This document shows positions 1-64,000 of a stretch of 64,000 nt of DNA, one piece after another. The stretch lies in the NCBI RefSeq assembly GCF_003019035.1, contig NZ_CP027447.1; one strand, written 5' to 3'. How positions within the stretch are numbered: position 1 is the first letter of the stretch; every line of letters starts with the position of its first letter. Made by a program: the position numbers and the translations under genes. The notes beneath the pieces are model-generated. The model made no database searches. It was not told where the DNA came from and saw nothing but the letters and a program-made list of their open reading frames with translations. Source of the stretch: Escherichia coli. Lineage in GTDB: Bacteria > Pseudomonadota > Gammaproteobacteria > Enterobacterales > Enterobacteriaceae.

Positions 1-652
1 TGCGGATATTGAAGCAGTGGTCGAAGGTGTACGTACTTTTGGCTATTACAATGCCGGACAGGATTGTACAGCGGCTTGTCGGATCTATGCGCAAAAAGGT
101 ATTTACGATACGCTGGTGGAAAAACTCGGTGCTGCAGTGGCAACGTTAAAATCGGGTGCACCGGCTGAAGAGTCTACGGAGCTTGGACCTTTAAGCTCGC
201 TGGCGCATCTCGAACGCGTCAGCAAGGCGGTAGAAGAGGCGAAAGCGACAGGGCACATCAAAGTGATCACCGGTGGTGAAAAGCGCAAGGGTAATGGCTA
301 TTACTATGCGCCGACGCTACTGGCTGGCGCATTACAGGATGATGCCATCGTGCAAAAAGAGGTATTTGGTCCGGTAGTGAGTGTTACGCTCTTCGACAAC
401 GAAGAACAGGTGGTGAACTGGGCGAATGACAGTCAGTACGGACTTGCATCCTCGGTATGGACGAAAGATGTGGGCAGGGCGCATCGCGTCAGCGCGCGGC
501 TGCAATATGGTTGTACCTGGGTCAATACCCATTTCATGCTGGTAAGTGAAATGCCGCACGGTGGGCAGAAACTTTCTGGTTACGGCAAGGATATGTCACT
601 TTATGGGCTGGAGGATTACACCGTCGTCCGCCACGTCATGGTTAAACATTAA
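1..652 (+). CDS. patD: gamma-aminobutyraldehyde dehydrogenase, C-terminal part (gene starts upstream of the window)
   Basis: Frame is open to the window start (track ORF 17..652 begins at an internal GTG); aldehyde dehydrogenase C-terminus matching my recollection of PatD/YdcW; followed by ortT-ydcY-ydcZ as in K-12. Confidence 0.85.
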
Positions 653-748
653 GGATAATATTGCAGATCGTAAGAGTATGAGATGATCTTGCGTACTGTC
701 AGAGCACTGATTTCTCTGACAGTACGTGCTGCGTGCAAAATCACTACA

Positions 749-844
749 TCAAATAAACCAGCCAAATCTCATAGAGATAAGAGTAAACAAACCAACAGCA
801 GCAAAGACATTTATCAGTACTACAGTTCTACTGGAAACATTCAT
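749..844 (-). CDS. yncL: small membrane protein, 31 aa (MNVSSRTVVLINVFAAVGLFTLISMRFGWFI)
   Basis: Hand translation of the reverse strand; ATG is the reverse complement of 842..844, stop is the reverse complement of 749..751; below the ORF-track size cutoff; matches my recollection of YncL. Confidence 0.6.
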   Translation of the reverse strand: MNVSSRTVVLINVFAAVGLFTLISMRFGWFI

Positions 845-1038
845 TTTTGCCACCTTTTATCATTGCCCCTATGTGTATAGTACGGGTTAAGAAAATCCGC
901 AATAATACTCATTCTGAAGATGGATAAGGGCAAGTTGCTGTTTGATGATTTTTTCTCAAACGGGTGAAAAAACTTGATGCACGTCAAAAAATGACGCATA
1001 TTTGCGCGCGTTTTATTCATCTGGCTGGACGCCCGTAC

Positions 1039-1212
1039 ATGTCTCTCTATCAACACATGCTTGTTTTTTATGCGGTTATGGCAGCAATCGCATTTCTTAT
1101 CACCTGGTTTCTTTCTCACGATAAGAAACGCATCCGTCTCTTAAGCGCCTTTCTGGTGGGGGCAACATGGCCGATGAGTTTCCCGGTGGCGCTGTTATTT
1201 TCACTGTTTTAA
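1039..1212 (+). CDS. ortT: small hydrophobic orphan toxin-like membrane protein, 57 aa
   Basis: Internal ATG of track ORF 964..1212; product MSLYQHMLVFYAVMAAIAFLITW... matches my recollection of YdcX/OrtT. Confidence 0.6.
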   Translation: MSLYQHMLVFYAVMAAIAFLITWFLSHDKKRIRLLSAFLVGATWPMSFPVALLFSLF

Positions 1213-1297
1213 ATCTTACGCACTGGCTTGACGGCACCACGCAGACTTATATCATTTGGATGAATCGATAAATTTCACAAGTGGCTAAGGAGAAAGT

Positions 1298-1531
1298 ATG
1301 TCGCATCTGGATGAAGTCATCGCGCGCGTGGATGCCGCGATTGAAGAGAGCGTCATTGCCCATATGAACGAATTATTAATCGCCCTGAGCGATGACGCGG
1401 AGTTAAGTCGGGAAGATCGCTACACCCAGCAGCAGCGTTTGCGCACAGCGATCGCCCATCACGGTCGCAAACATAAAGAAGATATGGAAGCGCGCCACGA
1501 ACAGTTAACCAAAGGTGGCACCATCCTCTGA
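1298..1531 (+). CDS. ydcY: DUF2526-like small protein, 77 aa
   Basis: Track ORF with GGAG ribosome-binding site upstream; position matches K-12 ydcY. Confidence 0.7.
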   Translation: MSHLDEVIARVDAAIEESVIAHMNELLIALSDDAELSREDRYTQQQRLRTAIAHHGRKHKEDMEARHEQLTKGGTIL

Positions 1532-1981
1532 TTAAAATGTGCGCCTGGCCACCAGCCAGGCGCCAACCACAAGTAAAATTGCGCCACAAATTGGGCCGAA
1601 CAACGCCCGTAGTGGTACGCCATGACTGCGAAAGATATCCAGCACCAGACCGCCAATCAACTGGCTGGCGACCAGTACTGCAATAGTTGTCGCCGCTCCC
1701 ACATTCTGATATCCGCTGATACTGGCGAAGACAAAAAACGATCCCAGCAAGCCAGGTATAAGTGTCCACCATCGCACGCTGGACACCAGTTCGCCAAACC
1801 CCGCCATACCTTGTTTAAACCATAAAATAGAAACAAAGAGCACAATCCCCACCAGTGAGTTCAGCAACATGGCGATGAGAATGGTAGAGGAGGTCTGGGT
1901 GATGCGCACCATCAGCGTGTTCTGGACTACCAGACCAATTCCGGCGGCAATCAAAAAAGCAAGGGTGAGCGACTGATTCAT
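1532..1981 (-). CDS. ydcZ: DMT-superfamily inner membrane protein, 149 aa
   Basis: Track ORF; strongly hydrophobic multi-helix product; synteny. Confidence 0.8.
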   Translation of the reverse strand: MNQSLTLAFLIAAGIGLVVQNTLMVRITQTSSTILIAMLLNSLVGIVLFVSILWFKQGMAGFGELVSSVRWWTLIPGLLGSFFVFASISGYQNVGAATTIAVLVASQLIGGLVLDIFRSHGVPLRALFGPICGAILLVVGAWLVARRTF

Positions 1982-2496
1982 CCAATCGCGTCCGGTTCAG
2001 TGCGTTCGTCGAGTTGCAACTGCATAAATGTCAGATCCAGCCAGCGCCCAAATTTAGTGCCCACCTGCGGCATTTGCGCGGTGACGACAAATCCCAGCGA
2101 CTGGTGGAGATGCAGCGAAGCCTGATTTTGCGATTCGATCCCGGCGACCATGACATGCTTCCCGCAATCCCTCGCTTCATCAATCAATCGGCTTAACAAT
2201 TTACGCCCAAGACCTTTGCCCTGATGATCGGGATGGACATAAATCGAATGTTCCACGGTATGGCGAAAACCATCGAAACTACGCCAGTCGCCAAACGAGG
2301 CATATCCTGTAACTACGCCATCTTCTTCACTCACCAGCACCGGATAACCTGCTAAAGTCCGCGCTTCGAACCAGGCAATGCGGTTATCTGCATCCACCGT
2401 TTGGTCATTCCAGATAGCCGCCGTATACAACACGGCGTGGTTATAAATTTCCGCAATGGCAGCACAGTCGGCTTTGCGGGCAAAACGGATGGACAT
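1978..2496 (-). CDS. mnaT: GNAT N-acetyltransferase (L-methionine sulfoximine/sulfone acetyltransferase), 172 aa
   Basis: Internal ATG (reverse complement of 2494..2496) of track ORF 1978..2730; product begins MSIRFARKADCAAIAEIYNH; GNAT motif QGKGLGRKLL. Confidence 0.85.
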   Translation of the reverse strand: MSIRFARKADCAAIAEIYNHAVLYTAAIWNDQTVDADNRIAWFEARTLAGYPVLVSEEDGVVTGYASFGDWRSFDGFRHTVEHSIYVHPDHQGKGLGRKLLSRLIDEARDCGKHVMVAGIESQNQASLHLHQSLGFVVTAQMPQVGTKFGRWLDLTFMQLQLDERTEPDAIG

Positions 2497-2676
2497 GTCT
2501 GGCCTCGATAAAATAATGATGGTGATGTTATCAATACTATCGAAAACAGCCCGAAGCAACGGATTCCTCGATGAAATTATTGCGTGCTGCAGAGGGGATG
2601 TGACGGCTGCAAACAAAACCATTCCTGCGAGCCTGCTACTATTGATGGATTCATGCCAAAAGCACAGGAGAGCATT

Positions 2677-3714
2677 ATGGGGCAACAAAAGCAGCGTAAC
2701 CGCCGTTGGGTTCTGGCCTCGCGTCCGCATGGCGCACCGGTTCCGGAGAATTTCCGTCTTGAAGAAGATGATGTCGCCACACCGGGTGAAGGACAGGTGT
2801 TACTGCGCACAGTTTATTTGTCCCTGGACCCGTATATGCGTGGACGTATGAGCGATGAGCCATCTTATTCACCGCCGGTTGATATTGGCGGCGTGATGGT
2901 CGGCGGTACGGTGAGCCGTGTCGTGGAGTCGAATCATCCTGATTACCAGCCTGGCGACTGGGTGCTGGGCTACAGTGGATGGCAGGACTATGACATATCC
3001 AGTGGTGATGAACTGGTGAAACTTGGCGATCATCCGCAAAATCCATCGTGGTCGCTGGGTGTGCTGGGGATGCCAGGCTTTACTGCTTATATGGGCCTAC
3101 TGGATATCGGTCAGCCTAAAGAGGGCGAAACGCTGGTGGTTGCGGCGGCGACAGGACCAGTAGGGGCGACGGTGGGGCAAATCGGCAAACTTAAAGGTTG
3201 TAGAGTGGTTGGGGTGGCCGGCGGCGTGGAAAAATGCCGCCATGCTACTGAGGTGCTGGGCTTCGATGTTTGTCTTGACCATCACGCGGATGATTTTGCC
3301 GAACAACTGGCGAAAGCGTGCCCAAAAGGTATTGATATCTATTATGAAAACGTGGGCGGTAAGGTATTTGATGCAGTGCTACCTTTACTTAATACATCTG
3401 CGCGCATTCCCGTTTGTGGCTTAGTGAGCAGCTATAACGCTACAGAGCTACCACCCGGTCCGGATCGTTTACCTCTGTTGATGGCTACGGTGCTGAAAAA
3501 ACGTATTCGCTTGCAAGGATTTATTATCGCTCAGGATTATGGTCACCGCATCCATGAGTTTCAGAAGGAGATGGGGCAATGGGTGAAAGAGGATAAAATT
3601 CACTATCGTGAACAAATTACCAACGGTTTGGAGAATGCCCCACAGACGTTTATTGGCCTGCTGAACGGCAAAAACTTCGGTAAAGTTGTTATTCGCGTCG
3701 CGGATGATGATTAA
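2677..3714 (+). CDS. curA: NADPH-dependent curcumin/dihydrocurcumin reductase (medium-chain dehydrogenase), 345 aa
   Basis: ATG at 2677 with AGGAG ribosome-binding site at 2666..2670; internal start of track ORF 2584..3714. Confidence 0.85.
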   Translation: MGQQKQRNRRWVLASRPHGAPVPENFRLEEDDVATPGEGQVLLRTVYLSLDPYMRGRMSDEPSYSPPVDIGGVMVGGTVSRVVESNHPDYQPGDWVLGYSGWQDYDISSGDELVKLGDHPQNPSWSLGVLGMPGFTAYMGLLDIGQPKEGETLVVAAATGPVGATVGQIGKLKGCRVVGVAGGVEKCRHATEVLGFDVCLDHHADDFAEQLAKACPKGIDIYYENVGGKVFDAVLPLLNTSARIPVCGLVSSYNATELPPGPDRLPLLMATVLKKRIRLQGFIIAQDYGHRIHEFQKEMGQWVKEDKIHYREQITNGLENAPQTFIGLLNGKNFGKVVIRVADDD

Positions 3715-3912
3715 AGATACGACGGCGGCATAAAGCCGCCATAAAAATCCAGGCAAAAAGCTTATTTTCAGCTTTAATTAACTAACCACGTCATTGTTCT
3801 GCTGCTAATAACAACAAAGGTGAGTGGTTTATGATTATTCACTTTAATACACCAGGTGAACTCCTTCTGCCATGCAGGCAGGGTTGGACAGAAAACACGC
3901 GAAGGAATTAAA

Positions 3913-4578
3913 ATGCCTGGAACGGGAAAAATGAAACATGTCAGTTTGACTCTGCAGGTTGAGAACGACCTGAAACATCAGCTTAGTATTGGCGCATTAA
4001 AACCTGGCGCACGCCTGATTACTAAAAATCTGGCGGAGCAATTAGGTATGAGTATTACACCTGTGCGTGAAGCATTATTACGTCTGGTTTCGGTGAATGC
4101 GCTTTCTGTCGCACCAGCGCAAGCATTTACAGTTCCGGAAGTGGGGAAACGTCAATTAGACGAAATCAATCGGATCCGCTACGAGCTGGAATTAATGGCA
4201 GTTACTCTGGCTGTTGAAAACCTCACCCCGCAAGACCTGGCGGAACTCCAGGAATTGCTTGAGAAATTACAGCAGGCGCAAGAAAAGGGCGACATGGAAC
4301 GAATCATTAATGCGAGCAGGCTATTTCGCTTAGCAATTTATCATCGTTCAAATATGCCCATTCTGTGTGAGATGATTGAGCAACTGTGGGTCAGGATGGG
4401 ACCTGGTTTACATTATCTCTATGAAGCGATTAATCCAGCGGAATTACGGGAGCGTATAGCAAACTATCATCTATTACTCGCCACGCTAAAAGCAAAAGAC
4501 AAAGAGGGATGCAGACATTGTCTTGCTGAAATTATGCAACAGAATATTGCTATTCTATACCAGCAATACAATCGTTAA
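3913..4578 (+). CDS. mcbR: GntR/FadR-family transcriptional regulator, 221 aa
   Basis: ATG at 3913 inside track ORF 3856..4578; N-terminal GntR helix-turn-helix; synteny. Confidence 0.8.
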   Translation: MPGTGKMKHVSLTLQVENDLKHQLSIGALKPGARLITKNLAEQLGMSITPVREALLRLVSVNALSVAPAQAFTVPEVGKRQLDEINRIRYELELMAVTLAVENLTPQDLAELQELLEKLQQAQEKGDMERIINASRLFRLAIYHRSNMPILCEMIEQLWVRMGPGLHYLYEAINPAELRERIANYHLLLATLKAKDKEGCRHCLAEIMQQNIAILYQQYNR

Positions 4579-4583
4579 ATTAA

Positions 4584-4605
4584 ATGCCCGGCAAATGCCG
4601 GGCAT
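4584..4605. terminator. Intrinsic hairpin terminator between convergent mcbR and yncD
   Basis: Perfect 9-bp stem atgcccggc / gccgggcat with aaat loop, in the 35-bp gap between two convergent stop codons. Confidence 0.5.
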
Positions 4606-4613
4606 CAAGGTAA

Positions 4614-6716
4614 TTACTCAAATCGCCACGCAATATTCATGCCGACACCATAATTTCGCCCGGGAGCTGGTTCGTAATATCGACCATTTGATTCATTAAC
4701 AATCACCGATCCGACATATTCTTTATCGAATAAATTATCGACACGACCAAATAAATCCATAGTTAAATTGTGGTAATTGTATTTATACCCCGTGAATAAG
4801 CCGACGAGTGTATAAGAAGGTGCTTTGGCCGTATTTTCATCATCTGCCATAATATCGCCCATATAACGTGTTTCTGTGCCTGCATACCAGCCATCTTCCG
4901 GTACGTAACCTAAAGACACAAAGCCCATATTACGGGCGATCCCTGGCATCCGGTTACCGTTACAATCCTGTTCATTGCAAACATTGCTGCGATAGGTCGC
5001 ATCAAGCCAGGTCCAGGACGCTTTTACGCGAAAATCTCCCGCGAAACGTTGATCCCATGCCAGTTCAGCGCCTTGACGACGGGTCTTTCCGGCATTTTTG
5101 TAAGTCGTACGCCCACCGCTACTGCTATCGACAACAATTTCATCATCGGTGTCGGTCTGGAACAATGCGAGACTAAGCAGCCCATCACCAATACGCGTTT
5201 TACTGCCGATCTCAATTGTATCGTTGGTGGAGGGTTTTAACCCAAAGTTCATACCGCTTTGTCCATCAGCACGATAAGACAGCTCATTAATCGTCGGCGT
5301 TTCAAAACCTCGCCCGGCTGCCAGATAGATATTCCAGGCATCGGTCATTGCATATTTTAACGAACCGGCAGGTAGCCATTTGTGATAACTGGCATCACCG
5401 CTGTCATCGCCGTTACCCGGAGTAACGTAATGGTCGTTGGAATCAAACCACACGGAGCTGTAGCGCACGCCAGCATCCAGCGACAGTTTTTCGCTCAGCT
5501 GCCACTGCGTCTGTAAATAGGGATCGACGTTCCACATCAGATTGCGTTCGTCGCGGCGCAACTCACCTTTTTGCCCGTATTCCGGCACGCCGCTATTCAG
5601 GCGGAAGTTATTGTAGCCCTTGCGGTTTTCACTCATGTTTTCGTAGTTCAGGCCGGTAGTGAACGTGAGCGGAACGCCCAGTTCACCACGGTGTGTCCAG
5701 CGGCTGTCTATCCCCTGGTAATGGCGTTGCAGAGTAATCACGCCGCCCGCATGCGACGGGTTAAGTTGGGGGGCCATCGGGATTGACTGGTACTGGGTCG
5801 TTTCTCGCTCTCCGGCATACATCATCACACTCATATCATCCCGCGAACTCAGGCTACGTTCATAGCGCAACCCAGCCTGAGTTTGCTTGATGGTTTTTCG
5901 CGTGTCGTACTGTTCTGCACGAGGCGCTTGTTGTGGATTCGCCTTCCATTCTGCTTTGGTTAGCCCACCTGGGTCATCTGCTTTGATATCCACACTATTG
6001 AAAATCAGGCTTAATTTGCTGGCGTCATCAATGCGTACGCCCAGTTTGGCATTGGCTAAATTTTTCTGTGCGCCACTATGGTCACGATAGCCGTGGGTCG
6101 TAAAACGCGTGGTTGAGACGGTGTAATCAACATCGCCGGGCTGTGTGCCGTCTCCCGTTGCGCCCGTTGCTTTCAGCCCATAGCGCCAGCTGCCAAAACT
6201 GCCGTAGTAACTACTGGCTTCAATGGTTGGTGGCTGTTGTCCGGTCTGGGTGGTGACATTCATTACACCGCCAGACGCGTTGCCATACAGGGCAGAGAAG
6301 GGGCCACGCAGCACTTCCACATTTTGCACACTGCTTAAATCGATGTTGGATGTTTGCCCTTGCCCGTCGGGCATGGTGGCGGGAATACCGTCCACATACA
6401 GGCGAATACCGCGAATTCCGTAAGTGGAACGGGAGCCAAATCCGCGAATCGACAGCTGTAAATCTTGCGCATAGTTCTGCCGGTTTTGTACCTGCAAACC
6501 AGGCACGCCGGTCAGTGATTCGGACAAGTTAATGCGCGGTGTTGCCAGGCGCATCTCCTCGCCATCCACCACGCTTACTGCTGCAGGGGTATCCAGTTCT
6601 GAAACCACCTGCGGCGCGGCACTGACAATCATGGTCTGTTCATCAGCGGCAAAAACAACGGGGGAAAGGACAAGCAGTGCGGGCAAAACGGTCTGTCGGA
6701 CGGAAAAAATCTTCAT
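4614..6716 (-). CDS. yncD: TonB-dependent outer membrane receptor, 700 aa
   Basis: Track ORF; signal peptide, plug and beta-barrel, C-terminal aromatic residue (…AWRFE). Confidence 0.85.
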   Translation of the reverse strand: MKIFSVRQTVLPALLVLSPVVFAADEQTMIVSAAPQVVSELDTPAAVSVVDGEEMRLATPRINLSESLTGVPGLQVQNRQNYAQDLQLSIRGFGSRSTYGIRGIRLYVDGIPATMPDGQGQTSNIDLSSVQNVEVLRGPFSALYGNASGGVMNVTTQTGQQPPTIEASSYYGSFGSWRYGLKATGATGDGTQPGDVDYTVSTTRFTTHGYRDHSGAQKNLANAKLGVRIDDASKLSLIFNSVDIKADDPGGLTKAEWKANPQQAPRAEQYDTRKTIKQTQAGLRYERSLSSRDDMSVMMYAGERETTQYQSIPMAPQLNPSHAGGVITLQRHYQGIDSRWTHRGELGVPLTFTTGLNYENMSENRKGYNNFRLNSGVPEYGQKGELRRDERNLMWNVDPYLQTQWQLSEKLSLDAGVRYSSVWFDSNDHYVTPGNGDDSGDASYHKWLPAGSLKYAMTDAWNIYLAAGRGFETPTINELSYRADGQSGMNFGLKPSTNDTIEIGSKTRIGDGLLSLALFQTDTDDEIVVDSSSGGRTTYKNAGKTRRQGAELAWDQRFAGDFRVKASWTWLDATYRSNVCNEQDCNGNRMPGIARNMGFVSLGYVPEDGWYAGTETRYMGDIMADDENTAKAPSYTLVGLFTGYKYNYHNLTMDLFGRVDNLFDKEYVGSVIVNESNGRYYEPAPGRNYGVGMNIAWRFE

Positions 6717-6957
6717 GAAAAAAGCCAGGTTAAGAATGGGAAAACGCCGTCATGGTAATGAAATTGTAAATTTATGGAAAATGAAACGGCACAATACGTT
6801 AAGTAATTGAGAAAATTGTAGTCGTAACGGCAAGAAATGCTCCACATTTGAGAAAATAATGATTACCATTCCCATTTATAACAAGAGCGTAACGATGATT
6901 ACGCTTAGCGAAGCATTGTGAAGCAGCAAAAATATCGGTTCATCAAAGGGAGTCGTC

Positions 6958-8019
6958 ATGCATTTACGTCATCTGTTTTCATTGCGCCTGCGTGGTTCAT
7001 TACTGTTAGGTTCATTGCTTGTTGCTTCATCATTCAGTACGCAGGCCGCAGAAGAAATGCTGCGTAAAGCGGTAGGTAAAGGTGCCTACGAAATGGCTTA
7101 TAGCCAGCAAGAAAACGCGCTGTGGCTCGCCACTTCGCAAAGCCGCAAACTGGATAAAGGTGGCGTGGTTTATCGTCTTGATCCGGTCACTCTGGAAGTG
7201 ACGCAGGCGATCCATAACGATCTCAAGCCGTTTGGTGCCACCATCAATAACACGACTCAGACGTTGTGGTTTGGTAACACCGTAAATAGTGCGGTCACGG
7301 CGATAGATGCCAAAACGGGCGAAGTGAAAGGACGTCTGGTGCTTGATGAGCGTAAACGTACCGAAGAAGTGCGTCCGTTGCAGCCGCGTGAGCTGGTAAC
7401 TGATGATGCCACGAACACCGTTTACATCAGTGGTATTGGTAAAGAGAGCGTGATTTGGGTCGTTGATGGCGAGAATATCAAACTGAAAACCGCCATCCAG
7501 AACACCGGTAAAATGAGTACCGGTCTGGCGCAGGATAGCAAAGGCAAACGTCTTTACACCACTAACGCTGACGGCGAATTGATTACCATCGACACCGCCG
7601 ACAATAAAATCCTCAGCCGTAAAAAGCTGCTGGATGACGGCAAAGAGCACTTCTTTATCAACATCAGCCTTGATACCACCAATCAGCGTGCATTTATCAC
7701 CGATTCTAAAGCGGCAGAAGTGTTAGTGGTTGATACCCGTAATGGCAATATTCTTGCGAAGGTTGCGGCACCGGAATCACTGGCTGTGCTGTTTAACCCA
7801 GCGCGTAATGAAGCCTACGTGACGCATCGTCAGGCAGGTAAAGTCAGTGTGATTGACGCGAAAAGCTATAAAGTGGTGAAAACGTTCGATACGCCGACTC
7901 ATCCGAACAGCCTGGCGCTGTCTGCAGATGGCAAAACGCTGTATGTCAGTGTGAAACAAAAATCCACTAAACAGCAGGAAGCTACCCAGCCGGACGATGT
8001 GATTCGTATTGCGCTGTAA
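6958..8019 (+). CDS. yncE: Secreted beta-propeller protein, 353 aa
   Basis: Track ORF; signal peptide; synteny. Confidence 0.85.
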   Translation: MHLRHLFSLRLRGSLLLGSLLVASSFSTQAAEEMLRKAVGKGAYEMAYSQQENALWLATSQSRKLDKGGVVYRLDPVTLEVTQAIHNDLKPFGATINNTTQTLWFGNTVNSAVTAIDAKTGEVKGRLVLDERKRTEEVRPLQPRELVTDDATNTVYISGIGKESVIWVVDGENIKLKTAIQNTGKMSTGLAQDSKGKRLYTTNADGELITIDTADNKILSRKKLLDDGKEHFFINISLDTTNQRAFITDSKAAEVLVVDTRNGNILAKVAAPESLAVLFNPARNEAYVTHRQAGKVSVIDAKSYKVVKTFDTPTHPNSLALSADGKTLYVSVKQKSTKQQEATQPDDVIRIAL

Positions 8020-8100
8020 TAGATATGGCGAGGGTGAAAACGGAGAGACTTGCCTGACTTTTATCACGCCGTATCCGGCACCTTCGTCAGTAATTTGAAT

Positions 8101-8127
8101 TTGCCCGGCACGTAGCCGGGCAATTTT
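8101..8127 (+). terminator. Intrinsic terminator after yncE
   Basis: 9-bp stem ttgcccggc / gccgggcaa with 5-nt loop followed by a T-run. Confidence 0.45.
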
Positions 8128-8131
8128 GCAA

Positions 8132-9631
8132 TTAACTCGCCGTTTCAGGCTTAAACACAATTTCCTGTTGTTCTTCATCTTCCTCGACGACTGGCGCAGT
8201 GCTGTGAATTTCAGCAACGCGTTTGCGCACACCAAACCAGCCTATAACCAGCAGAATACCGATAATCGGCAGCGCCGCGATAGTATAAGTCCCGTTCGGG
8301 TAATCGAACGCCATCAGCACCAGAACACTCAGTAAAAACAGTAATGTCAGCCAGGAAGTGAAGGGCGCGCCAGGCAGTTTAAAACTGACATCCGCTGCTT
8401 TGCCTTCTTTAATCGCTTTACGCAGGCGCATCTGGCACACGATGATAAACGCCCATGAAGCGATGATTCCCAGCGACGCGAAGTTCAACACAATCTCAAA
8501 TACGCGCGACGGCACCAGATAGTTGAGGAATACGCCGACGACATACACAACCAGTGTCGCCAGAATCCCGGCATACGGCACATGCTGACGACTCATTTTC
8601 GCCATAAAACTCGGTGCGGAACCGCCCATCGCCATTGAGCGCAGAATGCGTCCGGTGCAGTACAGACCTGAATTCAGGCTGGAGAGGGCAGCGGTCAGCA
8701 CCACAATGTTCATAATGCTGCCGATATATGGCACACCCAGTTTAGAGAAAAACGTCACGAACGGACTTTGCCCCGCCTGATACGCGCTCCACGGCAATAA
8801 CATAACCAGCAACACCACGGAGCCGACGTAAAACAGGCCAATACGCCAAATCACACTGTTAATGGCTTTAGGCACCATGGTCTGCGGATCTTTACATTCT
8901 CCGGCAGCTGTCCCCACCATTTCAATGGAGGCAAAAGCAAACACTACGCCCTGAATCAACACCAGCGCAGGCAGCAAACCGTGGGGGAAGAAGCCGCCAT
9001 TATCGGTGATTAAATGAAAGCCAGTGGTGTTGCCATCCAGCGGCTGACCACTACCGAGGAACACTGTACCCACGACCAAAAAGGTCACAATGGCGAGCAC
9101 TTTAATAAGCGCAAACCAGAACTCCATCTCCGCAAACCATTTCACACCGATCATATTCATGGTGCCAACGATGGTAAGTGCAGCGAGCGCAAAGACCCAC
9201 TGCGGCACGCCGCCAAACGCACCCCAGTAATGCATATACAGAGCGACGGCGGTAATATCAACAATCCCCGTCATCGCCCAGTTGATGAAGTACATCCAGC
9301 CAGCAACATAAGCGGCTTTCTCACCCAAAAACTCACGGGCATAAGAGACAAAACTGCCACTGGAAGGGCGGTGTAGCACCAGCTCACCCAATGCACGCAG
9401 AATAAAAAACGAAAACAAGCCACAAATTAAATAAACCAGTGCCAGTGCTGGACCCGCCATTTGCAGTCGGGCTCCTGCACCTAAAAACAAGCCGGTGCCA
9501 ATCGCGCCGCCAATGGCGATCATCTGTACCTGGCGATTGCCCATCGCTTTGTGATACCCCTCTTCGTGGGCATTAAGCCAGCGGCGTTTCGCGGCGTGTT
9601 GATCTGAAGTGTCGGTGTCGTGTTTACTCAT
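8132..9631 (-). CDS. ansP: L-asparagine permease (APC family), 499 aa
   Basis: Internal ATG (reverse complement of 9629..9631) with GGGAGAG ribosome-binding site; track ORF 8132..9682. Confidence 0.85.
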   Translation of the reverse strand: MSKHDTDTSDQHAAKRRWLNAHEEGYHKAMGNRQVQMIAIGGAIGTGLFLGAGARLQMAGPALALVYLICGLFSFFILRALGELVLHRPSSGSFVSYAREFLGEKAAYVAGWMYFINWAMTGIVDITAVALYMHYWGAFGGVPQWVFALAALTIVGTMNMIGVKWFAEMEFWFALIKVLAIVTFLVVGTVFLGSGQPLDGNTTGFHLITDNGGFFPHGLLPALVLIQGVVFAFASIEMVGTAAGECKDPQTMVPKAINSVIWRIGLFYVGSVVLLVMLLPWSAYQAGQSPFVTFFSKLGVPYIGSIMNIVVLTAALSSLNSGLYCTGRILRSMAMGGSAPSFMAKMSRQHVPYAGILATLVVYVVGVFLNYLVPSRVFEIVLNFASLGIIASWAFIIVCQMRLRKAIKEGKAADVSFKLPGAPFTSWLTLLFLLSVLVLMAFDYPNGTYTIAALPIIGILLVIGWFGVRKRVAEIHSTAPVVEEDEEQQEIVFKPETAS

Positions 9632-9897
9632 TGCTCTCCCTGATTGCTTTAATGAAAAAGTCATATAAGTTGCCATGAACAATGTTTATTCATCCTGGCG
9701 ATGATAGTTATCACCATTATTCTTTATGGGTATAAAACTATCGGCGCAGCATCCTACCCGTTATCGATAAACGATGCAAAACATCCCCTTACAATCCTGA
9801 AGGGGAATAATACAACTGACGAAAAAATGACAAATCCTTTTGCTGGTTAACCTGTGTACTGTCCTACACTTAATCTTTAAAAGATTGTGAGGGGCAT

Positions 9898-10515
9898 ATG
9901 ATTAAGGTGTATGGCGTACCCGGATGGGGCTCTACAATCAGTGAGCTGATGCTAACACTGGCTGATATTCCTTATCAGTTCTTTGATGTCAGTGGTTTTG
10001 ACCACGAGGGAACTTCACGCGAGTTATTGAAAACCCTGAACCCGTTGTGTCAGATTCCGACACTGGCGCTGGAAAATGACGAGATTATGACGGAGACAGC
10101 GGCGATTGCATTGATGGTTCTCGATCGTCGCCCGGACCTTGCGCCACCGGTTGGGCGCGCCGAACGTCAGCAGTTTCAACGGCTATTGGTCTGGCTGGTT
10201 GCTAATGTCTATCCAACATTCACTTTCGCCGATTACCCTGAGCGTTGGGCTCCTGACGCACCTGAACAGTTAAAGAAGAATGTTATTGAATATCGAAAAT
10301 CGCTTTATATCTGGTTGAATTCGCAGCTCACTGCTGAACCTTATGCGTTTGGTGAGCAACTAACGCTGGTGGACTGTTATCTTTGCACTATGCGCACATG
10401 GGGGCCTGGGCATGAATGGTTTCAGGATAATGCCACGAATATCAGTGCGATTGCTGATGCTGTATGTCAGTTACCGAAATTACAAGAAGTATTAAAAAGG
10501 AATGAAATTATTTGA
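9898..10515 (+). CDS. yncG: Glutathione S-transferase-like protein, 205 aa
   Basis: Track ORF; GST fold; synteny. Confidence 0.8.
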   Translation: MIKVYGVPGWGSTISELMLTLADIPYQFFDVSGFDHEGTSRELLKTLNPLCQIPTLALENDEIMTETAAIALMVLDRRPDLAPPVGRAERQQFQRLLVWLVANVYPTFTFADYPERWAPDAPEQLKKNVIEYRKSLYIWLNSQLTAEPYAFGEQLTLVDCYLCTMRTWGPGHEWFQDNATNISAIADAVCQLPKLQEVLKRNEII

Positions 10516-10590
10516 GTGGGATACCAGAAGATTATGTTATTTATTATTCAGTAACTTTATCCACAATGATGGGCGTAATTAATTAAATTC

Positions 10591-10803
10591 ATGTTATGTT
10601 TTTTAATTTATATCACTCTCCCTTTCATTCAGCTTGTCTATTTCATTTCCTCTGAAAAGAAACTAACTATTCACATTGTGCAGATGTTTCAGTTGTTATC
10701 ACAGGTATTCTATAATCTCAAAATGTTTTTAATGATGGATATGCTCGGAGTTGGAGATGCAATTAATATTAATACAAATAAAAATATCCGGCAGGTATGC
10801 TAA
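10591..10803 (+). CDS. yncH: Small hypothetical protein, 70 aa
   Basis: Track ORF in an AT-rich region; position matches K-12 yncH. Confidence 0.45.
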   Translation: MLCFLIYITLPFIQLVYFISSEKKLTIHIVQMFQLLSQVFYNLKMFLMMDMLGVGDAININTNKNIRQVC

Positions 10804-11623
10804 AAGGATAAATGGCGTTCTCTGTATTTATTCGCAATTATCTGTAGGACAAATATGGAGAGCTTGATGAGTCAGAGCTAAAACAGCAATTGATTAATAA
10901 ACATGTTGATTTATTCAAGAAAATGGATGTATTTTAAATATTGATTCTTAATATAACCTAATCAATAGATTATCACGTGAGAGCTGCACATTATTGGAGG
11001 GGCAGGGGAAAACACCATTTTGGGAACAATGCATCAGGTACTCTTACCACTGAAGCAAGATCATCCGGGCACCAGGTGGTGGTGCAGTGCTTTGGAAATG
11101 GTCCCCTCGGGGGAGTTGTCATTATTTTCTATGCTATTTGCTTATTATATTCATCAGGTGAATTTAATAAATTCCTAATTTGAAATATCCACTATTAAGC
11201 TAGTGTTTAACGACGTTAAGATGGCAATGTGCAGATCATGTTATCAGGGTGGGGCGGTAGCGTATATTCCTTATACAAACCATCATTCATTTCAATGATT
11301 GTTATTGAATTATTTATTGTTGTGAATAAAAAGACATTATGAATATTGGTTTGACTTTGCATATCAGGTTTTTTATTACTCGCTGTAATGTACGAGCCTG
11401 TCGTGAATAACGTCGAGAACCCATCCGTTGCGTTTGTGATTATTTTGTTGACTAAACAGACACCCGTTTCTCTGAAGTAAAATCCCAGACTAAATCATCA
11501 CATAACCATGACATTTTTCTGATATTCCCCGGTAACGCCAGATGTCGACTCGCTTATCTCATCCGCCCGACATGTTGTACATGCAATATGTGCGGATTAT
11601 TATTCATTTTCACGGAGGTTGCT

Positions 11624-13732
11624 ATGTCAACCGGATTACGTTTCACGCTGGAAGTGGACGGCCTGCCACCGGACGCGTTTGCGGTGGTTTCCTTTCATCT
11701 CACCCAGTCACTCTCTTCACTTTTTTCCCTTGACCTTTCTCTGGTCAGTCAGCAGTTTCTCTCCCTTGAATTTGCGCAGGTGCTGGACAAAATGGCCTAC
11801 CTGACGGTATGGCAGGGCGATGACGTACAGCGCCGGGTGAAAGGCGTGGTGACCTGGTTTGAACTCGGGGAGAACGACAAAAACCAGATGCTGTACAGCA
11901 TAAAGGTGCGCCCGCCGCTGTGGCGGGCAGGACTGCGTCAGAACTTCCGTATCTTCCAGAACGAGGACATCAGAAGCATCCTCGGCACCATACTGCAGGA
12001 AAATGACGTCACGGAGTGGAGTCCGCTGTTCAGCGAGCCGCATCCTTCCCGTGAGTTTTGTGTCCAGTACGGCGAAACCGATTACGATTTCCTGTGCCGG
12101 ATGGCGGCGGAGGAAGGCATCTTCTTTTATGAGGAGCACGCGCAAAAAAGTACCGACCAGAGCCTGGTCCTGTGCGACACCGTGCGTTATCTGCCGGAGT
12201 CCTTTGAGATCCCCTGGAATCCGAACACCCGTACCGAGGTGAGCACCCTATGCATCAGCCAGTTCCTCTACAGCGCACAAATCCGCCCATCTTCCGTGGT
12301 GACCAAAGACTACACCTTTAAACGACCCGGCTGGGCAGGGCGTTTTGATCAGGAAGGCCAGCACCAGGATTACCAGCGCACACAGTATGAAGTGTATGAC
12401 TACCCCGGACGTTTCAAGGGTGCCCACGGGCAGAACTTTGCCTGCTGGCAGATGGATGGCTGGCGAAACAACGCAGAAGTGGCGCGCGGAACAAGCCGTT
12501 CGCCGGAGATATGGCCGGGACGGCGAATTGCGCTGACGGGGCATCCGCAGGCGAACCTGAACCGGGAATGGCAGGTGGTGGCAAGTGAACTGCACGGCGA
12601 GCAGCCGCAGGCGGTGCCGGGACGCAGTGGTTCAGGTACCACGCTGAATAACCACTTTGCGGTAATACCGGCAGACAGAACATGGCGGCCACAGCCGTTG
12701 CTGAAACCGCTGGTGGACGGCCCGCAGAGCGCCGTCGTGACGGGACCGGCAGGAGAAGAAATCTTCTGTGATGAACATGGCCGCGTGCGGGTGAAATTTA
12801 ACTGGGACCGTTATAACCCGTCAAACCAGGACAGTTCATGCTGGATCCGTGTGGCACAGGCGTGGGCAGGCACCGGGTTTGGTAACCTGGCGATACCGCG
12901 TGTGGGTCAGGAGGTCATTGTGGACTTCCTCAACGGCGATCCGGACCAGCCGATTATTATGGGGCGCACCTACCACCAGGAAAACCGCACCCCCGGCAGC
13001 CTGCCGGGAACAAAGACGCAAATGACCATTCGTTCAAAAACCTATAAGGGCAGCGGGTTTAATGAACTGAAGTTTGACGATGCGACAGGGAAAGAACAGG
13101 TCTACATCCACGCGCAGAAGAACATGAACACCGAGGTGCTGAATAACCGCACCACGGATGTGATAAACAACCATGCTGAGACCATCGGCAACAATCAGGT
13201 GATTGCGGTTACCAACAATCAGATACAGACGGTGGGCGTTAACCAGATAGAGACGGTGGGCAGTAACCAGATCATTAAAGTGGGCTCTGTTCAGGTGGAA
13301 ACGATTGGACTTGTTCGTGCGCTGACTGTGGGCGTGGCGTATCAGACGACGGTAGGTGGCATTATGAACACCTCGGTGGCCCTGATGCAGTCCTCGCAGA
13401 TCGGTTTGCATAAATCGTTGATGGTCGGGCTGGGTTATGACGTCAAAGTCGGAAATAACGTTACCTTCACCGTTGGTAAAACGAAAAAGGATGATACCGG
13501 GCAGACCGCGATTTACTCCGCCGGTGAGCATCTGGAACTCTGCTGTGGTAAGGCAAGGCTGGTGCTGACTAAGGACGGACAAATTTTTCTCAACGGCACA
13601 AAAATTCATTTGCAGGGTAAGGAGCAGGTTAATGGTGACTCACTGTTGATTAACTGGAACTGTGCAGCCTCGAAATCCCCACCGAAGACCCCTGATGAAA
13701 AGCAGGATACGCCGGATATGAGAGAGTACTGA
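11624..13732 (+). CDS. vgrG: Type VI secretion spike protein VgrG, 702 aa
   Basis: ATG at 11624 with GGAGG ribosome-binding site; gp27/gp5-like VgrG sequence (…VDFLNGDPDQPIIMGRTYHQEN…); followed 66 nt later by an rhs start. Confidence 0.85.
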   Translation: MSTGLRFTLEVDGLPPDAFAVVSFHLTQSLSSLFSLDLSLVSQQFLSLEFAQVLDKMAYLTVWQGDDVQRRVKGVVTWFELGENDKNQMLYSIKVRPPLWRAGLRQNFRIFQNEDIRSILGTILQENDVTEWSPLFSEPHPSREFCVQYGETDYDFLCRMAAEEGIFFYEEHAQKSTDQSLVLCDTVRYLPESFEIPWNPNTRTEVSTLCISQFLYSAQIRPSSVVTKDYTFKRPGWAGRFDQEGQHQDYQRTQYEVYDYPGRFKGAHGQNFACWQMDGWRNNAEVARGTSRSPEIWPGRRIALTGHPQANLNREWQVVASELHGEQPQAVPGRSGSGTTLNNHFAVIPADRTWRPQPLLKPLVDGPQSAVVTGPAGEEIFCDEHGRVRVKFNWDRYNPSNQDSSCWIRVAQAWAGTGFGNLAIPRVGQEVIVDFLNGDPDQPIIMGRTYHQENRTPGSLPGTKTQMTIRSKTYKGSGFNELKFDDATGKEQVYIHAQKNMNTEVLNNRTTDVINNHAETIGNNQVIAVTNNQIQTVGVNQIETVGSNQIIKVGSVQVETIGLVRALTVGVAYQTTVGGIMNTSVALMQSSQIGLHKSLMVGLGYDVKVGNNVTFTVGKTKKDDTGQTAIYSAGEHLELCCGKARLVLTKDGQIFLNGTKIHLQGKEQVNGDSLLINWNCAASKSPPKTPDEKQDTPDMREY

Positions 13733-13798
13733 TCCCGTACCTGTTCAGTATTCAGTAACAAACAAGCATTAAAAATAAACAGAAGAAGGAATTGAATC

Positions 13799-13815
13799 AT
13801 GAGCGGAAAACCAGC
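13799..13815 (+). pseudogene. rhs start stub (ATG plus 14 nt) cut off by the H-repeat element
   Basis: atgagcggaaaaccagc matches the first 17 nt of the full-length rhs at 21550 (atgagcggaaaacccgc) at 15 of 17 positions; sits at the usual distance after the vgrG stop. Confidence 0.45.
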
Positions 13816-15106
13816 CAGGGAAAGATCATCAGAAGTACACTTTTTGTACTAAACAATTCGCATTTTATGTTTAAAAATTGAGATATTCCTCATTACCTGA
13901 AGCTGTTTTTTATTGCTTATACATGATCAAATACTCCTTACATAATTAAGGAGAACAAAATGGAACTTAAAAAATTGATGGAGCATATTTCTATTATCCC
14001 CGATTACAGACAAGCCTGGAAAGTGGAACATAAATTATCGGACATTCTACTGTTGACTATTTGTGCCGTTATTTCTGGTGCAGAAGGCTGGGAAGATATA
14101 GAGGATTTTGGGGAAACACATCTCGATTTTTTGAAGCAATATGGTGATTTTGAAAATGGTATTCCTGTTCACGATACCATTGCCAGAGTTGTATCCTGTA
14201 TCAGTCCTGCAAAATTTCACGAGTGCTTTATTAACTGGATGCGTGACTGCCATTCTTCAGATGATAAAGGCGTCATTGCAATTGATGGAAAAACGCTCCG
14301 GCACTCTTATGACAAGAGTCGCCGCAGGGGAGCGATTCATGTCATTAGTGCGTTCTCAACAATGCACAGTCTGGTCATCGGACAGATCAAGACGGATGAG
14401 AAATCCAATGAGATTACAGCTATCCCAGAACTTCTTAACATGCTGGATATTAAAGGAAAAATCATCACAACTGATGCGATGGGTTGCCAGAAAGATATTG
14501 CAGAGAAGATACAAAAACAGGGAGGTGATTATTTATTCGCTGTAAAAGGAAATCAGGGGCGGCTTAATAAAGCCTTTGAGGAAAAATTTCCACTGAAAGA
14601 ATTAAATAATCCAGAGCATGACAGTTACGCAATGAGTGAAAAGAGTCACGGCAGAGAAGAAATCCGTCTTCACATTGTTTGCGATGTCCCTGATGAACTT
14701 ATTGATTTCACGTTTGAATGGAAAGGTCTGAAGAAATTATGCGTGGCAGTCTCCTTTCGGTCAATAATAGCAGAACAAAAGAAAGAGCCAGAAATGACGG
14801 TCAGATATTATATCAGTTCTGCTGATTTAACCGCAGAGAAGTTCGCCACAGCAATCCGAAACCACTGGCACGTGGAGAATAAGCTGCACTGGCGTCTGGA
14901 CGTGGTAATGAATGAAGACGACTGCAAAATAAGAAGAGGAAACGCCGCAGAATTATTTTCAGGGATACGGCACATCGCTATTAATATTTTAACGAATGAT
15001 AAGGTATTCAAGGCAGGGTTAAGACGTAAGATGCGAAAAGCTGCCATGGACAGAAACTATCTCGCGTCAGTCCTTGCGGGGAGCGGGCTTTCGTAATCTT
15101 TCCCTG
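13816..15106 (+). mobile_element. H-repeat (ISAs1-family) insertion sequence, copy 1, about 1291 bp
   Basis: Terminal inverted repeats cagggaaagat… (13816) and …atctttccctg (ending 15106); encloses the transposase gene. Confidence 0.75.
13960..15096 (+). CDS. H-repeat-associated (ISAs1-family) transposase, 378 aa
   Basis: Track ORF; about 99% identical to the ORFs at 18738..19874 and 26492..27628. Confidence 0.85.
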
Positions 15107-16889
15107 GCTGCTGGAGTTCACGCGCGACCGCCTGCACCGGGAGACGGTGCGCAGCTTCGGCAGCATGGCAGGCAGTAATGCCGCATACGAACTGACCAGC
15201 ACATACACCCCCGCAGGCCAGTTACAGAGCCAGCACCTGAACAGCCTGGTATATGACCGTGACTACGGGTGGAGTGACAACGGCGACCTGGTGCGCATCA
15301 GCGGCCCGCGACAGACGCGGGAATACGGCTACAGCGCCACGGGCAGGCTGGAGAGTGTGCGCACCCTCGCACCGGACCTGGACATCCGCATCCCGTATGC
15401 CACGGACCCGGCGGGCAACCGGCTGCCGGACCCGGAGCTGCACCCGGACAGTACACTCACAGTGTGGCCGGATAACCGAATCACCGAAGACGCGCACTAC
15501 CTGTACCGTTACGATGAATACGGCAGGCTGACGGAGAAGACGGACCGCATCCCGGCGGGTGTGATACGGACGGACGACGAGCGGACCCACCACTACCGCT
15601 ACGACAGCCAGCACCGCCTGGTGTTCCACACGCGGATACAGCATGGCGAGCCACTGGTCGAGAGCCGCTACCTCTACGACCCGCTGGGACGGCGAATGGC
15701 AAAACGGGTCTGGCGGCGGGAGCGTGACCTGACGGGGTGGATGTCGCTGTCGCGTAAACCGGAGGAGACATGGTACGGGTGGGACGGCGACAGGCTGACG
15801 ACGGTGCAGACTGACACCACACGTATCCAGACGGTCTACCAGCCGGGGAGCTTCACGCCGCTCATCCGTATCGAGACAGAGAACGGCGAACGGGAGAAAA
15901 TGCAACGCCGCAGCCTGGCGGAGAAGTTACAGTCGGAAGGGAGTGAGGACGGTCACGGTGTGGTGTTCCCGGCTGAGCTGGTGAGGATGCTGGACAGGCT
16001 GGAGGAAGAAATCCGGGCAGACCGCGTGAGCAGTGAAAGCCGGGCGTGGCTTGCGCAGTGCGGGCTGACGGTGGAGCAACTGGCCAGACAGGTGGAGCCG
16101 GAATACACACCGGCGCGAAAAGTTCATTTTTACCACTGCGACCACCGGGGCCTGCCGCTGGCGCTCATCAGCGAAGACGGCAATACGGTGTGGAGCGGGG
16201 AGTATGATGAATGGGGCAACCAGCTTAATGAGGAGAACCCGCATCATGTGTATCAGCCATACCGCCTGCCGGGGCAGCAGTATGATGAGGAGTCGGGGCT
16301 GTACTATAACCGCAACCGGTACTATGATCCGTTGCAGGGGAGGTATATTACCCAGGATCCGATTGGGCCGGTGGGGGGGTGGAATCCCTATAGTTATGTG
16401 CTTATTAATCCAGCCCAGTTTATTGACCCAACAGGTTTAACTCAAGAGGACAATTGGACCTATGGTGAGGTAGGTAATAGCTGTGTTACGAGTCAACGCG
16501 ATTTTACTCCCCCGCCCGGACTTGCGGATATGAAAGCCAGCATTGGCGCTGCCTGCTCAAGAAACAATGCTTCCAGAAACTGCCACCCCGTAGATGGTAG
16601 TAATGCTTCTGCACCATCGGATAAAGCCGCATGGGAAAATATTCAAAATGCGACAAATGGTAAAGATTTATCTGGTGGTGGAAATATGTTTTGTGTAGGA
16701 AATGAGGACTGTGCGGTTGTTCATAGCTGTCGTGAAATAGTTAATGCTCGACACCCGGCAGGACGAGTGCGTGAACGTGTAACTCCGTTAACAACGTCAG
16801 GAACAGCAACGCTCAATGGAACAACAGTTTACTTTTATAATGATCCCCGGAATGGCAATTGTCCTGCTCACGAATATATTCCTCAATAA
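15107..16889 (+). pseudogene. N-terminally truncated rhs: 3' core (YD repeats) plus a distinct Cys-rich C-terminal tip
   Basis: Near-identical at nucleotide level to 23994..25260 of the full-length rhs; track ORF 15147..16889; tip after the DPxGL-type core boundary (…IDPTGL) is unrelated to the full-length tip. Confidence 0.75.
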
Positions 16890-16939
16890 AGAAAAGTGGC
16901 CAGACTAAGCTCTAGCCACATTTTTTGGAGATCCTTTTC

Positions 16940-17563
16940 ATGAAAAGGTTTTTTATAACATGTTGCGTTATGACATTATTTTTATTTGTTAAATGTAAAG
17001 CAGCGTGTGTAACTTCCTTATATGAGGTTCAGCAATCGCTCTTTACATACATTTATTTGATTAGACAAGACCCTGTTCATTTTGATTCATATATTAAGAA
17101 TGTGCATAACGAATTAAAAATATTCCATGATATTGATAAAGCAATGAATATAGCCTCAGATATGGTCAAAATTATTGATATAAAGACCCGTTTATCATTT
17201 AATAATGATTTATATATATTACAAGGGGAACGACAGTATGCAATAGTTAAGAGTGAAGGGGAAAGTAGTCAATTAAAATCATCAGCATTTATCATATCTA
17301 ATTACCCACTATTTAAAAACAAAGTTCTGTTAATTTTATCCGCTACTAGTCCCGTTCAGTTGGTTATATTGTCTTTTGATCAATGTCTTAATGTGGAGGT
17401 GTTATTTGATTCAATGTCTCCAGTTTTCGCTAAGTATAGAGAAGATATTAGTGCAACATTACCATTATGGAAGGTTATTTTGACAAAAAATGATATAGAA
17501 TTATATGAGTACCATAGAACAAATCCATACTCACTTAACAAATTATTGAGCATGTCAAAATAA
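16940..17563 (+). CDS. Putative cognate immunity protein with signal peptide, about 207 aa
   Basis: ATG at 16940 with GGAG ribosome-binding site; AT-rich; directly downstream of the rhs tip; N-terminal hydrophobic signal-like segment. Confidence 0.55.
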   Translation: MKRFFITCCVMTLFLFVKCKAACVTSLYEVQQSLFTYIYLIRQDPVHFDSYIKNVHNELKIFHDIDKAMNIASDMVKIIDIKTRLSFNNDLYILQGERQYAIVKSEGESSQLKSSAFIISNYPLFKNKVLLILSATSPVQLVILSFDQCLNVEVLFDSMSPVFAKYREDISATLPLWKVILTKNDIELYEYHRTNPYSLNKLLSMSK

Positions 17564-17743
17564 CGGTCAAGTATTCAACGTTGTAATATTATTCCTTTTG
17601 CTGAGTGTCTCGAACGGCTAAAGTTGACGTAAAATGCCACGTTTTGTGGGCAAACCGAATCGGTTAAAAAGCATGGTCCGGGAAAAGCTTAACATCAGCG
17701 CTATCGGTGCCAAATGTGCAGCAGGCCTTTCCAGCCTGATTAC

Positions 17744-18004
17744 CAGGGCAGGGCGGGATCGTGAATATTGTGATGCATATCACATGAACTCCTGGTTTTA
17801 ACTTATTATTTCGGTTAAAATTTAACCACTGAAATCATTAGGATTCGAGCAAAGGGACGGCATATGGATATTCAAAATTTACTGGATTATATTTCTATAA
17901 TTCCTGATTATCGTCAGCAAGGGAAAATAAGGCATAAATTGTCAGATATTTTATTGCTCACTATATGTGCTATTATTGCCGGTTCTGATGAATGGGAGGA
18001 TATT
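17744..18004 (+). mobile_element. Remnant A of an ISAs1-family element (left end plus 5' transposase), interrupted by remnant B
   Basis: IR-like end cagggcagggcgggatcgtg at 17744; transposase N-terminus [21 protein letters not shown]… from 17864. Confidence 0.5.
17864..18004 (+). pseudogene. ISAs1-family transposase 5' fragment (about 46 codons)
   Basis: Homologous to the N-terminus of the intact H-repeat transposases; ends where the next element's end begins. Confidence 0.5.
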
Positions 18005-18593
18005 CAGGGCAAGATCATGAAAATCGTGATGTAAATCACAATTTTCAACCTGGCTTTAACTCCTTCAGGAGATTAAAATTTAACCTATGGAATAACTAAA
18101 AAGATAAAAAAGGACGCCAGATGAGTATTCAAAGTTTGCTTGATTATATTTCAGTGTTCCCTGATATACGACAACAAGGAAAGGTTAAACATAAATTATC
18201 TGATATTTTGTTTCTCACCGTATGTGCAGTAATTGCAGGTGCCGATGAGTGGCAGGAAATTGAAGATTTTGGACATGAAAGACTGGAATGGCTAAAGAAA
18301 TATGGTGATTTTGATAATGGCATTCCGGTCGATGACACCATTGCACGCGTTGTGAGTAACATTGACAGTTTGGCCTTTGAAAAGATGTTTATTGAATGGA
18401 TGCAGGAGTGCCATGAAATCACTGATGGTGAAATTATAGCAATAGATGGAAAGACCATAAGAGGCTCCTTTGATAAGGGAAAAAGGAAAGGAGCAATCCA
18501 TATGGTGAGTGCATTCTCGACTGAAAATGGTGTTGTACTGGGGCAGGTGAAAACGGAAGCCAAAAGTAATGAGATTACAGCCATTCCAGAGTT
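18005..18593 (+). mobile_element. Remnant B of an ISAs1-family element, interrupted by intact copy 2
   Basis: IR-like end cagggcaagatcatgaaaatcg at 18005; transposase 5' ORF from 18121; homology stops at 18593 where copy 2 IR-L begins. Confidence 0.55.
18121..18593 (+). pseudogene. ISAs1-family transposase N-terminal fragment (about 158 codons, divergent paralog)
   Basis: Track ORF 18121..18630 reads through into the next element's end; roughly 60-70% identical by eye to the intact H-repeat transposase. Confidence 0.6.
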
Positions 18594-19884
18594 CAGGGAA
18601 AGATCATCAGAAGTACACTTTTTGTACTAAACAATTCGCATTTTATGTTTAAAAATTGAGATATTCCTCATTACCTGAAGCTGTTTTTTATTGCTTATAC
18701 ATGATCAAATACTCCTTACATAATTAAGGAGAACAAAATGGAACTTAAAAAATTGATGGAACATATTTCTATTATCCCCGATTACAGACAAGCCTGGAAA
18801 GTGGAACATAAATTATCGGATATTCTACTGTTGACTATTTGTGCCGTTATTTCGGGTGCAGAAGGCTGGGAAGATATAGAGGATTTTGGGGAAACACATC
18901 TCGATTTTTTGAAGCAATATGGTGATTTTGATAATGGTATTCCTGTTCACGATACCATTGCCAGAGTTGTATCCTGTATCAGTCCTGCAAAATTTCACGA
19001 GTGCTTTATTAACTGGATGCGTGACTGCCATTCTTCAGATGATAAAGACGTCATCGCAATTGATGGAAAAACACTCCGGCATTCTTATGACAAGAGTCGC
19101 CGCAGGGGAGCGATTCATGTCATTAGTGCGTTCTCAACAATGCACAGTCTGGTCATCGGACAGATCAGGACGGATGAGAAATCCAATGAGATCACAGCTA
19201 TCCCTGAACTTCTTAACATGCTGGATATTAAAGGAAAAATTATCACAACTGATGCAATGGGTTGCCAGAAAGATATTGCAGAGAAGATACAAAAACAGGG
19301 CGGTGATTATTTATTCGCTGTAAAAGGAAATCAGGGTCGGCTAAATAAAGCCTTTGAGGAAAAATTCCCACTGAAAGAATTAAATAATCCAGAACATGAC
19401 AGTTACGCAATGAGTGAAAAGAGTCACGGCAGAGAAGAAATCCGTCTTCACATTGTTTGCGATGTCCCTGATGAACTTATTGATTTCACGTTTGAATGGA
19501 AAGGTCTGAAGAAATTATGCGTGGCAGTCTCCTTTCGGTCAATAATAGCAGAACAAAAGAAAGAGCCAGAAATGACGGTCAGATATTATATCAGTTCTGC
19601 TGATTTAACCGCAGAGAAGTTCGCCACAGCAATCCGAAACCACTGGCACGTGGAGAATAAGCTGCACTGGCGTCTGGACGTGGTAATGAATGAAGACGAC
19701 TGCAAAATAAGAAGAGGAAACGCCGCAGAATTATTTTCAGGGATACGGCACATCGCTATTAATATTTTGACGAATGATAAGGTATTCAAGGCAGGGTTAA
19801 GACGTAAGATGCGAAAAGCTGCCATGGACAGAAACTATCTCGCGTCAGTCCTTGCGGGGAGCGGGCTTTCGTAATCTTGCCCTG
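18594..19884 (+). mobile_element. H-repeat (ISAs1-family) insertion sequence, copy 2, about 1291 bp
   Basis: IR-L cagggaaagatcatcag at 18594; IR-R …atcttgccctg ending 19884; same length as copy 1. Confidence 0.75.
18738..19874 (+). CDS. H-repeat-associated (ISAs1-family) transposase, 378 aa
   Basis: Track ORF; near-identical to copies 1 and 3. Confidence 0.85.
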
Positions 19885-19896
19885 CTTTGTAATGGT

Positions 19897-20079
19897 ATGG
19901 CAGGAGGATATGAATTTGCAGTAAGTAAATTTGGTCAGTCGGCCTATGATGCCGCACAGGAAAAAGCATTAAATAACTATATGGAATTTGAAATGTTAGA
20001 TTTATTACAAAGCATGGGAGAGAATGTCAATCCAGATGAATATAAGCAGGCGCATGATAGAGTTGTTAATCCAAATTGA
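19897..20079 (+). CDS. Small hypothetical protein, about 60 aa, possibly a toxin-tip remnant
   Basis: ATG at 19897 just after copy 2 IR-R; track ORF 19852..20079 starts inside the insertion sequence; ends 15 nt before the next gene's ATG. Confidence 0.3.
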   Translation: MAGGYEFAVSKFGQSAYDAAQEKALNNYMEFEMLDLLQSMGENVNPDEYKQAHDRVVNPN

Positions 20080-20093
20080 ATGCAGAGGGGAGT

Positions 20094-20657
20094 ATGTTAT
20101 TAAAACTGATAATGTTATTTTCAATATTTTTTATCCCGTTTTTGGCAGGTTGCAGTATGTTTGATGATGTTTTTGAGAAAAACTACTCATTGAGTTCTGT
20201 CGCCAGTTTTCCAGATGACGTTGATGAATTAAAAGAAATATGGTTTTTTTGTGAAAGATGTTTAAGTGATGAGCAGTGCGAAAATCATGACATTAAACAA
20301 TGTAGAGATGTAACTATTCCCGGTAGAGATGAAGCATTAAGTAAAGCTGTAGGCAGAGCCAATGTCGAAGCTGTTTACTTTCTTGTTGATGTGGCAAAAA
20401 CTGATGTCAATGGTATTACAGGTAAATATAAGGAAACACCATTAATTATTGCTGCATATTATGGAACTCAAGCACATCAGGATATAGCTGAATTTTTGCT
20501 ATTGCATGGGGCAGATATTAATAAAACTTACCCAGCCATTGGGCGAAATCCTCTAGGTGTCGCCAGATGGAAGCATAATGTCGATTTCGTTAATTTTCTA
20601 CTGAAGCATGGTGCTGAACCAGCAGTACATATGGGGTCGATTGAGAATAAAGAGTGA
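20094..20657 (+). CDS. Ankyrin-repeat lipoprotein, about 187 aa, immunity-like
   Basis: ATG at 20094 with GAGGGGA ribosome-binding site; lipobox FLAGC; ankyrin repeats (…TPLIIAAYYG…LLLHGADIN…). Confidence 0.6.
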   Translation: MLLKLIMLFSIFFIPFLAGCSMFDDVFEKNYSLSSVASFPDDVDELKEIWFFCERCLSDEQCENHDIKQCRDVTIPGRDEALSKAVGRANVEAVYFLVDVAKTDVNGITGKYKETPLIIAAYYGTQAHQDIAEFLLLHGADINKTYPAIGRNPLGVARWKHNVDFVNFLLKHGAEPAVHMGSIENKE

Positions 20658-21100
20658 GATTTAACAAAAATGCAATTCATGCTCTCGCCTTGGGTGACGG
20701 TATTGATACTGCTTTTAAGTGTTCAGGAAAAATGGAAAGTGGTAAACCCTTAAAATCTTCGGGCAAATGGGATTACTCTGTTGGTGGGACAAATGGTGCC
20801 TTTCTTTATCTTAAAGACTATTCAAATATTTTGACGGCTGGCCACACAGGAAATCTGGCAGTTACTTTTCTTGGAAGTTACAATGCTCAATATTCAATAA
20901 ACGGAAACTCTCTGGATGTAGTTGTAACAAATTCTTCAACGATACAATCAGCGACACATCCCCCAATCCTGGAGTATACAAAATGGTGGCAGGATAATAT
21001 TGGTAATCCTTTGGATAGAAAATTTCAAAAAGGTCCCACGTCCCCAAAAACACAAACCATAAATTTACACTTTGATTTGTCATGTGCGTGCAAAAAATGA
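20654..21100 (+). CDS. Hypothetical protein, 148 aa, no signal peptide
   Basis: Track ORF with GTG start overlapping the upstream stop (GTGA) and stop overlapping the downstream ATG; no recognisable domain. Confidence 0.35.
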   Translation: MRFNKNAIHALALGDGIDTAFKCSGKMESGKPLKSSGKWDYSVGGTNGAFLYLKDYSNILTAGHTGNLAVTFLGSYNAQYSINGNSLDVVVTNSSTIQSATHPPILEYTKWWQDNIGNPLDRKFQKGPTSPKTQTINLHFDLSCACKK

Positions 21101-21480
21101 AAATTTTATTTATGTTATTATTAATTATCTTGAGTGGATGTGATGGCGAAAATGATGCCAAATTTGTTGGGCAATGGCTTGCTGATATTGATGGTGATAT
21201 AAAATCAGAATTGATCGTGAAGGCAAATGGAATTTTTTATTTCAAGAATATGCCTATGGAGACAGTTTGTCGCGAGGATAAAACATATAAGGCTAATTTT
21301 TTCGGGGATTGGACTATTAATATTGACAATAGGATTGATATTTCAATGGATAATGTTAATTCTGAACGGTGTAATATTCCATCCTCGTATTTAATTAATG
21401 GGTTTTATGATGGTGGATATTTTTTATGTCAGAAAGGATTGTCTTTTTTCCAGACGGACCTGATGAGCCAGGTAATATGA
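21097..21480 (+). CDS. Small lipoprotein, about 127 aa, immunity-like
   Basis: ATG at 21097; lipobox ILSGC; AT-rich. Confidence 0.45.
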   Translation: MKILFMLLLIILSGCDGENDAKFVGQWLADIDGDIKSELIVKANGIFYFKNMPMETVCREDKTYKANFFGDWTINIDNRIDISMDNVNSERCNIPSSYLINGFYDGGYFLCQKGLSFFQTDLMSQVI

Positions 21481-21549
21481 TCATTTATATTAAACAATGA
21501 AAGTATTGATCGTGAGCAGATTAAATATATAAGAAATTAAGGAGATACC

Positions 21550-24500
21550 ATGAGCGGAAAACCCGCGGCACGCCAGGGTGATGCCACGCTGAAAGGCGGT
21601 CCGATAGTCCAGGGGTCAGCGGGGGTGCTGATAGGCGCGCCCACCGGCGTGGCGTGCTCGGTGTGTCCGGGCGGGATGACTTCGGGCAACCCGGTAAATC
21701 CGCTGCTGGGGGCGAAGGTGCTGCCCGGCGAGACGGACCTTGCCCTGCCCGGCCCGCTGCCGTTCATTCTCTCCCGCACCTACAGCAGCTACCGGACGAG
21801 GACGCCTGCCCCGGTGGGCGTTTTCGGCCCCGGCTGGAAAGCGCCTTCGGATATCCGCTTACAGCTACGTGATGACGCACTGATACTCAACGACAACGGC
21901 GGGCGGAGCATTCACTTTGAGCCGCTGCTGCCGGGGGAGGCGGTGTACAGCCGCAGCGAGTCAATGTGGCTGGTGCGCGGTGGTAAGGCAGCGCAGCCGG
22001 ACGGCCACACGCTGGCGCGACTGTGGGGGGCGCTGCCGCCGGATATCCGGTTAAGCCCGCATCTTTACCTGGCGACCAACAGCGCACAGGGGCCGTGGTG
22101 GATACTCGGCTGGTCAGAGCGGGTGCCGGGTACTGAGGACGTACTGCCAGCGCCGCTGCCGCCGTACCGGGTGCTTACCGGGCTGGCGGACCGCTTCGGG
22201 CAGACGCTGACGTACCGGCGTGAGGCCGCCGGTGACCTGGCCGGGGAAATCACCGGCGTGACGGACGGTGCCGGGCGGAAGTTCCGTCTGGTGCTGACCA
22301 CGCAGGCGCAGCGTGCGGAAGAGGCCCGCACCTCTTCGCTATCTTCTTCTGACCGTTCCCGCCCTCTCTCAGCCTCAGCGTTCCCCGACACACTGCCCGG
22401 TACGGAATACGGCCCCGACAGGGGCATCCGTCTTTCGGCGGTGTGGCTGATGCACGACCCGGCATACCCGGAAAGCCTGCCCGGTGCGCCACTGGCGCGG
22501 TACACGTATACGGAAGCCGGTGAACTGCTGGCGGTATATGACCGCAGCAATACGCAGGTGCGCGCTTTCACGTATGACGCGCAGCACCCGGGCCGGATGG
22601 TGGCGCACCGTTACGCGGGAAGGCCGGAGATGCGCTACCGCTACGACGATACGGGGCGGGTGGTGGAGCAACTGAACCCGGCAGGGTTAAGCTACCGCTA
22701 TCTTTATGAGCAGGACCGCATCACCATCACGGACAGCCTGAACCGGCGAGAGGTGCTGCATACAGAAGGCGGGGCCGGGCTGAAGCGGGTGGTGAAAAAA
22801 GAACTGGCGGACGGCAGCGTCACGCACAGCGGGTATGACGCGGCAGGAAGGCTCACGGCACAGACGGACGCGGCGGGACGGCAGACAGAGTACGGTCTGA
22901 ATGTGGTGTCAGGCGATATCACGGACATCACCACGCCGGACGGGCGGGAGACGAAATTTTACTATAACGACGGGAACCAGGTGACGGCAGTGGTGTCCCC
23001 GGACGGGCTGGAGAGCCGCCGGGCGTATGATGAGCGGGACAGGCTGGTAACGGAGACATCGCGCAGTGGGGACGTCATCCGGTATGCTTATGATAATCCG
23101 CACAGTGAATTACCGGCCACGACAACAGATGCGACGGGCAGCACCCGGCAGATGACCTGGAGCCGCTACGGGCAGTTGCTGGCGTTCACCGACTGCTCGG
23201 GCTACCAGACCCGCTATGAATACGACCGCTTCGGCCAGATGACGGCGGTCCACCGCGAGGAAGGCATCAGCCTTTACCGCCGCTATGACAACCGTGGCCG
23301 GTTAACCTCGGTGAAAGACGCACAGGCCCGTGAAACGCAGTATGAGTACAACGCCGCAGGCGACCTGACTGCCGTTATCACCCCGGATGGCAACCGGAGT
23401 GAGACACAGTACGATGGGTGGGGAAAGGCCATCAGCACCACGCAGGGCGGGCTGACGCGCAGTATGGAGTACGATGCTGCCGGACGTATCACCACGCTGA
23501 CTAACGAGAACGGCAGCCACAGCGACTTTAGTTACGATGCGCTGGACCGCCTGATACAGCAGGGCGGCTTTGACGGGCGGACGCAACGTTATCATTATGA
23601 CCTGACCGGAAAACTCACGCAGAGTGAAGATGAGGGGCTTGTCATCCTCTGGTACTACGATGAATCGGACCGTATTACTCACCGCACGGTAAACGGTGAA
23701 CCGGCAGAACAGTGGCGGTATGACGGCCACGGCTGGCTGAGAGAAATCAGCCACCTGAGCGAAGGCCACCGTGTTGCCGTCCACTATGGCTATGATAATA
23801 AAGGCCGCCTGACCAGTGAGCGCCAGACGGTGCATCACCCGGAGACGGGAGAGCTGCTCTGGCAGCATGAGACCGGACATGCGTACAACGAACAGGGGCT
23901 GGCAAACCGCGTCACGCCGGACAGTCTGCCGCCGGTGGAGTGGCTGACCTATGGTAGCGGTTATCTGGCAGGCATGAAGCTGGGCGGGACGCCGCTGCTG
24001 GAGTTCACGCGCGACCGCCTGCACCGTGAGACGGTGCGCAGCTTCGGCAGCATGGCAGGCAGTAATGCCGCATACGAACTGACCAGCACATACACCCCTG
24101 CAGGCCAGTTACAGAGTCAGCACCTGAACAGCCTGGTGTATGACCGTGACTACGGGTGGAATGACAACGGAGACCTGGTGCGCATCAGCGGCCCGCGACA
24201 GACGCGGGAATACGGCTACAGCGCCACGGGCAGGCTGGAGAGTGTGCGCACCCTCGCACCGGACCTGGACATCCGCATCCCGTATGCCACGGACCCGGCG
24301 GGCAACCGGCTGCCGGACCCGGAGCTGCACCCGGACAGTACACTCACAGTGTGGCCGGATAACCGCATCGCGGAGGATGCGCACTATGTCTACCGCCACG
24401 ATGAATACGGCAGGCTGACGGAGAAGACGGACCGCATCCCGGCGGGTGTGATACGGACGGACGACGAGCGGACCCACCACTACCACTACGACAGCCAGCA

Positions 24501-25803
24501 CCGCCTGGTGTTCTACACGCGGATACAGCATGGCGAGCCACTGGTCGAGAGCCGCTACGTCTACGACCCGCAGGGACGGCGAATGGCGAAACGGGTATGG
24601 CGGCGGGAGCGTGACCTGACGGGGTGGATGTCGCTGTCGCGTAAACCGGAGGTGACGTGGTACGGCTGGGACGGCGACCACCTGACGACGGTGCAGACCG
24701 ACAGCACACGTATCCAGACGGTATACGAGCCGGGAAGCTTCACACCGCTCATCCGCATCGAAACAGACAACGGCGAGCGGGAGAAAACGCAGCGGCGGAG
24801 CCTGGCGGAGAAGCTCCAGCAGGAAGGGAGCGAGGACGGACACGGTGTGGTGTTCCCGGCTGAACTGGTGAGGATGCTGGACAGGCTGGAGGAAGAAATC
24901 CGGGCAGACCGCGTGAGCGGTGAAAGCCGGACGTGGCTTGCACAGTGCGGGCTGGCGGTGGAGCAACTGGAAAAACAGGTGGAGCCGGAATACACGCCGG
25001 AACGCACACTGCATCTTTACCACTGCGACCACCGGGGACTGCCGCTGGCGCTTATCAGCGAAGACGGCAATACGGTGTGGAGCGCGGAGTATGATGAATG
25101 GGGAAACCTGCTTAATGAGGAGAACCCGCATCATGTGTATCAGTCATACCGTCTGCCGGGGCAGCAGCATGATGAGGAGTCGGGGCTGTATTATAACCGG
25201 AACCGGTACTATGACCCGCTACAGGGGAGGTATATCACCCAGGATCCAATCGGGCTAAGAGGTGAATGGAATCTGTATAAATATCCATTAAACCCTGTTC
25301 GGTTTATAGATTCTTTGGGTTTAAAATTCCATGTTAACGGTGATCCAAGTGATTTTAATCAGGCTGTTGAGTATTTAAAACAAGATTCACGAATGAAAGA
25401 AGCTATAGATTTTTTATCAAGCTCTGAAGAAACCATAAAGATAGAGTATATTGATGAAACCGACGTTAGATTTGACCCGGATAAAATGACTATATATTGG
25501 AATGGTAAGGCGGCTTTATTTTGTTCAACTGATTTAAAATCGAAATCACAATCACCTGCATTAGGTTTGGGGCATGAGTTTGCTCATGCGCACTTATATC
25601 TTATTGATAAGGATGGTTATATGGGGCTTGTGAGACGTGCGGATGAACAATATAAAAATAAAGAAGAGGCGAGAGTTATCACTTTAATTGAACAGCATGC
25701 GGCGAAAACTTTAGGTGAGTGTACCAGAACAGCATATAATGGAGTGTATTATCGTGTGAATACACCAACGCAGACGGCAACAATAAATGGCACGCCAGAA
25801 TAG
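21550..25803 (+). CDS. Full-length Rhs polymorphic toxin, 1417 aa: PAAR-like N-terminus, YD-repeat shell, HExxH-containing C-terminal tip
   Basis: Track ORF with AAGGAG ribosome-binding site; N-terminus [11 protein letters not shown]…; repeated YD motifs; core boundary …YITQDPIGL…IDSLGL; tip contains [10 protein letters not shown]. Confidence 0.9.
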
Positions 25804-25815
25804 TGAGATTTTTTT

Positions 25816-26265
25816 ATGATGAAATATTTGATGGTTTTATTGTCTCTATTTTCTGCTTCGGTATTGGGGATGGGGCGAGTGAATGAATTGTGTGGAATAG
25901 ATAGTGTGAAAACGATAGAAATAATTAATCTTCCAGCATATGTTACCACCTTAACCCCGCTTAGCAAGGAAGGTCTCAAGAGAATATACAAACATAAAGT
26001 GGTGGTGAATGGAGTTAGCGATTTTTATGCTGGTGAGATAATTGATTTATTGCAAATGAAGTATTTCAGGAAGGAGGAGAATAACGATATAAGATGGGGG
26101 GTTGACATTGTTTCGAATAAAAATAATAAATGTGAAATTTATTTTGATGGTTTTGGTGAATGTGGAAGTGTGAATGGCATTAACGTATGTTTTGAAAAAA
26201 ATGAAATGATAGATTGGATTAAAAAAGAAATCCCTTTTCTGTCGCAAGAAATAGGTGGTCTTTAA
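25816..26265 (+). CDS. Putative cognate immunity protein with signal peptide, 149 aa
   Basis: Track ORF 13 nt after the rhs stop; AT-rich; N-terminus MMKYLMVLLSLFSASVLG. Confidence 0.55.
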   Translation: MMKYLMVLLSLFSASVLGMGRVNELCGIDSVKTIEIINLPAYVTTLTPLSKEGLKRIYKHKVVVNGVSDFYAGEIIDLLQMKYFRKEENNDIRWGVDIVSNKNNKCEIYFDGFGECGSVNGINVCFEKNEMIDWIKKEIPFLSQEIGGL

Positions 26266-26322
26266 ATGGTAGGGCAATATTCAAAGACAGTATAGGTAAC
26301 TATTTGTATGGACATGTAAGGT

Positions 26323-27638
26323 CAGGGAAAGATCACGTAACGCTGCTCAGGGAAAGATCACGTAACGCTGCTTTTTTGTACTAAACAATCCGCATTTTAT
26401 GTTTAAAAATTGAGATATTCCTCATTACCTAAAGCTGTTTTTTATTGCTTATACATGATCAAATACTCCTTACATAATTAAGGAGAACAAAATGGAACTT
26501 AAAAAATTGATGGAACATATTTCTATTATCCCCGATTACAGACAAGCCTGGAAAGTGGAACATAAATTATCGGATATTCTACTGTTGACTATTTGTGCCG
26601 TTATTTCGGGTGCAGAAGGCTGGGAAGATATAGAGGATTTTGGGGAAACACATCTCGATTTTTTGAAGCAATATGGTGATTTTGATAATGGTATTCCTGT
26701 TCACGATACCATTGCCAGAGTTGTATCCTGTATCAGTCCTGCAAAATTTCACGAGTGCTTTATTAACTGGATGCGTGACTGCCATTCTTCAGATGATAAA
26801 GACGTCATCGCAATTGATGGAAAAACACTCCGGCATTCTTATGACAAGAGTCGCCGCAGGGGAGCGATTCATGTCATTAGTGCGTTCTCAACAATGCACA
26901 GTCTGGTCATCGGACAGATCAGGACGGATGAGAAATCCAATGAGATCACAGCTATCCCTGAACTTCTTAACATGCTGGATATTAAAGGAAAAATTATCAC
27001 AACTGATGCAATGGGTTGCCAGAAAGATATTGCAGAGAAGATACAAAAACAGGGCGGTGATTATTTATTCGCTGTAAAAGGAAACCAGGGGCGGCTAAAT
27101 AAAGCCTTCGAGGAAAAATTTCCGCTGAAAGAATTAAATAATCCAGAGCATGACAGTTACGCAATGAGTGAAAAGAGTCACGGCAGAGAAGAAATCCGTC
27201 TTCACATTTTTTGCGATGTCCCTGATGAACTTATTGATTTCACGTTTGAATGGAAAGGTCTGAAGAAATTATGCGTGGCAGTCTCCTTTCGGTCAATAAT
27301 AGCAGAACAAAAGAAAGAGCCAGAAATGACGGTCAGATATTATATCAGTTCTGCTGATTTAACCGCAGAGAAGTTCGCCACAGCAATCCGAAACCACTGG
27401 CACGTGGAGAATAAGCTGCACTGGCGTCTGGACGTGGTAATGAATGAAGACGACTGCAAAATAAGAAGAGGAAATGCAGCAGAATTATTTTCAGGGATAC
27501 GGCACATCGCTATTAATATTTTGACGAATGATAAGGTATTCAAGGCAGGGTTAAGACGTAAGATGCGAAAAGCAGCCATGGACAGAAACTATCTGGCGTC
27601 AGTCCTTGCGGGGAGCGGGCTTTCGTAATCTTTCCCTG
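26323..27638 (+). mobile_element. H-repeat (ISAs1-family) insertion sequence, copy 3, with a 25-bp tandem duplication at its left end
   Basis: cagggaaagatcacgtaacgctgct occurs twice in tandem (26323..26372); IR-R …atctttccctg ends at 27638. Confidence 0.7.
26492..27628 (+). CDS. H-repeat-associated (ISAs1-family) transposase, 378 aa
   Basis: Track ORF; near-identical to copies 1 and 2. Confidence 0.85.
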
Positions 27639-27744
27639 TTTGTTTATATAAATGCCAAGATATTCTTTCTCAAAATATTGACTTCAGATTAACCGTGTTC
27701 CACGCAAACAATTTTCAAACATTCATCAATAGATAAGGAATTCC

Positions 27745-28212
27745 ATGTTTATACGACCAGTCAAACCTTCAGATGTTGAACCATTACTGGATATGCTGCT
27801 TGCCAGTGGACAATTTGATCAAGATGGCCTTCATCATGTACAAAAAACACTAACACATTATTTCTCAGGTCAATCTGCCGATTTATGGTTTAGTGCAGAA
27901 CACTTAGGACTGGCAGGGATTGCCTATTGCGCTCCTGAAGTGATGACAAATGATGTCTGGAATTTATTAATGCTCTGGATCAGTCCTTCCCATCAGCGCC
28001 AGGGAGTGGGACATCTGCTGATTAACGAAATAGAAAAAGAGCTCACAATTAAACAGGCAAGACTACTTTTAGTAGAGACCTCCAGCCATATCGATTTTAG
28101 TGCCGCCCGCGCATTTTATACAAAACAGGGCTTTATCAATGAAGCTATAATACGCAATTACTATGATGTTGGTGAGGATAAATTAATCTTCACTAAGAAT
28201 ATACAATCGTGA
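27745..28212 (+). CDS. GNAT-family N-acetyltransferase, 155 aa
   Basis: Track ORF; acetyl-CoA-binding motif (QRQGVGHLL). Confidence 0.7.
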   Translation: MFIRPVKPSDVEPLLDMLLASGQFDQDGLHHVQKTLTHYFSGQSADLWFSAEHLGLAGIAYCAPEVMTNDVWNLLMLWISPSHQRQGVGHLLINEIEKELTIKQARLLLVETSSHIDFSAARAFYTKQGFINEAIIRNYYDVGEDKLIFTKNIQS

Positions 28213-28277
28213 AATAAAATGTGCTTTTAACTCATATGGAAACATTGCTTAAAAAACCGGTCGCTGCATATGATTCT

Positions 28278-28847
28278 TTAGCCCGCGGTGACTCGCTTCC
28301 CGCTGGTAACAAACGTGCCAGCGCCTAAATGATGCAACGTATTGAGCTTATCATCATCAAACTGCCAGCGGCCTTCGACAAATACCCGTGCGTCTGCCGC
28401 TGCTGATACCACTTCGCCAAACAGCGTGTCGTATTTCTCTTGCGCGGAAGTCGCTGGTAGCAATCGGCACTCCATCCACGCCAGACATTTCTCTTCAACA
28501 AGTGGCAAACCAAGCACCGGACCTTCCACCACCGGAATGCCATAGCAATTAAATTTATCCTCTTCACGCCCAGATACACTTCCCACTGCCCACGTCCAGT
28601 TAGTCGCTGCAACGCCTGGGATAACGATGCCAAATTTACCGTTACGCTCAATCAACTCCCTGGTCCATGTCGACTTATCTACCACAATCGCCACGCGTGG
28701 CGGTTCAAACTCTACGGGCATAGACCAGGCTGCTGCCATCACATTACGTCGCTGTGATTTTTCATCAAAAGTTGTTATCAAAACTGTGGGGCCGTGGTTT
28801 AACAGACGGCTGGCATGGTGTAATTCGACGGGAATGAATTGGCTCAC
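28278..28847 (-). CDS. yddH: Flavin reductase-like domain protein, 189 aa
   Basis: Track ORF; synteny with nhoA. Confidence 0.8.
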   Translation of the reverse strand: MSQFIPVELHHASRLLNHGPTVLITTFDEKSQRRNVMAAAWSMPVEFEPPRVAIVVDKSTWTRELIERNGKFGIVIPGVAATNWTWAVGSVSGREEDKFNCYGIPVVEGPVLGLPLVEEKCLAWMECRLLPATSAQEKYDTLFGEVVSAAADARVFVEGRWQFDDDKLNTLHHLGAGTFVTSGKRVTAG

Positions 28848-29021
28848 GATATCGCCTCGCTATGAAGGGTGTTTTAAAAGCGTAGCTCGTAACGCAATAA
28901 GTAACGAAATTAACGGGATTGGCGATTTGCGAACGTGATGCATGTCCGCGATCGCACAAAATAGCCGGTGCGGCGTCTATTCCAGGTTATAAGTTGAGAA
29001 AACCACTAAGGGAAACGCCTG

Positions 29022-29867
29022 ATGACGCCCATTCTGAATCATTATTTTGCCCGTATTAACTGGTCGGGAGCTGCTGCGGTCAATATTGATACGCTGCGTG
29101 CATTGCACCTGAAACACAATTGCACTATTCCGTTTGAAAACCTCGACGTTTTGCTGCCGAGGGAAATACAGCTTGATGATCAATCGCTGGAAGAGAAACT
29201 GGTGATAGCCCGTCGTGGCGGTTACTGTTTTGAGCAGAATGGCGTGTTTGAGCGGGTGTTATGCGAGCTGGGGTTTAACGTTCGCAGCTTGTTAGGGCGC
29301 GTAGTGTTATCAAATCCGCCAGCATTACCGCCGCGCACCCATCGTTTGCTGTTGGTGGAACTGGAAGGGGAAAAATGGATTGCTGATGTCGGCTTCGGTG
29401 GGCAGACGCTAACCGCGCCGATTCGTTTAGTTCCCGATCTCGTGCAGTTCACGCCACACGGAGAGTATCGGTTGTTACAGGAGGGTGATGATTGGGTGTT
29501 GCAGTTTAATCATCATCAGCACTGGCAGTCGATGTACCGTTTTGATCTCTGCGAGCAGCAACAAAGCGATTATGTGATGGGCAATTTCTGGTCGGCGCAC
29601 TGGCCGCAGTCGCATTTTCGCCATCATTTGCTGATGTGTCGCCATTTGCCGGACGGTGGCAAGCTAACGCTGACCAATTTTCATTTTACCCATTATGAAA
29701 ATGGGCACGCAGTTGAGCAGCGAAATCTACCAGATGTGGCGTCGTTATATGCCGTGATGCAGGAACAGTTTGGTCTGGGCATGGATGATGTGAAACATGG
29801 CTTTACTGTGGATGAGTTAGCGCTGGTGATGGCGGCGTTTGATACGCACCCGGAGGCGGGAAAATAA
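29022..29867 (+). CDS. nhoA: Arylamine N-acetyltransferase, 281 aa
   Basis: Track ORF; NAT-family sequence; matches K-12 NhoA length. Confidence 0.85.
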   Translation: MTPILNHYFARINWSGAAAVNIDTLRALHLKHNCTIPFENLDVLLPREIQLDDQSLEEKLVIARRGGYCFEQNGVFERVLCELGFNVRSLLGRVVLSNPPALPPRTHRLLLVELEGEKWIADVGFGGQTLTAPIRLVPDLVQFTPHGEYRLLQEGDDWVLQFNHHQHWQSMYRFDLCEQQQSDYVMGNFWSAHWPQSHFRHHLLMCRHLPDGGKLTLTNFHFTHYENGHAVEQRNLPDVASLYAVMQEQFGLGMDDVKHGFTVDELALVMAAFDTHPEAGK

Positions 29868-29880
29868 TTTATGTCAGGTT

Positions 29881-29985
<105 letters not shown>

Positions 29986-30014
29986 GCCAGACACAGCGCC
30001 GTCAGGCGCTGTTG

Positions 30015-31240
<1,226 letters not shown>

Positions 31241-31241
31241 T

Positions 31242-32135
31242 TCAGAGTTCAATTGCCCATTCGGCATGAAACAAAATCACCGCCGTGCCAGAAATGGTGA
31301 CTTTCTCCGGTTGGTTATCGCGAATTGTCACCGTCACTTCAATTACGCCGTCACGCCCTAATGCGCGCCCCTGATGGCCTTTAACATGCAACACGTTGCC
31401 ATCGTGGGGCAATACGTTGTGATGTACCAACCATGCACCCATCGGGCCATTGGCATTGCCAGTCACCGGATCTTCCACAATACCAATCGCAGGCGAGAAC
31501 ATGCGACCATCGGTTTCGTTTTTGCCTGGGCGGATCTGGAACGGGAAGAAACCATTGCAGCCAATCTGTTTGCTGATTGTGGTCAGCGCAGCAAGGTCAG
31601 GCGAAAGGGCGTCGATATCCACTTCCGGCTTCAGTGGAATCATCACTTTTGAGTGTCCTGTGGTAGCCACCTGGATTGGCAAGCCTTGCAAAATATCGTC
31701 TTCAGTGAGATGAAGCGCGTTGATAATCGCTGCACGTGTTTCACCTTTCAGCGGTGGCTCAAAGCCTGGAGTACCTTGTTCCAGCGAAATACGATAATCA
31801 TCATTTTGCTTTTCGATAGTCACACGATGTTTTCCTGCCAGCGACGTTTGCCAGACGGTGCAATTTCCTAAACCTAACACCTTTGCACGTACATAGTGCG
31901 CAGCTACTGTCGCGTGACCACAAATCGGAACTTCAACCGTTGGCGTAAAGTAGCGGATGCGCACATCGCTGTCGTCGCTGTGCAGCAGAAAAGCAGTTTC
32001 CGAATGACCTAACTCGCGGGCGATAAGCTGCATTTGCGCTTCGCTAAGATTATCGGCGGGGAAAACAACACCGGCAGAATTGCCGCGAAACGGTTGAGAG
32101 GTAAAAGCATCGACGTGGTAAACCTGCGGTTTCAT
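31242..32135 (-). CDS. yddE: PhzF-family isomerase-like protein, 297 aa
   Basis: Track ORF; synteny. Confidence 0.8.
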   Translation of the reverse strand: MKPQVYHVDAFTSQPFRGNSAGVVFPADNLSEAQMQLIARELGHSETAFLLHSDDSDVRIRYFTPTVEVPICGHATVAAHYVRAKVLGLGNCTVWQTSLAGKHRVTIEKQNDDYRISLEQGTPGFEPPLKGETRAAIINALHLTEDDILQGLPIQVATTGHSKVMIPLKPEVDIDALSPDLAALTTISKQIGCNGFFPFQIRPGKNETDGRMFSPAIGIVEDPVTGNANGPMGAWLVHHNVLPHDGNVLHVKGHQGRALGRDGVIEVTVTIRDNQPEKVTISGTAVILFHAEWAIEL

Positions 32136-32214
32136 TAATGTTCTCCTGTGGCTGGAGAACTATCATAGCCTGCAAGTGGCCGGAGAGCGAAGAGCTATCC
32201 GGCCCGCGAGAGAA

Positions 32215-32895
32215 TTAACGCCGCGAACGCACAATCTGATACCGACGAGTAAAGTACTCAAACGGCGCGCTCCAGACATGCACCAGTCGGGTGAACGGGA
32301 AGAGCAGAAAGATGGTCATTCCAAGCACCAGATGAACGCGGAATATAAAGGCGACACCATCAAGATGCGTAGATGCACCGCCCTGGAAAGTGACAATGCT
32401 TTGCGCCCAGCCCACCAGCTTCATCATTTCACTGCCGTCCGGATGTTGTGCTGAAAAAGGAATGGTGGTTAACCCAAGAATGCACTGAATTAACAAAATG
32501 GCGAGGATCAGGATATCCGCACCAGAAGACGTCGCCCTGATACGCGGATTTGTTAAACGACGCACCAGTAGCCCCGCACCGCCAATCAGCGTCAATACCC
32601 CGCATATTCCGCCGAGGATCATCGCCATCTGCTGTTTTACCGCCACCGGCAGAAACCACGCGTACATCCAGTGCGGTGTTAACATGCCGAACAGGTGCCC
32701 GAAGAAAATCCCCAAAATGCCGATATGGAACAGATTCGACCATATCACCATCCCACGTTTATCGAGCATCTGGCTCGAGGAGGCGCGCCAGGTGTACTGC
32801 CCGTAGTCATAGCGCAGCCAGCTGCCAAGGAAAAACACCGTCGCACAAATGTACGGGTAGATATCGTAAAAAAAGACGTTCAGATACTGAATCAT
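32215..32895 (-). CDS. narV: Nitrate reductase Z gamma subunit (cytochrome b), 226 aa
   Basis: Track ORF; NarI-family membrane protein; operon order narZYWV. Confidence 0.85.
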
Positions 32896-44509: not shown

Positions 44510-44766
44510 TTAACAGAATCCTTTTAATTATCGTTAAACGTATTTTCTAAACGAATTTTAAACGACGTCATTTATAAATGACATACTGTTTTTAAAATGG
44601 AATGGTGATTAAACACAATGAGAAAAATAGATGAAATAATATTATTTATCGATATGTGATCGAAGTCGAAATGAAATATAAGGTGAACTACTGGTATTTG
44701 AAATTTATTTTTTATATTGTCGGAATTTATCTGATTAACTGCCGGGCCGTAGACCCGACAATTATT

Positions 44767-45648
44767 TTAGCCACGACGTGTCGCCAGCCAGCAGAGCAGG
44801 GAACCGCCGCAGACCATTAGCGCGCCTTGCCAGAACGAGAACGACAGCGGGGCGCTGAGCAGCACGGCTGCAAGCGCTGAGGAAAGGACGGGCGTAAAAT
44901 ACGAACCTACCGCCATAATGGTGACGTTGCCATGTAATATACCGACGTTCCATGCAGCATAAGCAAATCCTAAGGTAAATGCCGCAGAGATGAGTTTAAT
45001 CATGACTGGCGTGCTAAATACCATTTCTGGTTGTGGCGTGAGAAAATAGTAAACCCACAGACTTGCTCCCGTTAGCAGGACAAAAACGGTAATTCCGTTA
45101 AATCCGCGTGCGTATTTATTCGTTACTGTGCAATAGGCTGCCCAGATAAACGCACCAATAAACGCCAGGAAATAACTCAATGGGCTGGTGGTGATATTAT
45201 TGATGATTTCATCATAATGTAACCCATTGTCACCACCTAACACCCAGCAGACGCCAACCAGGGCTAATAATAATCCTGGTACAATCAGCCAGTTGGTTTT
45301 CTGACCATTAAACAGAATGGCAAAGAGAATTGTCAGGCTGGGCCACAGATAGTTCACCATACCCACTTCAATCGCCTGATGACGGGTCGCCGCATATCCT
45401 AAGGAAAGCGCCAGACAGATTTCATAGCTGACGAATAACAGACACCCGGCGAGTAAATAGCCTTTCGGGATCTGCCGAATACGCGGAAATCCAACCGTGA
45501 AGATTAACAGCAGCCCGCTTAATGAATAGATAGCAGCTGCGCCGCCGACCGGGCCGAGCCCCTCACTGACACCGCGAATCAATCCTACCATCGTGCTCCA
45601 CAGGACGATCGCTATTAGCCCTATGAGCGTTGCTTTTTGTCGTGTCAT
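44767..45648 (-). CDS. yddG: Aromatic amino acid exporter (DMT family), 293 aa
   Basis: Track ORF; 10-helix hydrophobic profile; synteny upstream of fdnG. Confidence 0.8.
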   Translation of the reverse strand: MTRQKATLIGLIAIVLWSTMVGLIRGVSEGLGPVGGAAAIYSLSGLLLIFTVGFPRIRQIPKGYLLAGCLLFVSYEICLALSLGYAATRHQAIEVGMVNYLWPSLTILFAILFNGQKTNWLIVPGLLLALVGVCWVLGGDNGLHYDEIINNITTSPLSYFLAFIGAFIWAAYCTVTNKYARGFNGITVFVLLTGASLWVYYFLTPQPEMVFSTPVMIKLISAAFTLGFAYAAWNVGILHGNVTIMAVGSYFTPVLSSALAAVLLSAPLSFSFWQGALMVCGGSLLCWLATRRG

Positions 45649-45879
45649 GCTCGCTGTTTTGTCTCTCTTGCCGTTAAAAATTAAGCTGAATTTTATAGCA
45701 TTTTTTTAACTGGCCTGTCAGGCAGTGGTGCGTTTTTCTACCGCTATTGAGGTAGGTCAATTTGCGCAGGCGGATTATTTTGTGGCAAACACGTGTTCTT
45801 TTTGATTTCGCGCAAAAAGATTCAGAATTTTACTGTTAGTTTCCTCGCGCAGTAATACCCCTGAAAAAAGAGGAAAGCA

Positions 45880-48800
45880 ATGGACGTCAGTCGCAGACAA
45901 TTTTTTAAAATCTGCGCGGGCGGTATGGCTGGAACAACAGTAGCGGCATTGGGCTTTGCCCCAAAGCAAGCACTGGCTCAGGCGCGAAACTACAAATTAT
46001 TACGCGCTAAAGAGATCCGTAACACCTGCACATACTGTTCCGTAGGTTGCGGGCTATTGATGTATAGCCTGGGTGATGGCGCGAAAAACGCCAGAGAAGC
46101 GATTTATCACATTGAAGGTGACCCGGATCATCCGGTAAGCCGTGGTGCGCTGTGCCCGAAAGGGGCCGGTTTGCTGGATTACGTCAACAGCGAAAACCGT
46201 CTGCGCTACCCGGAATATCGTGCGCCAGGTTCTGATAAATGGCAGCGTATTAGCTGGGATGAAGCATTCTCCCGTATTGCGAAGCTGATGAAAGCTGACC
46301 GTGACGCTAACTTTATTGAAAAGAACGAGCAGGGCGTAACGGTAAACCGTTGGCTTTCTACCGGTATGCTGTGTGCCTCCGGTGCCAGCAACGAAACCGG
46401 GATGCTGACTCAAAAATTTGCCCGCTCCCTCGGGATGCTGGCGGTAGACAACCAGGCGCGCGTCTGACACGGACCAACGGTAGCAAGTCTTGCTCCAACA
46501 TTTGGTCGCGGTGCGATGACCAACCACTGGGTGGATATCAAAAACGCTAACGTCGTGATGGTGATGGGCGGTAACGCTGCTGAAGCACATCCCGTCGGTT
46601 TCCGCTGGGCGATGGAAGCGAAAAACAACAACGATGCAACCTTGATCGTTGTCGATCCCCGTTTTACGCGTACCGCTTCTGTGGCGGATATTTACGCACC
46701 TATTCGTTCCGGTACGGACATTACGTTCCTGTCTGGCGTTTTGCGCTACCTGATCGAAAACAACAAAATCAACGCCGAATACGTTAAGCATTACACCAAC
46801 GCCAGCCTGCTGGTGCGTGATGATTTTGCTTTCGAAGATGGCCTGTTCAGCGGTTATGACGCTGAAAAACGCCAGTACGATAAATCGTCCTGGAACTATC
46901 AGTTCGATGAAAACGGCTATGCGAAACGCGATGAAACACTGACTCATCCGCGCTGTGTGTGGAACCTGCTGAAAGCGCACGTTTCCCGCTACACGCCGGA
47001 CGTAGTAGAAAACATCTGCGGTACGCCAAAAGCCGACTTCCTGAAAGTGTGTGAAGTGCTGGCCTCCACCAGCGCACCGGATCGCACAACCACCTTCCTG
47101 TACGCGCTGGGCTGGACGCAGCACACCGTGGGTGCGCAGAACATCCGTACTATGGCGATGATCCAGCTGCTGCTCGGTAACATGGGTATGGCCGGTGGCG
47201 GCGTGAACGCATTGCGTGGTCACTCCAACATTCAGGGCCTGACCGACTTAGGTCTGCTCTCAACCAGCCTGCCGGGTTATCTGACGCTGCCGTCAGAAAA
47301 ACAGGTTGATTTGCAGTCGTATCTGGAAGCGAATACGCCGAAAGCGACGCTGGCTGATCAGGTGAACTACTGGAGCAACTATCCGAAGTTCTTCGTTAGC
47401 CTGATGAAATCTTTCTACGGCGATGCCGCGCAAAAAGAGAACAACTGGGGCTACGACTGGCTGCCGAAGTGGGACCAGACCTACGACGTCATCAAGTATT
47501 TCAACATGATGGACGAAGGCAAAGTCACCGGTTATTTCTGCCAGGGCTTTAACCCGGTTGCGTCCTTCCCGGACAAAAACAAAGTGGTGAGCTGCCTGAG
47601 CAAGCTGAAGTACATGGTGGTAATCGATCCGCTGGTGACTGAAACTTCTACCTTCTGGCAGAACCACGGCGAGTCGAACGATGTCGATCCGGCGTCTATT
47701 CAGACTGAAGTATTCCGTCTGCCTTCGACCTGCTTTGCTGAAGAAGATGGTTCTATCGCTAACTCCGGTCGCTGGTTGCAGTGGCACTGGAAAGGTCAGG
47801 ACGCGCCGGGCGAAGCGCGTAACGACGGCGAAATTCTGGCGGGTATCTACCATCATCTGCGCGAGTTGTACCAGGCCGAAGGTGGTAAAGGCGTAGAACC
47901 GCTGATGAAGATGAGCTGGAACTACAAGCAGCCGCACGAACCGCAATCTGACGAAGTAGCTAAAGAGAACAACGGCTACGCGCTGGAAGATCTCTATGAT
48001 GCCAATGGCGTGCTGATTGCGAAGAAAGGTCAGTTGCTGAGTAGCTTTGCGCATCTGCGTGATGACGGTACAACCGCATCGTCTTGCTGGATCTACACCG
48101 GTAGCTGGACAGAGCAGGGCAACCAGATGGCTAACCGCGATAACTCCGACCCATCTGGTCTGGGGAATACGCTGGGATGGGCCTGGGCGTGGCCGCTCAA
48201 CCGTCGCGTACTCTACAACCGTGCTTCGGCGGATATCAACGGTAAACCGTGGGATCCGAAACGAATGCTGATCCAGTGGAACGGCAGCAAGTGGACGGGT
48301 AACGATATTCCGGACTTCGGCAATGCCGCACCGGGTACGCCAACCGGGCCGTTTATCATGCAGCCGGAAGGGATGGGACGCCTGTTTGCCATCAACAAAA
48401 TGGCGGAAGGTCCGTTCCCGGAACACTACGAGCCAATCGAAACGCCGCTGGGCACTAACCCGCTGCATCCGAACGTGGTGTCTAACCCGGTCGTTCGTCT
48501 GTATGAACAAGACGCGCTGCGGATGGGTAAAAAAGAGCAGTTCCCGTATGTGGGTACGACCTATCGTCTGACCGAGCACTTCCACACCTGGACCAAGCAC
48601 GCGTTGCTCAACGCAATTGCTCAGCCGGAACAGTTTGTGGAAATCAGCGAAACGCTGGCGGCGGCGAAAGGCATTAATAATGGCGATCGTGTCACTGTCT
48701 CAAGCAAGCGTGGCTTTATCCGCGCGGTGGCGGTGGTAACGCGCCGTCTGAAACCGCTGAATGTAAACGGTCAGCAGGTTGAAACGGTGGGTATTCCGAT

Positions 48801-48927
48801 CCACTGGGGCTTTGAGGGAGTCGCGCGTAAAGGTTATATCGCTAACACTCTGACGCCGAATGTCGGTGATGCAAACTCGCAAACGCCGGAATATAAAGCG
48901 TTCTTAGTCAACATCGAGAAGGCGTAA
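45880..48927 (+). CDS. fdnG: Formate dehydrogenase-N alpha subunit (selenocysteine-containing molybdoenzyme), 1015 aa with UGA read as Sec at codon 196
   Basis: Track ORFs 45880..46467 and 46516..48927 share one frame, separated by TGA at 46465..46467; twin-arginine signal MDVSRRQFFKICAGGMAG. Confidence 0.9.
46465..46515 (+). other. Selenocysteine UGA codon with downstream SECIS-type hairpin region
   Basis: In-frame TGA inside fdnG; the sequence immediately 3' (cacggaccaacggtagcaagtcttgctccaaca) can form a stem-loop. Confidence 0.55.
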
Positions 48928-48939
48928 GGGGGCGAACAG

Positions 48940-49824
48940 ATGGCTATGGAAACGCAGGACATTATCAAAAGGTCCGCAACTAACTCCATCACGCCGCCTT
49001 CGCAGGTGCGTGATTACAAAGCAGAAGTCGCAAAACTTATCGACGTTTCCACCTGTATCGGCTGTAAAGCCTGTCAGGTGGCGTGTTCGGAGTGGAACGA
49101 CATCCGTGATGAAGTGGGGCACTGCGTCGGGGTTTACGATAACCCCGCCGATCTGAGCGCCAAGTCCTGGACTGTGATGCGCTTTAGCGAAACCGAACAG
49201 AACGGCAAGCTGGAGTGGCTGATCCGTAAAGACGGCTGTATGCACTGTGAAGATCCGGGCTGCCTGAAGGCGTGCCCGTCTGCTGGTGCAATCATTCAGT
49301 ACGCTAACGGGATTGTCGATTTCCAGTCGGAAAACTGCATCGGCTGTGGTTACTGCATTGCCGGGTGTCCGTTTAATATTCCGCGCCTCAACAAAGAGGA
49401 TAACCGGGTATATAAATGCACGCTCTGCGTCGATCGCGTCAGCGTCGGCCAGGAACCGGCTTGTGTGAAAACCTGTCCGACCGGGGCTATCCACTTCGGC
49501 ACCAAGAAGGAGATGCTGGAGCTGGCGGAACAGCGCGTGGCGAAACTGAAAGCGCGTGGTTACGAACATGCTGGCGTCTACAACCCGGAAGGGGTCGGTG
49601 GTACGCACGTCATGTACGTGTTGCATCACGCCGATCAGCCGGAGCTGTATCACGGTCTGCCGAAAGATCCGAAGATCGACACATCGGTGAACTTGTGGAA
49701 AGGCGCGTTGAAACCGCTGGCAGCGGCTGGCTTTATCGCCACTTTTGCCGGGTTGATTTTCCACTACATCGGTATTGGCCCGAATAAGGAAGTGGACGAT
49801 GACGAGGAGGAGCATCATGAGTAA
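48940..49824 (+). CDS. fdnH: Formate dehydrogenase-N beta subunit (4Fe-4S), 294 aa
   Basis: Track ORF; four CxxCxxCxxxCP motifs. Confidence 0.9.
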
Positions 49825-50470
49825 GTCGAAAATGATTGTGCGCACCAAGTTTATTGATCGCGCCTGTCACTGGACCGTGGTGATTTGCTTCTTCCTGGTG
49901 GCGCTGTCCGGGATTTCGTTCTTCTTCCCGACGCTGCAATGGCTGACGCAAACCTTCGGTACGCCGCAGATGGGACGCATTTTGCACCCGTTCTTCGGCA
50001 TTGCGATTTTCGTCGCGCTGATGTTTATGTTTGTGCGTTTTGTGCATCACAACATCCCGGATAAGAAAGATATTCCGTGGCTGTTGAACATTGTCGAAGT
50101 ATTAAAAGGCAATGAGCACAAAGTGGCGGATGTCGGGAAGTACAACGCCGGGCAAAAGATGATGTTCTGGTCGATCATGAGCATGATTTTCGTGCTGCTG
50201 GTGACCGGGGTGATTATCTGGCGTCCGTACTTTGCGCAGTACTTCCCGATGCAGGTTGTTCGCTACAGCCTGCTGATTCACGCGGCTGCGGGTATCATCC
50301 TGATCCACGCCATCCTGATCCATATGTATATGGCATTCTGGGTGAAAGGATCGATTAAAGGGATGATCGAAGGGAAGGTGAGCCGTCGCTGGGCGAAGAA
50401 ACACCATCCACGCTGGTATCGTGAAATCGAGAAGGCAGAAGCGAAAAAAGAGAGTGAAGAAGGGATGTAA
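49817..50470 (+). CDS. fdnI: Formate dehydrogenase-N gamma subunit (cytochrome b556), 217 aa
   Basis: Internal ATG at 49817 overlapping the fdnH stop; track ORF 49775..50470. Confidence 0.85.
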
Positions 50471-50491
50471 TCTCTTTTGAACTTTAAGCTG

Positions 50492-50523
50492 AAAATGGCG
50501 CTTTAAGAAGCGCCATTTTTTTA
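50492..50523. terminator. Bidirectional intrinsic terminator between fdnI and yddM
   Basis: Stem aaaatggcgc / gcgccatttt with 8-nt loop, flanked by an A-run and a T-run. Confidence 0.5.
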
Positions 50524-50805
50524 TTGCGTAACCAGACGGCGCAGTCGCGACACATCCACCGTTTTTTCAGCCTCTGCCAGGCTCCAGGCGTTTTGCAGAT
50601 TCAGCCACATTTGCGGCGAACTGCCGATCACCACGGAAAGTTTAATTGCCATTTCTGGCGTCAAAGCTGCTTTTCCGGTCAGCAATCGGCTTGCCGTTGA
50701 GGGAGCAATTTCCATTGCTCTGGCAAACTCGCGCAGGCTGACATTAAGTTCGTCCAGTGATTCCTGAATAATGTCCCCCGGGCGGGGATGATTGGCCATT
50801 TTCAT
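50521..50805 (-). CDS. yddM: HigA-like helix-turn-helix antitoxin-type regulator, 94 aa
   Basis: Internal ATG of track ORF 50521..50883; HTH (…[27 protein letters not shown]…). Confidence 0.6.
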
Positions 50806-50950
50806 TAGTGTCTTTACTCTCAGTAGCGTTCCTTCACCAGGAACACTATCATTATTGTTCCTTCCTACGCAACAATAATCCATTTAGCCATTTCATGTTG
50901 GAGAGAGTGCGATGCTGCGACCCGAACATGGCAGTCGCAGCAAAGGCCTC

Positions 50951-51961
50951 TTAGTGACGGAAATCAATCACCATGCGGCCACGGATTTTGCCTTCTTCCA
51001 TCTCGGTAAAGATGGTGTTGATGTCCGCTAACGGACGCAGGGCGACTTTCGGCACCACTTTGCCTTCGGCGGCAAACTGGAAGGCTTCAGTTAAATCCTG
51101 GCGCGTGCCGACCAGCGAACCGACCACTTCAATACCATCCAGCACAAGGCGTGGGATATCCAGGCTCATAGACTCCGGCGGCAGACCGACTGCCACAACA
51201 CGCCCGCCTGCACGGACAGCATCAACTGCCGAGTTAAACGCAGCTTTAGCTACCGCTGTCACCACTGCTGCGTGAGCGCCACCAGTTTTCTCCTGCACAA
51301 TTTTGGCGGCGTCTTCGGTGCGTGAGTTAATCGCTAAATCAGCGCCCATTTCGGTTGCCAGTTTTAACTGCTCATCATTGACATCAATGGCGATCACTTT
51401 CGCGTTAAAGACATTCTTCGCGTATTGCAGGGCGAGGTTACCCAGACCGCCAAGACCGTAGATAGCAATCCACTGCCCTGGACGAATTTTTGACAGCTTC
51501 ACCGCTTTGTAGGTGGTGACCCCCGCACAGGTAATGCTGCTGGCCGCCGCCGAGTCCAGGCCATCGGGCACTTTTACCGCGTAATCGGCGACCACGATGC
51601 ATTCTTCAGCCATCCCGCCATCAACGCTGTATCCGGCGTTTTTAACAGAACGGCAGAGGGTTTCGTTACCACTATTACAGTATTCGCAATGACCGCATCC
51701 TTCGTAAAACCACGCCACGCTGGCACGATCGCCTGGTTTTAATGAGGTGACACCTGGGCCAACTTCTGCCACTACACCAATACCTTCGTGTCCCAGAATT
51801 ACGCCGGTTTTGTCACCAAAATCGCCATTCTTAACATGAAGATCGGTATGACATACACCACAACACTCCATTTTCAGCAGGGCTTCGCCATGTTTCAGTG
51901 AGCGCAGTGTTTTATCCGTAACGTCAACATGATGATCCTTCGTAACAACTGCAGCCTTCAT
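50951..51961 (-). CDS. adhP: Zn-dependent alcohol dehydrogenase (propanol-preferring), 336 aa
   Basis: Internal ATG (reverse complement of 51959..51961) with AGGAGG ribosome-binding site; GHEGIG and GLGGLG motifs. Confidence 0.85.
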
Positions 51962-52094
51962 AGTTCCTCCTTTTCGGATGATGTTCTGCATAGCAGGTGA
52001 GGCAAATGAGATTTATTCGCCACTACCCAGTATGGATGAGATCTGAAAAAGGGAGAGGAAAATTGCCCGGTAGCCTTCACTACCGGGCGCAGGC

Positions 52095-53792
52095 TTAGAT
52101 GGAGGTACGGCGGTAGTCGCGGTATTCGGCGTGCCAGAAATTATCATCAATGGCCTGTTGCAGAGCTTCGGCAGACGTTTTCACCGCCACGCCTTGCTGC
52201 TGCGCCATTTTGCCAACCGCAAAGGCAATTGCGCGGGAGACTTTCTGAATATCTTTCAGTTCCGGTAGTACCAGACCTTCGCCGTTCAGGACCAGCGGCG
52301 AATACTGAGCAAGCGTTTCACTTGCCGACATCAGCATCTCATCGGTGATACGTGACGCGCCGGAAGCAATAACGCCCAGCCCGATGCCCGGGAAAATAAA
52401 GGCGTTGTTACACTGGGCGATAGGGTAGATTTTATCTTTCCATACCACTGGGTTAAACGGACTGCCAGTGGCGACCAGCGCGTTACCTTCGGTCCAGGCG
52501 ATAATGTCCTGCGGTGTGGCTTCCACGCGTGACGTCGGGTTAGACAGCGGCATCACGATCGGACGCGGACAGTGTTTATGCATCTCACGGATGATCTCTT
52601 CCGTAAACAGCCCGGTCTGTCCTGAGACGCCAATCAGAATATCTGGTTTTACATTGCGCACCACATCCAGCAGTGACAACACATCGCTGTCGGTATCCCA
52701 GTCACTGAGGTTTTCGCGCTTCTGCACCAGTTTGGTCTGGAAAGGCAGCAGGTTCGGCATCTTGTCGGTCAGCAGGCCAAAGCGATCGACCATAAAGACT
52801 TTCTGCCGCGCCGCTTCCTCGCTTAATCCTTCGCGCTGGGTCTGGGCGATGATCATTTCGGCAATGCCGCATCCCGCTGAACCTGCGCCAAGGAAGACGA
52901 TTTTTTTCTCGCTTAACTGACCGCCTGCCGCGCGGCTGGCTGCGATCAGTGTGCCGACTGTTACCGCCGCAGTGCCCTGAATGTCATCGTTAAAAGAACA
53001 AATTTCATTGCGATAGCGGTTAAGTAACGGCATCGCATTTTTTTGTGCGAAGTCTTCAAACTGCAACAGTACGTCCGGCCAGCGTTGTTTCACAGCCTGG
53101 ATAAATTCATCAACGAATTCATAGTATTCGTCGTCAGTGATACGCGGATTACGCCAGCCCATATACAGCGGATCGTTAAGCAGCTGTTGGTTGTTCGTCC
53201 CGACATCCAGCACCACCGGAAGGGTATACGCCGGGCTGATGCCGCCACATGCGGTATAGAGTGACAGTTTACCGATCGGAATGCCCATCCCGCCGATGCC
53301 CTGGTCACCAAGCCCCAGAATACGTTCGCCGTCAGTCACCACAATCACTTTGATATTATGGTTTGGTACGTTTTGCAGAATATCGTCCATATTGTGGCGG
53401 TTCTGGTAAGAGATAAACACACCGCGTGAACGGCGGTAGATCTCAGAAAAACGCTCACAGGCTGCGCCGACGGTTGGGGTGTAAATGACTGGCATCATCT
53501 CATCAAGATGATTGTTTACCAGACGGTAGAAGAGGGTTTCGTTAGTGTCCTGGATGTTACGCAGGTAGATGTGTTTGTCGATTTCGGTTTTGAATCCCTG
53601 ATACTGGATCCATGCTCGTTCCGCTTGTTCTTCGATGGTTTCGACCACTTCCGGCAGTAACCCCAGCAGGTTGAAGTTACGGCGTTCTTCCATGCTGAAG
53701 GCGCTGCCTTTATTCAACAACGGAAATTCCAGCAATACAGGGCCAGCGTAAGGGATATAAAGCGAACGCTGTTTTTTTGTTTTTGGTTCCAT
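52095..53792 (-). CDS. maeA: NAD-dependent malic enzyme, 565 aa
   Basis: Internal ATG of track ORF 52095..53828; start [18 protein letters not shown] matches my recollection of MaeA/SfcA. Confidence 0.85.
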
Positions 53793-53948
53793 GTCACTCA
53801 CTCTTTTTTGAATATCCATCCCTGGCACGCTTTTATCGTCTTTGCTTTACCGCCAGGGCGTCGGCCCCAAGTATAAAGCAGATAAAAACAAAAACACCAT
53901 TGCGCAGGCAATGGTGTTTAATCGTCATTGAGGACTGATGGTTATGAA

Positions 53949-54086
53949 TTACTTTTCAGCGGGGCGTTTTCTGCCGGTTGGGTTATTTACCACGCTGGAT
54001 TTGTCACCTTCGGTAACTATTTTGCGCTGGTTAGAAATTTTATGGTCCAGTCCAAGAATATGACGTGCCTGACGGTTCGATTTCAT
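53949..54086 (-). CDS. sra: Stationary-phase ribosome-associated protein Sra (S22), 45 aa
   Basis: Hand translation [45 protein letters not shown]; GAGGAG ribosome-binding site; below the ORF-track cutoff. Confidence 0.8.
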
Positions 54087-54187
54087 TTTAACTCCTCAAT
54101 CCTGTTGCTAGTTTTAAGGACAACATCGCCGTAGCGAAGAAACACGTGCTAAACCCCTAAATTAGGTTGCCGATCAAGCATAGCACC

Positions 54188-54403
54188 TTAAAGCGTAGGG
54201 TGCTGGCCACTGACCACATAATTGATCGTTTGCTGGTAGATATCACTGAGGATGTCGTTATCAGAAGCTTCCACCCATTTGGTCAGCTCCATGAGAATGT
54301 CATCTTCAGTGACAACACCGTGCTCTGCCCGAAGGCCTTGCTCAATGGCATTAACCAGAGCGGGTTCTGCTGTTGAATTTTCTGCCTGATAATAAGTAAA
54401 CAT
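54188..54403 (-). CDS. bdm: Biofilm-dependent modulation protein, 71 aa
   Basis: Internal ATG of track ORF 54188..54466; start MFTYYQAENSTAEPALVNAIEQ. Confidence 0.75.
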   Translation of the reverse strand: MFTYYQAENSTAEPALVNAIEQGLRAEHGVVTEDDILMELTKWVEASDNDILSDIYQQTINYVVSGQHPTL

Positions 54404-54747
54404 AGTGATTCTCCGTGTCTGTGTATTTTTGGTGTCTGCTACGGATCGCAGATTTATAAAGCACATTCAGCATGGCAAATATTTGCCGCTTCGTTGTTAA
54501 GATTAGTCCTGGTTGATAGTTTTTATATTTTAACCCCATGATATTGATAGGTATTATTATTGTGGTGAGTTGAATGATATTGATGCAATATCTCTTGAGA
54601 TATATATTCCCGGTAATCTATTGTGGGAATTTAATTTAAGTGCAGAAGTATTATTTTCGCCGGATTTTATTCGGAATATCCTGCTTATCCTCGTGCGGTT
54701 TCTCACGTAGTCTATAATTTCCTTTTTAAGCCCACAGGAGAGCAACA

Positions 54748-55179
54748 ATGACAATCCATAAGAAAGGTCAGGCACACTGGGAAGGCGATATCAAACGCGG
54801 GAAGGGAACAGTATCCACCGAGAGTGGCGTGCTGAACCAACAGCCGTATGGATTTAACACGCGTTTTGAAGGCGAAAAAGGAACCAACCCTGAAGAACTG
54901 ATTGGCGCAGCGCATGCCGCATGTTTCTCAATGGCGCTTTCATTAATGCTGGGGGAAGCGGGATTCACGCCAACATCGATTGATACCACCGCCGATGTGT
55001 CGCTGGATAAAGTGGATGCCGGTTTTGCGATTACTAAAATCGCACTGAAGAGCGAAGTTGCGGTGCCGGGTATTGATGCCTCTACTTTTGACGGCATTAT
55101 CCAGAAAGCAAAAGCAGGATGCCCGGTTTCTCAGGTACTGAAAGCTGAAATTACGCTGGATTACCAGTTGAAATCGTAA
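54748..55179 (+). CDS. osmC: Osmotically inducible peroxiredoxin, 143 aa
   Basis: Track ORF with ribosome-binding site; OsmC/Ohr fold. Confidence 0.85.
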   Translation: MTIHKKGQAHWEGDIKRGKGTVSTESGVLNQQPYGFNTRFEGEKGTNPEELIGAAHAACFSMALSLMLGEAGFTPTSIDTTADVSLDKVDAGFAITKIALKSEVAVPGIDASTFDGIIQKAKAGCPVSQVLKAEITLDYQLKS

Positions 55180-55234
55180 AGCGTTGCCGGATGACGCGTC
55201 AGGCGCGTGATTGCCTGATGCGTTGTTAGCGTCT

Positions 55235-56161
55235 CTACAGCGCCCGCCAGCACCGGATCTCACGTCCGTCCTCCCTTATTGCTAATGATTGCCGGACTTC
55301 ACACCCGTGGGTTGCCAGAGGGCAACGTTCACGGAAAAAACAGCCTTGTGGCAACGTGCGGTTTCCTGGTAGATCCGTTTTACGTAATGCCCATTCTTCC
55401 TCCAGCGGTTTATCAATGGCGGGGAGGGAATCCAGCAATAATCGGGTGTAGGGATGTGCCGGAGCTGTCAGCACCTGTTGCGCGTCTCCTAATTCCACAA
55501 TCTGTCCGAGATACATCACCGCCACCCGATCGCTCATATGACGTATCACCGAGACATTGTGTGAAATCAGCACATAAGTCAGCCCGCGATTTTCCTGTAG
55601 CGTTACCAGTAAATTGAGGATCTGCGCCTGCACGGAGATATCCAGCGCCGAGGTTGGTTCATCAAGCACAATCACGTCAGGCTGCGAAGAGAGTGCTCTG
55701 GCAATGGCGATACGTTGCCGCTGCCCGCCTGAGAACGCATGGGGCAAGCGGTCGAGATACTCCGGACGAATACCCACCTGCACAGCCAGCTCCTCTGCCA
55801 ACGCTCGCCGCTGTTGTTCACTACTACGCTTAGCAATCCAGAGCGGTTCCGTGATGATGCGCCACACCGGTAAGCGCGGATTAAGCGAAGAGAGCGGGTC
55901 CTGAAACACCATCTGCATAATGCGTTGTGATCCTGAACGGATGTACTGCCCGTGGCTCGGTTGCAGCATACCCATTAAAAGCTGTGCGAGGGTGCTTTTG
56001 CCGCAACCTGACTCACCGACGATCCCTAAGGTTTCACCACGACGGATCTGTAAATCAATACCATTGATGGCATGAACATGTTCCGTAGTTTTACCAAGCC
56101 AGTTTTTTCGGGCCGGGAAATTGATATGGACGTCGCGTAACGTTAATAACGTGTCAGACAC
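55235..56161 (-). CDS. ddpF: D,D-dipeptide ABC transporter ATPase, about 308 aa, GTG start
   Basis: Track ORF 55235..56215; GTG (reverse complement of 56159..56161) gives MSDTLLTLRD…; Walker A GESGCGKST. Confidence 0.8.
   Translation of the reverse strand: MSDTLLTLRDVHINFPARKNWLGKTTEHVHAINGIDLQIRRGETLGIVGESGCGKSTLAQLLMGMLQPSHGQYIRSGSQRIMQMVFQDPLSSLNPRLPVWRIITEPLWIAKRSSEQQRRALAEELAVQVGIRPEYLDRLPHAFSGGQRQRIAIARALSSQPDVIVLDEPTSALDISVQAQILNLLVTLQENRGLTYVLISHNVSVIRHMSDRVAVMYLGQIVELGDAQQVLTAPAHPYTRLLLDSLPAIDKPLEEEWALRKTDLPGNRTLPQGCFFRERCPLATHGCEVRQSLAIREDGREIRCWRAL

Positions 56162-64000: not shown

Follow-up and report, generated by a model that had tools for sequence, protein, structure and literature searches.

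Two divergent small-protein genes, yncL and ortT, in the patD–ydcY interval of Escherichia coli

Introduction

Among described systems, the closest to the small toxin OrtT (YdcX) is the type V GhoT/GhoS system, the toxin of which, GhoT (b4559), is a paralogue of OrtT from the same Pfam family (PF10753); both proteins have two hydrophobic segments with a basic loop between them. OrtT has been described as a protein of 57 aa, 63% identical to GhoT, that damages the inner membrane and lowers both ATP and growth, and stringent-response induction of its gene has been reported (Islam, Benedik & Wood 2015, PMC4344625). No cognate antitoxin was found for OrtT in that study, and GhoS does not neutralize it (PMC4344625). 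A further small toxin with which OrtT invites comparison is TisB (b4618), of type I, since according to the literature both are small hydrophobic inner-membrane peptides that lower membrane potential and ATP. TisB is, however, a protein of 29 aa with one helix, against the 57 aa and two hydrophobic segments of OrtT, and tisB is paired with the antisense RNA IstR, whereas flanking intergenic RNA did not neutralize OrtT in the published tests (PMC4344625).

For YncL, the product of the gene divergent from ortT, the functional analogue in the literature is YohP, a sigma-S-induced small membrane protein of 27 aa. Both are induced by stress or in stationary phase and are sigma-S dependent in Salmonella, and early production of either leads to sublethal depolarization and nucleoid condensation; yohP is nevertheless a separate gene at a separate locus, and the likeness is drawn here from published function. 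Overproduction of YncL depolarizes the membrane in part, and its early production causes a partial loss of membrane potential together with condensation of the nucleoid (PMC12542507). YncL is also among the in vivo substrates of the protease RseP (PMC10470546). Expression of the Salmonella gene, known there as yncL or STnc1110, is sigma-S dependent, and a SELEX peak of the RpoS holoenzyme is located in the yncL/ydcX spacer (PMC5493296). Here we describe how these two genes are laid out in one E. coli genome, which reading frames and start codons are supported by comparison across the Enterobacteriaceae, and what conserved elements surround them.

Methods

The window referred to throughout is the whole 64,000-nucleotide stretch of E. 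coli DNA that was analysed, and coordinates are window coordinates unless stated otherwise; locus coordinates of E. coli strain SCU-301 were converted to window coordinates by subtracting 901. Eighty ortT-containing loci were fetched, one genome per species, so that comparison with the window covered 81 Enterobacteriaceae loci. Homologues of YncL were sought by tblastn on the fetched ortT loci; the yncL-bearing sequences number 26 (25 loci plus the window), and 25 distinct 96-nt sequences entered the substitution analysis. Gene identities, reading frames, start codons and patterns of selection were read directly from these data, and for membrane effects, sigma-S dependence and FNR binding we rely on the literature.

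Results and Discussion

Gene content and annotation of the locus

Bases 1–2700 of the window carry the 3′ end of patD (stop codon at 650–652) followed by yncL, ortT, ydcY, ydcZ and mnaT. Positions 600–1600 are 100% identical to E. coli strain SCU-301, and the region is found in 5404 of 5426 complete E. coli genomes at a threshold of at least 95% identity and at least 80% query coverage; in each E. coli record among the matches listed, the matched segment carries annotations of both yncL and ortT. The RefSeq/PGAP annotation of SCU-301 has yncL at locus positions 1650–1745 on the minus strand and ortT at 1940–2113 on the plus strand, equivalent to window positions 749–844 and 1039–1212, respectively, and the gene models of K-12 MG1655 are identical (yncL, b4598, 96 nt; ortT, b1445, 174 nt). 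The K-12 genes are clearly the same genes as those of the window: b4598 lies on the same strand between patD and ortT, its product differing from YncL of the window by strain-level substitutions alone, and b1445 encodes 57 aa between the same neighbours. OrtT of K-12 differs from that of other strains at few residues, its database relatives are 96–100% identical, and the designation ‘orphan toxin OrtT’ is used in all E. coli listed.

A mechanical list of open reading frames presents the same stretch differently, with a 65-aa ATG-started frame at 683..880 (+), an 82-aa GTG-started frame at 964..1212 (+), and the yncL frame solely as a 34-aa GTG-started frame at 749..853 (−). The first-pass annotation, which worked from the sequence and this list, had pointed out that the 65-aa frame lies on the strand opposite to yncL, as is indeed the case, and had regarded both small genes as missed or mis-started. 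That description is apt for the mechanical track and not for the public annotation: RefSeq already has correct models of yncL and ortT, both of which have been the subject of experiments, and the present analysis adds no new gene content. Comparison across the 81 Enterobacteriaceae loci, a check that had been recommended with the original observation, confirmed both gene calls. We put at about 95% the probability that positions 650–1300 hold yncL, starting at ATG 844, and ortT, starting at ATG 1039, with the 65-aa and 82-aa frames as by-products of mechanical listing; the patD–ydcY interval would then consist of two divergent small-protein genes, both of them already annotated. The case has value for quality control, in that very small genes are lost or given wrong starts in tracks of longest reading frames, and the correct gene models are recovered when codon-position conservation is combined with inspection of ribosome-binding sites.

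Coding evidence for yncL

Translation of positions 749..844 on the minus strand gives the 31 residues MNVSSRTVVLINVFAAVGLFTLISMRFGWFI followed by a stop codon. The product is a small, hydrophobic membrane protein (GRAVY 1.39) of the single-pass type, with one hydrophobic core between R6 and R26 in the hydropathy profile, and its score with the NCBIfam equivalog NF000537 (‘stress response membrane protein YncL’) is 72.5 bits, the cutoff being 35, with residues 1–30 corresponding to model positions 1–30 of 30. The hydrophobic 31-aa YncL proposed for this position at first pass is therefore borne out by its translation, by identical RefSeq coordinates and by its family match. An intact, ATG-started yncL frame was present in all 26 yncL-bearing sequences and encodes 31 aa in each of them except one, where the product is of 30 aa. 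Across the 25 distinct sequences there are 9, 6 and 27 variable sites at first, second and third codon positions, respectively, with a mean pS of 0.47, a mean pN of 0.08 and a pN/pS of 0.17. The yncL frame is under purifying selection, and yncL is thus a real coding gene.

The gene was first catalogued in Salmonella as a small RNA, it is listed as an RNA partner in a RIL-seq-based analysis, and its short transcript probably ends at a conserved hairpin, features that favour a transcript whose main role is that of a regulatory small RNA (STnc1110 in Salmonella) and in which the reading frame is incidental or secondary. We consider this very unlikely, given that the substitutions are protein-like not only in their pN/pS but also in their distribution, with 27 of 31 third positions variable compared with 6 of 31 second positions, that the Shine-Dalgarno sequence is conserved, and that, in published work, a translational lacZ fusion to yncL is expressed and the YncL protein gives membrane phenotypes. 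A scan of positions 550–1650 against Rfam at E ≤ 1 returned no family, i.e. no curated small-RNA model over yncL/STnc1110 or the ortT leader. The yncL transcript may have an additional role at the RNA level, over and above its role as the message for YncL.

The hairpin in question occupies positions 692..726 (−), between the convergent 3′ ends of patD and yncL, so that it is 3′ of yncL and, on the other strand, also 3′ of patD. Its 13-bp stem and 9-nt loop fold as RNA with an energy of -31.3 kcal/mol (z = -3.8). The stem shows compensatory changes across genera, both sides having changed in 8 of its 13 pairs with 81.6% of cells paired, and none of 500 shuffles reached the observed covariation score. 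Neither strand carries a U-tract, and the hairpin is therefore not a canonical intrinsic terminator; it is probably a transcript-end or stabilizing element. The stem-loop stays 3′ of yncL even in loci that have no adjacent patD.

Family and start codon of ortT

Positions 1039..1212 of the plus strand translate into a protein of 57 aa followed by a stop codon. Hydropathy analysis places its two hydrophobic segments at residues ~6–27 and 34–57, with the basic loop D28-K-K-R-I-R33 between them. The protein scores 97.4 bits against Pfam PF10753 (Toxin_GhoT_OrtT; cutoff 22.1), with profile positions 1–55 of 55 aligned to residues 4–57, and 37 of its 57 residues (65%) are identical to those of MG1655 GhoT in an alignment of residues 1–57 with residues 1–57 that requires no gaps. 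Translation, RefSeq annotation, family profile and GhoT alignment all identify it as the GhoT/OrtT-family, membrane-damaging orphan toxin OrtT, and family scores of the size obtained for YncL and OrtT place the two gene calls far beyond chance. The genetic setting of the two paralogues differs, however: ghoT immediately follows the antitoxin gene ghoS, whereas ortT has yncL and ydcY as its neighbours and no GhoS homologue was found in the 64-kb window (best tblastn E value 1.1), which agrees with the published ‘orphan’ status of OrtT.

OrtT had been called TisB-like in the first-pass annotation. As a loose functional analogy between small membrane-damaging toxins the term can stand, but it does not extend to the sequence: BLASTP produced no alignment of OrtT with K-12 TisB at E ≤ 100, and the TisB family was absent among the Pfam hits of OrtT at E ≤ 1. 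Judged by its sequence, OrtT is a member of the GhoT/OrtT family and is not TisB-like by descent. One residue of this family has featured in earlier work, the substitution F38R having been used in the study of OrtT and GhoT (PMC4344625). Phe38 of OrtT is not invariant in our alignment of orthologues, where F, V, A or I is found, so that it may be a hydrophobic residue that matters at this position, rather than Phe specifically.

All 82 sequences compared retain the start codon ATG 1039, and the resulting protein is 57 aa every time. Upstream of it there is no comparable constancy: the open in-frame stretch is between 0 and 64 codons long in the 82 sequences, a stop codon immediately precedes the ATG in six loci, 18 of the 82 loci have no alternative in-frame start upstream, and GTG 964, which lies 25 codons upstream of the ATG, occurs in E. 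coli only. The preference expressed at first pass for the internal ATG over the GTG of the 82-aa frame is therefore well founded. ATG 1039 has a weak ribosome-binding site, GGA, located 9 nt upstream. For near-identical E. coli OrtT proteins, the lengths called in databases run from 57 to 97 aa, a scatter that we attribute to arbitrary choice among upstream starts.

It might still be argued that E. coli makes a longer OrtT, from GTG 964 (82 aa) or ATG 991 (73 aa), instead of or besides the 57-aa protein; no stop interrupts the 82-aa frame in E. coli, so that a minor, lineage-specific long form is formally compatible with conservation alone, and automatic gene callers have predicted OrtT of 64 to 97 aa in this species. 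This is highly improbable in view of what the additional 25 codons contain. They encode a hydrophilic stretch that falls outside both the Pfam profile and the GhoT alignment, and they are not conserved, other genera having stops and frame shifts in addition to lacking the GTG. The alignment of positions 964–1038 has indels of 1–2 nt and displays conserved non-coding blocks instead of a codon-periodic pattern, and neither of the starts at 964 and 991 is preceded by a Shine-Dalgarno sequence. Since these positions hold promoter-like conserved blocks and an FNR box, they probably lie upstream of the transcription start. Conservation thus argues that the segment 964..1038 (+) is a spurious N-terminal extension, that it in fact represents the promoter and 5′ leader of ortT, and that GTG 964 would be absent from the ortT mRNA. 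A published ATG-to-ACG change in ortT abolished toxicity, but the clone was a plasmid carrying the 57-aa reading frame, so that experiment did not cover the upstream GTG (PMC4344625); in the main texts of the literature searched, no initiation-site profiling mentioning ortT was found. On the preferred model, OrtT would be translated from ATG 1039 as a protein of 57 aa with two hydrophobic segments.

Start codon of yncL and the antisense reading frame

The minus strand leading into the yncL start reads AAGGTGGCAAAA-ATG and contains a Shine-Dalgarno sequence, AAGGTGG, at positions 850..856 (−), 5 nt before the ATG. Inspection of ribosome-binding sites, as had been advised, showed that 25 of 26 sequences preserve AGGTGG ahead of the yncL ATG, at a distance of 5–6 nt. 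The Shine-Dalgarno sequence includes the GTG at 853..851 from which the mechanical list begins the yncL frame. Translation of a 34-aa YncL from this GTG, as also found in some Salmonella annotations (the gene STM14_1932 is annotated from the corresponding GTG), is in frame in the window, but is barely credible: the codon forms the core of the conserved AAGGTGG; in three Escherichia loci a 1-nt insertion in the leader shifts it out of frame, while the ATG-started frame is still intact there; the NF000537 model begins at the ATG-encoded methionine; and the Salmonella authors themselves prefer the downstream start. YncL would be translated from ATG 844, with AAGGTGG as its ribosome-binding site.

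The proposition that the 65-aa frame at 683..880 (+), the longest ATG-started frame that the mechanical list offers on this stretch, is the real gene and yncL a chance antisense frame is almost certainly wrong and has been refuted by conservation. Within the yncL overlap alone, stop codons interrupt the 65-aa frame in 7 of 25 orthologous sequences and its pN/pS is 1.24, and its flanks bring additional stops and frame shifts. Its predicted product is hydrophilic and of low complexity, neither it nor an overlapping 54-aa plus-strand frame has a match in Pfam or NCBIfam, and the strand opposite matches a curated equivalog, YncL, for which detection of the protein and experimental work have been published. 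The first codon positions of the 65-aa frame fall on the third positions of yncL, which are the most variable, and a real gene on this strand could not tolerate the variation observed; the 65-aa frame is therefore an antisense shadow of yncL and not a gene. Conservation in favour of the 65-aa frame had been named at the outset as the finding that would overturn yncL, and the comparison came out the opposite way.

Predicted promoters and the FNR box

In this section the exact promoters, the positions at which transcription starts and the way in which FNR acts are predictions. Together with the covarying 3′ hairpin, the elements described, namely the FNR box with its deep conservation and the predicted sigma-S-type promoter of yncL, are modest additions to the biology of YncL and OrtT. 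The predicted yncL promoter occupies positions 874..902 (−) and consists of TTGCGG (902..897), a 17-nt spacer and (C)TATACA (880/879..874), its hexamers falling within the conserved blocks 875–881 and 898–904. The CTATACA form, with C at -13, is typical of sigma-S promoters. We infer from sequence and conservation that the yncL promoter is of the sigma-S type, which agrees with the published sigma-S dependence of the gene in Salmonella and with the RpoS SELEX peak mentioned above. Transcription of yncL would probably start from this promoter, some 25 nt upstream, with a predicted start at about position 867 (−), and end at the conserved hairpin, and YncL would be a sigma-S/stress-induced single-pass peptide of the inner membrane.

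Upstream of ortT, the elements TTGATG (974–979) and CATATT (997–1002), separated by a 17-nt spacer, are followed by a GC-rich discriminator, GCGCGCG (1004–1010), and we take positions 974..1010 (+) to be a candidate sigma-70-like core promoter on the evidence of their conserved blocks; ortT transcription would then be predicted to start at about position 1009 (+). The block 996–1010, GCATAT(T)TGCGCGCG, hardly varies from genus to genus and includes a short inverted repeat, CGCA…TGCG; it can be read as the -10 element and discriminator of ortT, but may be the site of a second regulator. Such a GC-rich discriminator is unexpected in view of the reported stringent-response induction of ortT. A consensus-based promoter and terminator scan returned no more hits than in shuffled sequence and missed both of the conserved promoters; the ‘terminator-like’ sites that it placed at 1070–1093 and 1011–994 were disregarded, as they lie within the ortT coding sequence or leader.

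The region also holds an FNR-box palindrome, TTGATGCACGTCAA (974–987), which overlaps the -35 element and spacer of the predicted ortT promoter and has one mismatch to the FNR consensus TTGAT-N4-ATCAA. A single occurrence of such a box in the window is not significant by itself, but an FNR palindrome with at most two mismatches is present 61–67 nt from the ortT ATG in 80 of 81 loci, representing ~25 genera, and is perfect in 38 of them, whereas only ~10% of shuffled controls reach the level of two mismatches or fewer. The published FNR ChIP-chip target list for K-12 includes an identical 24-mer at ydcX (PMC1802558), and ydcX was up 11.85-fold in a NO/nitrate transcriptome of strain CFT073 (PMC5320621). 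FNR binding at this site in E. coli has accordingly been published already; all that would be new is its deep conservation, the repression logic that it implies and the pairing with yncL. The position of the site over the ortT core promoter suggests that FNR would act as a repressor. We also considered FNR as a class II activator of ortT, with the site at -41.5, which is less likely: the -10 element would then fall at about 1010–1015, where conservation is poor, and the conserved GCATATTGCGCGCG block would be left unexplained.

Distribution of the gene pair

A yncL gene, upstream of ortT and divergent from it, is present in Escherichia, Salmonella, Citrobacter, Intestinirhabdus and one unclassified isolate, the divergent pair being retained in 26 sequences. 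The two genes stay together, ~190 bp apart, even where the upstream neighbour is not patD. In Enterobacter, Kosakonia, Lelliottia, Leclercia, Pantoea and others ortT is present but yncL is not, and in the genera that lack yncL no small hydrophobic reading frame recurs in the position divergent from ortT. As ortT is thus found in many genera with neither yncL nor a substitute, YncL is not an obligate partner of OrtT; an interplay of the two proteins is possible. It is tempting to go further and to propose that the ‘orphan’ ortT is held in check at its promoter, by FNR, instead of by an antitoxin, and is a toxin released by oxygen or NO and paired with YncL. We regard this as unlikely on present evidence. 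Were it true, OrtT would be an oxygen- or nitric-oxide-released membrane toxin, and the Escherichia/Salmonella/Citrobacter lineage would have fixed a divergent pair composed of OrtT and a depolarizing, sigma-S-driven YncL. On the other side of the pair, ydcY is the next gene after ortT in Escherichia only.

What the first reader, a model, noticed from the sequence alone, without database searches (positions are those of the whole stretch)
10804..11623. 820-bp AT-rich non-coding leader upstream of vgrG
This long intergenic region has homopolymer A/T tracts and no convincing ORF, and it precedes an accessory T6SS-associated gene. Such regions are typical targets of H-NS silencing and may hold the promoter and regulatory sites for the vgrG/rhs unit.
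Basis: inference. Interest (0 to 1): 0.3.

Follow-up and report, generated by a model that had tools for sequence, protein, structure and literature searches.

The report
RfaH ops leader upstream of vgrG

Summary
The window is E. coli chromosome: ansP, yncG, yncH, an 820-bp gap (10804-11623), then vgrG, ISEc1 copies and Rhs.

**What holds up.** The coordinates are exact and GC is 37% against 49% for the window. No ORF is conserved, and there is no Rfam or tRNA match. The A/T homopolymer tracts are not above chance.

**Structure of the gap.** It is composite:
- 10804 to about 11137 is a single-copy spacer specific to the yncH locus.
- About 11138 to 11623 is a leader that travels with vgrG. It recurs at 78% identity before a second vgrG-Rhs island next to cusS.

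**The conserved box.** One 37-nt box (11229-11265) survives in every variant of the locus. It contains GGCGGTAGCGTA (11253-11264, sense strand), an RfaH ops element. The homologous identical 12-mer in CFT073 (1715753-1715764, upstream of c1882 PAAR-vgrG) is a published RfaH ChIP-seq site in an H-NS-bound locus.

**Published K-12 data.** The 99.5%-identical leader shows H-NS binding, sigma-70 holoenzyme binding in vitro, and a weak PhoB site.

**Most likely mechanism.** This is an H-NS-silenced leader in which polymerase pauses at ops and loads RfaH. RfaH then carries it through a C-rich, Rho-prone leader into vgrG. The promoter upstream of ops is not identified.

**Verdict.** A new member of a known kind, of modest interest.

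The parts
10591..10803 (+). yncH (DUF5445), the upstream neighbour. It gives context only.
   Evidence: PGAP annotation. Pfam PF17520, E 9e-41.
10804..11137 (.). Locus-specific spacer. It is single-copy and found only next to yncH. It is not part of the vgrG module.
   Evidence: It occurs in 3575 of 5426 E. coli genomes, and its best match in each is >=97.6% identical. It is absent from the cusS-vgrG, L004 and CFT073 versions. Its 68-, 52- and 43-aa ORFs are frameshifted in K-12 by a 1-nt indel at 11067.
11102..11114 (+). GC-rich hairpin TCCCCTCGGGGGA followed by a T-rich stretch, at the 3' edge of the spacer. It is a weak terminator-like site.
   Evidence: It is the only terminator-like hit in 10400-11800, and 0.9 are expected by chance. 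The surrounding 191 nt fold no better than shuffles (z -0.6).
11138..11623 (+). Portable vgrG leader: non-coding, 36% GC, and it travels with the vgrG N-terminal coding block.
   Evidence: It is 78% identical over 11119-11630 to the cusS-vgrG-Rhs leader L003. Bins spanning 11154-11353 are 76-92% identical (about 85% overall), against 75% at vgrG four-fold sites.
11160..11174 (.). Palindrome GAATTTAATAAATTC. Its outer arms are conserved in three leader lineages. It overlaps an 8/10 match to the H-NS high-affinity motif. It is a possible operator or H-NS nucleation site (inference).
   Evidence: Alignment A1, invariant columns. Motif scan.
11229..11265 (+). 37-nt box GTGCAGATCATGTTATCAGGGTGGGGCGGTAGCGTAT. 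It is the only segment shared by all versions of the locus.
   Evidence: It is 94.6% identical to CFT073 L011 2730-2766, where both flanks are unrelated.
11253..11264 (+). RfaH ops element GGCGGTAGCGTA, on the non-template (sense) strand, 371 nt upstream of the vgrG ATG.
   Evidence: Exact pattern match. The same 12-mer lies at the homologous CFT073 position 1715753-1715764, which shows RfaH ChIP-seq signal (PMC9765446 Data set S2A/B; coordinate check).
11351..11379 (+). Sigma-70-like promoter TTGACT-17-TATTAC, named by Shimada 2014 for the K-12 yncH>rhsE spacer. It lies downstream of ops and is not conserved in the paralog.
   Evidence: PMC3946193 Table 3. An 8-nt deletion in its spacer in L003.
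11445..11582 (+). C-rich, G-poor stretch (C/G 2.1-2.5 in 78-nt windows). It is a rut-like candidate Rho entry site between ops and vgrG (inference).
   Evidence: It is above the 95th percentile of the window. It is also present in L003 (3.2) and in the CFT073 leader (2.0).
11508..11525 (-). PhoB box-like site, ATATCAGAAAAATGTCAT on the minus strand. It corresponds to a weak PhoB ChIP-seq peak in K-12.
   Evidence: PMC10294691 Table 1: peak at 1527862, ChIP score 1, H-NS-bound 'x'. 14/18 match. It is not conserved in L003.
11614..11626 (+). Shine-Dalgarno GGAGG and the vgrG start codon ATG (11624).
   Evidence: The start is conserved in L003. The PGAP start at 11588 has no Shine-Dalgarno sequence.
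11624..13732 (+). vgrG (702 aa), the first gene of the unit. It is followed by an ISEc1 insertion.
   Evidence: Pfam Phage_GPD, Phage_base_V and Gp5_trimer_C. ISEc1 left end at about 13817.

Best explanation
The gap has two parts.

- **10804 to about 11137** is a spacer peculiar to the yncH locus.
- **About 11138 to 11623** is the untranslated leader of the vgrG(-Rhs) effector island. This module is also found before a second vgrG-Rhs island beside cusS.

The key element of the leader is an RfaH ops site, GGCGGTAGCGTA, at 11253-11264 on the non-template strand.

Proposed mechanism:
1. H-NS(-StpA) coats this AT-rich DNA and normally keeps initiation off.
2. When a promoter upstream of 11253 fires, RNA polymerase pauses at ops.
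3. The exposed non-template hairpin recruits RfaH.
4. RfaH displaces NusG, suppresses backtracking and Rho-dependent termination in the 360-nt C-rich leader, and counters H-NS blocks to elongation. Transcription can then reach vgrG and the long downstream operon.

**Shown:** the sequence, strand and leader position of ops; its homology to a validated RfaH-loading site; the absence of coding or structured-RNA signal; and published H-NS and sigma-70 binding in K-12.

**Inferred:** that this copy is transcribed and loads RfaH; the promoter position; and the Rho site.
For: 1. **The ops match.** GGCGGTAGCGTA matches ops at 11 of 12 positions. All bases needed for RfaH recruitment (C3-G8) and T11 are present (requirements from PMC5995543). 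About 0.003 such sense-strand matches are expected in 820 nt (my own estimate: 9 fixed bases on one strand).

2. **Homology to a validated site.** The site aligns with the CFT073 ops at 1715753-1715764, at the same ansP...yddH hotspot. There the identical 12-mer lies on the non-template strand of a UTR. It gives RfaH ChIP signal in the delta-hns delta-stpA strain, and the locus is H-NS-bound. All 8 leader-located ops sites in CFT073 bound RfaH.

3. **Conservation.**
 - The 37-nt box is the only sequence shared by four differently rearranged versions of the locus.
 - GCGGTAGC is invariant in every fetched copy that retains the box; L006 has lost it to an ISEc1 insertion.
 - Bins spanning 11154-11353 are 76-92% identical between paralogs, against 75% at four-fold sites.

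4. **Untranslated leader.** No ORF is conserved, and there is no Rfam, tRNA or Pfam hit.

5. **Published K-12 data on the 99.5%-identical leader.** It lies in an H-NS-bound region, has an H-NS gSELEX site and sigma-70 holoenzyme binding.

6. **RfaH and T6SS.** RfaH and ops are required for T6SS expression in EAEC sci1.

7. **Rho-prone leader.** A C>G stretch lies downstream of ops and is conserved in the paralog and in CFT073.

8. **Spacing.** The ops-to-first-gene distance (371 nt) lies within the range of validated sites, 40-634 nt.
Against: - No transcription start has been mapped upstream of ops. The best sigma-70-like matches upstream score only 7-8 of 12.
- The published K-12 promoter guess lies downstream of ops, so transcripts from it would bypass RfaH.
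- Position 12 is A, not the pause-promoting G. However, the validated kps and c1882 sites also have A.
- In CFT073 the RfaH signal appeared only when hns and stpA were deleted.
- In this strain the operon is broken by ISEc1 copies, and in K-12 the leader precedes a pseudogene. The site may therefore be a relic here.
- The paralogs show gene-conversion patches (100% identity over 11754-11853). Conservation alone is therefore not proof of selection.
- Outside E. coli the box was found only once among 100,044 species representatives.
Confidence: 0.65

Rival explanations
1. The region is a plain H-NS-silenced intergenic region. vgrG is driven by sigma-70 promoters downstream of ops, for example TTGACT-17-TATTAC at 11351-11379 or TGTACA-16-TATTAT at 11576-11603. 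The ops box is then an inherited relic that is never transcribed or no longer matters.
For: - Shimada 2014 places a constitutive sigma-70 promoter and an H-NS site in the K-12 spacer and names TTGACT-17-TATTAC.
- Promoter-like sites exist downstream of ops.
- No strong promoter lies upstream of ops.
- In K-12 the leader sits in front of a pseudogene, yet it is 99.5% conserved by descent.
Against: - Both downstream promoter candidates are destroyed by 8-nt deletions in the paralogous leader, whereas the ops box is kept.
- Promoter-like hits are not enriched (3 found against 5.6 +/- 2.5 in shuffles).
- The homologous ops in CFT073 does load RfaH.
- The gSELEX peak has a resolution of roughly 0.5 kb and cannot choose between promoters.
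Confidence: 0.25
2. A small protein gene or small RNA hidden in the gap accounts for the conservation.
For: - Several ORFs of 20-68 aa exist.
- The box overlaps ORFs at 11203-11298 and 11229-11342, and the reverse ORF at 11216-11362.
Against: - The three longest 5' ORFs are frameshifted in K-12.
- Every ORF in the shared part is frameshifted, stopped or start-less in the cusS paralog. The one ORF of preserved length (11388-11480) loses its ATG and has diverged far more in protein than in DNA (81% nt identity).
- There is no Pfam, Rfam or tRNA hit.
- Fold z-scores are -0.6 and -1.5.
- Nothing is annotated there in K-12 or in any of the listed E. coli records.
- No yncH or rhsE entry appears in the held Term-seq tables.
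Confidence: 0.04
3. The leader is mainly a target of a specific transcription factor. Candidates are PhoB at 11508-11525, a Fur/Dam switch like the EAEC sci1 promoter acting through the GATC at 11234, or sigma-54.
For: - A PhoB ChIP-seq peak with a Pho-box-like motif lies at the corresponding K-12 position.
- A GATC lies inside the conserved box.
Against: - The PhoB peak has the lowest ChIP score (1). Its authors consider such H-NS-region sites inert, and the site is not conserved in the paralog.
- No Fur box of >=13/19 lies near the GATC.
- The best sigma-54 matches, at 9-10 of 12, fall over the Shine-Dalgarno sequence or on the wrong strand.
- The RpoN gSELEX peak listed for yncH>ydcD maps, in the older coordinate system that paper uses, inside rhsE rather than in this gap (my coordinate conversion).
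Confidence: 0.03

Closest known systems
ops site upstream of c1882 (PAAR-vgrG island) in uropathogenic E. coli CFT073 (Hustmyer et al. 2022, mBio, PMC9765446)
   Same: - Same chromosomal hotspot (ansP...yddH).
- Homologous 37-nt box with an identical ops 12-mer, GGCGGTAGCGTA.
- Non-template strand of an untranslated leader about 300-370 nt before the first T6SS accessory gene.
- H-NS-bound locus.
   Different: - In CFT073 the sequence just after ops is an ISEc1 left-end remnant, and the cargo is PAAR-VgrG-DUF4123/M35.
- Here the native 360-nt vgrG leader and a VgrG-Rhs cargo follow.
- Here the upstream DNA carries yncH plus a 334-nt spacer and 115 nt of module sequence that CFT073 lacks.
- RfaH binding has been measured only in CFT073.
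Classical JUMPStart/ops leaders of rfb, waaQ (rfaQ), wza, kps, hly and tra operons
   Same: - The ops core GGCGGTAG..T.
- Leader position.
- A long, horizontally acquired, H-NS-bound envelope or secretion operon downstream.
   Different: - The canonical upstream half of JUMPStart (cagtgc.ctGGTAGCtgttaagccagg) is absent. This family has its own flank, gtgcagatcatgttatcagggtgg.
- Position 12 is A, as in kps, rather than G.
ops1/ops2 inside the EAEC sci1 T6SS cluster, and the hcp-tssH ops of CFT073
   Same: RfaH/ops control of type VI secretion genes in E. coli.
   Different: Those sites lie inside main T6SS clusters (the hcp-clpV/tssH gap) and have unrelated flanks. This one heads an orphan vgrG-Rhs effector island.
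Generic H-NS-silenced AT-rich promoter regions of xenogeneic genes
   Same: Low GC, and published H-NS occupancy of the K-12 copy.
   Different: Silencing alone does not explain the invariant GC-rich ops box inside otherwise drifting AT-rich DNA.

Membership tests
RfaH ops-containing operon leader | A 12-nt ops, GGCGGTAGnnT(G/A). Bases C3-G8 are needed for RfaH recruitment and T11 for pausing. | tested here: met
   GGCGGTAGCGTA lies at 11253-11264, with positions 1-11 matching consensus. A at position 12 also occurs in the RfaH-bound kps (GGCGGTAGCATA) and c1882 sites. G12C kept recruitment in vitro.
RfaH ops-containing operon leader | ops lies on the non-template strand relative to the regulated operon. 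| tested here: met
   The site and vgrG are both on the + strand.
RfaH ops-containing operon leader | ops lies in an untranslated leader, not inside a translated ORF. | tested here: met
   No ORF is conserved across K-12 and paralog comparisons. Nothing is annotated there. In CFT073, ops-like sites inside coding regions did not bind RfaH.
RfaH ops-containing operon leader | ops is transcribed from a promoter upstream of it. | tested here: inconclusive
   Only weak sigma-70-like matches lie upstream: TTGAAA-15-TAGTGT at 11180-11206, and TAAGAT at 11217-11222, identified by eye, which aligns with TATGAT in CFT073. No start-site data were found in the held supplements.
RfaH ops-containing operon leader | RfaH occupancy downstream of ops, and RfaH-dependent expression. 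| not testable with these tools
   This has been measured only for the homologous CFT073 site, in the delta-hns delta-stpA strain.
RfaH ops-containing operon leader | The locus is bound by H-NS(-StpA). | not testable with these tools
   Published for the K-12 copy and for the CFT073 locus. It has not been measured in this strain.
JUMPStart 39-bp element | A conserved upstream half with a second GGTAGC motif (cagtgc.ctGGTAGCtgttaagccagg) directly 5' of ops. | tested here: not met
   Side-by-side comparison with the rfb, rfaQ, wza and kps leaders. Only 'gtgcag' and 'cagg' resemble it. The recalled 39-mer was verified as real upstream of rfbB.
H-NS-silenced xenogeneic AT-rich DNA | GC content well below the genome background. 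| tested here: met
   37.3% against 49.0%, in the lowest 10% of 820-nt windows.
H-NS-silenced xenogeneic AT-rich DNA | Enrichment of the high-affinity H-NS motif, or of A-tracts. | tested here: inconclusive
   Two 8/10 motif matches against 1.7 expected. A/T runs are at chance level.
Small protein gene or small RNA | A reading frame or RNA structure conserved between diverged copies. | tested here: not met
Fur/Dam epigenetic switch (EAEC sci1 promoter type) | A Fur box overlapping a GATC at the promoter. | tested here: not met
   The only Fur-like match (13/19) is at 10937, far from the GATC sites at 11059 and 11234.

The most novel reading that the evidence does not exclude
The 37-nt ops box may be a portable RfaH entry site that wires orphan T6SS effector islands (vgrG-Rhs, PAAR-vgrG) into the RfaH counter-silencing regulon across the species.

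- At least part of the 136-nt element is present in 5291 of 5426 complete E. coli genomes, at up to three places per genome.
- It heads at least two unlinked vgrG-Rhs islands.
- It is retained even in T6SS-less K-12, in front of the rhsE pseudogene.
- ISEc1 insertions right beside the box appear to have swapped the cargo placed under it.

If this is right, spike and effector islands would be co-expressed with the ops-bearing main T6SS clusters by one elongation factor.
Probability: 0.4. Interest if true: 0.5.

Novelty: new member of a known kind. Interest (0 to 1): 0.35.

Why it matters
RfaH control of type VI secretion has been recognised only recently (CFT073 ChIP-seq in 2022, an EAEC preprint in 2025). 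It has been discussed for main clusters and for one CFT073 island.

This result shows that the same ops box heads the common vgrG-Rhs island next to yncH, a second island next to cusS, and the K-12 rhsE remnant. That suggests orphan toxin islands share a single elongation-level switch with the secretion machine.

It also gives a concrete and cheap test: ops point mutations and delta-rfaH in a delta-hns background. That test addresses how silent Rhs/VgrG islands are turned on.

For genome annotation, it means such long AT-rich "leaders" should be scanned for ops.

Tried and rejected
- **Fur/Dam switch at the GATC in the box.** There is no Fur box nearby.
- **Sigma-54 promoter.** No canonical -24/-12 site was found. 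The published RpoN gSELEX peak appears to lie inside rhsE after coordinate conversion.
- **TTATCA-16-TATATT (11241-11268) as the conserved vgrG promoter.** I first favoured it, but it overlaps ops. It more likely reflects the ops box than a promoter.
- **Small ORFs.** Rejected by comparison with K-12 and the paralog and by Pfam.
- **Structured RNA.** Rfam found nothing and fold z-scores are unremarkable.
- **tRNA-like or att site.** None found.
- **The box as an ISAs1-family terminal repeat.** No inverted partner exists in the window. The ISEc1 ends share only CAGGG with it.
- **Search for the box in other species.** There was one hit, an E. coli-like contig labelled Citrobacter.
- **Published 5' and 3' end data.** The Cappable-seq, SMRT-Cappable-seq and Term-seq supplements held as text had no entry for this gap. 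Those files may be truncated. The Thomason 2015 and Belogurov 2009 papers are not held.
- **PhoB supplement.** Nothing further was found.

Full report
**Where we are.**
- The window is E. coli chromosome. Megablast of 9600-11900 gives 100% matches to many strains, annotated ansP, yncG, yncH, then a VgrG gene.
- The finding's coordinates are exact. yncH stops at 10803, and vgrG starts at ATG 11624 with GGAGG 5 nt upstream.
- PGAP in the identical strain starts the gene at 11588, where there is no Shine-Dalgarno sequence.
- The downstream protein is a real VgrG with GPD, OB and gp5_C domains.
- It is followed by an ISEc1 insertion, an Rhs fragment, two more full ISEc1 copies plus a truncated transposase ORF, and a 1417-aa Rhs protein before yddH.

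**Checking the observation.**
- GC is 37.3% against 49.0% for the window, in the lowest tenth of 820-nt windows.
- The A/T homopolymer tracts are not special: three runs of five or more, against 3.4 expected from composition.
- Nothing is annotated in the gap in K-12 or in any of the listed E. coli records.
- There is no Rfam match, no tRNA and no Pfam hit on the ORFs.
- RNA folding is no better than shuffles, with z of -0.6 and -1.5.
- The three longest ORFs (68, 52 and 43 aa) are all frameshifted in K-12 by a 1-nt indel at 11067.
- Every ORF in the 3' part is frameshifted, stopped or start-less in a paralogous copy.
- "No convincing ORF" therefore stands.

**The gap is composite.**
- The first ~335 nt (10804-11137) are single-copy and occur only next to yncH, in 3575 of 5426 genomes.
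- From about 11138 the sequence recurs upstream of a second vgrG-Rhs island beside cusS, at 78% identity through to the vgrG N-terminal coding block.
- Between the two paralogs, vgrG four-fold degenerate sites are 75% identical.
- Leader bins spanning 11154-11353 are 76-92% identical (about 85% overall).
- The proximal 250 nt are 60-80% identical and carry indels.
- Stretches of 100% identity inside vgrG show that gene conversion occurs. Conservation alone is therefore suggestive, not proof of selection.

**The conserved box.**
- Other lineages have rearranged this hotspot. Some lack yncG-yncH and carry an Rhs fragment (L004, L008). Some carry ISEc1 (L006). B2 strains such as CFT073 carry PAAR-VgrG cargo (L007, L011).
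- The only sequence common to nearly all of them is a 37-nt box, 11229-11265. L006 has lost it to an ISEc1 insertion.
- At least part of the surrounding 136-nt element is present in 5291 of 5426 genomes, at up to three places per genome.
- The box contains GGCGGTAGCGTA at 11253-11264.
- This is the RfaH ops element, whose consensus is GGCGGTAGCGTG. According to Zuber et al. 2018, bases 3-8 are required for RfaH recruitment and T11 for pausing, and a G12 change did not abolish recruitment.

**Link to published experiments.**
- Hustmyer et al. 2022 list an ops, GGCGGTAGCGTA, at CFT073 1715753-1715764, 313 nt upstream of c1882. It lies on the non-template strand of a UTR.
- It shows RfaH ChIP-seq signal in the delta-hns delta-stpA strain, and the locus is H-NS-bound.
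- All eight leader-located ops sites in CFT073 bound RfaH. Those inside genes did not.
- I fetched that region. The ops is at the stated coordinate, and the box aligns with the window's box.
- In CFT073 the DNA just after ops is an ISEc1 left-end remnant. Here the native vgrG leader follows.
- The kps ops, a classical RfaH target, also ends in A.
- The cusS paralog has AGCGGTAGCATA, with the essential core intact.
- A 2025 preprint shows that rfaH and two ops sites are needed for EAEC sci1 T6SS expression.

**Not a canonical JUMPStart.** The classical 39-bp JUMPStart is the ops-containing leader element of polysaccharide operons. I recalled its sequence from memory and verified it at 100% identity upstream of rfbB. 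It has an upstream half with a second GGTAGC motif. The vgrG box lacks this half and has its own flank.

**H-NS and promoters.**
- The K-12 copy is 99.5% identical over 753 nt. It is then joined by a deletion to the rhsE pseudogene.
- For K-12, Fitzgerald et al. 2023 mark position 1527862 (window about 11514) as lying in an H-NS-bound region. They report a weak PhoB ChIP peak there with a Pho-box-like motif. The motif is at 11508-11525 on the minus strand and is not conserved in the paralog.
- Shimada et al. 2014 found sigma-70 holoenzyme and H-NS binding in the yncH>rhsE spacer by genomic SELEX. They proposed TTGACT-17-TATTAC, which is window 11351-11379.
- That promoter lies downstream of ops and is destroyed by an 8-nt deletion in the paralog. 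The same is true of the candidate at 11576-11603.
- Upstream of ops only weak sigma-70 matches exist. A -10-like TAAGAT at 11217-11222, which I identified by eye, aligns with TATGAT in CFT073. If used, it would put ops about 25 nt into the transcript, as in rfaQ (27 nt).
- The promoter remains unresolved. Promoter-like hits are not enriched over shuffles.

**Downstream of ops.** The 359-nt stretch to the ATG is 37% GC. It has a C-rich, G-poor segment at 11445-11582, with C/G of 2.1-2.5, above the window's 95th percentile. This also holds in the paralog and in CFT073. That fits a Rho entry site, the kind of obstacle RfaH overcomes. This step is inference.

**Conclusion.**
- The defining feature, however, is an RfaH ops site in a portable vgrG leader.
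- The homologous site in CFT073 is already published. Its presence before the widespread yncH-linked and cusS-linked vgrG-Rhs islands and the K-12 rhsE remnant was not described in the papers I could search.
- I rate it a new member of a known kind, of modest interest.

Noticed in passing
window 13817-15100, 18121-18627, 18738-19874, 26492-27628: Three full copies of ISEc1 (ISAs1 family, 'H-repeat', 378-aa transposase) and one truncated copy break up the vgrG-Rhs island. PGAP calls the vgrG a pseudogene in the identical strain.
   Followed up: partly
L011 (CFT073) 2771-2926; L006 4100 onward; window 11243-11249: ISEc1 ends (CAGGGAAAGAT...) abut the ops box in CFT073 and L007, a few bases after ops. 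In L006 the insertion removed ops. The box itself contains ATCAGGG, so it may be a preferred ISAs1-family target, and cargo under ops may have been swapped by IS-mediated events.
   Followed up: partly
window ~11556 / L002 (K-12) 4906: The K-12 rhsE 'pseudogene' begins at a deletion junction. This junction fuses nt 753 of this leader directly to Rhs core sequence, removing vgrG. K-12 keeps the ops at about 1527601-1527612.
   Followed up: partly
window 11754-11853: The yncH-linked and cusS-linked vgrG genes are 100% identical across these two adjacent 50-nt bins, within otherwise ~92%-identical coding sequence. This indicates gene conversion between the paralogs.
   Followed up: no
window 10960-10972: A perfect match to the IHF consensus WATCAANNNNTTR (AATCAATAGATTA) lies in the locus-specific spacer. 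0.04 are expected in shuffles.
   Followed up: no
window 44904-44914 (- strand): The second exact GGCGGTAGNNT match in the window (GGCGGTAGGTT) appears to fall inside the minus-strand ORF 44767-45648. Sites of this kind inside coding regions did not bind RfaH in CFT073.
   Followed up: no
window 11588 vs 11624: PGAP starts vgrG at ATG 11588. The start at 11624 is supported by a Shine-Dalgarno sequence and is conserved in the paralog, which makes it the more likely start.
   Followed up: yes
window ~10864 (K-12 older coordinate 1525236): A weak FlhDC genomic-SELEX peak (PMC9962212) is listed for the yncH>ydcD spacer. By my coordinate conversion it falls at the 5' end of this gap.
   Followed up: no
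window 40031-43620: Another low-GC stretch (<=37% over 820-nt windows) lies outside the Rhs island. It was not examined.
   Followed up: no
window 10591-10803: yncH and ydcD are listed as 'essential only by TraDIS' in K-12 (PMC5821084). This may reflect poor transposon access to H-NS-coated DNA rather than true essentiality. That reading is my speculation; the paper text does not mention H-NS.
   Followed up: partly

Follow-up and report, generated by a model that had tools for sequence, protein, structure and literature searches.

The vgrG-rhs island between yncH and yddH: a probable ISAs1-rearranged state of an ancestral Escherichia coli T6SS effector locus

What is the ~16-kb segment that separates yncH from yddH in E. 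coli contig NZ_CP027447.1, and how did it come to hold four toxin modules and three insertion sequences? The window analyzed here is a stretch of 64,000 nucleotides from this contig, and every element that a preliminary description had listed in its interval 11624-27638 was found where it had been placed. In all likelihood, this interval is a strain-specific, ISAs1-rearranged state of the ancestral E. coli vgrG-rhs auxiliary T6SS effector locus. Such islands, which supply a T6SS spike and exchangeable toxin tips, are already known, and this one is an ordinary representative of the type. Its features are as follows (+ denotes the strand shown).

11624-13732 (+): vgrG (tssI), intact T6SS spike protein, 702 aa (TIGR03361 and Pfam domains)
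13800-13816 (+): rhs start stub of 17 bp (MSGKPA...; ATGAGCGGAAAACCAGC), probable start of the original vgrG-adjacent rhs, cut by ISAs1 A
13816-15106 (+): ISAs1-family (H-repeat, ISEc1-like) copy A; transposase at 13960-15096
15107-16889 (+): 5'-truncated rhs, probably the 3' 1.8 kb of the original main rhs (core, DPTGL boundary at 16425-16439, tip1)
16970-17563 (+; ORF also from 16925): imm1, putative immunity protein for tip1, directly 3' of it, signal-peptide-like N-terminus
17595-17745 (+): IS1 transposase fragment, so annotated in the collinear SCU-301, D8, and YZMc3-1 records
17851-18004 (+): ISAs1-family transposase N-terminal remnant, cut by the 18005-18593 element (75% identity to 18108-18261; read directly)
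18005-18593 (+): second ISAs1-family remnant (yncI-like, ISEc26-like), cut by ISAs1 B
18594-19884 (+): ISAs1 copy B; transposase at 18738-19874
19885-20079 (+): small gene 1, PLA2-type Rhs tip tail of 64 codons (from its full-length D8 counterpart)
20094-20657 (+): small gene 2, ankyrin-repeat lipoprotein (lipobox LAGC; Pfam Ank_2, E 4.6e-10), putative PLA2-tip immunity
20654-21100 (+): small gene 3, truncated orphan toxin tip of an unnamed family (relatives longer)
21097-21480 (+): small gene 4, small lipoprotein (lipobox LSGC), putative immunity to the small gene 3 tip (from position and N-terminal sequence)
21550-25803 (+): full-length Rhs, 1417 aa (NF041261, DUF6531, RHS repeats)
25816-26265 (+): imm2 (dsORF-h1 type), putative tip2 immunity (from co-location with the tip), signal-peptide-like N-terminus
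26348-27638 (+): ISAs1 copy C; transposase at 26492-27628

The site, from yncG/yncH to pptA/yddH, is that of rhsE. It corresponds to the 'position 6' of Jackson et al. 2009 (PMC2935791), where an ancestral rhs locus lies, and in EDL933 rhsE was placed downstream of a vgrG (PMC7216683). As the yncH-vgrG junction is found in 2929 of the 5426 complete E. coli genomes, vgrG at the rhsE site is the majority state of the species, and K-12 is a reduced outlier, namely a deletion derivative. K-12 carries only an rhsE pseudogene, ydcD, yncO, yncI, ydcC, and pptA at this site, and its homology to the window picks up in the rhs core at ~23758. The preliminary description correctly stated that K-12 lacks vgrG here, as alignment homology ends at 11556, just 5' of this gene. 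It also called the locus expanded relative to K-12, which is true by alignment, although it is K-12 that underwent the deletion. The locus is syntenic with the vgrG-rhs loci of E. coli C, D8, YZMc3-1, and 88-3493, and bigger than the plain vgrG-rhs-immunity-ISAs1 arrangement seen in E. coli C or YZMc3-1. Its exact layout recurs in one other complete genome among the 5426, SCU-301, which is the closest complete RefSeq relative (collinear at 99.5%, without ~970 bp of rhs). Assembly GCA_030294445.1 is 99.944% identical over 17,951 bp with unchanged gene order; all differences are confined to the ISAs1 copies, and its 5.1-Mb contig encodes exactly the 1417-aa Rhs of the window. CFSAN061771 is 99.96% identical through ISAs1 A and diverges beyond, everything between ISAs1 A and a later ISAs1 being gone.

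A connection to T6SS, proposed in the preliminary description together with a search for core genes elsewhere in the genome, is borne out. The locus opens with a genuine vgrG (TIGR03361 score 623.8 bits, cut-off 186; Pfam Phage_GPD, Phage_base_V, and Gp5_trimer_C; ORF open from 11588), which is 98.4% identical at the nucleotide level to the vgrG of the T6SS site in GCA_030294445.1. There, the contig that carries the window's Rhs also has tssC (partial), tssB, hcp, vgrG, and rhs at dnaQ-fadE. Core genes beyond these were seen in SCU-301 only, where the full T6SS core gene set occupies the dnaQ-fadE site (the assembly is error-rich, and its tssH carries a frameshift annotation).

Immediately downstream of vgrG, the rhs start stub abuts the left end of ISAs1 A and, up to 13815, lines up with the beginning of rhs in E. 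coli C, D8, and YZMc3-1; its first codons are also those of the full-length rhs at 21550. On the other side of ISAs1 A, the truncated rhs covers positions 833-1261 of the NF041261 RHS core model. It shares 97-98% identity with the second rhs of D8 and with the 3' portion of the complete rhs that adjoins vgrG in YZMc3-1, and the whole run of truncated rhs, tip1, imm1, and IS1 fragment matches the 3' portion of this intact YZMc3-1 locus at 97.7%. This collinearity suggests that the truncated rhs is the gene that originally followed vgrG and was gutted beside ISAs1 A, where nucleotides 18 to ~2444 are missing. Its core at 15107-16368 forms a 1.26-kb repeat, 93.7% identical, with 23994-25255 of the full-length rhs. 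G+C content falls from ~0.63 in the rhs cores to 0.29-0.46 in tips and immunity genes (0.29 in imm1). Tip1 is Cys-rich, has only 6 homologues, and matched nothing in Pfam or PDB; a family search with imm1 likewise gave no match. Imm1 always accompanies tip1 (11 genomes), as does the IS1 fragment (11 of 11).

The three ISAs1 copies share 97-98% identity, and each has an intact 378-aa transposase ORF and terminal inverted repeats (CAGGGAAAGAT). The CFSAN061771 copy identical to ISAs1 A is annotated ISEc1, and ISAs1 C is preceded by 25 bp that repeat its own left end in tandem (feature span 26323-27638). No matching target-site duplication was detected at any of the three copies. The two remnants upstream of ISAs1 B are nested, one within the other; the segment at 18005-18593 shares 96.9% identity with the 5' portion of yncI from K-12 and E. 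coli C, and its SCU-301 counterpart is annotated as ISEc26 family.

The four coupled small ORFs that follow (19852-21480) were noted in the preliminary description, and they are indeed present; rather than accessory genes, they are two decayed toxin tips and two intact genes for lipoproteins of putative immunity function. In D8, a full-length Rhs gene ends in the DNA of small gene 1, and its tip matches Pfam Phospholip_A2_3 (E 5e-5), with CRNHDICYG lying upstream of the window's cut point. Small gene 1 is thus the remaining tail of a PLA2-tipped Rhs that lost its catalytic part to ISAs1 B, and small gene 2 lies directly 3' of this PLA2-tipped Rhs in D8. The 17 relatives of small gene 3 are all longer, and several start with an Rhs/YD core-end motif (DPLGL); the window copy lacks their conserved EWLTGxGPRHRxFxxGD block, and the D8 copy has an internal stop. 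Small gene 3 is therefore the C-terminal two-thirds of a toxin domain found after Rhs core ends elsewhere. No match was found in a family search with small gene 4. The block occurs in 3 of the 5426 genomes.

Of the four toxin modules, tip2 on the full-length Rhs is the sole one that remains joined to a complete delivery domain. This Rhs scores 2717 bits against NF041261 (cut-off 2000) and comprises a literal PAAR at residues 5-8 (the Pfam PAAR_motif model did not match the N-terminus), DUF6531, a YD-repeat shell, a DPIGL...DSLGL boundary (25243-25323), and tip2 (25324-25803). Its gene is a three-part mosaic: the first 960 bp correspond to the second rhs of D8 (97% identity), ~2.25 kb of core (22800-25050) are 100% identical to the T6SS-cluster rhs of GCA_030294445.1, located beside tssB/tssC/hcp/vgrG, and tip2 shares 98-100% identity with an orphan tip of strain 88-3493, where tip2 and imm2 stand directly after an ISAs1 (97.9% identity). 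Active rearrangement, another proposal of the preliminary description, is supported by this mosaic, the loss of rhs nucleotides 18 to ~2444, the missing target-site duplications, and the different layouts of near-identical strains.

Tip2 is a putative M91/NleD-like zinc protease. Residues HExxH...E are invariant in its family, and Pfam Peptidase_M91 is matched by 20 of the 30 members that were aligned; the assignment comes from these relatives, the window's tip2 by itself reaching only E 0.056. The predicted fold resembles botulinum light chains, and an M91-BoNT relationship has been published (PMC6367388). A homologue of imm2, annotated 'RHS element protein dsORF-h1', accompanies the tip in 1084 of the 5426 genomes, and the window tip2 allele is ~88.5% identical to the common form at the nucleotide level (73-76% at the amino acid level).

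By analogy with Rhs and T6SS families, a VgrG trimer would cap the Hcp tube of the dnaQ-fadE/aspV T6SS, and the full-length Rhs would mount on it via its N-terminal PAAR-like/DUF6531 region. The YD-repeat shell would enclose the C-terminal tip, which autocleavage at the DPxGL-type boundary would free and which would be fired into neighboring bacteria; the live warhead would be the compact M91/NleD-like metalloprotease, and imm2, a small exported cognate protein, would shield sister cells. Delivery, autocleavage, and immunity pairing are established Rhs/T6SS biology (PMC3967940, PMC8636562, and PMC8765631).

The history of the locus is partly recorded in the comparisons above, and we propose the following course, with a tentative order of events. 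The lineage would have started with vgrG-rhs(tip1)-imm1-IS1'-ISAs1, an arrangement kept in YZMc3-1. Loss of nucleotides 18 to ~2444 of the main rhs beside ISAs1 A would have disarmed tip1 and left imm1 in place. A second array, located from ISAs1 B to ISAs1 C, comprises the PLA2 tip remnant, its ankyrin immunity gene, the truncated tip, its lipoprotein immunity gene, and a full-length rhs whose core would have been converted by the paralogous T6SS-cluster rhs and whose tip/immunity pair is the downstream orphan pair of 88-3493. The deployed toxin would thereby have switched from tip1 to the M91 tip, with three older immunity genes retained. These may still guard against kin firing the old toxins and, together with the 1.26-kb core repeat, provide a substrate for further switching.

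Could the locus instead be a decayed relic, in which insertion sequences uncoupled rhs from vgrG and its promoter, toxin delivery was lost, and selection keeps the four immunity genes as a shield from neighbors' toxins? Three of the four toxin modules are truncated, and all four small downstream ORFs are intact; the full-length rhs sits 7.8 kb and two IS copies from vgrG, and a consensus scan upstream of 21550 gave weak sites only, barely more than in shuffled sequences, hence no convincing promoter. Losses in relatives (the ~970 bp of this 'live' rhs in SCU-301, the interval in CFSAN061771) point the same way. We nevertheless consider this unlikely: vgrG is intact, the 1417-aa ORF is uninterrupted and above the curated full-length cut-off, and the small ORFs and rhs share a strand and adjoin or overlap one another, which makes read-through possible. 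Moreover, a core 100% identical over 2.25 kb to an intact T6SS-cluster rhs indicates recent conversion rather than decay. Import of the 9-kb ISAs1 B-toxin array-ISAs1 C block as a composite transposon or cassette from another Escherichia lineage, instead of local rearrangement, seems somewhat less probable still. Direct ISAs1 copies do bracket the unit, its small-gene block is rare, and the right flank (GNAT, yddH, nhoA) is at most ~95% identical to all complete E. coli genomes except SCU-301, which suggests an imported tract. However, the unit lacks a flanking target-site duplication, D8 has this small-gene block, with the same rhs 5' end, at the identical chromosomal site and no flanking IS, tip2/imm2 occupy an equivalent post-ISAs1 position in 88-3493, and the rhs core is identical to that of a resident paralogue. 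In addition, we know of no documented case of ISAs1 moving composite units.

The truncated rhs(tip1)-imm1 pair might also act inside the producing cell as a toxin-antitoxin-like module, instead of being stored ammunition. An in-frame GTG at 15147 opens a 580-aa ORF just after ISAs1 A, and a precedent has been reported, a toxin-antitoxin-like role for a Salmonella orphan rhs (PMC7043789). This is improbable here, as the export-type N-terminus of imm1 and the Cys-rich tip1, both read from sequence, point to action outside the cytoplasm, and the consensus scan provided no promoter evidence. Finally, three 1.3-kb repeats and one of 1.26 kb could have been mis-joined during assembly, and GCA_030294445.1 differs from the window solely within ISAs1 copies; yet the order is shared by SCU-301 and GCA_030294445.1 and unique sequence lies on either side of every junction, so that an artefact is very improbable. 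We therefore retain the ISAs1-rearranged ancestral locus as the preferred reading.

Compared with the rhsE/'position 6' locus of E. coli C and EDL933, the locus of the window has the same site, a vgrG directly upstream of the start of a Clade I rhs, an AT-rich tip and a small ORF 3' of it, and ISAs1/H-repeat elements downstream. It differs in that ISAs1 has gutted the rhs next to vgrG, the single complete rhs is located 7.8 kb further downstream and is preceded by two tip remnants, three ISAs1 copies are intact instead of one, and a GNAT gene replaces pptA. Tandem rhs genes at position 6 are known from E. coli SE11 and Shigella sonnei, with two core types, one of which is related to the position 1 (T6SS cluster) rhs (PMC2935791); the window also has two core types there. 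D8 shares the block of PLA2-tip, ankyrin gene, small ORFs, and second rhs, but its modules stand in the opposite order (PLA2-tipped rhs first, tip1 rhs second) and are not interrupted by IS.

In Salmonella Typhimurium, rhs-main and rhs-orphan share a core repeat through which recombination can swap the deployed toxin (Koskiniemi et al. 2014, PMC3967940), and the main rhs and orphan tip/immunity of the window share a core repeat as well. Here, however, IS are involved, and the complete gene is preceded by the truncated orphan, so that a deletion between 15107-16368 and 23994-25255 would be expected to destroy the complete rhs; re-arming tip1 would thus require unequal exchange or duplication. 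Like the RhsH-type/dsORF-h1 system and the 'Rhs-Peptidase M91' noted in STEC O22:H8 (bioRxiv 10.1101/2024.03.05.583533), the window combines a predicted HExxH metallopeptidase tip with a vgrG-linked Rhs and no EagR chaperone, although its tip2 allele, of predicted activity, diverges from the common form as indicated above. Unlike NleD (Peptidase M91) and botulinum light chains (M27), tip2 is a 159-aa minimal core that would be delivered by T6SS on an Rhs carrier, and its exported-looking imm2 suggests a target in the bacterial envelope, rather than a eukaryotic kinase or SNARE.

The VgrG/Rhs toxin island between yncH and yddH (the rhsE site) contains every element listed for it in the preliminary description, as confirmed by ORF listing, self-comparison and direct reading of the sequence:

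11624-13732: vgrG (the start proposed in the preliminary description is the annotated start)
13800-13816: rhs start stub of 17 bp, ATGAGCGGAAAACCAGC, joined to the left end of ISAs1 A
13816-15106, 18594-19884 and 26348-27638: H-repeat (ISAs1) copies A, B and C, 1291 bp each
15107-16889: 5'-truncated rhs, with a small ORF (imm1) downstream
17851-18004 and 18005-18593: two nested ISAs1-family remnants
19852-21480: four overlapping small ORFs (small genes 1-4)
21550-25803: full-length Rhs of 1417 aa, followed by a 149-aa ORF (imm2)

The first codons of the stub are identical to those of the rhs at 21550. G+C content alternates along the locus, from about 0.63 in the rhs cores to 0.29-0.46 in the toxin tips and small ORFs, and a scan of the locus for consensus promoters and terminators gave no informative signal. 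The vgrG product scores 623.8 bits against TIGR03361 (curated cut-off 186), as a T6SS VgrG (TssI) should, and matches the Pfam families Phage_GPD (E 5e-74), Phage_base_V (E 8e-15) and Gp5_trimer_C (E 9e-26).

The Rhs at 21550-25803 has a full-length core, with 2717 bits for NF041261 (cut-off 2000), additional matches to TIGR01643 and TIGR03696, ten RHS_repeat units and a DUF6531 domain at residues 46-123. The core ends at a double boundary, DPIGL at residue 1232 and DSLGL at residue 1254 (the latter common to all RhsH-type relatives), beyond which G+C content falls from 0.63 in the core to 0.37 in the C-terminal tip (tip2) and 0.34 in imm2, so that boundary, AT-rich tip and small downstream ORF are all present. 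Residues 5-8 literally read PAAR, and a comparison with Pfam PAAR_motif had no hit at E<=10.

Tip2 is a putative M91/BoNT-light-chain-like minimal protease, as judged from its family alignment and structure model. A search at E<=1e-3 gave 591 representative relatives, in most of which the match lies at the C-terminus of the protein. Residues H84, E85, H88 and E123, an HExxH motif plus a downstream Glu, are invariant in an alignment of 30 sequences. Pfam Peptidase_M91 (the NleD family) matches 20 of these 30 members, with an E-value of 0.056 for the tip2 of the window itself. The AlphaFold model reaches a pLDDT of 96 and a pTM of 0.91. A PDB sequence search with tip2 returned nothing significant, the family profile reaching an E-value of 1.1 to BoNT/E; a relationship between M91 and BoNT has been published (PMC6367388). 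A putative 'Rhs-Peptidase M91' has also been described downstream of a vgrG in STEC O22:H8 (preprint, bioRxiv 10.1101/2024.03.05.583533).

The stretch at 15107-16889 matches only positions 833-1261 of NF041261 (907.9 bits, below the cut-off of 2000) and thus lacks a complete core. In strain YZMc3-1, the vgrG-adjacent rhs is full length and is followed by the same tip (tip1), imm1, the same IS1 fragment and then ISAs1. As window positions 15107-17710 are 97.7% identical to the 3' part of this vgrG-adjacent unit, the truncated rhs is the original main gene, whose nucleotides 18 to ~2444 have been replaced by ISAs1 A. Strain CFSAN061771 is 99.96% identical to the window through vgrG and ISAs1 A, and divergent beyond. 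Tip1 has only six homologues; its structure model (pLDDT 44, from an alignment of four sequences) was unusable for a fold search, and a PDB sequence search with tip1 found nothing significant. Three independent truncations of rhs cores at this locus end at most 240 bp apart: the start of the K-12 rhsE pseudogene, the ISAs1-adjacent orphan of D8 and YZMc3-1 and the ISAs1 A junction of the window (~23758, 23896 and 23994, respectively).

The four small genes are the remains of two further tips, each with a candidate immunity gene. The strain D8 counterpart of 19885-22510 (97.3% identity) begins within a vgrG-adjacent rhs of full length, in the part that encodes the tip. This D8 tip carries the sequence CRNHDICYG and matches the prokaryotic phospholipase A2 family of Pfam (PF09056, E 5e-5). 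The catalytic CxxHDxCY motif is absent from the window copy, where it would lie upstream of the ISAs1 B cut. As the ISAs1 B junction in the window falls downstream of this motif, small gene 1 is only a tip tail: the final 64 codons of a PLA2-type tip, in an ORF that runs in from the IS end. The product of small gene 2 has ankyrin repeats (Ank_2, E 4.6e-10) and a lipobox (LAGC), and as the ankyrin ORF directly follows the PLA2 tip in D8, we regard it as the presumptive immunity protein of that tip.

Small gene 3 (20654-21100) has 17 relatives among 5.8 billion proteins, all of them longer. At the N-terminus of several of them stands the end of an Rhs/YD core (DPLGL or ...RYFDIAGL), and next to it a conserved EWLTGxGPRHRxFxxGD block. 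The window copy has no such block, so small gene 3 is a toxin tip, of an unnamed family, reduced to its C-terminal two-thirds. Conserved blocks of this family also include TGNLAVTFLGSY...NSSTIQSATHPP. The D8 copy contains a stop codon, and small gene 3 gave neither a Pfam match nor a significant match in a PDB sequence search. We also considered an EagR/DUF1795 chaperone for the 148-aa ORF, and rejected it as this ORF matches no family and aligns with the C-terminal region of Rhs-type tips. Small gene 4 encodes a small lipoprotein (lipobox LSGC), presumably the immunity protein of the small gene 3 tip. Ankyrin repeats were the sole match when the small ORFs were compared with NCBIfam and Pfam. 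Imm1 and imm2 also start with signal-peptide-like segments, as read from the ORF sequences. All four immunity candidates thus look exported, which suggests that the corresponding toxins would act in the envelope. The pairing of toxins with immunity proteins rests on position and co-occurrence (imm1 always accompanies tip1, in 11 genomes, and imm2 accompanies tip2 in 1017 genomes with at least 80% cover), neutralisation itself being putative.

The three ISAs1 copies are 97-98% identical to each other, each with an intact 378-aa transposase ORF and CAGGGAAAGAT(C/T)A terminal inverted repeats; size, ORF and ends are those of the ISAs1 family. DDE_Tnp_1_assoc and DDE_Tnp_1 domains are recorded for the transposase genes, and a homologous copy is annotated ISEc1. 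A target-site duplication was sought at A, B and C, and the flanks were mismatched at all three, which fits deletion or inter-copy recombination after insertion. Since target duplications are absent and IS-free versions occur at the same site, a composite transposon can be retained only as a minor rival explanation of the locus. ISAs1 C is directly preceded by 25 bp that repeat its left end in tandem (26323-26347), and about 15 bases of this left end differ from the corresponding ends of A and B.

Comparison with other strains shows a mosaic structure for the full-length rhs. Over the first 960 bp, the gene matches the second rhs of D8 at 97% identity. From 22800 to 25050, it shares 99-100% identity with the T6SS-adjacent rhs of SCU-301 (the closest complete RefSeq relative) and 100% with that on a contig of the near-identical assembly GCA_030294445.1, while the flanking windows reach only 84-97% in the same comparison. 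For the last 157 bp of the core together with tip2 and imm2, the counterpart is an orphan fragment of strain 88-3493 (97.9% identity); in that strain, tip1 is still on the main rhs and the tip2/imm2 orphan directly follows ISAs1. The simplest reading, in an order of events that we infer, is that a downstream orphan tip would have gained a complete core and that the T6SS main-cluster paralogue (dnaQ-fadE site) would recently have converted this core. In SCU-301, about 970 bp are missing from the rhs core (22941-23913), with a 10-bp overlap at the junction; as its assembly carries many frameshift flags, this loss may be a real deletion or an assembly collapse.

In SCU-301, the interval from yafV to tRNA-Asp/dnaQ contains a complete T6SS cluster (hcp, tssB, C, E, F, G, tagH, tssJ, K, L, H, vasI, tssA and tssM, with a VasL-domain gene, a second hcp and vgrG-rhs-ISAs1), its tssH being annotated as frameshifted, one of many such flags in this assembly. 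The GCA_030294445.1 contig that encodes the exact Rhs of the window carries tssC (cut by the locus end), tssB and hcp adjoining yafV-ivy-fadE, together with a 702-aa vgrG, a 1405-aa rhs, an immunity ORF and ISAs1. The core set tssA-M was thus seen complete only in SCU-301, and as partial tssC, tssB and hcp in GCA_030294445.1. The vgrG of the latter cluster is 98.4% identical to that of the window at the nucleotide level, with eight amino acid differences, all in the first 128 residues. As T6SS genes are present in the lineage, both in SCU-301 and on the GCA_030294445.1 contig, the T6SS link proposed in the preliminary description is not contradicted.

From established Rhs/T6SS biology, VgrG would cap the Hcp tube and Rhs would dock on VgrG via its N-terminal region; the tip would be encapsulated, cleaved at the DPxGL-type boundary and delivered, and imm2 would protect kin. 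Orphan immunity genes would protect against strains firing older toxins. The two rhs cores share a 1.26-kb repeat (93.7% identity), which could mediate further switching. As the orphan lies upstream of the complete gene, unequal exchange alone could re-arm tip1, and simple deletion between the repeats could not.

It is tempting to see in this locus the complete record of an IS-assisted 'toxin switch' within one lineage, although we consider this unlikely. Under such a scenario, the vgrG-adjacent rhs would have been disarmed by an ISAs1-associated deletion, the downstream orphan M91-type tip re-armed with a full core, this core acquired by gene conversion, with the T6SS main-cluster rhs, 1.3 Mb away, as donor, and every earlier immunity gene retained. 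If ISAs1/H-repeat copies and inter-locus conversion acted routinely, they would offer a general and fast route for swapping deployed E. coli T6SS toxins. Core recombination between loci was judged infrequent by Jackson et al. 2009 (PMC2935791), which routine conversion, if true, would contradict. With four exported-looking immunity proteins, the site would also be a store of envelope-acting toxins, including an M91-like protease and two nameless tip families.

The locus is a clean worked example of how the deployed toxin can change in one lineage with old immunities kept, and it provides direct sequence evidence for core conversion between this site and the T6SS main cluster (2.25 kb at 100%, flanks at 84-97%). 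It also points to three putative toxin domains, namely the M91/BoNT-light-chain-like minimal protease, which is common in E. coli and has an apparently exported immunity partner, the rare Cys-rich tip1 and the unnamed EWLTGxGPRHR-type domain.

Several features were observed to the right of the island. A GNAT acetyltransferase gene (27745-28212, within 27639-29931) stands in place of pptA. The yddH-nhoA alleles are 100% identical in SCU-301 only, identity in all remaining complete E. coli genomes being ~95% at most, and this tract looks like an import from a divergent lineage; a 26-mer from yddH had no exact match in GTDB species representatives. An IS110-family element (29932-31207, with a 326-aa ORF at 30035-31015 on the minus strand) lies between nhoA and yddE; it is annotated IS621 in SCU-301 and is absent from CFSAN061771. 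The sole Rfam match in the 64-kb window is a bacterial SECIS element (SECIS_3, 84 bits) at 46462-46520 on the plus strand, presumably within a selenoprotein gene.

At the same site, K-12 MG1655 carries yncH, an rhsE pseudogene, ydcD, yncO, yncI, ydcC, pptA and yddH, and its homology to the window ends at 11556 and picks up again in the rhs core at ~23758. The K-12 content given in the preliminary description (an rhsE fragment, ydcD and H-repeat genes, with no vgrG) was therefore correct, but K-12 is a reduced form of the locus; with corrections, the overall interpretation of the island is supported. A probe made of yncH and the first kb of vgrG is covered to at least 80% in 2929 of the 5426 complete E. 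coli genomes, and E. coli C shows a simple intact layout (vgrG, rhs, ydcD, ISAs1 remnant, ydcC, pptA). The yncG-pptA interval is rhs 'position 6', one of three loci older than E. coli, and in SE11 and S. sonnei it holds two core types in tandem, one of which clusters with position 1 (dnaQ-fadE) (Jackson et al. 2009, PMC2935791). The rhsE of EDL933 follows a vgrG of its own (PMC7216683). At the same yncG-yddH site, E. coli FDAARGOS_1283 (3452-7539 of its locus) carries a PAAR-VgrG-peptidase M35 module and an ISAs1 fragment. As different spike modules occupy this site across strains, it is a general slot for T6SS auxiliary modules.

The particular arrangement described here is rare. Among the 5426 complete genomes, the whole 20-kb layout is found once at a cover of at least 80% (SCU-301), the contiguous vgrG-stub-ISAs1-core junction pair in SCU-301 only, the small-ORF block (19885-21549) in three and tip1 with imm1 and the IS1 fragment in 11. 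Tip2 with imm2 occurs in 1084, mostly at 88.5% nucleotide identity, and is annotated 'RHS element protein dsORF-h1'. Looked up as an exact protein, the 1417-aa Rhs gave a single record, on contig JASUXI010000001.1 of GCA_030294445.1, where gene order is the same and identity to the window is 99.944% over 17,951 bp. The ten differences between the two all fall within ISAs1 copies, in tight clusters (14553-14592, 19190-19256, 27209), and result either from conversion between IS copies or from polishing cross-talk between repeats. Auxiliary T6SS islands in which vgrG and rhs are accompanied by orphan tips, immunity genes and H-repeat elements are of a known kind, and the present island is a rare arrangement of this well-described locus type, which leaves the overall picture unchanged.

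Follow-up and report, generated by a model that had tools for sequence, protein, structure and literature searches.

What became of the rhs gene that lies behind vgrG at this locus, and does its interrupted state conceal a small Rhs protein that could be released? The window, a 64,000-nucleotide stretch of Escherichia coli DNA analysed as a whole, covers the E. coli RhsE locus (yncH–vgrG–rhs…yddH). The first-pass annotation had described in it the first nucleotides of an rhs gene, an H-repeat element immediately behind them and a resumption of rhs far inside the core, and had proposed that precise loss of the element would join the two ends into a vgrG-linked mini-Rhs with a Cys-rich tip.

Results

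The left boundary: vgrG, spacer and rhs stub

The left side of the locus comprises three features:

11624..13732, plus strand: intact vgrG (tssI), TIGR03361 at 623.8 bits; VgrG is annotated at the same locus in ST648 and in strains 7/2 and 2824
13733..13798, plus strand: vgrG–rhs spacer of 66 nt with the ribosome-binding site AAGGA; 65/66 nt as in the spacer before the intact rhs of strain 7/2
13799..13815, plus strand: rhs stub, the start codon and 14 nt (MSGKPA); 17/17 against the vgrG-linked rhs of strain 7/2

For vgrG, a mechanical open reading frame runs from 11588, and orthologues are annotated as 2109 nt. The stub (ATGAGCGGAAAACCAGC) had been read as the beginning of rhs 66 nt after vgrG, with the reservation that so short a match might be fortuitous. 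Base-by-base comparison gave 16/17 identities with the start of the window's own full-length copy at 21550, and placed the end of the rhs homology exactly at 13815/13816. Upstream of the stub, 98 of 99 nt (the spacer and the end of vgrG) match strain 7/2, and the uninterrupted junction of vgrG, 66 nt and rhs is present in 2640 of 5426 complete E. coli genomes. The homology to intact loci is therefore continuous from vgrG to nt 17 of rhs, which rules out a chance match. The gene is cut inside its literal P-A-A-R codons, and the reading frame of the stub runs on into the element as a 17-codon ORF (MSGKPARERSSEVHFLY, then a stop). The same left junction, the stub followed by a 100% identical ISEc1, was found in 86 of the 5426 genomes and on two metagenome contigs, one of the ST648 type described below and the other ending inside the IS; these two contigs yielded no new right flank.

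The ISEc1 copies of the window

The H-repeat had been delimited by a left inverted repeat from 13816 and a right one ending at 15106, and between these limits we found a complete ISEc1, the first of three copies:

13816..15106, plus strand: complete ISEc1 (H-repeat, ISAs1 family), copy 1, 1291 bp, NF033564 at 417 bits; 100% identical to the ST648 copy, which is annotated as ISEc1 family transposase
within copy 1: left inverted repeat (IRL) 13816-13826, transposase ORF 13960-15096 (378 aa), right inverted repeat (IRR) 15096-15106
18594..19884, plus strand: ISEc1 copy 2, interrupting an ISEc26-like element; 98.45% to copy 1, without target-site duplication
26348..27638, plus strand: ISEc1-like copy 3 with a variant left end; 97.9% over 26373-27638

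The transposase of copy 1 matches the ISAs1 model NF033564 along its full length (1-314; cut-off 70 bits), and the copy is 97.3% identical to ydcC of K-12. Both of its ends start with CAGGGAAAGAT and pair over 11 perfect bp, or 13 with one mismatch, in keeping with the terminal inverted repeats of the ISAs1 family, which start with CAGGG and measure 14-22 bp (PMC11946415), though slightly under that range. Self-BLAST aligned copy 1 with copy 2 over all 1291 nt and with 26373-27638 of copy 3, at the identities given above. All three lie in the same orientation, and one to three such copies were seen at the locus in each other genome examined. At the left end of copy 3, 25 nt are repeated in tandem at 26323-26347.

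The missing direct repeat at copy 1 is meaningful, because insertions of ISAs1-family elements normally produce one of about 10 bp (PMC11946415). The flanks, …AAACCAGC on the left and GCTGCTGG… on the right, hold no direct repeat, as had been noted from the outset, and none was seen at any ISEc1 copy examined at the RhsE locus. This leaves the family membership of copy 1 unaffected, but it is not the context of a simple insertion.

The right boundary, the extent of the deletion and its frame

Behind copy 1 the sequence resumes as rhs, for which the full-length paralogue of the window served as the breakpoint yardstick:

15107..16889, plus strand: 5'-truncated rhs, core from nt 2445 and Cys-rich tip; 93.7% to 23994-25255, NF041261 positions 820-1261
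16970..17563, plus strand: putative cognate immunity gene, found after the same tip in the intact loci of 2824 and YZMc3-1
21550..25803, plus strand: full-length rhs paralogue, 1417 aa; NF041261 positions 1-1261, 2717 bits

By self-BLAST, 15107-16368 matches 23994-25255 without gaps over 1262 nt, and the boundary is exact, with a mismatch to the rhs copy at 15106 and matches from 15107 onward in the base-by-base comparison. Position 23994 lies at offset 2444 from the ATG, that is, rhs nt 2445, the third position of codon 815. The missing interval is consequently rhs nt 18-2444, or 2427 bp. Exact alignment of both boundaries thus upholds the resumption point of the first-pass annotation as well as its reading of the deletion as in frame (17 nt before, a third codon position after, 809 whole codons lost); an error of 1-2 nt in the breakpoints had been allowed for, and they are now fixed to the nucleotide. 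A virtual fusion of stub and fragment stays in frame and meets no stop before the natural one at 16889. The in-frame state is most likely a coincidence; the prior for an in-frame deletion is one in three. Outside the window, the right junction was found among the 5426 genomes only in strain SCU-301, which was assembled independently.

The 3' fragment, its tip and the downstream ORF

The core of the fragment ends with the PxxxxDPxGL motif at 16410-16439, and a Cys-rich C-terminal tip of 149 aa occupies 16440-16886, just before the stop codon; in frame, the earliest candidate starts are GTG at 15147 and ATG at 15165. The NF041261 score of the fragment, 937 bits over positions 820-1261 only, falls short of the cut-off of 2000, and Pfam recognises only RHS and RHS_repeat in the fragment (RHS domain PF03527, E = 1.6e-17). 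DUF6531 and YD repeats lie in residues 1-815 of the full-length paralogue, and the deleted part of the vgrG-linked gene covers DUF6531 and most YD repeats. Judged by its sequence, the fragment is a piece of an RHS core member and not a functional member, and the RefSeq annotation of SCU-301 lists it as an RHS pseudogene, incomplete, with its N-terminus missing. The paralogue begins with a start region of its own, ends in a different tip and is followed by a small ORF at 25816-26265.

Neither the Cys-rich tip nor the ORF after it had matches in Pfam, NCBIfam, PADLOC or PDB sequences. The mechanical reading frame of the latter runs from 16925, and its orthologues are annotated as a 594-nt hypothetical protein; we regard it as a putative immunity gene from its position. 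The fragment has the make-up of an orphan module (a 5'-truncated core, a tip and a downstream ORF), and the same pair of tip and ORF occurs in intact loci. Scanning 13500-17800 for promoters and terminators gave background levels, with 10 promoter sites against 7.1 ± 2.5 in shuffles.

Intact loci and the ST648 allele

Comparison with strains that carry an intact vgrG-linked rhs, as had been advised, confirmed the stub, the tip and the downstream gene. Strains 7/2, 2824 and YZMc3-1 agree with the window in vgrG, in the 66-nt spacer and in the first 17 nt of rhs, but their rhs is uninterrupted and 4206-4236 nt long, whereas the window has ISEc1 in place of nt 18-2444. In 2824 and YZMc3-1 the resemblance extends to the Cys-rich tip, the 594-nt ORF and an IS1 remnant downstream, and the first 198 nt of the fragment are 99.5% identical to the intact gene of 2824. 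These loci identify the 3' remainder as the vgrG-linked gene's own end, with its tip and its usual downstream gene.

The ST648-type allele, present in about 80 complete genomes, has an identical left junction and an ISEc1 100% identical to that of the window, but to the right of it stand the last ~190 nt of a different toxin tip and a 453-nt ORF, with no rhs core. At least 79 (79-82) of the 86 left-junction genomes have this right flank, and about 3-6 were assigned to neither type. No intact parent of the ST648 right flank was found in the 5426 genomes, where it occurs in remnant form only. Between the window and ST648 there are 2 mismatches over window positions 8171-15106, a shared block that ends at the IS, and outside it the two differ by 1-10% upstream and by 1.5-5% downstream. 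The two ISEc1 copies are identical over 1291 nt and share alleles at positions 168, 455 and 1176 that are missing from all six other aligned copies; at position 1286, 6 nt from the end, copy 1 and ST648 have T and copy 2 of the window has G.

Discussion

Origin of the deletion

It is likely that the locus owes its structure to an internal deletion associated with the IS, which left a dead gene and an orphan module. The first-pass annotation had preferred a deletion next to the element or recombination between two copies to simple insertion, and this preference is sustained by the lack of a direct repeat and by the two right flanks of the same IS. That the right flank differs while the ISEc1 copy is identical is a sign of deletions associated with the end of the element. 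ISEc1 would have been inserted first, at rhs nt 17/18, and deletions starting from its right end would then have taken away the DNA beyond it. The lineage of the window and SCU-301 would have lost 2427 bp, as far as core nt 2445, and the ST648 lineage a larger stretch, which reached into a toxin tip and left its last ~190 nt. A synthetic junction between the right end of the IS and rhs nt 18, as expected of a simple-insertion ancestor, was not found in the 5426 genomes, and a gapped-pattern scan of metagenome contigs found no such junction with a 0-12-nt duplication. As no undeleted ancestor came to light, both the sequence of events and the site of the first insertion are inferred only; likewise, the deletions of ST648 and the window are not demonstrably nested in one ancestor, because an intact parent of the ST648 flank is absent from the 5426 genomes. 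Two further candidates were rejected: the right end of an ISAs1 element at rhs nt 39/40 in strain D2 as the other half of the same insertion, the positions being 22 nt apart, and microhomology through the IR-like CAGGGAGAT at rhs nt 24-32 as a guide of the junction, rhs nt 18-23 being absent from the window.

Within an IS-associated deletion, the process would most plausibly be intramolecular transposition, that is, an adjacent deletion by an element whose family is reported to transpose by copying, and we consider this evenly balanced between right and wrong. Recombination with a short-lived identical sister copy would give the same product. A related but less probable course, already named in the first-pass annotation and in our judgement worth roughly one part in four of our belief, is that two ISEc1 copies in the same orientation, at rhs nt 17 and nt 2444, underwent RecA-dependent recombination with loss of the interval, one copy remaining between unrelated flanks. 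The locus is full of same-orientation copies, and the product, which lacks a target-site duplication, would be indistinguishable from that of adjacent deletion; but this course requires two insertions in one gene besides the recombination event, and no ISEc1 at nt 2444/2445 with rhs on its left occurs in the 5426 genomes. The complete identity with the ST648 copy further demands either that the partner was an identical sister in both lineages or that the crossover fell in the last few nt. When recombination between copies was sought as a chimeric IS, no SNP mosaic appeared in copy 1, and its identity along the whole length, with alleles of its own shared with ST648, means that it is not a chimera of sequenced diverged copies.

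The abrupt end of the block shared with ST648 at the IS, with greater divergence on either side, could also suggest that vgrG, stub and ISEc1 were imported from an ST648-like donor by homologous recombination, the right crossover lying in a resident ISEc1 behind which an orphan rhs fragment, from nt 2445 onward, was already present, so that the apparent deletion would be a replacement of the recipient's main rhs. ISEc1 right ends next to 5'-truncated rhs are indeed common at this locus (at nt 40, ~2360, 3552 and 3592). We nevertheless find such an import improbable, as ISEc1 agrees with the donor type to within 6 nt of its right end and the junction of the IS right end with rhs nt 2445 does not occur with another left flank in the 5426 genomes. 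Moreover, the fragment is not a resident orphan, because in 2824 and YZMc3-1 it is the main vgrG-linked gene that has this tip, this immunity gene and this IS1 remnant. That the stub is fortuitous or the region misassembled across its repeats is hardly credible: 17 nt are few, and the region holds three IS copies and two rhs cores, but the homology to intact loci runs without interruption up to nt 17, and both junctions recur in independent assemblies (the 86 genomes, SCU-301 and the two metagenome contigs). Returning to IS-associated deletion, we put forward, tentatively and with more doubt than belief, that ISEc1 has been recently active at RhsE, with one insertion at nt 17 and at least two independent right-end deletions, and that ISEc1 ends recurrently truncate the 5' ends of rhs and vgrG into orphan modules, selection on immunity limiting the deletions.

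Prospects of a mini-Rhs and fate of the module

The arithmetic of the proposed in-frame fusion stands, but the release of a mini-Rhs by precise loss of the element does not follow from it. Excision would switch on a vgrG-linked Rhs of 599 residues with the Cys-rich tip, and the frame open from the stub to the natural stop, together with the native ribosome-binding site and start codon kept at the stub, speak for it. A search with the synthetic excision junction, however, found it contiguous in none of the 5426 complete E. coli genomes; the 11 best partial matches were two-piece alignments spanning 920-1334 nt, which represent other, IS-less internal deletions. No direct repeats flank the element that could promote precise excision, and a frame preserved by chance is no surprise. 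The product would also be deprived of the N-terminal region, of DUF6531 and of most YD repeats, with 819 of 1261 core positions missing, and the cage is reportedly required for secretion, a finding said to come from Donato et al. in 2020. The N-terminal region of Rhs is needed for mounting on VgrG (PMC8636562). We thus regard a latent mini-Rhs as very improbable.

A VgrG-loading effector has an N-terminal PAAR-type region and a complete shell, and here only 6 N-terminal codons are left, split off by the IS. As a T6SS effector the vgrG-linked rhs is dead: 65% of its shell is gone, and no N-terminal region is linked to its start. What remains at the 3' end survives as an orphan toxin/immunity module, probably kept by selection on the immunity gene. 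Internal toxin expression, as shown for orphan Rhs of Salmonella (PMC7043789), may possibly be under selection as well, by analogy with those orphans. The locus is a case of ordinary Rhs decay, which public genomes already annotate as a pseudogene, and not a latent mini-toxin. For annotation, one vgrG-linked effector gene has left two remains, the 17-nt stub and the 1.8-kb fragment; the RhsE vgrG of this strain has lost the effector next to it, although 7.8 kb downstream there is a full-length rhs, and the Cys-rich tip now forms an orphan module with its partner ORF. There is no new kind of system here, and the result carries little weight beyond annotation, but the locus could serve in asking if the H-repeat remains mobile.

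Comparison with known systems

Orphan rhs tips and their origin by C-terminal displacement have been described before (Jackson et al. 2009, PMC2935791; for Salmonella, PMC7043789). Like classical orphans, the fragment has a 5'-truncated core, the PxxxxDPxGL motif, a variable tip and a small ORF after it, and over ~1.26 kb its core is homologous to that of a full-length rhs in the same orientation. Classical orphans, however, are found downstream of the main gene, where displacement accounts for them, whereas the fragment of the window is a decapitated main gene, directly behind vgrG and 4.7 kb upstream of the full-length copy, and thus not where the displacement model would place it.

The locus also resembles adjacent deletions mediated by IS elements: the IS is intact, the deletion extends from one of its ends, no target-site duplication is present, and of the two flanks one is common to several lineages and the other variable, in this case the same IS and a constant left flank in 86 genomes with two right-flank types among the matches listed. 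The mechanism has not been demonstrated for ISEc1, and in E. coli no transposition of the H-repeat has been seen in experiments (PMC3032704). With a single IS copy whose one flank is constant and whose other flank exists in two forms, the locus is nevertheless a tidy natural case of decay associated with an IS end.

Among the closest known systems is also RhsE of K-12 (rhsE pseudogene, ydcD, yncI and ydcC; b1455-b1461), which occupies the same locus between yncH and pptA/yddH and has the same rhs core family, likewise 5'-truncated, the same H-repeat and the same ISEc26-like yncI. Its deletion junction, unlike that of the window, is without an IS, and the deletion, which starts shortly before vgrG, reaches core nt ~2197, so that vgrG is gone and the last 1549 bp of the core are left, whereas the window has kept vgrG and the first 17 nt of rhs, with ISEc1 at the deletion and the core present from nt 2445.

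Results

Self-comparison of the window and base-by-base alignment bore out all the coordinates of the first-pass annotation, and the features concerned are listed here.

Features of the RhsE locus in the window
13799-13815, stub, the rhs start directly behind vgrG
13816-15106, ISEc1 copy 1
15107-16889, 5'-truncated rhs (the fragment) up to its stop
18594-19884, ISEc1 copy 2
21550-25803, full-length rhs paralogue
26348-27638, ISEc1 copy 3

Copy 1 is complete (1291 bp), ends in perfect 11-bp inverted repeats (CAGGGAAAGAT) and is 98.45% identical to copy 2 and 97.9% to the third copy (aligned at 26373-27638). The stub agrees with the start of the paralogue at 16/17 nt, and behind the element 15107-16368 aligns without gaps to 23994-25255 (93.7% identity). 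Since rhs resumes at the third base of codon 815 (position 23994), the vgrG-linked rhs lacks nt 18-2444, that is, 2427 bp or exactly 809 codons; the deletion is in frame, as had been claimed, and stub and fragment joined on paper leave the frame open as far as the stop at 16889. The flanks of copy 1, AAACCAGC on the left and GCTGCTGG on the right, have no direct repeat in common, in agreement with the reported absence of a target-site duplication.

The 378-aa ORF of copy 1 scores 417 bits against the ISAs1 transposase model (cut-off 70 bits), and the copy shares 97.3% identity with K-12 ydcC, an annotated H repeat-associated transposase, and 100% with ISEc1-annotated copies of ST648 genomes. 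The neighbors in matching genomes, ydcT...ansP-yncG-yncH upstream and the yddH-nhoA-yddE-narZ operon downstream, show the window to be the RhsE locus (K-12 b1455-b1461).

A chance match of the stub was ruled out, as strain 7/2 has the same vgrG and 66-nt gap followed by an intact rhs of 4206 nt, is the same as the window at 98/99 nt ahead of the rhs ATG, and matches the stub at 17/17 nt, the match stopping exactly at 13815; moreover, the uninterrupted vgrG-rhs junction, reconstructed as the 400 nt of the window that end at 13815 followed by 400 nt of rhs starting at nt 18, stands unbroken in 2640/5426 complete E. coli genomes. Only ten of the complete genomes contain all of 15107-17700. In strains 2824 and YZMc3-1, the RhsE locus has an intact vgrG-linked rhs that ends in the fragment sequence, with the same 594-nt ORF and IS1 remnant behind it, and the first 198 nt 3' of copy 1 are 99.5% identical to the rhs of strain 2824, against 93.7% to the window's downstream paralogue. 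These loci show that the fragment is the vgrG-linked gene's own 3' end, and bear out the proposal of a single rhs whose internal deletion the IS marks.

The arrangement had been attributed to an IS-adjacent deletion or to recombination between copies, and this reading holds. ISAs1-family insertions produce a direct repeat of ~10 bp (PMC11946415), which is missing here; copy 1 is therefore no simple insertion. The left junction plus the entire IS is shared by 86 complete genomes, of which 79-82 form an ST648 group whose sequence past the IS right end is wholly different from the window's and comprises the final ~190 nt of another toxin tip and a 453-nt ORF, while the window's right junction recurs only in strain SCU-301, with a locus near-identical to the window's in an error-rich assembly. 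The IS of the window and that of ST648 are identical at 1291/1291 positions and share alleles at 168, 455, and 1176 found in 0/6 other aligned copies; position 1286 is T in both, but G in window copy 2. One and the same IS copy thus adjoins two different right flanks, and it is no mosaic of the diverged copies found today. Such a pattern is what deletions that start from one fixed end of an IS give, and this is the most likely mechanism; recombination with an identical sister copy since lost is also possible, as the same product would result. The undeleted ancestor (the IS with the rest of rhs) was not found in 5426 complete genomes or in metagenome contigs, so the order of events is one that we infer. 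Window and ST648 differ by 2 mismatches over the ~7 kb of 8171-15106 (part of ansP, yncG, yncH, vgrG, stub, and IS), whereas outside it the divergence is 1-10% on the upstream side and 1.5-5% on the downstream side. The stretch resembles a recombination block that ends on the right at the IS and, since the near-identity stops there, recombinational import may be part of the history.

The ISEc1 copies inspected within the RhsE locus of nine genomes (the window's three copies and those of eight other loci, L002-L009) showed no target-site duplication; therefore, either all of them lie at rearrangement junctions or ISEc1 does not make the repeat of its family. Six distinct right ends, a small sample, adjoin, in sense orientation, an rhs or vgrG truncated at its 5' end, with resumption at rhs nt 40, ~2360, 2445, 3552, and 3592 and at vgrG nt 1540; among the complete left ends tested, also few, only one adjoins rhs coding sequence.

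ISEc1 right ends at truncated genes, and nested elements
Window, 15106, right end
L004, 12894, right end
L005, 12944 and 20404, right ends
L008, 6250, right end
L009, 5250, right end
Window, within 17700-19884, unnamed ISAs1-family element, cut by the ISEc26-like element
Window, left end near 18005 and transposase fragment 18121-18593, ISEc26-like element, cut by complete ISEc1 copy 2

In the region 17700-19884, truncated left parts of ISAs1-family elements are stacked, and the part of the ISEc26-like element kept ahead of ydcC (yncI) is 613 bp longer in K-12. The left end of copy 3 departs from those of copies 1 and 2 at positions 14-25, and its 25 nt (CAGGGAAAGATCACGTAACGCTGCT) stand twice in tandem at 26323-26372, in SCU-301 as well. 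The rhs 5' end (window 21573-21581; rhs nt 24-32 in L003) reads CAGGGTGAT / CAGGGAGAT, resembling the ISEc1 terminal repeat, and two independent ISAs1 junctions (nt 17 in the window; nt 39/40 in strain D2) lie ≤25 nt from it. Between copy 2 and the full-length rhs (20076-21480) are three small ORFs, one annotated as ankyrin-repeat in SCU-301, which may be immunity genes left from lost modules. In SCU-301 (L001 25616-25625), the downstream full-length rhs is ~970 bp shorter than in the window (22941-23913), which may be a real second deletion or, given the many frameshifts of that assembly, an error. The His/Cys-rich tip tail and 453-nt ORF of ST648 (L002 17808-18700) are present in 82 genomes, in all cases as no more than a remnant next to this IS, and an intact parent of the tip in 0 of the 5426 complete genomes.

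Discussion

The first-pass annotation also envisaged that precise loss of the IS would fuse stub and fragment into a mini-Rhs. Its frame arithmetic stands, but no other evidence is in its favor: the fusion junction is contiguous in 0/5426 complete E. coli genomes (the nearest matches being unrelated IS-less internal deletions), no repeats for precise excision flank copy 1, and the product would be without parts that Rhs proteins need for loading and toxin enclosure. A deletion is in frame by chance one time in three. The first-pass reading as a whole is correct on origin; on potential it is mistaken, or at the least lacks support.

Against the RHS core model (cut-off 2000 bits), the fragment covers positions 820-1261 of 1261 and falls below the cut-off (937 bits), while the paralogue covers 1-1261 and exceeds it (2717 bits). 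The 809 lost codons hold DUF6531 and most YD repeats, and the IS breakpoint is within the literal P-A-A-R codons of the rhs N-terminus. In the Rhs effectors studied, mounting on VgrG needs the N-terminal region (PMC8636562); with this region and most of the core lost, the vgrG-adjacent rhs is dead as an effector, and its RefSeq label in SCU-301 is that of an incomplete RHS pseudogene with the N-terminus missing. The fragment retains the core-end PxxxxDPxGL-type motif, a 149-aa Cys-rich tip (no match in Pfam, NCBIfam, PADLOC, or PDB sequences), and a partner ORF, and now amounts to a putative orphan toxin/immunity module. Salmonella orphan modules have internal promoters that drive their expression, and they act as toxin-antitoxin pairs (PMC7043789); a promoter scan around the fragment gave counts at background level. 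In the ST648 allele, the deletion destroyed the toxin and spared the downstream ORF, a pattern that would fit selection on immunity.

H-repeats tied to Rhs elements, defective RhsE cores, and displaced tips have long been described (PMC2935791, PMC3032704). The K-12 rhsE is likewise a deletion allele of this locus, although its deletion starts immediately upstream of vgrG and reaches core nt ~2197, with the final 1549 bp of core left, and its junction has no IS. Other variants include vgrG'-'rhs fusions in an ETEC isolate, internal deletions of rhs in other genomes, and an ISAs1 element ahead of a 5'-truncated vgrG in another genome or at rhs nt 40 in strain D2. The observation is confirmed, and it is an ordinary one: the window's allele is one more RhsE decay variant, present and annotated already in public genomes.

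Follow-up and report, generated by a model that had tools for sequence, protein, structure and literature searches.

Three direct H-rpt/ISEc1 copies at the junctions of a rearranged Escherichia coli RhsE locus

H-repeats (H-rpts) have been known as parts of the Rhs elements of Escherichia coli since the early 1990s. Those of K-12 reportedly comprise H-rptB, H-rptC1 to H-rptC3, and H-rptE, the last being ydcC, and the RhsC element is said to hold several H-rpts, some of them defective. H-rpt-associated recombination has also reportedly been described, in 1994 for example, in the O-antigen (rfb) clusters of Salmonella and Vibrio cholerae. By analogy only, IS1, IS26, and composite-transposon-like structures are known for IS-mediated adjacent deletions and for exchange of IS-bounded blocks. 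Rhs genes also undergo C-terminal displacement, which produces orphan toxin/immunity arrays (Jackson et al. 2009; PMC2935791); these orphans arise downstream of the intact gene via rhs core homology, and the text of that paper nowhere mentions "H-rpt," "insertion sequence," or "transposase."

The window analyzed here, 64,000 nucleotides of E. coli contig NZ_CP027447.1, includes the RhsE locus (yncH-vgrG-rhs...yddH-nhoA), in which self-BLAST revealed three direct 1,291-bp repeats on the plus strand at 13816 to 15106 (H1), 18594 to 19884 (H2), and 26348 to 27638 (H3), with start-to-start distances of 4,778 bp (H1-H2) and 7,754 bp (H2-H3). A preliminary description had reported three near-identical H-repeat copies in direct orientation within 14 kb. 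This was confirmed: its interval, 13816 to 27638, runs exactly from the left end of H1 to the right end of H3, and the copies are 97.2 to 98.5% identical in DNA and 98.9 to 99.7% in protein, so that the much lower nucleotide identity it had named as a counterargument was not found. Each copy carries an intact 378-aa transposase open reading frame (ORF; 13960 to 15096, 18738 to 19874, and 26492 to 27628), scoring 414 to 417 bits against NF033564 (transpos_ISAs1; cutoff, 70 bits), with 417 bits for H1, whose ORF also contains the Pfam domains PF13808 and PF01609. A single 1,137-bp ORF thus fills a 1,291-bp element with CAGGG-type inverted ends (CAGGGAAAGAT...ATCTTTCCCTG), as in the ISAs1 family, where one ORF occupies a 1.2- to 1.5-kb element between CAGGG inverted repeats. 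The terminal repeat CAGGGAAAGAT/ATCTTTCCCTG is perfect over 11 bp in H1 and H3 and matches at 10/11 positions in H2; H3, which has a variant subterminal left end (positions 14 to 25), matches at 20/25 positions between its ends. H1 is identical (1291/1291) to an ST648 copy annotated in RefSeq as "ISAs1-like element ISEc1 family transposase," and the other full-length copies among the matches listed are 96.4 to 98.1% identical to it. Orthologous H-rpt copies are annotated as ISEc1 or ydcC in RefSeq. The three repeats are thus H-rpt/ISEc1 elements of the ISAs1 family that encode a DDE transposase.

These copies share with the K-12 H-rpts the length of 1,291 bp, the 378-codon ORF, the CAGGG-type inverted ends, and a location beside partial rhs cores on the downstream side of rhs toxin/immunity cassettes; H-rptE even lies in the same chromosomal locus (RhsE; ydcD-ydcC-pptA-yddH-nhoA). 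However, the window holds three intact copies instead of the one of K-12 RhsE, and one of them follows directly on nt 17 of the vgrG-linked rhs. K-12 RhsC is comparable in that several H-rpts accompany partial cores and orphan toxin tips in a single Rhs element; in the window, by contrast, no H-rpt ORF is defective, and H2 has two further truncated ISAs1 elements (a' and b') stacked against it. As in the rfb clusters, H-rpts stand at the junction of gene blocks of different origin, the locus and the cargo being different. The partial cores with alternative tips and immunity genes beside a full-length rhs, reshuffled via conserved sequence, resemble the products of C-terminal displacement, but here the truncated gene is upstream, near vgrG, and H-rpt ends, not positions inside the core, form the breakpoints. 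A three-copy H-rpt arrangement in an Rhs locus is therefore of a long-known kind and not new, and this locus was already in RefSeq (strain SCU-301); the finding is ordinary and matters little beyond annotation.

All the genes discussed lie on the plus strand, and together they present a GC-rich core (63%), AT-rich tips (36 to 46% GC), small downstream ORFs (29 to 36% GC), and linkage to vgrG, which are the features of a vgrG-rhs T6SS effector locus with putative toxin and immunity activities. The upstream anchor is vgrG (11624 to 13732; TIGR03361, 624 bits), which encodes the T6SS spike protein and is orthologous to the RhsE-locus vgrG of E. coli C, D8, and ST648. It is followed by ATGAGCGGAAAACCAGC (13799 to 13815), the 5'-most 17 nt of the vgrG-linked rhs, severed by H1; the intact rhs genes of five other strains start with exactly these letters. 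With only this 5' remnant, the vgrG-adjacent rhs of the strain is dead. Beyond H1, an rhs 3' part without N terminus (15107 to 16889; Pfam RHS domain) comprises the core from nt 2445 and the toxin tip CT1 (62.8 and 45.9% GC, respectively) and is 97.7% identical to the intact main rhs of YZMc3-1 from nt 2445 onward. Next come imm1 (16925 to 17563; 29.3% GC), a putative immunity gene by its position only, and an IS1 fragment (approximately 17595 to 17745); in YZMc3-1, 88-3493, D8, and SCU-301, rhs(CT1) is likewise followed, collinearly, by a hypothetical gene and an IS1 pseudogene. Two cut-off left ends then precede H2: a' (17749 to 18004; 256 bp, starting with CAGGGCAGGGCGGGAT), from another ISAs1-family element, and b' (18005 to 18593), the left 589 bp of an ISEc26-like ISAs1 element, which is 71% identical to a'. 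The 169-aa ORF of b' (18121 to 18630) matches NF033564 with 183 bits over profile positions 1 to 130 only, and b', assigned to the ISEc26 family by RefSeq annotation, is 96.9% identical to a longer copy in E. coli C. The right end of H2 severs another toxin tip, CT3, leaving its final 195 bp (19885 to 20079), which are 97.3% identical to the first rhs of D8 from nt 4009 to its end. An ankyrin-repeat gene (putative immunity gene 3; Pfam Ank_2, 5e-21) and two small ORFs (20076 to 21480) lie upstream of rhs2, in a block collinear with D8 and carried by only 3 of 5,426 genomes. The sole intact rhs, rhs2 (21550 to 25803; 1,417 aa; NF041261 RHS_core, 2717 bits), ends in tip CT2 and is 96.2% identical, immunity gene included, to the main rhs of EC42405; the putative immunity gene imm2 (25816 to 26265; 33.8% GC) is collinear with EC42405 and 88-3493. 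By sequence reading, an extra 25-bp H3 left end (26323 to 26347), found in SCU-301 too, stands in tandem with H3. On the right chromosomal flank, a GNAT acetyltransferase gene (27745 to 28212; Pfam GNAT families) occupies the place of the pptA found in most strains, and homology to strains without an H-rpt at this side begins exactly at 27639.

Self-BLAST aligned H1 with H2 at 98.45% identity (20 mismatches, no gaps; 13816 to 15106 versus 18594 to 19884), H2 with H3 at 98.07% (18593 to 19890 versus 26347 to 27643), and H1 with H3 at 97.95% (13841 to 15106 versus 26373 to 27638); full-length comparison (1,291 bp) of H1 with H3 gives 36 differing sites (97.2%). The handful of residue differences noted earlier among the ORFs starting at 13960, 18738, and 26492 amounts to one to four per pair, including the FENG/FDNG, DKGV/DKDV, and IVCD/IFCD changes: E65D, G104D, and K144R distinguish H1 from H2, V240F distinguishes H2 from H3, and all four separate H1 from H3. 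Among the copies, dS is 0.044 to 0.090 and dN/dS 0.025 to 0.049. Chance cannot produce 1.3-kb repeats that are 98% identical, and at a divergence of about 2% (dS of 0.04 to 0.09), none of the copies is a recent duplicate of another. The identical runs that they share, 265 to 653 bp in direct repeats, are ample for RecA-dependent crossing-over; a divergence of about 2% would reduce recombination through mismatch repair.

Each H copy is flush against truncated gene ends. H1 joins rhs nt 17 to core nt 2445 of a YZMc3-1-type rhs(CT1), H2 joins the stacked left ends a' and b' to the terminal 195 bp of a different rhs toxin, and H3 lies between the imm2 side and the GNAT gene. Wherever synteny with other strains is lost, the break coincides exactly with an H-rpt end, and it is at such ends that RhsE differences between strains break. 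D8 matches the window at 9000 to 13815 and 19885 to 22510, on either side of the H1-to-H2 block, which stands in for nt 18 to 4008 of the first D8 rhs; by replacing the body of the vgrG-linked rhs, this block has thus put a truncated rhs upstream of the intact gene. Near identity with ST648 genomes extends over approximately 8100 to 15106 (7 kb, five differing sites) and stops at the last base of H1, the rest of the window showing 0 to 70 differences per kb. The three-copy layout recurs in a single other genome (1 of 5,426 complete genomes), SCU-301, to which five of the six H-rpt junctions are confined among other genomes; the left rhs17-H junction is found in 83 of the 5,426. Other lineages have the locus collapsed around a single H-rpt, as in ansP-H-yddH, or vgrG[1-16]-H-vgrG 3' part in 2012C-4502, and a further collapsed form, vgrG-rhs17-H-imm-H'-pptA, is of the ST648 type, its right-hand H junction occurring in 79 genomes. 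A composite transposon (H1-passenger-H2) was also considered and rejected: the flanks AAAACCAGC and CTTTGTAATG do not match, giving no target-site duplication of the unit, and the unit was not found at other sites, its inner junctions occurring only in SCU-301 at the same site.

H2 itself is composite. It equals H1 at positions 1 to 167 and H3 at positions 85 to 737, in an identical run of 653 bp, and it shares six derived alleles with H1 at 738 to 1248; a permutation test supported this mosaic of H1-like and H3-like sequence (p = 7.5e-5). The central allele common to H2 and H3 had no 100% match in the 5,426 genomes, and SCU-301 carries, at another site, an additional ISEc1 copy with 99.5% identity to the H2/H3 tract. 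Both the H2 mosaic and the point at which the ST648 tract ends bear the signature of homologous exchange.

Very probably, the locus consists of separate ISEc1 copies that border blocks of different ancestry, its order having been built by exchange within H-rpts, probably along with adjacent deletions. The H copies would then mainly supply portable homology and mark where IS-associated deletions end, each having come with, or now bordering, a distinct block. H1 groups with the vgrG side and H3 borders the chromosome; the H1-to-H2 interval encloses a 5'-truncated rhs(CT1)-imm1 cassette, and the H2-to-H3 interval the rhs(CT3) tail, its putative ankyrin immunity gene, and the intact rhs2(CT2)-imm2. 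Crossovers and gene conversion within H-rpts would account for the present order, to which transposase-mediated adjacent deletions probably contributed, and rhs core repeats and classical C-terminal displacement offer additional reordering routes. The earlier suggestion that the repeats probably explain the scrambled order is partly supported by the position of the synteny breaks, the H2 mosaic, and the replacement of a D8-type rhs body, with those other routes as alternatives or additions. It had also been proposed that the repeats allow deletion or amplification of the cassettes: unequal crossing-over between the present copies could indeed delete 4.8, 7.8, or 12.5 kb or amplify them, and collapsed single-H-rpt versions exist elsewhere, but no deletion or amplification product between H1, H2, and H3 was found in the 5,426 genomes, and SCU-301 keeps all three. 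The comparator strains allow no unique reconstruction of the order and number of events.

Elements of the ISAs1 family normally generate target-site duplications of 8 to 10 bp by the ISfinder norm. None was found flanking H1, H2, H3, or some 13 further copies in other strains (approximately 16 in total). This is a footprint of insertion history that counts against simple insertion, not against ISEc1 identity; it is not what simple insertion and later passive recombination usually leave behind and may point to an active transposase mechanism instead. It is possible, if rather unlikely, that the H-rpt transposase itself made most junctions by intramolecular one-ended or adjacent-deletion transposition, and not RecA-dependent recombination between copies. 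An H-rpt end would attack nearby DNA and delete what lies between, and flush, duplication-free junctions could equally come from such events. Consistently, H ends border, in the same orientation, genes with an internal deletion, in rhs[1-17]-H1-rhs[2445 onward] of the window as in the vgrG of 2012C-4502; the intact transposase ORFs show strong purifying selection; and a nested series of left-side truncation points faces one H left end: IS1' at window position 17710 (YZMc3-1), a' position 16 (88-3493), b' position 589 (window), and b at approximately 1200 (E. coli C and K-12-type strains). Flush ends without duplications, nested end points on one IS end, and direct copies around a passenger are also reminiscent of IS1 and IS26, from which the locus differs in that the H1-H2 block neither has flanking duplications nor occurs elsewhere as a unit and in that H-rpt transposition is undocumented, none having been observed experimentally (Zhao et al. 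1993, as relayed in PMC3032704). H-rpts are, moreover, nearly absent from true plasmids (25 of 72,556 records, those inspected being mostly chromosomal pieces), which argues for very low mobility. Insertion followed by H-rpt x H-rpt recombination yields the same junctions, and the mosaic and the tract boundary described above speak for homologous exchange.

More doubtful is the proposal that H-rpt/ISEc1 is an active remodeller of T6SS effector loci, its transposase making adjacent deletions or captures anchored at the ends of the element, and not a passive repeat. It would explain the copies without target-site duplications, the left ends that lie 16 to 17 nt past the start of vgrG or rhs, the gene body being lost, and the head-to-tail truncated ISAs1 left ends (a', b', and the 25 bp at H3), to which strain 88-3493 adds 16 bp of a' as a further stacked left end. 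The strong purifying selection on the intact ORFs (dN/dS of 0.03 to 0.05) would then reflect maintained function. If true, transposase activity in junction making would provide a mechanism of toxin-cassette turnover distinct from C-terminal displacement.

Exchange within H-rpts between blocks of different ancestry, the preferred reading, also has to be set against amplification. Here, unequal crossover between H-rpts would have amplified an H-rpt-bounded unit, with later tip displacement and deletions blurring the duplicates. The direct orientation fits, and both intervals hold an rhs core segment (15107 to 16368 and 23994 to 25255), then a tip and an immunity gene. Moreover, the window order CT1-imm1-IS1'-H-CT3 tail-imm3-x-rhs is a circular permutation of the D8 order, rhs(CT3)-imm3-x-rhs(CT1)-imm1-IS1'-H, exactly as a tandem duplication would give. 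However, the core segments, the 1,262-bp repeats detected by self-BLAST, are only 93.7% identical and are the only homology between the intervals, the spacings are unequal (4,778 versus 7,754 bp), the H copies differ at 20 to 36 sites, and several extra events would be required, all of which makes amplification improbable. A recent burst in which a single active ISEc1 master copy transposed into three neighboring sites, suggested by the intact ORFs and complete ends, is effectively refuted by the divergence between copies (dS of 0.04 to 0.09) and the missing duplications; in addition, H3 has a different subterminal left end, and H1 with its left junction is common to 83 genomes of another lineage and is thus older than the arrangement. 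Although IS copies are a common cause of misassembly, there is only a negligible chance that assembly put one or two genuine copies in the wrong place or duplicated them, given the 20 to 36 differing sites, the private SNPs and unique flanks on both sides of every copy, and the same copies and junctions in the independent SCU-301 assembly. As the locus stands, direct 1.3-kb repeats flank the sole intact rhs2-imm2 pair, which one recombination step could thus remove.

The window carries the RhsE locus (yncG-yncH-vgrG-rhs...yddH-nhoA), in which three 1,291-bp copies of ISEc1, H1 (13816-15106), H2 (18594-19884), and H3 (26348-27638), lie as direct repeats, each with an intact ORF of 378 codons (at 13960, 18738, and 26492, respectively). 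The ORFs match Pfam DDE_Tnp_1_assoc and DDE_Tnp_1 and score 414-417 bits against the NCBIfam equivalog transpos_ISAs1 (cutoff 70). The element termini are CAGGGAAAGAT...ATCTTTCCCTG, and H1 is identical over 1291/1291 positions to an ST648 copy (RefSeq name, "ISAs1-like element ISEc1 family transposase"). These repeats are the H-repeat (H-rpt) of E. coli Rhs elements. Zhao et al. in 1993 reportedly described the H-rpt as a component of the Rhs elements of E. coli K-12, and the original Rhs description is said to include several H-rpts per element, as well as H-rpts beside partial cores. Apparent literature matches to "ISEc1" proved to be ISEc10 and ISEc12.

The leftmost listed part of the locus is vgrG (11624-13732); a mechanical ORF call begins at 11588, and the start used in other strains is the ATG at 11624 (MSTGLRF...). 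An rhs gene reduced to its first 17 nt (rhs17, 13799-13815) directly precedes H1, which is directly followed by an rhs core from nt 2445 onward with toxin tip CT1 (15107-16889), a putative immunity gene (imm1, 16925-17563), and an IS1 fragment. Truncated left ends of two other ISAs1-family elements, a' (17749-18004) and b' (18005-18593, ISEc26-like), come next, the latter abutting H2 at 18594. H2 directly abuts the final 195 bp of CT3 (19885-20079), the toxin tip of a different rhs; there follow a gene with ankyrin repeats, two small ORFs, rhs2 (the sole intact rhs, with tip CT2; 21550-25803), and the putative immunity gene imm2 (25816-26265). To the right of H3, a GNAT acetyltransferase gene (27745-28212) is followed by yddH and nhoA. 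The GC contents of these parts (rhs cores, 63%; toxin tips, 36-46%; putative immunity ORFs, 29-36%; H-rpts, 40.5%) fit the classical Rhs composite. The GNAT gene sits where most strains have pptA, and PT62-type strains have the GNAT flank beside a locus devoid of vgrG, rhs, and H-rpt.

Pairwise BLAST yielded 98.45% identity for H1/H2 (20 mismatches, no gaps), 98.07% for H2/H3, and 97.95% over 1,266 bp for H1/H3; across all 1,291 positions, the pairs differ at 20, 24, and 36 sites, respectively. The preliminary description of three near-identical direct repeats therefore holds at the DNA level, where identity is not far below that of the proteins, and the interval that it delimited runs exactly from the outer end of H1 to that of H3. 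Its claim that the transposases differ at a handful of residues was likewise borne out: E65D, G104D, and K144R distinguish H1 from H2, V240F distinguishes H2 from H3, and these changes include the examples that it named. Between-copy dS values of 0.044-0.090 (dN/dS, 0.025-0.049) indicate that neither a burst of transposition nor a duplication produced H1-H3 recently.

The H-rpts themselves bear clear signs of gene conversion, and they coincide with a recombination-tract boundary. H2 is a mosaic whose positions 1-167 are identical to H1 and whose positions 85-737 are identical to H3 (H1 has 14 differences within this 653-bp run); from 738 to 1248, it has six derived alleles in common with H1, and at these sites H3 retains the state that predominates among six other copies. 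A permutation test found the stretch of H3-like sites in H2 significant (p=7.5e-5), and the central allele common to H2 and H3 had no perfect match in the comparison set used for layouts and junctions (5,426 complete genomes of E. coli). ST648 generally diverges from the window by 0.5-7% per kb (70 sites per kb at most). Only five sites differ, however, between ST648-lineage genomes and a 7-kb tract at ~8100-15106 (yncG/yncH-vgrG-rhs17-H1), which looks like an inter-lineage recombination tract. Its right edge is the last base of H1, which marks this copy as the crossover site or the homology limit of the exchange. Identical runs between the copies span 265-653 bp, far above the minimum for RecA-dependent recombination in E. 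coli, and the ~2% mismatch between copies would lower the recombination rate.

Intact counterparts of the pieces were found in other strains. The order is vgrG, intact rhs(CT1), imm1, IS1', and H-rpt in YZMc3-1 and 88-3493, vgrG, rhs(CT2), imm2, and H-rpt in EC42405, and vgrG, rhs(CT3), ankyrin gene, a segment x, and second rhs in D8. Window 15107-17710 matches the YZMc3-1/88-3493-type rhs(CT1) from nt 2445 onward at 97.7% identity, and D8 matches 9000-13815 at 97.8% and 19885-22510 at 97.3%. Relative to D8, the 6,069-bp H1-to-H2 block thus exactly replaces nt 18-4008 of the first rhs, which accounts for a truncated rhs beside vgrG and ahead of the intact one. All synteny breaks with respect to these four strains fall at H-rpt ends.

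Among the 5,426 genomes, 83 contain the left junction (vgrG-rhs17-H1) at 100% identity, and 79 of these have the right junction of the collapsed ST648-type locus (vgrG-rhs17-H-small ORF-defective H-pptA, with rhs absent altogether). Since they are common to another lineage, H1 and its left junction are older than the present arrangement. Elsewhere in the set, the window layout was found in SCU-301 only, as were the H1-right junction, the a'-b'-H2 stack, the H2-right junction (its CT3-tail block occurs in just three genomes), and the imm2-H3 and H3-GNAT junctions. SCU-301, in which the same RhsE locus with three copies had already been deposited and annotated, is 99.5-99.6% identical to the window, with indel noise, and has the same copies and junctions. 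Its sole structural difference is unconnected with the H-rpts: 971 bp of rhs2 (window 22942-23912; SCU-301 coordinate ~14410) are missing between two 10-bp CACGCCGGAC repeats, which may reflect either a true deletion at microhomology or faulty assembly. The deletion length is no multiple of three, and the RefSeq annotation is of a frameshifted rhs. A recurrent H-rpt to rhs-core junction to the right of H1 was rejected because other strains join elsewhere: ~98 bp upstream in YZMc3-1 and D8, 27 nt downstream in the plasmid-labelled CP044351, and with ~59 extra bp in ten other genomes.

Three diverged ISEc1 copies thus bound blocks of different ancestry through flush, duplication-free junctions. 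We infer that exchange within H-rpts built the RhsE order, probably in combination with IS-associated adjacent deletions. Several multi-step paths from D8-, YZMc3-1-, EC42405-, and ST648-type loci fit, and no single stepwise history is therefore preferred. The earlier proposal that the repeats drive deletion or amplification and explain the scrambled order is reasonable and supported in part: the mosaic H2 and the breaks at H-rpt ends speak for it, but no product of unequal crossing-over between the present copies was observed, and SCU-301 retains all three. Such crossing-over could delete 4,778, 7,754, or 12,532 bp, the two larger deletions removing the only intact rhs. What it describes is a long-recognized property of a long-known element.

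The flush junctions fit homologous recombination and transposase-mediated adjacent deletion alike, and the two cannot be separated. Adjacent deletion is suggested by the absence of target-site duplications at about 16 H-rpt copies examined, by a recurrent geometry, with the left end of the H-rpt placed 16-17 nt past a start codon and the body of the gene lost, and by truncation points that, across strains, form a nested series on the left side of one and the same H-rpt left end. In 2012C-4502 (NZ_CP027440.1, 4187-5477), for instance, vgrG is broken off 16 nt past its start codon by an H-rpt whose other end adjoins the 3' part of the gene, the same geometry as that of rhs17, H1, and the rhs core from nt 2445 in the window. 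Against this, the E. coli W genome paper, where it cites Zhao et al. 1993, states that H-rpt transposition has not been observed (PMC3032704), and ISEc1 is nearly absent from real plasmids. That the ISEc1 transposase actively makes the RhsE H-rpt junctions, the one interpretation that would be somewhat new, is improbable. No 8-10-bp direct repeats were found flanking H1, H2, or H3, nor were left-flank/right-flank cross-matches among them, as would remain if two simple insertions had once recombined; a convincing target motif was likewise absent from the flanks of some 12 H-rpt copies. Microhomology at the H1 junctions was dismissed, as native rhs nt 25-33 (CAGGGAGAT) resemble the IS end but the window lacks the preceding 7 nt, and the apparent GGCACGCC match at the rhs-core junction is inexact.

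Among three inspected plasmid records with ISEc1, two held chromosomal genes and are evidently mislabelled chromosome pieces, and the third is an unannotated IncX4-typed plasmid. Many such records contain genes of the chromosome (ansP-H-yddH-nhoA; nfrB/nfrA) or reach megabase size; CP054253.1 and NZ_OY754386.1, among others, appear to be mislabelled chromosome pieces. The ansP-H-yddH arrangement, found in a "plasmid" record with chromosomal genes that is evidently a fragment of a chromosome, and vgrG[1-16]-H-vgrG 3' part in 2012C-4502 are further collapsed or truncated forms; in pBone4_4, the RhsE locus is fully collapsed, with one H-rpt flanked by ansP and yddH.

In the a'-b'-H2 stack (17749-18593 plus H2), three ISAs1-family left ends are arranged head to tail, each opening with its own CAGGG exactly at the cut of the previous element (a', 256 bp; b', 589 bp). 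Strain 88-3493 has only 16 bp of a' before the H-rpt, and E. coli C and K-12-type strains have ~1,200 bp of b. The subterminal left end (element positions 14-25; window 13829-13840, 18607-18618, and 26361-26372) occurs in two allelic forms. The H3 form (CGTAACGCTGCT), found also in 2012C-4502 and pBone4_4, matches the right end at 20/25 positions; the H1/H2 form (TCAGAAGTACAC) matches it at only 14/25 and gives rise to a small hairpin, AGTACA-N5-TGTACT. At 26323-26347, 25 bp of the H3 left end (CAGGGAAAGATCACGTAACGCTGCT) are repeated in tandem with the full H3, in SCU-301 too; this partial copy reflects either duplication by slippage or the residue of an H-rpt-into-H-rpt insertion. Finally, an IS621 (IS110 family) insertion between nhoA and yddE (29931-31207; ORF at 30035-31015, minus strand) is present in SCU-301 and absent from ST648.

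Follow-up and report, generated by a model that had tools for sequence, protein, structure and literature searches.

The window – the whole stretch of 64,000 nucleotides from Escherichia coli contig NZ_CP027447.1 analysed here – covers the yncH–vgrG–rhs–ydcC–yddH locus of this species, which we take to be the RhsE chromosomal site of E. coli K-12 (yncH...ydcC–yddH). Its vgrG gene is intact (the start lies at 11624 in the comparator annotations, all of which include VgrG), and the rhs gene adjacent to it is cut down to 17 nt; an intact rhs follows 7.8 kb downstream of vgrG, with two IS copies in between (Table 1). No T6SS core genes lie within the window. GC content is 61–68% in the rhs cores versus 31–39% in the tips and immunity genes, and an uninformative promoter scan returned 32 sites, against 24.9 ± 5.8 expected. 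The same architecture is present in SCU-301, an independent assembly, so the arrangement is not an assembly artefact; it was found in one of 5426 complete genomes, SCU-301 being the sole other carrier.

Table 1. Features of the vgrG–rhs locus in the window, in order of position
Feature	Coordinates	Strand	Evidence or remark
vgrG (T6SS spike), 714-aa ORF	11588..13732	+	Pfam Phage_GPD, Gp5_trimer_C, Phage_base_V
Stub of vgrG-adjacent rhs: ATG and next 14 nt (ATGAGCGGAAAACCAGC)	13799..13815	+	cut by ISEc1-a
ISEc1-a, 1291 bp, terminal inverted repeat CAGGGAAAGAT	13816..15106	+	transposase 13960–15096
Core repeat copy A, 3′ third of rhs core	15107..16368	+	ends at DPIG motif
tipA, Cys-rich C-terminal domain	16369..16889	+	predicted tip, silent here
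immA, 197-aa putative immunity gene for tipA	16970..17563	+	intact ORF
Degraded IS material: IS1 fragment, then ISAs1-family remnants	17605..18593	+	SCU-301 annotation, Pfam, NCBIfam, self-BLAST
ISEc1-b, joins unrelated flanks	18594..19884	+	transposase 18738–19874
tipC remnant, 3′-terminal 64 codons of a third tip	19885..20079	+	collinear with D8 rhs1 end
Ankyrin-repeat lipoprotein	20094..20657	+	Pfam Ank_2 E 5e-21; LAGC lipobox
Two small ORFs upstream of full-length rhs	20654–21100, 21082–21480	+	
Full-length Rhs effector, 1417 aa	21550..25803	+	NF041261 profile, Pfam
Core repeat copy B, within full-length rhs	23994..25255	+	self-BLAST, base count
tipB, M91-like zinc metallopeptidase domain (HEFAH), by homology	25256..25803	+	homology, AF2, Foldseek
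immB, putative immunity gene, 149 aa	25816..26265	+	linked to tipB in EC42405 and 88-3493
25-nt tandem duplicate of ISEc1-c left end	26323..26347	+	
ISEc1-c, at position of ydcC	26348..27638	+	transposase 26492–27628

The product of the intact rhs gene combines a prePAAR-like N-terminus, a DUF6531 domain, a YD-repeat shell, the core end and tipB; it contains 12 RHS_repeat stretches and an RHS/Rhs_assc_core domain, and matches the profile NF041261 over model positions 1–1261 with 2717 bits (cutoff 2000). The Pfam match of tipB itself is weak (E 0.031), its homologues at 45% identity are named M91 metallopeptidases, and 15 of 18 members of its family match PF14891; Foldseek returned zincin matches, all weak, for its AF2 model (pLDDT 94.9). 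Its assignment to an M91-like metallopeptidase family is suggested by homology only. This Rhs protein is predicted from sequence to be the sole deliverable effector at the locus. TipB is 100% identical to its counterpart in EC42405, and the downstream immB product has a signal-peptide-like N-terminus and is related to ‘dsORF-h1’.

The orphan (15107–16889), which precedes the full gene on the same strand, is a 5′-truncated rhs fragment with the core homology of that gene, a distinct C-terminal tip and an adjacent small ORF. It matches NF041261 at positions 833–1261 only (908 bits) and is therefore a fragment rather than a family member in its own right. Copy A is in frame, with neither a stop codon nor a start context, and it starts directly after the last base of ISEc1-a. 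Across that element lies the stub, whose sequence equals the 17-nt rhs start of L002–L005, and 83 genomes have the stub/ISEc1-a junction without a single difference. Since the fragment begins at an ISEc1 end and an rhs start remains beyond that element, the gene is 5′-truncated: copy A is the remnant of an rhs gene minus its first 2444 nt, lost at an ISEc1 joint. TipA is silent because the orphan has no promoter context, start codon, or N-terminal loading or shell-plug region. This tip has no Pfam or PDB match and only six homologues, one of them on another Rhs-like core; YZMc3-1 and 88-3493 carry it on a full-length rhs, and 11 genomes share the tipA–immA block at 99% identity or more. Position alone suggests that tipA is toxic and immA protective, and immA can persist as a putative orphan immunity gene.

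A third module follows the degraded IS material, in which a truncated ISAs1-family transposase (18121–18593) is cut by ISEc1-b. Its tipC remnant has no catalytic HD motif; in strain D8 this tip is PLA2-like (PF09056, E 3.8e-5, below cutoff; CRNHDICY motif) and the ankyrin gene comes after rhs1, the ankyrin-repeat lipoprotein being a candidate orphan immunity protein to tipC. The tipC stub and ankyrin module are cut by ISEc1-b in the same way as the orphan rhs. The two small ORFs between 20654 and 21480 gave no family matches, and both are kept upstream of rhs2 in D8.

The three ISEc1 copies in this region – each 1291 bp long with terminal CAGGGAAAGAT repeats – are mutually 97.4–98.5% identical, and their transposase matches NF033564 (ISAs1) with 417 bits (cutoff 70). 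With its 378-aa ORF and its place beside rhs core fragments, this 1291-bp H-rpt/ISEc1 element is presumably the H-repeat associated with RhsE and RhsB in K-12. Each copy joins unrelated sequence, and target-site duplications are absent around all three, as well as around any pair taken as a composite, which identifies the copies as rearrangement joints. Candidate origins for these joints are IS-adjacent deletion, recombination between IS copies and the import of IS-flanked modules. ISEc1-a shows 0 mismatches in 1291 positions to the ST648 copy, and together with 5.9 kb to its left it differs at two positions from ST648-type genomes, in which a different tip remnant lies to the right of the counterpart. 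EcPF16 does carry a true, clean insertion of ISEc1 in an rhs gene, flanked by a 10-bp target duplication, although H-rpt transposition has been stated as not observed (PMC3032704). The first-pass annotation had missed that the repeat described below starts at an ISEc1 terminus and that three ISEc1 elements shape this region.

Copies A and B form a direct repeat, which self-BLAST (E = 0) aligns ungapped and in the same orientation over 1262 bp, 8887 bp apart from start to start and with 7625 bp between the copies. The first-pass annotation had placed a repeat of about 1.27 kb here at a distance of about 8.9 kb, which is confirmed, except that its right ends (16380 and 25260) overshoot by about 5–12 nt. 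The repeat stops one base past the DPIG codons (16356–16367 and 25243–25254), at a core-end motif of the PxxxxDPxGL type present in both copies, and beyond it nucleotide identity falls to 33%. A base-by-base count gives 80 mismatches (93.66% identity), so the repeat called ‘near-identical’ is real and the wording generous; at 93.7% over 1262 bp, identity lies well above the 85% that had been set as the floor for recombination, and the repeat is longer than the 522 bp (95% identical) that recombined in Salmonella LT2 (PMC3967940). Third codon positions hold 49 of the 80 mismatches, and the encoded cores agree at 392 of 420 residues (93.3%). The mismatches are patchy, with six in the first 300 nt and 6–12 per 100 nt later on, and the longest perfect tract measures 194 bp (15285–15478). 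A divergence of 6.3% carries a mismatch-repair penalty, which counts against recombination. That both segments are rhs core is borne out by the profile matches given above, and so is the claim that they lead into different tips with putative immunity genes: the tips share only a post-core motif of about 25 aa, and each has a small ORF 3′ of it, a linkage kept in other genomes. The repeat is the 3′ third of a clade-I Rhs core, present twice.

Other genomes hold reciprocal states of the same modules. In 88-3493, tipA is on the vgrG-adjacent gene and tipB is an ISEc1-bounded orphan downstream; in EC42405, tipB is on the vgrG-adjacent (main) gene; and in D8, the shell found in the ankyrin context is fused to tipA. 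Tips thus do move at this locus.

By its length and identity, the core repeat would be an adequate substrate for RecA, and unequal sister exchange there would yield two reciprocal products. As the orphan comes first and the intact gene second, a simple deletion would destroy the toxin gene and swap no tip. The simulated deletion removes tipA, immA, ISEc1-b and the N-terminal part of the shell (21550–23993; 2.4 kb), and leaves only a 589-aa, N-terminally truncated ORF with tipB and no full-length Rhs; having lost the shell, such a cell would be immune and toxin-less. This contradicts the earlier expectation that the deletion would put another tip onto the full-length shell, and the junction proposed as its signature (21550..23993 joined to 15107..16889) belongs instead to the reciprocal 8887-bp duplication or to an excised circle. 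The tandem duplication, as simulated, has ORFs of 1408 aa (an in-frame shell–tipA chimera) and 1417 aa, and keeps every immunity gene. In the cell, this single step would activate the silent tipA, a putative toxin, beside the original gene, with all three immunity genes retained. The only other path of tipA onto the shell would be a double crossover, in the core on the left and in ISEc1-b/c on the right. Being longer and more similar to one another than the core repeats are, the ISEc1 copies are expected to dominate rearrangement; crossovers between them would take out 4778 bp with the orphan module, 7754 bp with the full rhs module, or the two modules together.

The locus is therefore an IS-scrambled version of the E. 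coli vgrG–rhs locus between yncH and yddH. Very probably, it holds one intact Rhs and an ISEc1-truncated silent orphan, whose tip only a duplication or a double crossover would arm. The orphans appear to have been created by ISEc1 joints rather than by C-terminal displacement.

Could the orphan nonetheless be a functional silent cassette, maintained so that reversible duplication, or gene conversion with core and ISEc1 as its two arms, deploys tipA while the immunity genes are kept? Neither its ORF nor immA is interrupted or out of frame, duplication gives a clean 1408-aa chimera, each cassette has core on its left side and ISEc1 on its right, and an equivalent shell–tipA fusion exists in D8; one step suffices here, whereas Salmonella LT2 needed a duplication to keep its main immunity gene (PMC3967940). 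Yet an architecture seen in so few genomes is not a conserved design, and the intactness of tipA may simply reflect recent truncation. Moreover, the full-length rhs of SCU-301 appears broken by a 971-bp deletion, which points to decay and not to a switch in active use, and we consider a maintained cassette unlikely. Also doubtful, as a joint reading of insertion, 5′-side truncation, a left homology arm of core and a right one of ISEc1, and one-step reversible duplication deploying the toxin of an upstream orphan without loss of immunity, is the broader proposal that ISEc1 may make and move orphan toxin/immunity cassettes at clade-I E. coli Rhs loci; if true, it would explain the long-noted association of H-rpt with Rhs.

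A classical displaced tip, exchanged on the full-length shell by simple deletion between the repeats, was the mechanism named in the first-pass annotation. Direct core repeats with different tips and immunity genes recall it, there is a Salmonella precedent (PMC3967940), and the comparison of 88-3493 with EC42405 fits classical deletion. There, however, the orphan is downstream; here it lies upstream, and the deletion takes the 5′ part of the only full-length gene with it. In addition, the orphan’s 93.7% identical core starts at an ISEc1 terminus, with the start stub beyond it, and an IS end is not the product of an incoming-tip insertion. This reading, which we regard as very improbable, is refuted by geometry unless the assembly order is wrong, and SCU-301 shows the same order. 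That the core was duplicated recently within this genome, its copies having since diverged or been homogenised by concerted evolution, is scarcely credible, for although the copies share orientation and locus, a first 300 nt that are 98% identical and that long perfect tract, their identity is no higher than that of either to the cores of other genomes (91–96%), which sets copies A and B apart and excludes a recent duplication, the conserved 5′ stretch recurs in most inter-genome core comparisons, and the tips are unrelated, tipB being shared unchanged with EC42405.

Rhs tips are contact-dependent toxins, and the range of neighbours that a strain can kill depends on the tip it deploys. Depending on whether the orphan precedes or follows the full gene, recombination either eliminates the toxin or exchanges it, so annotation-level calls of ‘tip switching by deletion’ need a check of geometry. 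The general picture of Rhs biology is unchanged by this locus: the arrangement is unusual and rare, but the kind of system is already known. RhsE and RhsB elements with H-repeats were reportedly described in E. coli K-12 by Zhao and colleagues in 1993 and by Hill and colleagues in 1994; the window differs from them in that it has three H-repeats, an undamaged vgrG, a single intact rhs and two toxin modules that are truncated. With D8, 88-3493 and EC42405 it shares ISEc1-bounded orphans and the modules tipA–immA–IS1 fragment, tipB–immB and tipC–ankyrin, whereas module order differs: the vgrG-adjacent gene carries A or C, or B in EC42405, B is a downstream orphan in 88-3493, and in D8 tipA is on the shell of the ankyrin context.

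The C-terminal displacement arrays of Jackson et al. 2009 (PMC2935791) resemble the window in their GC-rich cores and AT-rich exchangeable tips, in core fragments with dissimilar tips that form direct repeats inside a single locus, and in the same tips occurring on different genes in different strains. Dissociated tips in such arrays lie downstream, have cores nearly identical to that of the upstream gene and, as a rule, reportedly do not occur at E. coli clade I loci (PMC2935791); the fragment in the window, by contrast, is upstream, 6% diverged and made at an IS joint. Orphan rhs-CT/rhsI modules in the sense of Poole 2011 and Koskiniemi 2014, too, are described as downstream of the full gene (PMC3967940; PMC2935791), a position that the orphan in the window does not occupy. 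The rhs-main/rhs-CT-orphan pair of Salmonella Typhimurium LT2 (STM0291/STM0292; Koskiniemi et al. 2014, PMC3967940) likewise shares a direct core repeat between a complete gene and a silent fragment, each with its own tip and immunity gene. In LT2, 522 bp at 95% identity sufficed experimentally for recombination, the chimera arises by deletion, and rhsI-main is retained only if a duplication has come first (PMC3967940). Homologous recombination is predicted to make a chimeric full-length toxin in the window as well, and duplication matters for immunity in both. The LT2 orphan, however, lies downstream, and that of the window upstream, ISEc1-bounded and with 1262 bp at 93.7%; where deletion makes the chimera in LT2, here it would destroy the shell, and duplication itself would make the chimera.

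The locus occupies the yncH-vgrG-rhs-ydcC-yddH site of the E. coli chromosome, corresponding to RhsE in K-12. Here, a 5'-truncated rhs fragment (the orphan, comprising core copy A and the variable C-terminal domain tipA) lies upstream of a full-length rhs gene (with core copy B and tipB), and both are interspersed with three copies of the H-repeat ISEc1, designated ISEc1-a, -b and -c from left to right.

Features of the rhs locus in the window
Feature	Coordinates	Strand
vgrG	11588-13732	+
First 17 nt of rhs gene, including ATG	13799-13815	+
ISEc1-a	13816-15106	+
Core copy A	15107-16368	+
tipA	16369-16889	+
immA (putative)	16970-17563	+
IS1 fragment and ISAs1-family remnants	17605-18593	+
ISEc1-b	18594-19884	+
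tipC remnant (last 64 codons of a third tip)	19885-20079	+
Ankyrin lipoprotein ORF	20094-20657	+
Two small ORFs	20654-21480	+
Full-length rhs (1417 aa; includes core copy B and tipB)	21550-25803	+
immB (putative)	25816-26265	+
ISEc1-c	26348-27638	+

Comparison of the window with itself – a check of the dot-plot type – recovers 15107-16368 and 23994-25255 as a direct repeat in the same orientation, aligned over 1262 bp with zero gaps, with 80 mismatches by base count (93.66% identity) and 8887 bp from start to start; with a BLAST E value of 0, it cannot be due to chance. The direct repeat of about 1.27 kb described in the first-pass annotation is thus real and was placed correctly to about 5-12 nt, the 3' ends being off by that much, while 'near-identical' overstated an identity of 93.7%. 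The mismatches are unevenly spread (6 in the first 300 nt, then 6-12 per 100 nt), leave a longest perfect tract of 194 bp, and fall mostly on third codon positions (49 of the 80); the encoded protein segments are 93.3% identical. The DPIG in the core-end motif forms the right edge of the repeat; beyond it, nucleotide identity drops to 33% and tipA and tipB have only a short post-core motif in common. The contrast between GC-rich cores (61-68%) and AT-rich tips and downstream ORFs (31-39% GC) is the classical Rhs signature. The full-length protein matches the NCBIfam RHS_core model end to end (2717 bits, cutoff 2000), and the orphan matches model positions 833-1261 only. As the A–B identity is no higher than that of either copy to the cores of other genomes (91-96%), the two copies are not a recent duplication. 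Gene conversion between them was also considered and set aside: it left no specific signal, inter-genome core comparisons all being patchy too.

A shared stretch of 522 bp at 95% identity was enough for recombination in Salmonella LT2 (PMC3967940), and by that measure the A/B homology is ample. We built both crossover products in silico, with the crossover set in the 194-bp perfect tract. The simulated deletion drops 8887 bp – tipA, immA, ISEc1-b, the remnant of tipC, the ankyrin gene and rhs 21550-23993. Behind ISEc1-a there is then a 589-aa ORF that carries tipB but lacks the N-terminal part, so that no full-length Rhs remains. The earlier proposal that deletion of the intervening region swaps the tip on the full-length shell is wrong because the orphan lies upstream of the full-length gene. 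In the simulated reciprocal tandem duplication, also of 8887 bp, shell B and tipA are fused in frame into a 1408-aa chimera followed by immA, without loss of the original 1417-aa gene or of any immunity gene. The recombinant junction that the first-pass annotation proposed to look for, 21550..23993 joined to 15107..16889, belongs to this duplication or to an excised circle. The repeat can still be regarded as a substrate for placing tipA on the shell, albeit not via deletion: this would require either duplication or a two-arm exchange in which the core and ISEc1-b/c serve as the arms.

A better repeat than the core, and one that the first-pass annotation did not mention, is the ISEc1 family itself (ISAs1 family): its three copies, each 1291 bp long with an intact 378-aa transposase, share 97.4-98.5% identity and have terminal CAGGGAAAGAT repeats in common. 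As they exceed the core repeat in both length and identity, they should, by general recombination rules, recombine more readily, and crossovers between them would drop the orphan module (4778 bp), the full rhs module (7754 bp) or both (12,532 bp). No target-site duplication was found at ISEc1-a, -b or -c, and the flanks of each are unrelated; a composite transposon (ISEc1-a to -b, or -b to -c) as a simple transposition product was rejected, no combination being flanked by a target duplication. At the left end of ISEc1-c, which departs from the other copies after nt 13, the first 25 nt (CAGGGAAAGATCACGTAACGCTGCT) are duplicated in tandem (26323-26372). According to a genome paper, H-rpt transposition has not been observed (PMC3032704). 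In strain EcPF16, ISEc1 has inserted cleanly into the rhs core (locus L005, 7900-9210; junction 7909-9201) with a 10-bp target duplication, GTGGAGTGGC, and nine other genomes share this insertion (about 10 in total).

The left edge of the orphan coincides exactly with the last base of ISEc1-a. Across this element, the beginning of rhs survives next to vgrG, where all comparators have it: the ribosome-binding site, then the ATG with 14 further nt. Because this start stub and core copy A sit either side of ISEc1-a, core copy A is a gene minus nt 18-2444, lost at the IS joint, and not a tip displaced downstream by an incoming one. The junction of the stub with ISEc1 is 100% identical in 83 genomes; the exact junction of ISEc1-a with the core recurs, among 5426 genomes, in SCU-301 only. 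An ST648 strain differs from window 8200-15106 (6.9 kb) at 2 positions, with 0/1291 in ISEc1-a, and has 77 mismatches over 4700-8200, which places a recombination boundary near 8200. The collapsed locus of ST648-type genomes reads vgrG-stub-ISEc1-tip remnant-ORF-ISAs1-pptA. To the right of its ISEc1 lie another tip remnant and another ORF, and as this sequence is absent from the window, the ST648-type locus is ruled out as a deletion derivative of it. The orphan may have arisen by IS-adjacent deletion, by recombination between IS copies after two insertions, or by import of IS-flanked modules.

ISEc1 junctions concentrate on rhs genes in the window (13815/13816, 15106/15107, 19884/19885 and 26347/26348), in EcPF16, and in comparator loci L002 (10676/10677), L003 (12138/12139), L009 (12680/12681) and L010 (10407/10408). 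The left ends map to -19, +17 and +87 of rhs. Right ends map to about nt 2347, 2385 and 2445, to a point 157 nt ahead of the core end, or to the inside of tips. This clustering, together with the fact that all orphans seen at the locus start where an ISEc1 ends on its right, suggests that they arose by IS-mediated 5' truncation, and the consistency of the pattern is the most interesting residue of the analysis.

Other genomes combine the same modules differently. YZMc3-1 and 88-3493 have vgrG-rhs(tipA)-immA-IS1 fragment-ISEc1 followed by an orphan, which in 88-3493 consists of 157 nt of core plus tipB-immB; in EC42405, the vgrG-adjacent gene carries a tipB 100% identical to that of the window; and in D8 (vgrG-rhs1(tipC, PLA2-like)-ankyrin-ORF-rhs2), rhs2 joins the ankyrin-context 5' end to tipA-immA. 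Tips A and B have therefore swapped shells at this locus in nature. In SCU-301, the one complete genome that shares the architecture of the window, the full-length rhs apparently lacks 971 bp (window 22942-23912 versus L001 14910-14919) between 10-nt repeats, CACGCCGGAC – either a true microhomology deletion or an error of an indel-rich assembly – which points to decay and not to a tuned switch.

Position and conserved linkage mark the tip ORFs as putative toxins and their neighbours as putative immunity proteins. TipB has a HEFAH motif; its own Pfam match to Peptidase_M91 is below threshold (E 0.031), Hafnia proteins named M91 zinc metallopeptidase are among its homologues (45% identity), and 15 of 18 aligned family members match PF14891, with HExxH invariant. 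Its AF2 model is confident (pLDDT 94.9); Foldseek found no PDB structure that matched significantly (best E 0.038), the weak top matches all being zincin metalloproteases, so that tipB is assigned by sequence family as a probable M91-like zinc metallopeptidase domain. Of 5426 complete genomes, 1084 have the tipB-immB block, in most cases at ~88% identity, the gene downstream of tipB being annotated there as 'dsORF-h1'. The Cys-rich tipA has no family or PDB sequence match (Pfam, NCBIfam and PDB sequence searches) and only 6 homologues among 5.8 billion proteins, and its AF2 model, from a 5-sequence alignment, is unusable (pLDDT 38.8); the tipA-immA block is found in 11 genomes at >=99% identity.

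The 64 codons of the tipC remnant are the dead tail of a PLA2-like tip that is intact, with a CRNHDICY motif, in D8. The intact ankyrin-repeat lipoprotein gene after it is probably an orphan immunity gene, and this context (19885-20657) occurs in 3 of 5426 genomes. A signal-peptide-like N-terminus in immB and a lipobox in the ankyrin protein hint at a periplasmic action of the cognate toxins (M91-like peptidase and PLA2-like tip).

A promoter and terminator scan gave counts not above shuffled expectation. The sole Rfam match in the window is the fdnG SECIS (SECIS_3, 46462-46520, 84 bits), expected and ordinary, at the same position as the selenoprotein gene fdnG in syntenic SCU-301. An IS621 element (IS110 family, RNA-guided; 29931-31207, ORF 30035-31015 on the minus strand) lies between nhoA and yddE and is absent from the ST648 comparator.

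The repeat is real and the Rhs family well known, and in the window it takes a rare, IS-scrambled arrangement. The orphan comes after the main gene in Salmonella LT2 and under the displacement model, whereas here it lies upstream.

Follow-up and report, generated by a model that had tools for sequence, protein, structure and literature searches.

Organization of the locus

The window analyzed here, a 64-kb stretch of an Escherichia coli contig, contains the vgrG-linked Rhs locus located beside pptA, yddH and nhoA, i.e., at the RhsE position of K-12; from position 28250 on, the window matches the yddH, nhoA and nar genes of reference strains. A stack of incomplete IS left ends, closed by an intact element, occupies the dispensable DNA that separates a presumed Rhs immunity gene from the module that follows it in this locus. 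The features of the region are listed below in window coordinates.

13816..15106, + strand: H-rpt copy 1, with codon 6 of the vgrG-linked rhs gene on one side and the distal core of that gene on the other
15147..16889: ORF for an Rhs C-terminal fragment, left of the stack
16925..17563: ORF of 212 aa, presumed immunity gene, based on its position directly downstream of the toxin
17580..17743, + strand: IS1-family stub, 5′ part only, sharing 92% identity with the corresponding end of an intact IS1-family element of plasmid pOkiPb01675_1
17744..17748, + strand: extra CAGGG 5′ of the terminus of element A, outside the IS1 homology and outside the shared ISAs1 terminus
17749..18004, + strand: element A, 256-bp left-end stub of the ISAs1 family, with terminal repeat, 115-nt leader and 47 codons from 17864
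18005..18593, + strand: element B, 589-bp left-end stub of ISEc26 type, with terminal repeat, leader and 157 codons from 18121
18594..19884, + strand: element C (H-rpt copy 2), intact 1291-bp ISAs1 element of H-rpt/ISEc1 type
18594..18618 and 19860..19884: left and right terminal repeats of C
18738..19874, + strand: transposase gene of C, 378 aa, DDE type
19885..20079, + strand: last 195 nt of an Rhs toxin gene, right flank of C, matching the 3′ end of the rhs gene of strain D8
20076..20657, + strand: ankyrin-repeat immunity gene of that Rhs toxin, with ankyrin Pfam matches
26323..26347, + strand: 25-bp stub identical in sequence to the left terminal repeat, immediately upstream of H-rpt copy 3
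26348..27638, + strand: H-rpt copy 3, 1291 bp, whose first 25 bp are of the variant type found in K-12 RhsC

The IS1-family stub is the oldest layer of the stack. Its homology ends at 17743, beyond which the intact pOkiPb01675_1 element continues with a different sequence. The preliminary description had placed the end of A at 17744; the IS1 homology does break there, but the terminus of A as defined by homology is at 17749, after the CAGGG. These five bases are possibly a 5-bp stub of another ISAs1 left end, or else a chance occurrence. Elements A, B and C are all co-oriented within 17744..19884. The 212-aa ORF upstream of the stack (16925..17563) has no Pfam match, and a scan for promoters and terminators over 17500..20200 gave no excess relative to shuffled sequence.

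The complete genome of SCU-301 has this structure too, with 99.6% identity over 17500..20100 and 100% identity in the flanking housekeeping DNA; SCU-301, the sole near-identical complete genome, is a second assembly of the same lineage and not a fully independent strain.

Identity of the three ISAs1-family elements

Three ISAs1-family pieces had initially been read between 17744 and 19884, with transposase genes cut after about 46 and 158 codons, and alignment together with the Pfam and NCBIfam profiles bore out this reading. B aligned with the SCU-301 copy of A at 71% identity over 260 nt (E = 1.9e-30), C with B at E = 5.6e-22, and C with A at E = 7.8e-14; judged from these sequence comparisons, the similarity among the three is far beyond chance. 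Their mutual identity is only 66-71%, i.e., they represent three lineages. The Pfam domain PF13808 was recognized in A (E = 1.3e-13), B (E = 2.1e-32) and C (E = 9.4e-34), and the B stub still encodes this N-terminal domain completely. The full profile of PF01609 is present in C (E = 5.9e-31), and only its start in B. The NCBIfam model of the ISAs1 family transposase, NF033564, for which A is too short, matched B (E = 1.5e-53) and C (E = 6.7e-125, above the cutoff).

C starts with CAGGGAAAGATCA and ends with TAATCTTGCCCTG, the latter reading CAGGGCAAGATTA as its reverse complement. ISAs1-family members, as described in ISfinder, are ~1.2-1.5 kb long and have terminal inverted repeats starting with CAGGG. 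In its transposase domains, its length of 1291 bp and its terminal repeats, C fits this family, but it lacks in the window the 8-10-bp target-site duplication that is expected of a member. Since an element of the same type is flanked by a duplication in strain O103:H2 12009, this lack points to later changes of the flanks and not to another family. The H-rpt was reportedly described by Zhao et al. in 1993 as a 1291-bp unit with a 1134-nt ORF, located after an Rhs core with its unique extension. C agrees with this definition: it has 1291 bp and an ORF of 378 codons, and both an rhs C-terminal fragment and an immunity ORF precede it. It is 95-96% identical to the copies of K-12 RhsC, and the two further full copies of the window match it at 98.5 and 98.9% identity.

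Element B starts at 18005 with CAGGGCAAGATCATG, which corresponds to the first base of the left terminus of the intact 1305-bp ISEc26 of O157:H7. It can be aligned gap-free with the first 589 positions of the copy in E. coli C (96.9% identity), shows 17 differences in 589 nt from the intact ISEc26 of O157:H7, and is annotated in SCU-301 as an incomplete ISEc26-family transposase. Its own ORF comprises 157 codons and 2 nt up to the cut at 18593, from where the frame continues into C as far as a stop at 18630. The end-like sequences of B and C are genuine IS termini, as had been supposed, being those of the intact ISEc26 and of the 1291-bp H-rpt unit.

Element A carries the terminal repeat CAGGGCGGGATCGTG; its reading frame opens with an ATG at 17864 and breaks off 47 codons later, at 18004. 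It can be aligned with B, ISEc26 and a Salmonella relative from the shared terminus, starting at 17749, through codon 47. A megablast search of 5426 complete E. coli genomes found the whole A stub only in SCU-301, while six more genomes retain only its first 11-12 bases. A full-length relative of A was not found by E. coli megablast, by a sensitive plasmid search, which gave only ~70% matches of the B type, or by a protein search, which returned short fragments only, the nearest being a Salmonella partial fragment with 79% identity. A and B were rightly called remnants at the outset, with only their left ends present, and neither stub has a demonstrated function.

Junctions and missing right halves

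In the stack, A is broken off at its position 256, where B begins with position 1; B, in turn, is broken off at its position 589, where position 1 of C follows. At every junction, the joint falls exactly at the edge of the younger element's left terminal repeat, which argues that each joint was made by a transposase acting on that end, and not by homologous exchange. Neither microhomology nor a common target motif was seen at the junctions.

A complete nested insertion comprises both halves of the older element and a duplicated target, and the stack has neither. Blastn of the whole 64 kb, and tblastn with both transposases, recovered only the three full copies plus A and B, and thus no right half of either stub in the window. 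Target-site duplications, which the preliminary description had named as a mark to look for at the nesting junctions, were not found when the 10-12 bp beside each full copy and beside the whole stack were compared. The 10 bp that precede B (GGAGGATATT) and those that precede C (TTCCAGAGTT) do not recur after 19884. Additionally, the reciprocal junction that an insertion at position 589 of B would leave, represented by a chimeric query of the C right end and B from position 580, was found in none of the 5426 genomes.

The right flank of C is foreign to the stack. In strain D8, this sequence forms the 3′ end of an intact 4.2-kb rhs gene, and the part of the toxin gene upstream of the right breakpoint of C is absent from the window. 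Copy 1 likewise lies at a breakpoint, joining codon 6 of rhs to the distal core, with ~2.4 kb of the rhs gene of sister strains missing and without a duplication. Copy 3, again at a breakpoint and without a duplication, has the 25-bp copy of its own repeat in front of it. Thus, all three co-oriented H-rpt copies are located exactly at rearrangement breakpoints relative to sister strains, which makes them likely agents of module shuffling at this toxin locus. The H-rpt copies are also mosaics of one another, with their differences clustered in blocks, which indicates that exchange between copies occurs.

Comparison with other strains

In the aspV/yafV island of O103:H2 12009, an element of the C type lies inside ISEc26 with both halves of the latter present, in the arrangement GCGTTAAACA / C / GCGTTAAACAcatg. 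The 10-bp duplication GCGTTAAACA is perfect, and the sequence to the right of C starts with GCGTTAAACAcatgtt. This complete nest, with C inserted at position 1205 of ISEc26, was found in 284 of the 5426 E. coli genomes; in O157:H7, ISEc26 is uninterrupted. E. coli C and K-12 (yncI-ydcC, RhsE) have a left junction identical to that of the O103:H2 nest, with the right end of C abutting pptA-proximal DNA, no duplication and nothing remaining of B on that side; this left-half-only state occurs in roughly 2,000 genomes, as judged from an evenly spaced sample. True nesting therefore has a precedent in O103:H2 12009, and later loss of the right half has precedents in E. coli C and K-12 RhsE. The adjacency of B and C is not peculiar to this spot; it is widespread in E. 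coli, with a different breakpoint. As for the claim of nesting itself, insertion of a C-type element into ISEc26 is proven elsewhere, but the right halves and duplications that would establish it here are absent.

At the locus of the window, sister strains have other junctions. The left end of C is joined to position 11 of A (CAGGGCGGGAT, followed by CAGGGAAAG) in six genomes, and to the IS1 stub, 38 bp further left, in four genomes. These strains vary on the right of C as well, where each new flank starts exactly at the end of the element, so that the same element has four different left and four different right neighbours at one locus. Ends flush with the new flank, no duplication, and graded endpoints among relatives are together the pattern of IS-mediated flank loss. 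Compared with its sisters, the window retains a longer part both of the IS1 homology and of A, from which it follows that the states of the sister strains are the trimmed ones.

In many strains, ISAs1 ends accumulate in the interval between the Rhs immunity gene and pptA, in agreement with the initial view of this spot as a repeated landing site; nevertheless, as the sister strains show, part of the variety of junctions comes from losses flush with IS ends.

The B element of the window differs from three E. coli copies at 17-18 of 589 positions, while those three differ among themselves at 4-9. At sites where the E. coli copies do not, the window copy has the states of the outgroup, A, and the intact, C-free O157 copy groups with the C-bearing E. 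coli copies. With the window copy outside and the C-free O157 copy inside that group, the insertion at position 1205 is placed after the split from the window copy. As a separate lineage, the B of the window thus met C independently.

Proposed history of the stack

Based on these observations, we consider with moderate confidence that the stack is a pile of left stubs produced by successively younger insertions, whose right sides were later lost by deletion or recombination. The order would be the IS1-family stub, the extra CAGGG, A (256 bp), B (589 bp) and the intact 1291-bp H-rpt/ISEc1 element. A, or a predecessor of it, would have inserted into the IS1-family element, B into A, and C into B, all in one orientation. 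The right halves and the duplications would then have been removed, in at least one event flush with the right end of C, either by recombination between co-oriented H-rpt copies (there are three in the window) or by an adjacent deletion anchored at an IS end. The same processes would have trimmed the stack further in the sister strains. All endpoints are located downstream of the stop at 17563, which ends the presumed immunity gene, and this fits losses that were tolerated only in junk DNA. To our knowledge, transposition of an H-rpt has never been shown experimentally.

An unlikely but serious alternative dispenses with nesting. A, B and C would once have stood in tandem with DNA between them, and the left ends of the downstream elements would have attacked leftwards and deleted that DNA, either through intramolecular transposition or in two steps, with a new insertion just upstream and then recombination of the two copies. 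Insertion with right-side loss and a one-step leftward deletion from such a tandem array yield the same end product. The graded left endpoints of C (position 589 of B, position 11 of A, and the IS1 stub) are a classic signature of IS-anchored deletion, and both the lack of duplications anywhere and the confinement of all endpoints to the DNA past the 17563 stop suit this alternative; leftward, end-anchored deletion is also the better account of the trimmed sister strains. Nevertheless, three related elements must first have landed side by side in one orientation, the only junction with a directly readable origin, that of C at position 1205 of ISEc26, arose by plain insertion and has a 10-bp duplication, and the foreign right flank of C is left unexplained.

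It is still less probable that the joint between B and C was derived from a joint of the K-12 type (at ~1202-1205) through a further 613-bp loss that ended at the left end of C, or that the B stub and C moved into A together as a composite unit bounded by the left repeat of B and the right repeat of C. These two repeats are complementary at 16 of 18 positions, better than C's own pair, both tips of C are of the allele type of the C nested in ISEc26, and no gaps are needed to align the B of the window with the first 589 positions of the copy in E. coli C. Against this, the B of the window is an outgroup to the E. coli copies, including the intact, C-free one of O157, and the 10 bp before B (GGAGGATATT) are not repeated after C. 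As a leading view, descent of the B-C joint from the common K-12-type joint was rejected on the outgroup position of the window copy.

Finally, although the region is rich in repeats and H-rpt copies do recombine, it is extremely improbable that the breakpoints are chimeras of homologous recombination between ISAs1 copies or a repeat assembly artefact: as the preliminary description had assumed, they are not recombination chimeras, since the joints connect non-homologous positions (256 to 1 and 589 to 1) of elements that are only 66-71% identical, and the structure recurs in SCU-301 while the sister junctions occur in other complete genomes and in a metagenome contig.

Short end-stubs and a possible bearing on target choice

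Successive insertion followed by right-side loss does not by itself address a second regularity, the recurrence of very short stubs. In a metagenome scan by pattern search, which covered stubs of 11-41 nt and yielded few independent events, stubs of 11, 12, 18 (two kinds) and 34 nt were found directly 5′ of an H-rpt left end. A 25-nt stub was found in three independent combinations, in addition to that at 26323..26347 of the window. The CAGGG at 17744 is possibly a further, 5-nt example. Different stub lengths, or extra 12-nt units, occurred on the same left flank, and one of the 25-nt cases is present in 71 complete genomes at the same locus as the window. Truncated N-terminal ISAs1 proteins were tried as a proxy for stubs and were dropped, as they were mostly frameshift or contig-end fragments.

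Other loci show related arrangements. K-12 H-rptC3 starts with CTTTTTGTAC, i.e., positions 25-34 of the unit, as expected on the right-hand side after an insertion at position 34 that duplicated 10 bp. A Salmonella contig has end-stubs of 35 and 50 nt before an A-like element. Among the six or seven junctions found without a pattern search, two or three have stubs of 25 nt or less, against ~2% expected if positions were uniform along a 1.3-kb element. Random insertion and deletion do not predict this excess of very short stubs.

The recurrence of short stubs suggests, at the level of sequence, a targeting of insertion to the vicinity of resident ends. We tentatively raise the possibility, which we regard as open to considerable doubt, that ISAs1/H-rpt elements favour insertion just within a resident relative's terminal repeat, at a fixed register, replacing the resident and leaving a short end-stub. 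The 256- and 589-bp stubs of the window would then be the long tail of that behaviour. If true, end targeting would be the first aspect of the ISAs1 transposition mechanism to be described. The recurrent short stubs, above all those of 25 bp, could thus give a first handle on target choice in the ISAs1 family, based on a small number of independent junctions.

For annotation purposes, 17744..18593 is best treated as IS debris with two pseudogene stubs, and 18594..19884 as the only potentially active element of the stack.

Comparison with known systems

Tandem, defective H-rpts have a well-known counterpart in K-12 RhsC, where three of them (ybfQ, ybfL and ybfD) were reportedly described by Zhao et al. 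in 1993. Our re-derivation of that locus gave a 380-bp left stub, a full copy, and then a copy that starts at position 25. As in the window, a stub is flush with a full copy in the same orientation, downstream of rhs and immunity genes and without duplications. In contrast to the window, the pieces of K-12 RhsC are all of one H-rpt type (91-96% identity), and the third, which starts at position 25, comes just after the right end of the second. The three lineages of the window are only 66-71% alike, which makes a collapse by ordinary homologous recombination between nested copies unlikely.

The yncI-ydcC region of RhsE in K-12 and E. coli C shares with the window the pptA-side locus, the types of elements, their order and orientation, and the missing right half of B; there, however, B is cut at ~1202 and its left neighbour is ydcD/yncO, whereas in the window B is cut at 589 and its left neighbour is A. 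The nest of O103:H2 12009, whose left junction is that of RhsE, has the same pair of elements in the same orientation, but it retains both halves of B and the 10-bp duplication, and the window has neither.

IS1, IS903 and IS10 promote adjacent deletions, and IS30 and IS911 insert preferentially next to resident terminal repeats. As with the adjacent-deletion elements, the element in our locus is kept, its end is flush with a new flank, and the endpoints are graded among related isolates; as with IS30 and IS911, short stubs of resident ends lie beside the incoming end. We know of no demonstration of adjacent deletion or of end targeting in the ISAs1 family, for which the evidence presented here is comparative. 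Given that tandem defective H-rpts are known, and given the anatomy of K-12 RhsC, the stack of the window is another instance of that kind, i.e., ordinary IS debris in an Rhs locus of a type long known. Its particular feature is that the stacked elements belong to three lineages that are only 66-71% alike.

The vgrG-linked rhs gene and H-rpt copy 1

The Rhs gene linked to vgrG carries the first of three co-oriented, 1291-bp H-rpt elements of the ISAs1 family:

13816-15106, H-rpt copy 1, between codon 6 and the distal core of the vgrG-linked rhs gene

Approximately 2.4 kb of rhs present in sister strains is absent at this insertion. Codon 6 is joined to the distal core, so that this vgrG has a disrupted main Rhs toxin. 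No target duplication was found at copy 1 (13816-15106).

Differences between copies 1 and 2 (18594-19884) lie mainly at positions 455-777, while those between copies 3 (26348-27638) and 2 fall mainly within the first 25 bp. At position 6 of the right repeat, copies 1 and 3 have an A and copy 2 a C, the base shared by every copy that reference strains carry at this locus. The block-wise differences among the three copies indicate exchange by gene conversion or recombination.

Terminal stubs at copy 3 and in other sequences

H-rpt copy 3 is preceded by a short stub:

26323-26347, 25-bp exact duplicate of the left terminal repeat, CAGGGAAAGATCACGTAACGCTGCT, directly 5' of H-rpt copy 3

This stub and its flank are matched with at least 80% query coverage in only two complete E. 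coli genomes; a stub of 25 nt also occurs in three further independent combinations from metagenomes, and in 71 complete genomes at the same locus. In the K-12 RhsC sequence (from 10973 onward), the C2 right end is followed at once by H-rptC3, which starts with CTTTTTGTAC, i.e., unit positions 25-34; this start is the one expected on the right-hand side if an element had inserted at position 34 and duplicated 10 bp. Metagenome contig L041 has a left stub of 34 nt.

A stack of end-stubs was also observed outside Escherichia, at positions 318-420 of the Salmonella Kotte contig (L067), where 35 nt of an ISAs1-like end precede a 50-nt stub derived from the right end of an inverted H-rpt; next comes the left end of an element similar to A and B (17749-18004 and 18005-18593), including the start of its transposase. 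In metagenome contig L019 and 18 others, the 13-mer CAGGGAAAGATCA occurs in two tandem copies ahead of the non-H-rpt sequence TCGGTGTGCCGTAGGCACAAAGAT; this arrangement may represent a further ISAs1-like end bearing a stub of 13 nt, and the motif was also found in L067. Metagenome contig L014 has three copies of the 12-nt terminus CAGGGAAAGATC ahead of a full H-rpt. Since CAGGGAAAGATC is present once or absent in other contigs sharing this flank, its varying copy number suggests slippage following an initial duplication.

Flanks of copy 2

The left repeat of stub B (18005-18022) is complementary to the right repeat of copy 2 (19867-19884) at 16 of 18 positions, a better match than that between copy 2's own repeats. 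Stub B and copy 2, 1880 bp together, could in principle move as a single unit; a second copy of this 1880-bp combination was not found. On the right, copy 2 is followed by:

19885-20657, orphan Rhs toxin tail (65 codons), then an ankyrin-repeat lipoprotein-like ORF

The ORF is the probable immunity gene of the orphan-tail toxin. Strain D8 has an intact version of the toxin gene, located upstream of the module that precedes the tail in the window; the order of Rhs modules is thus permuted between strains.

Probable exchange of Rhs modules, and a neighboring gene

Across the Rhs module (15107-17710), the window shares 97-98% identity with strains whose flanks are only ~91% identical, unlike the yddE-narW-narI-narH segment (31300-34200), which shows 100% identity with the near-identical genome SCU-301 and just 92-96% with nearly all other E. 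coli genomes. This comparison indicates that Rhs modules have been exchanged horizontally. Beyond copy 3 lies one further gene:

27745-28212, GNAT acetyltransferase ORF (155 aa), between H-rpt copy 3 and yddH

In the other strains examined, this site is occupied by pptA instead.
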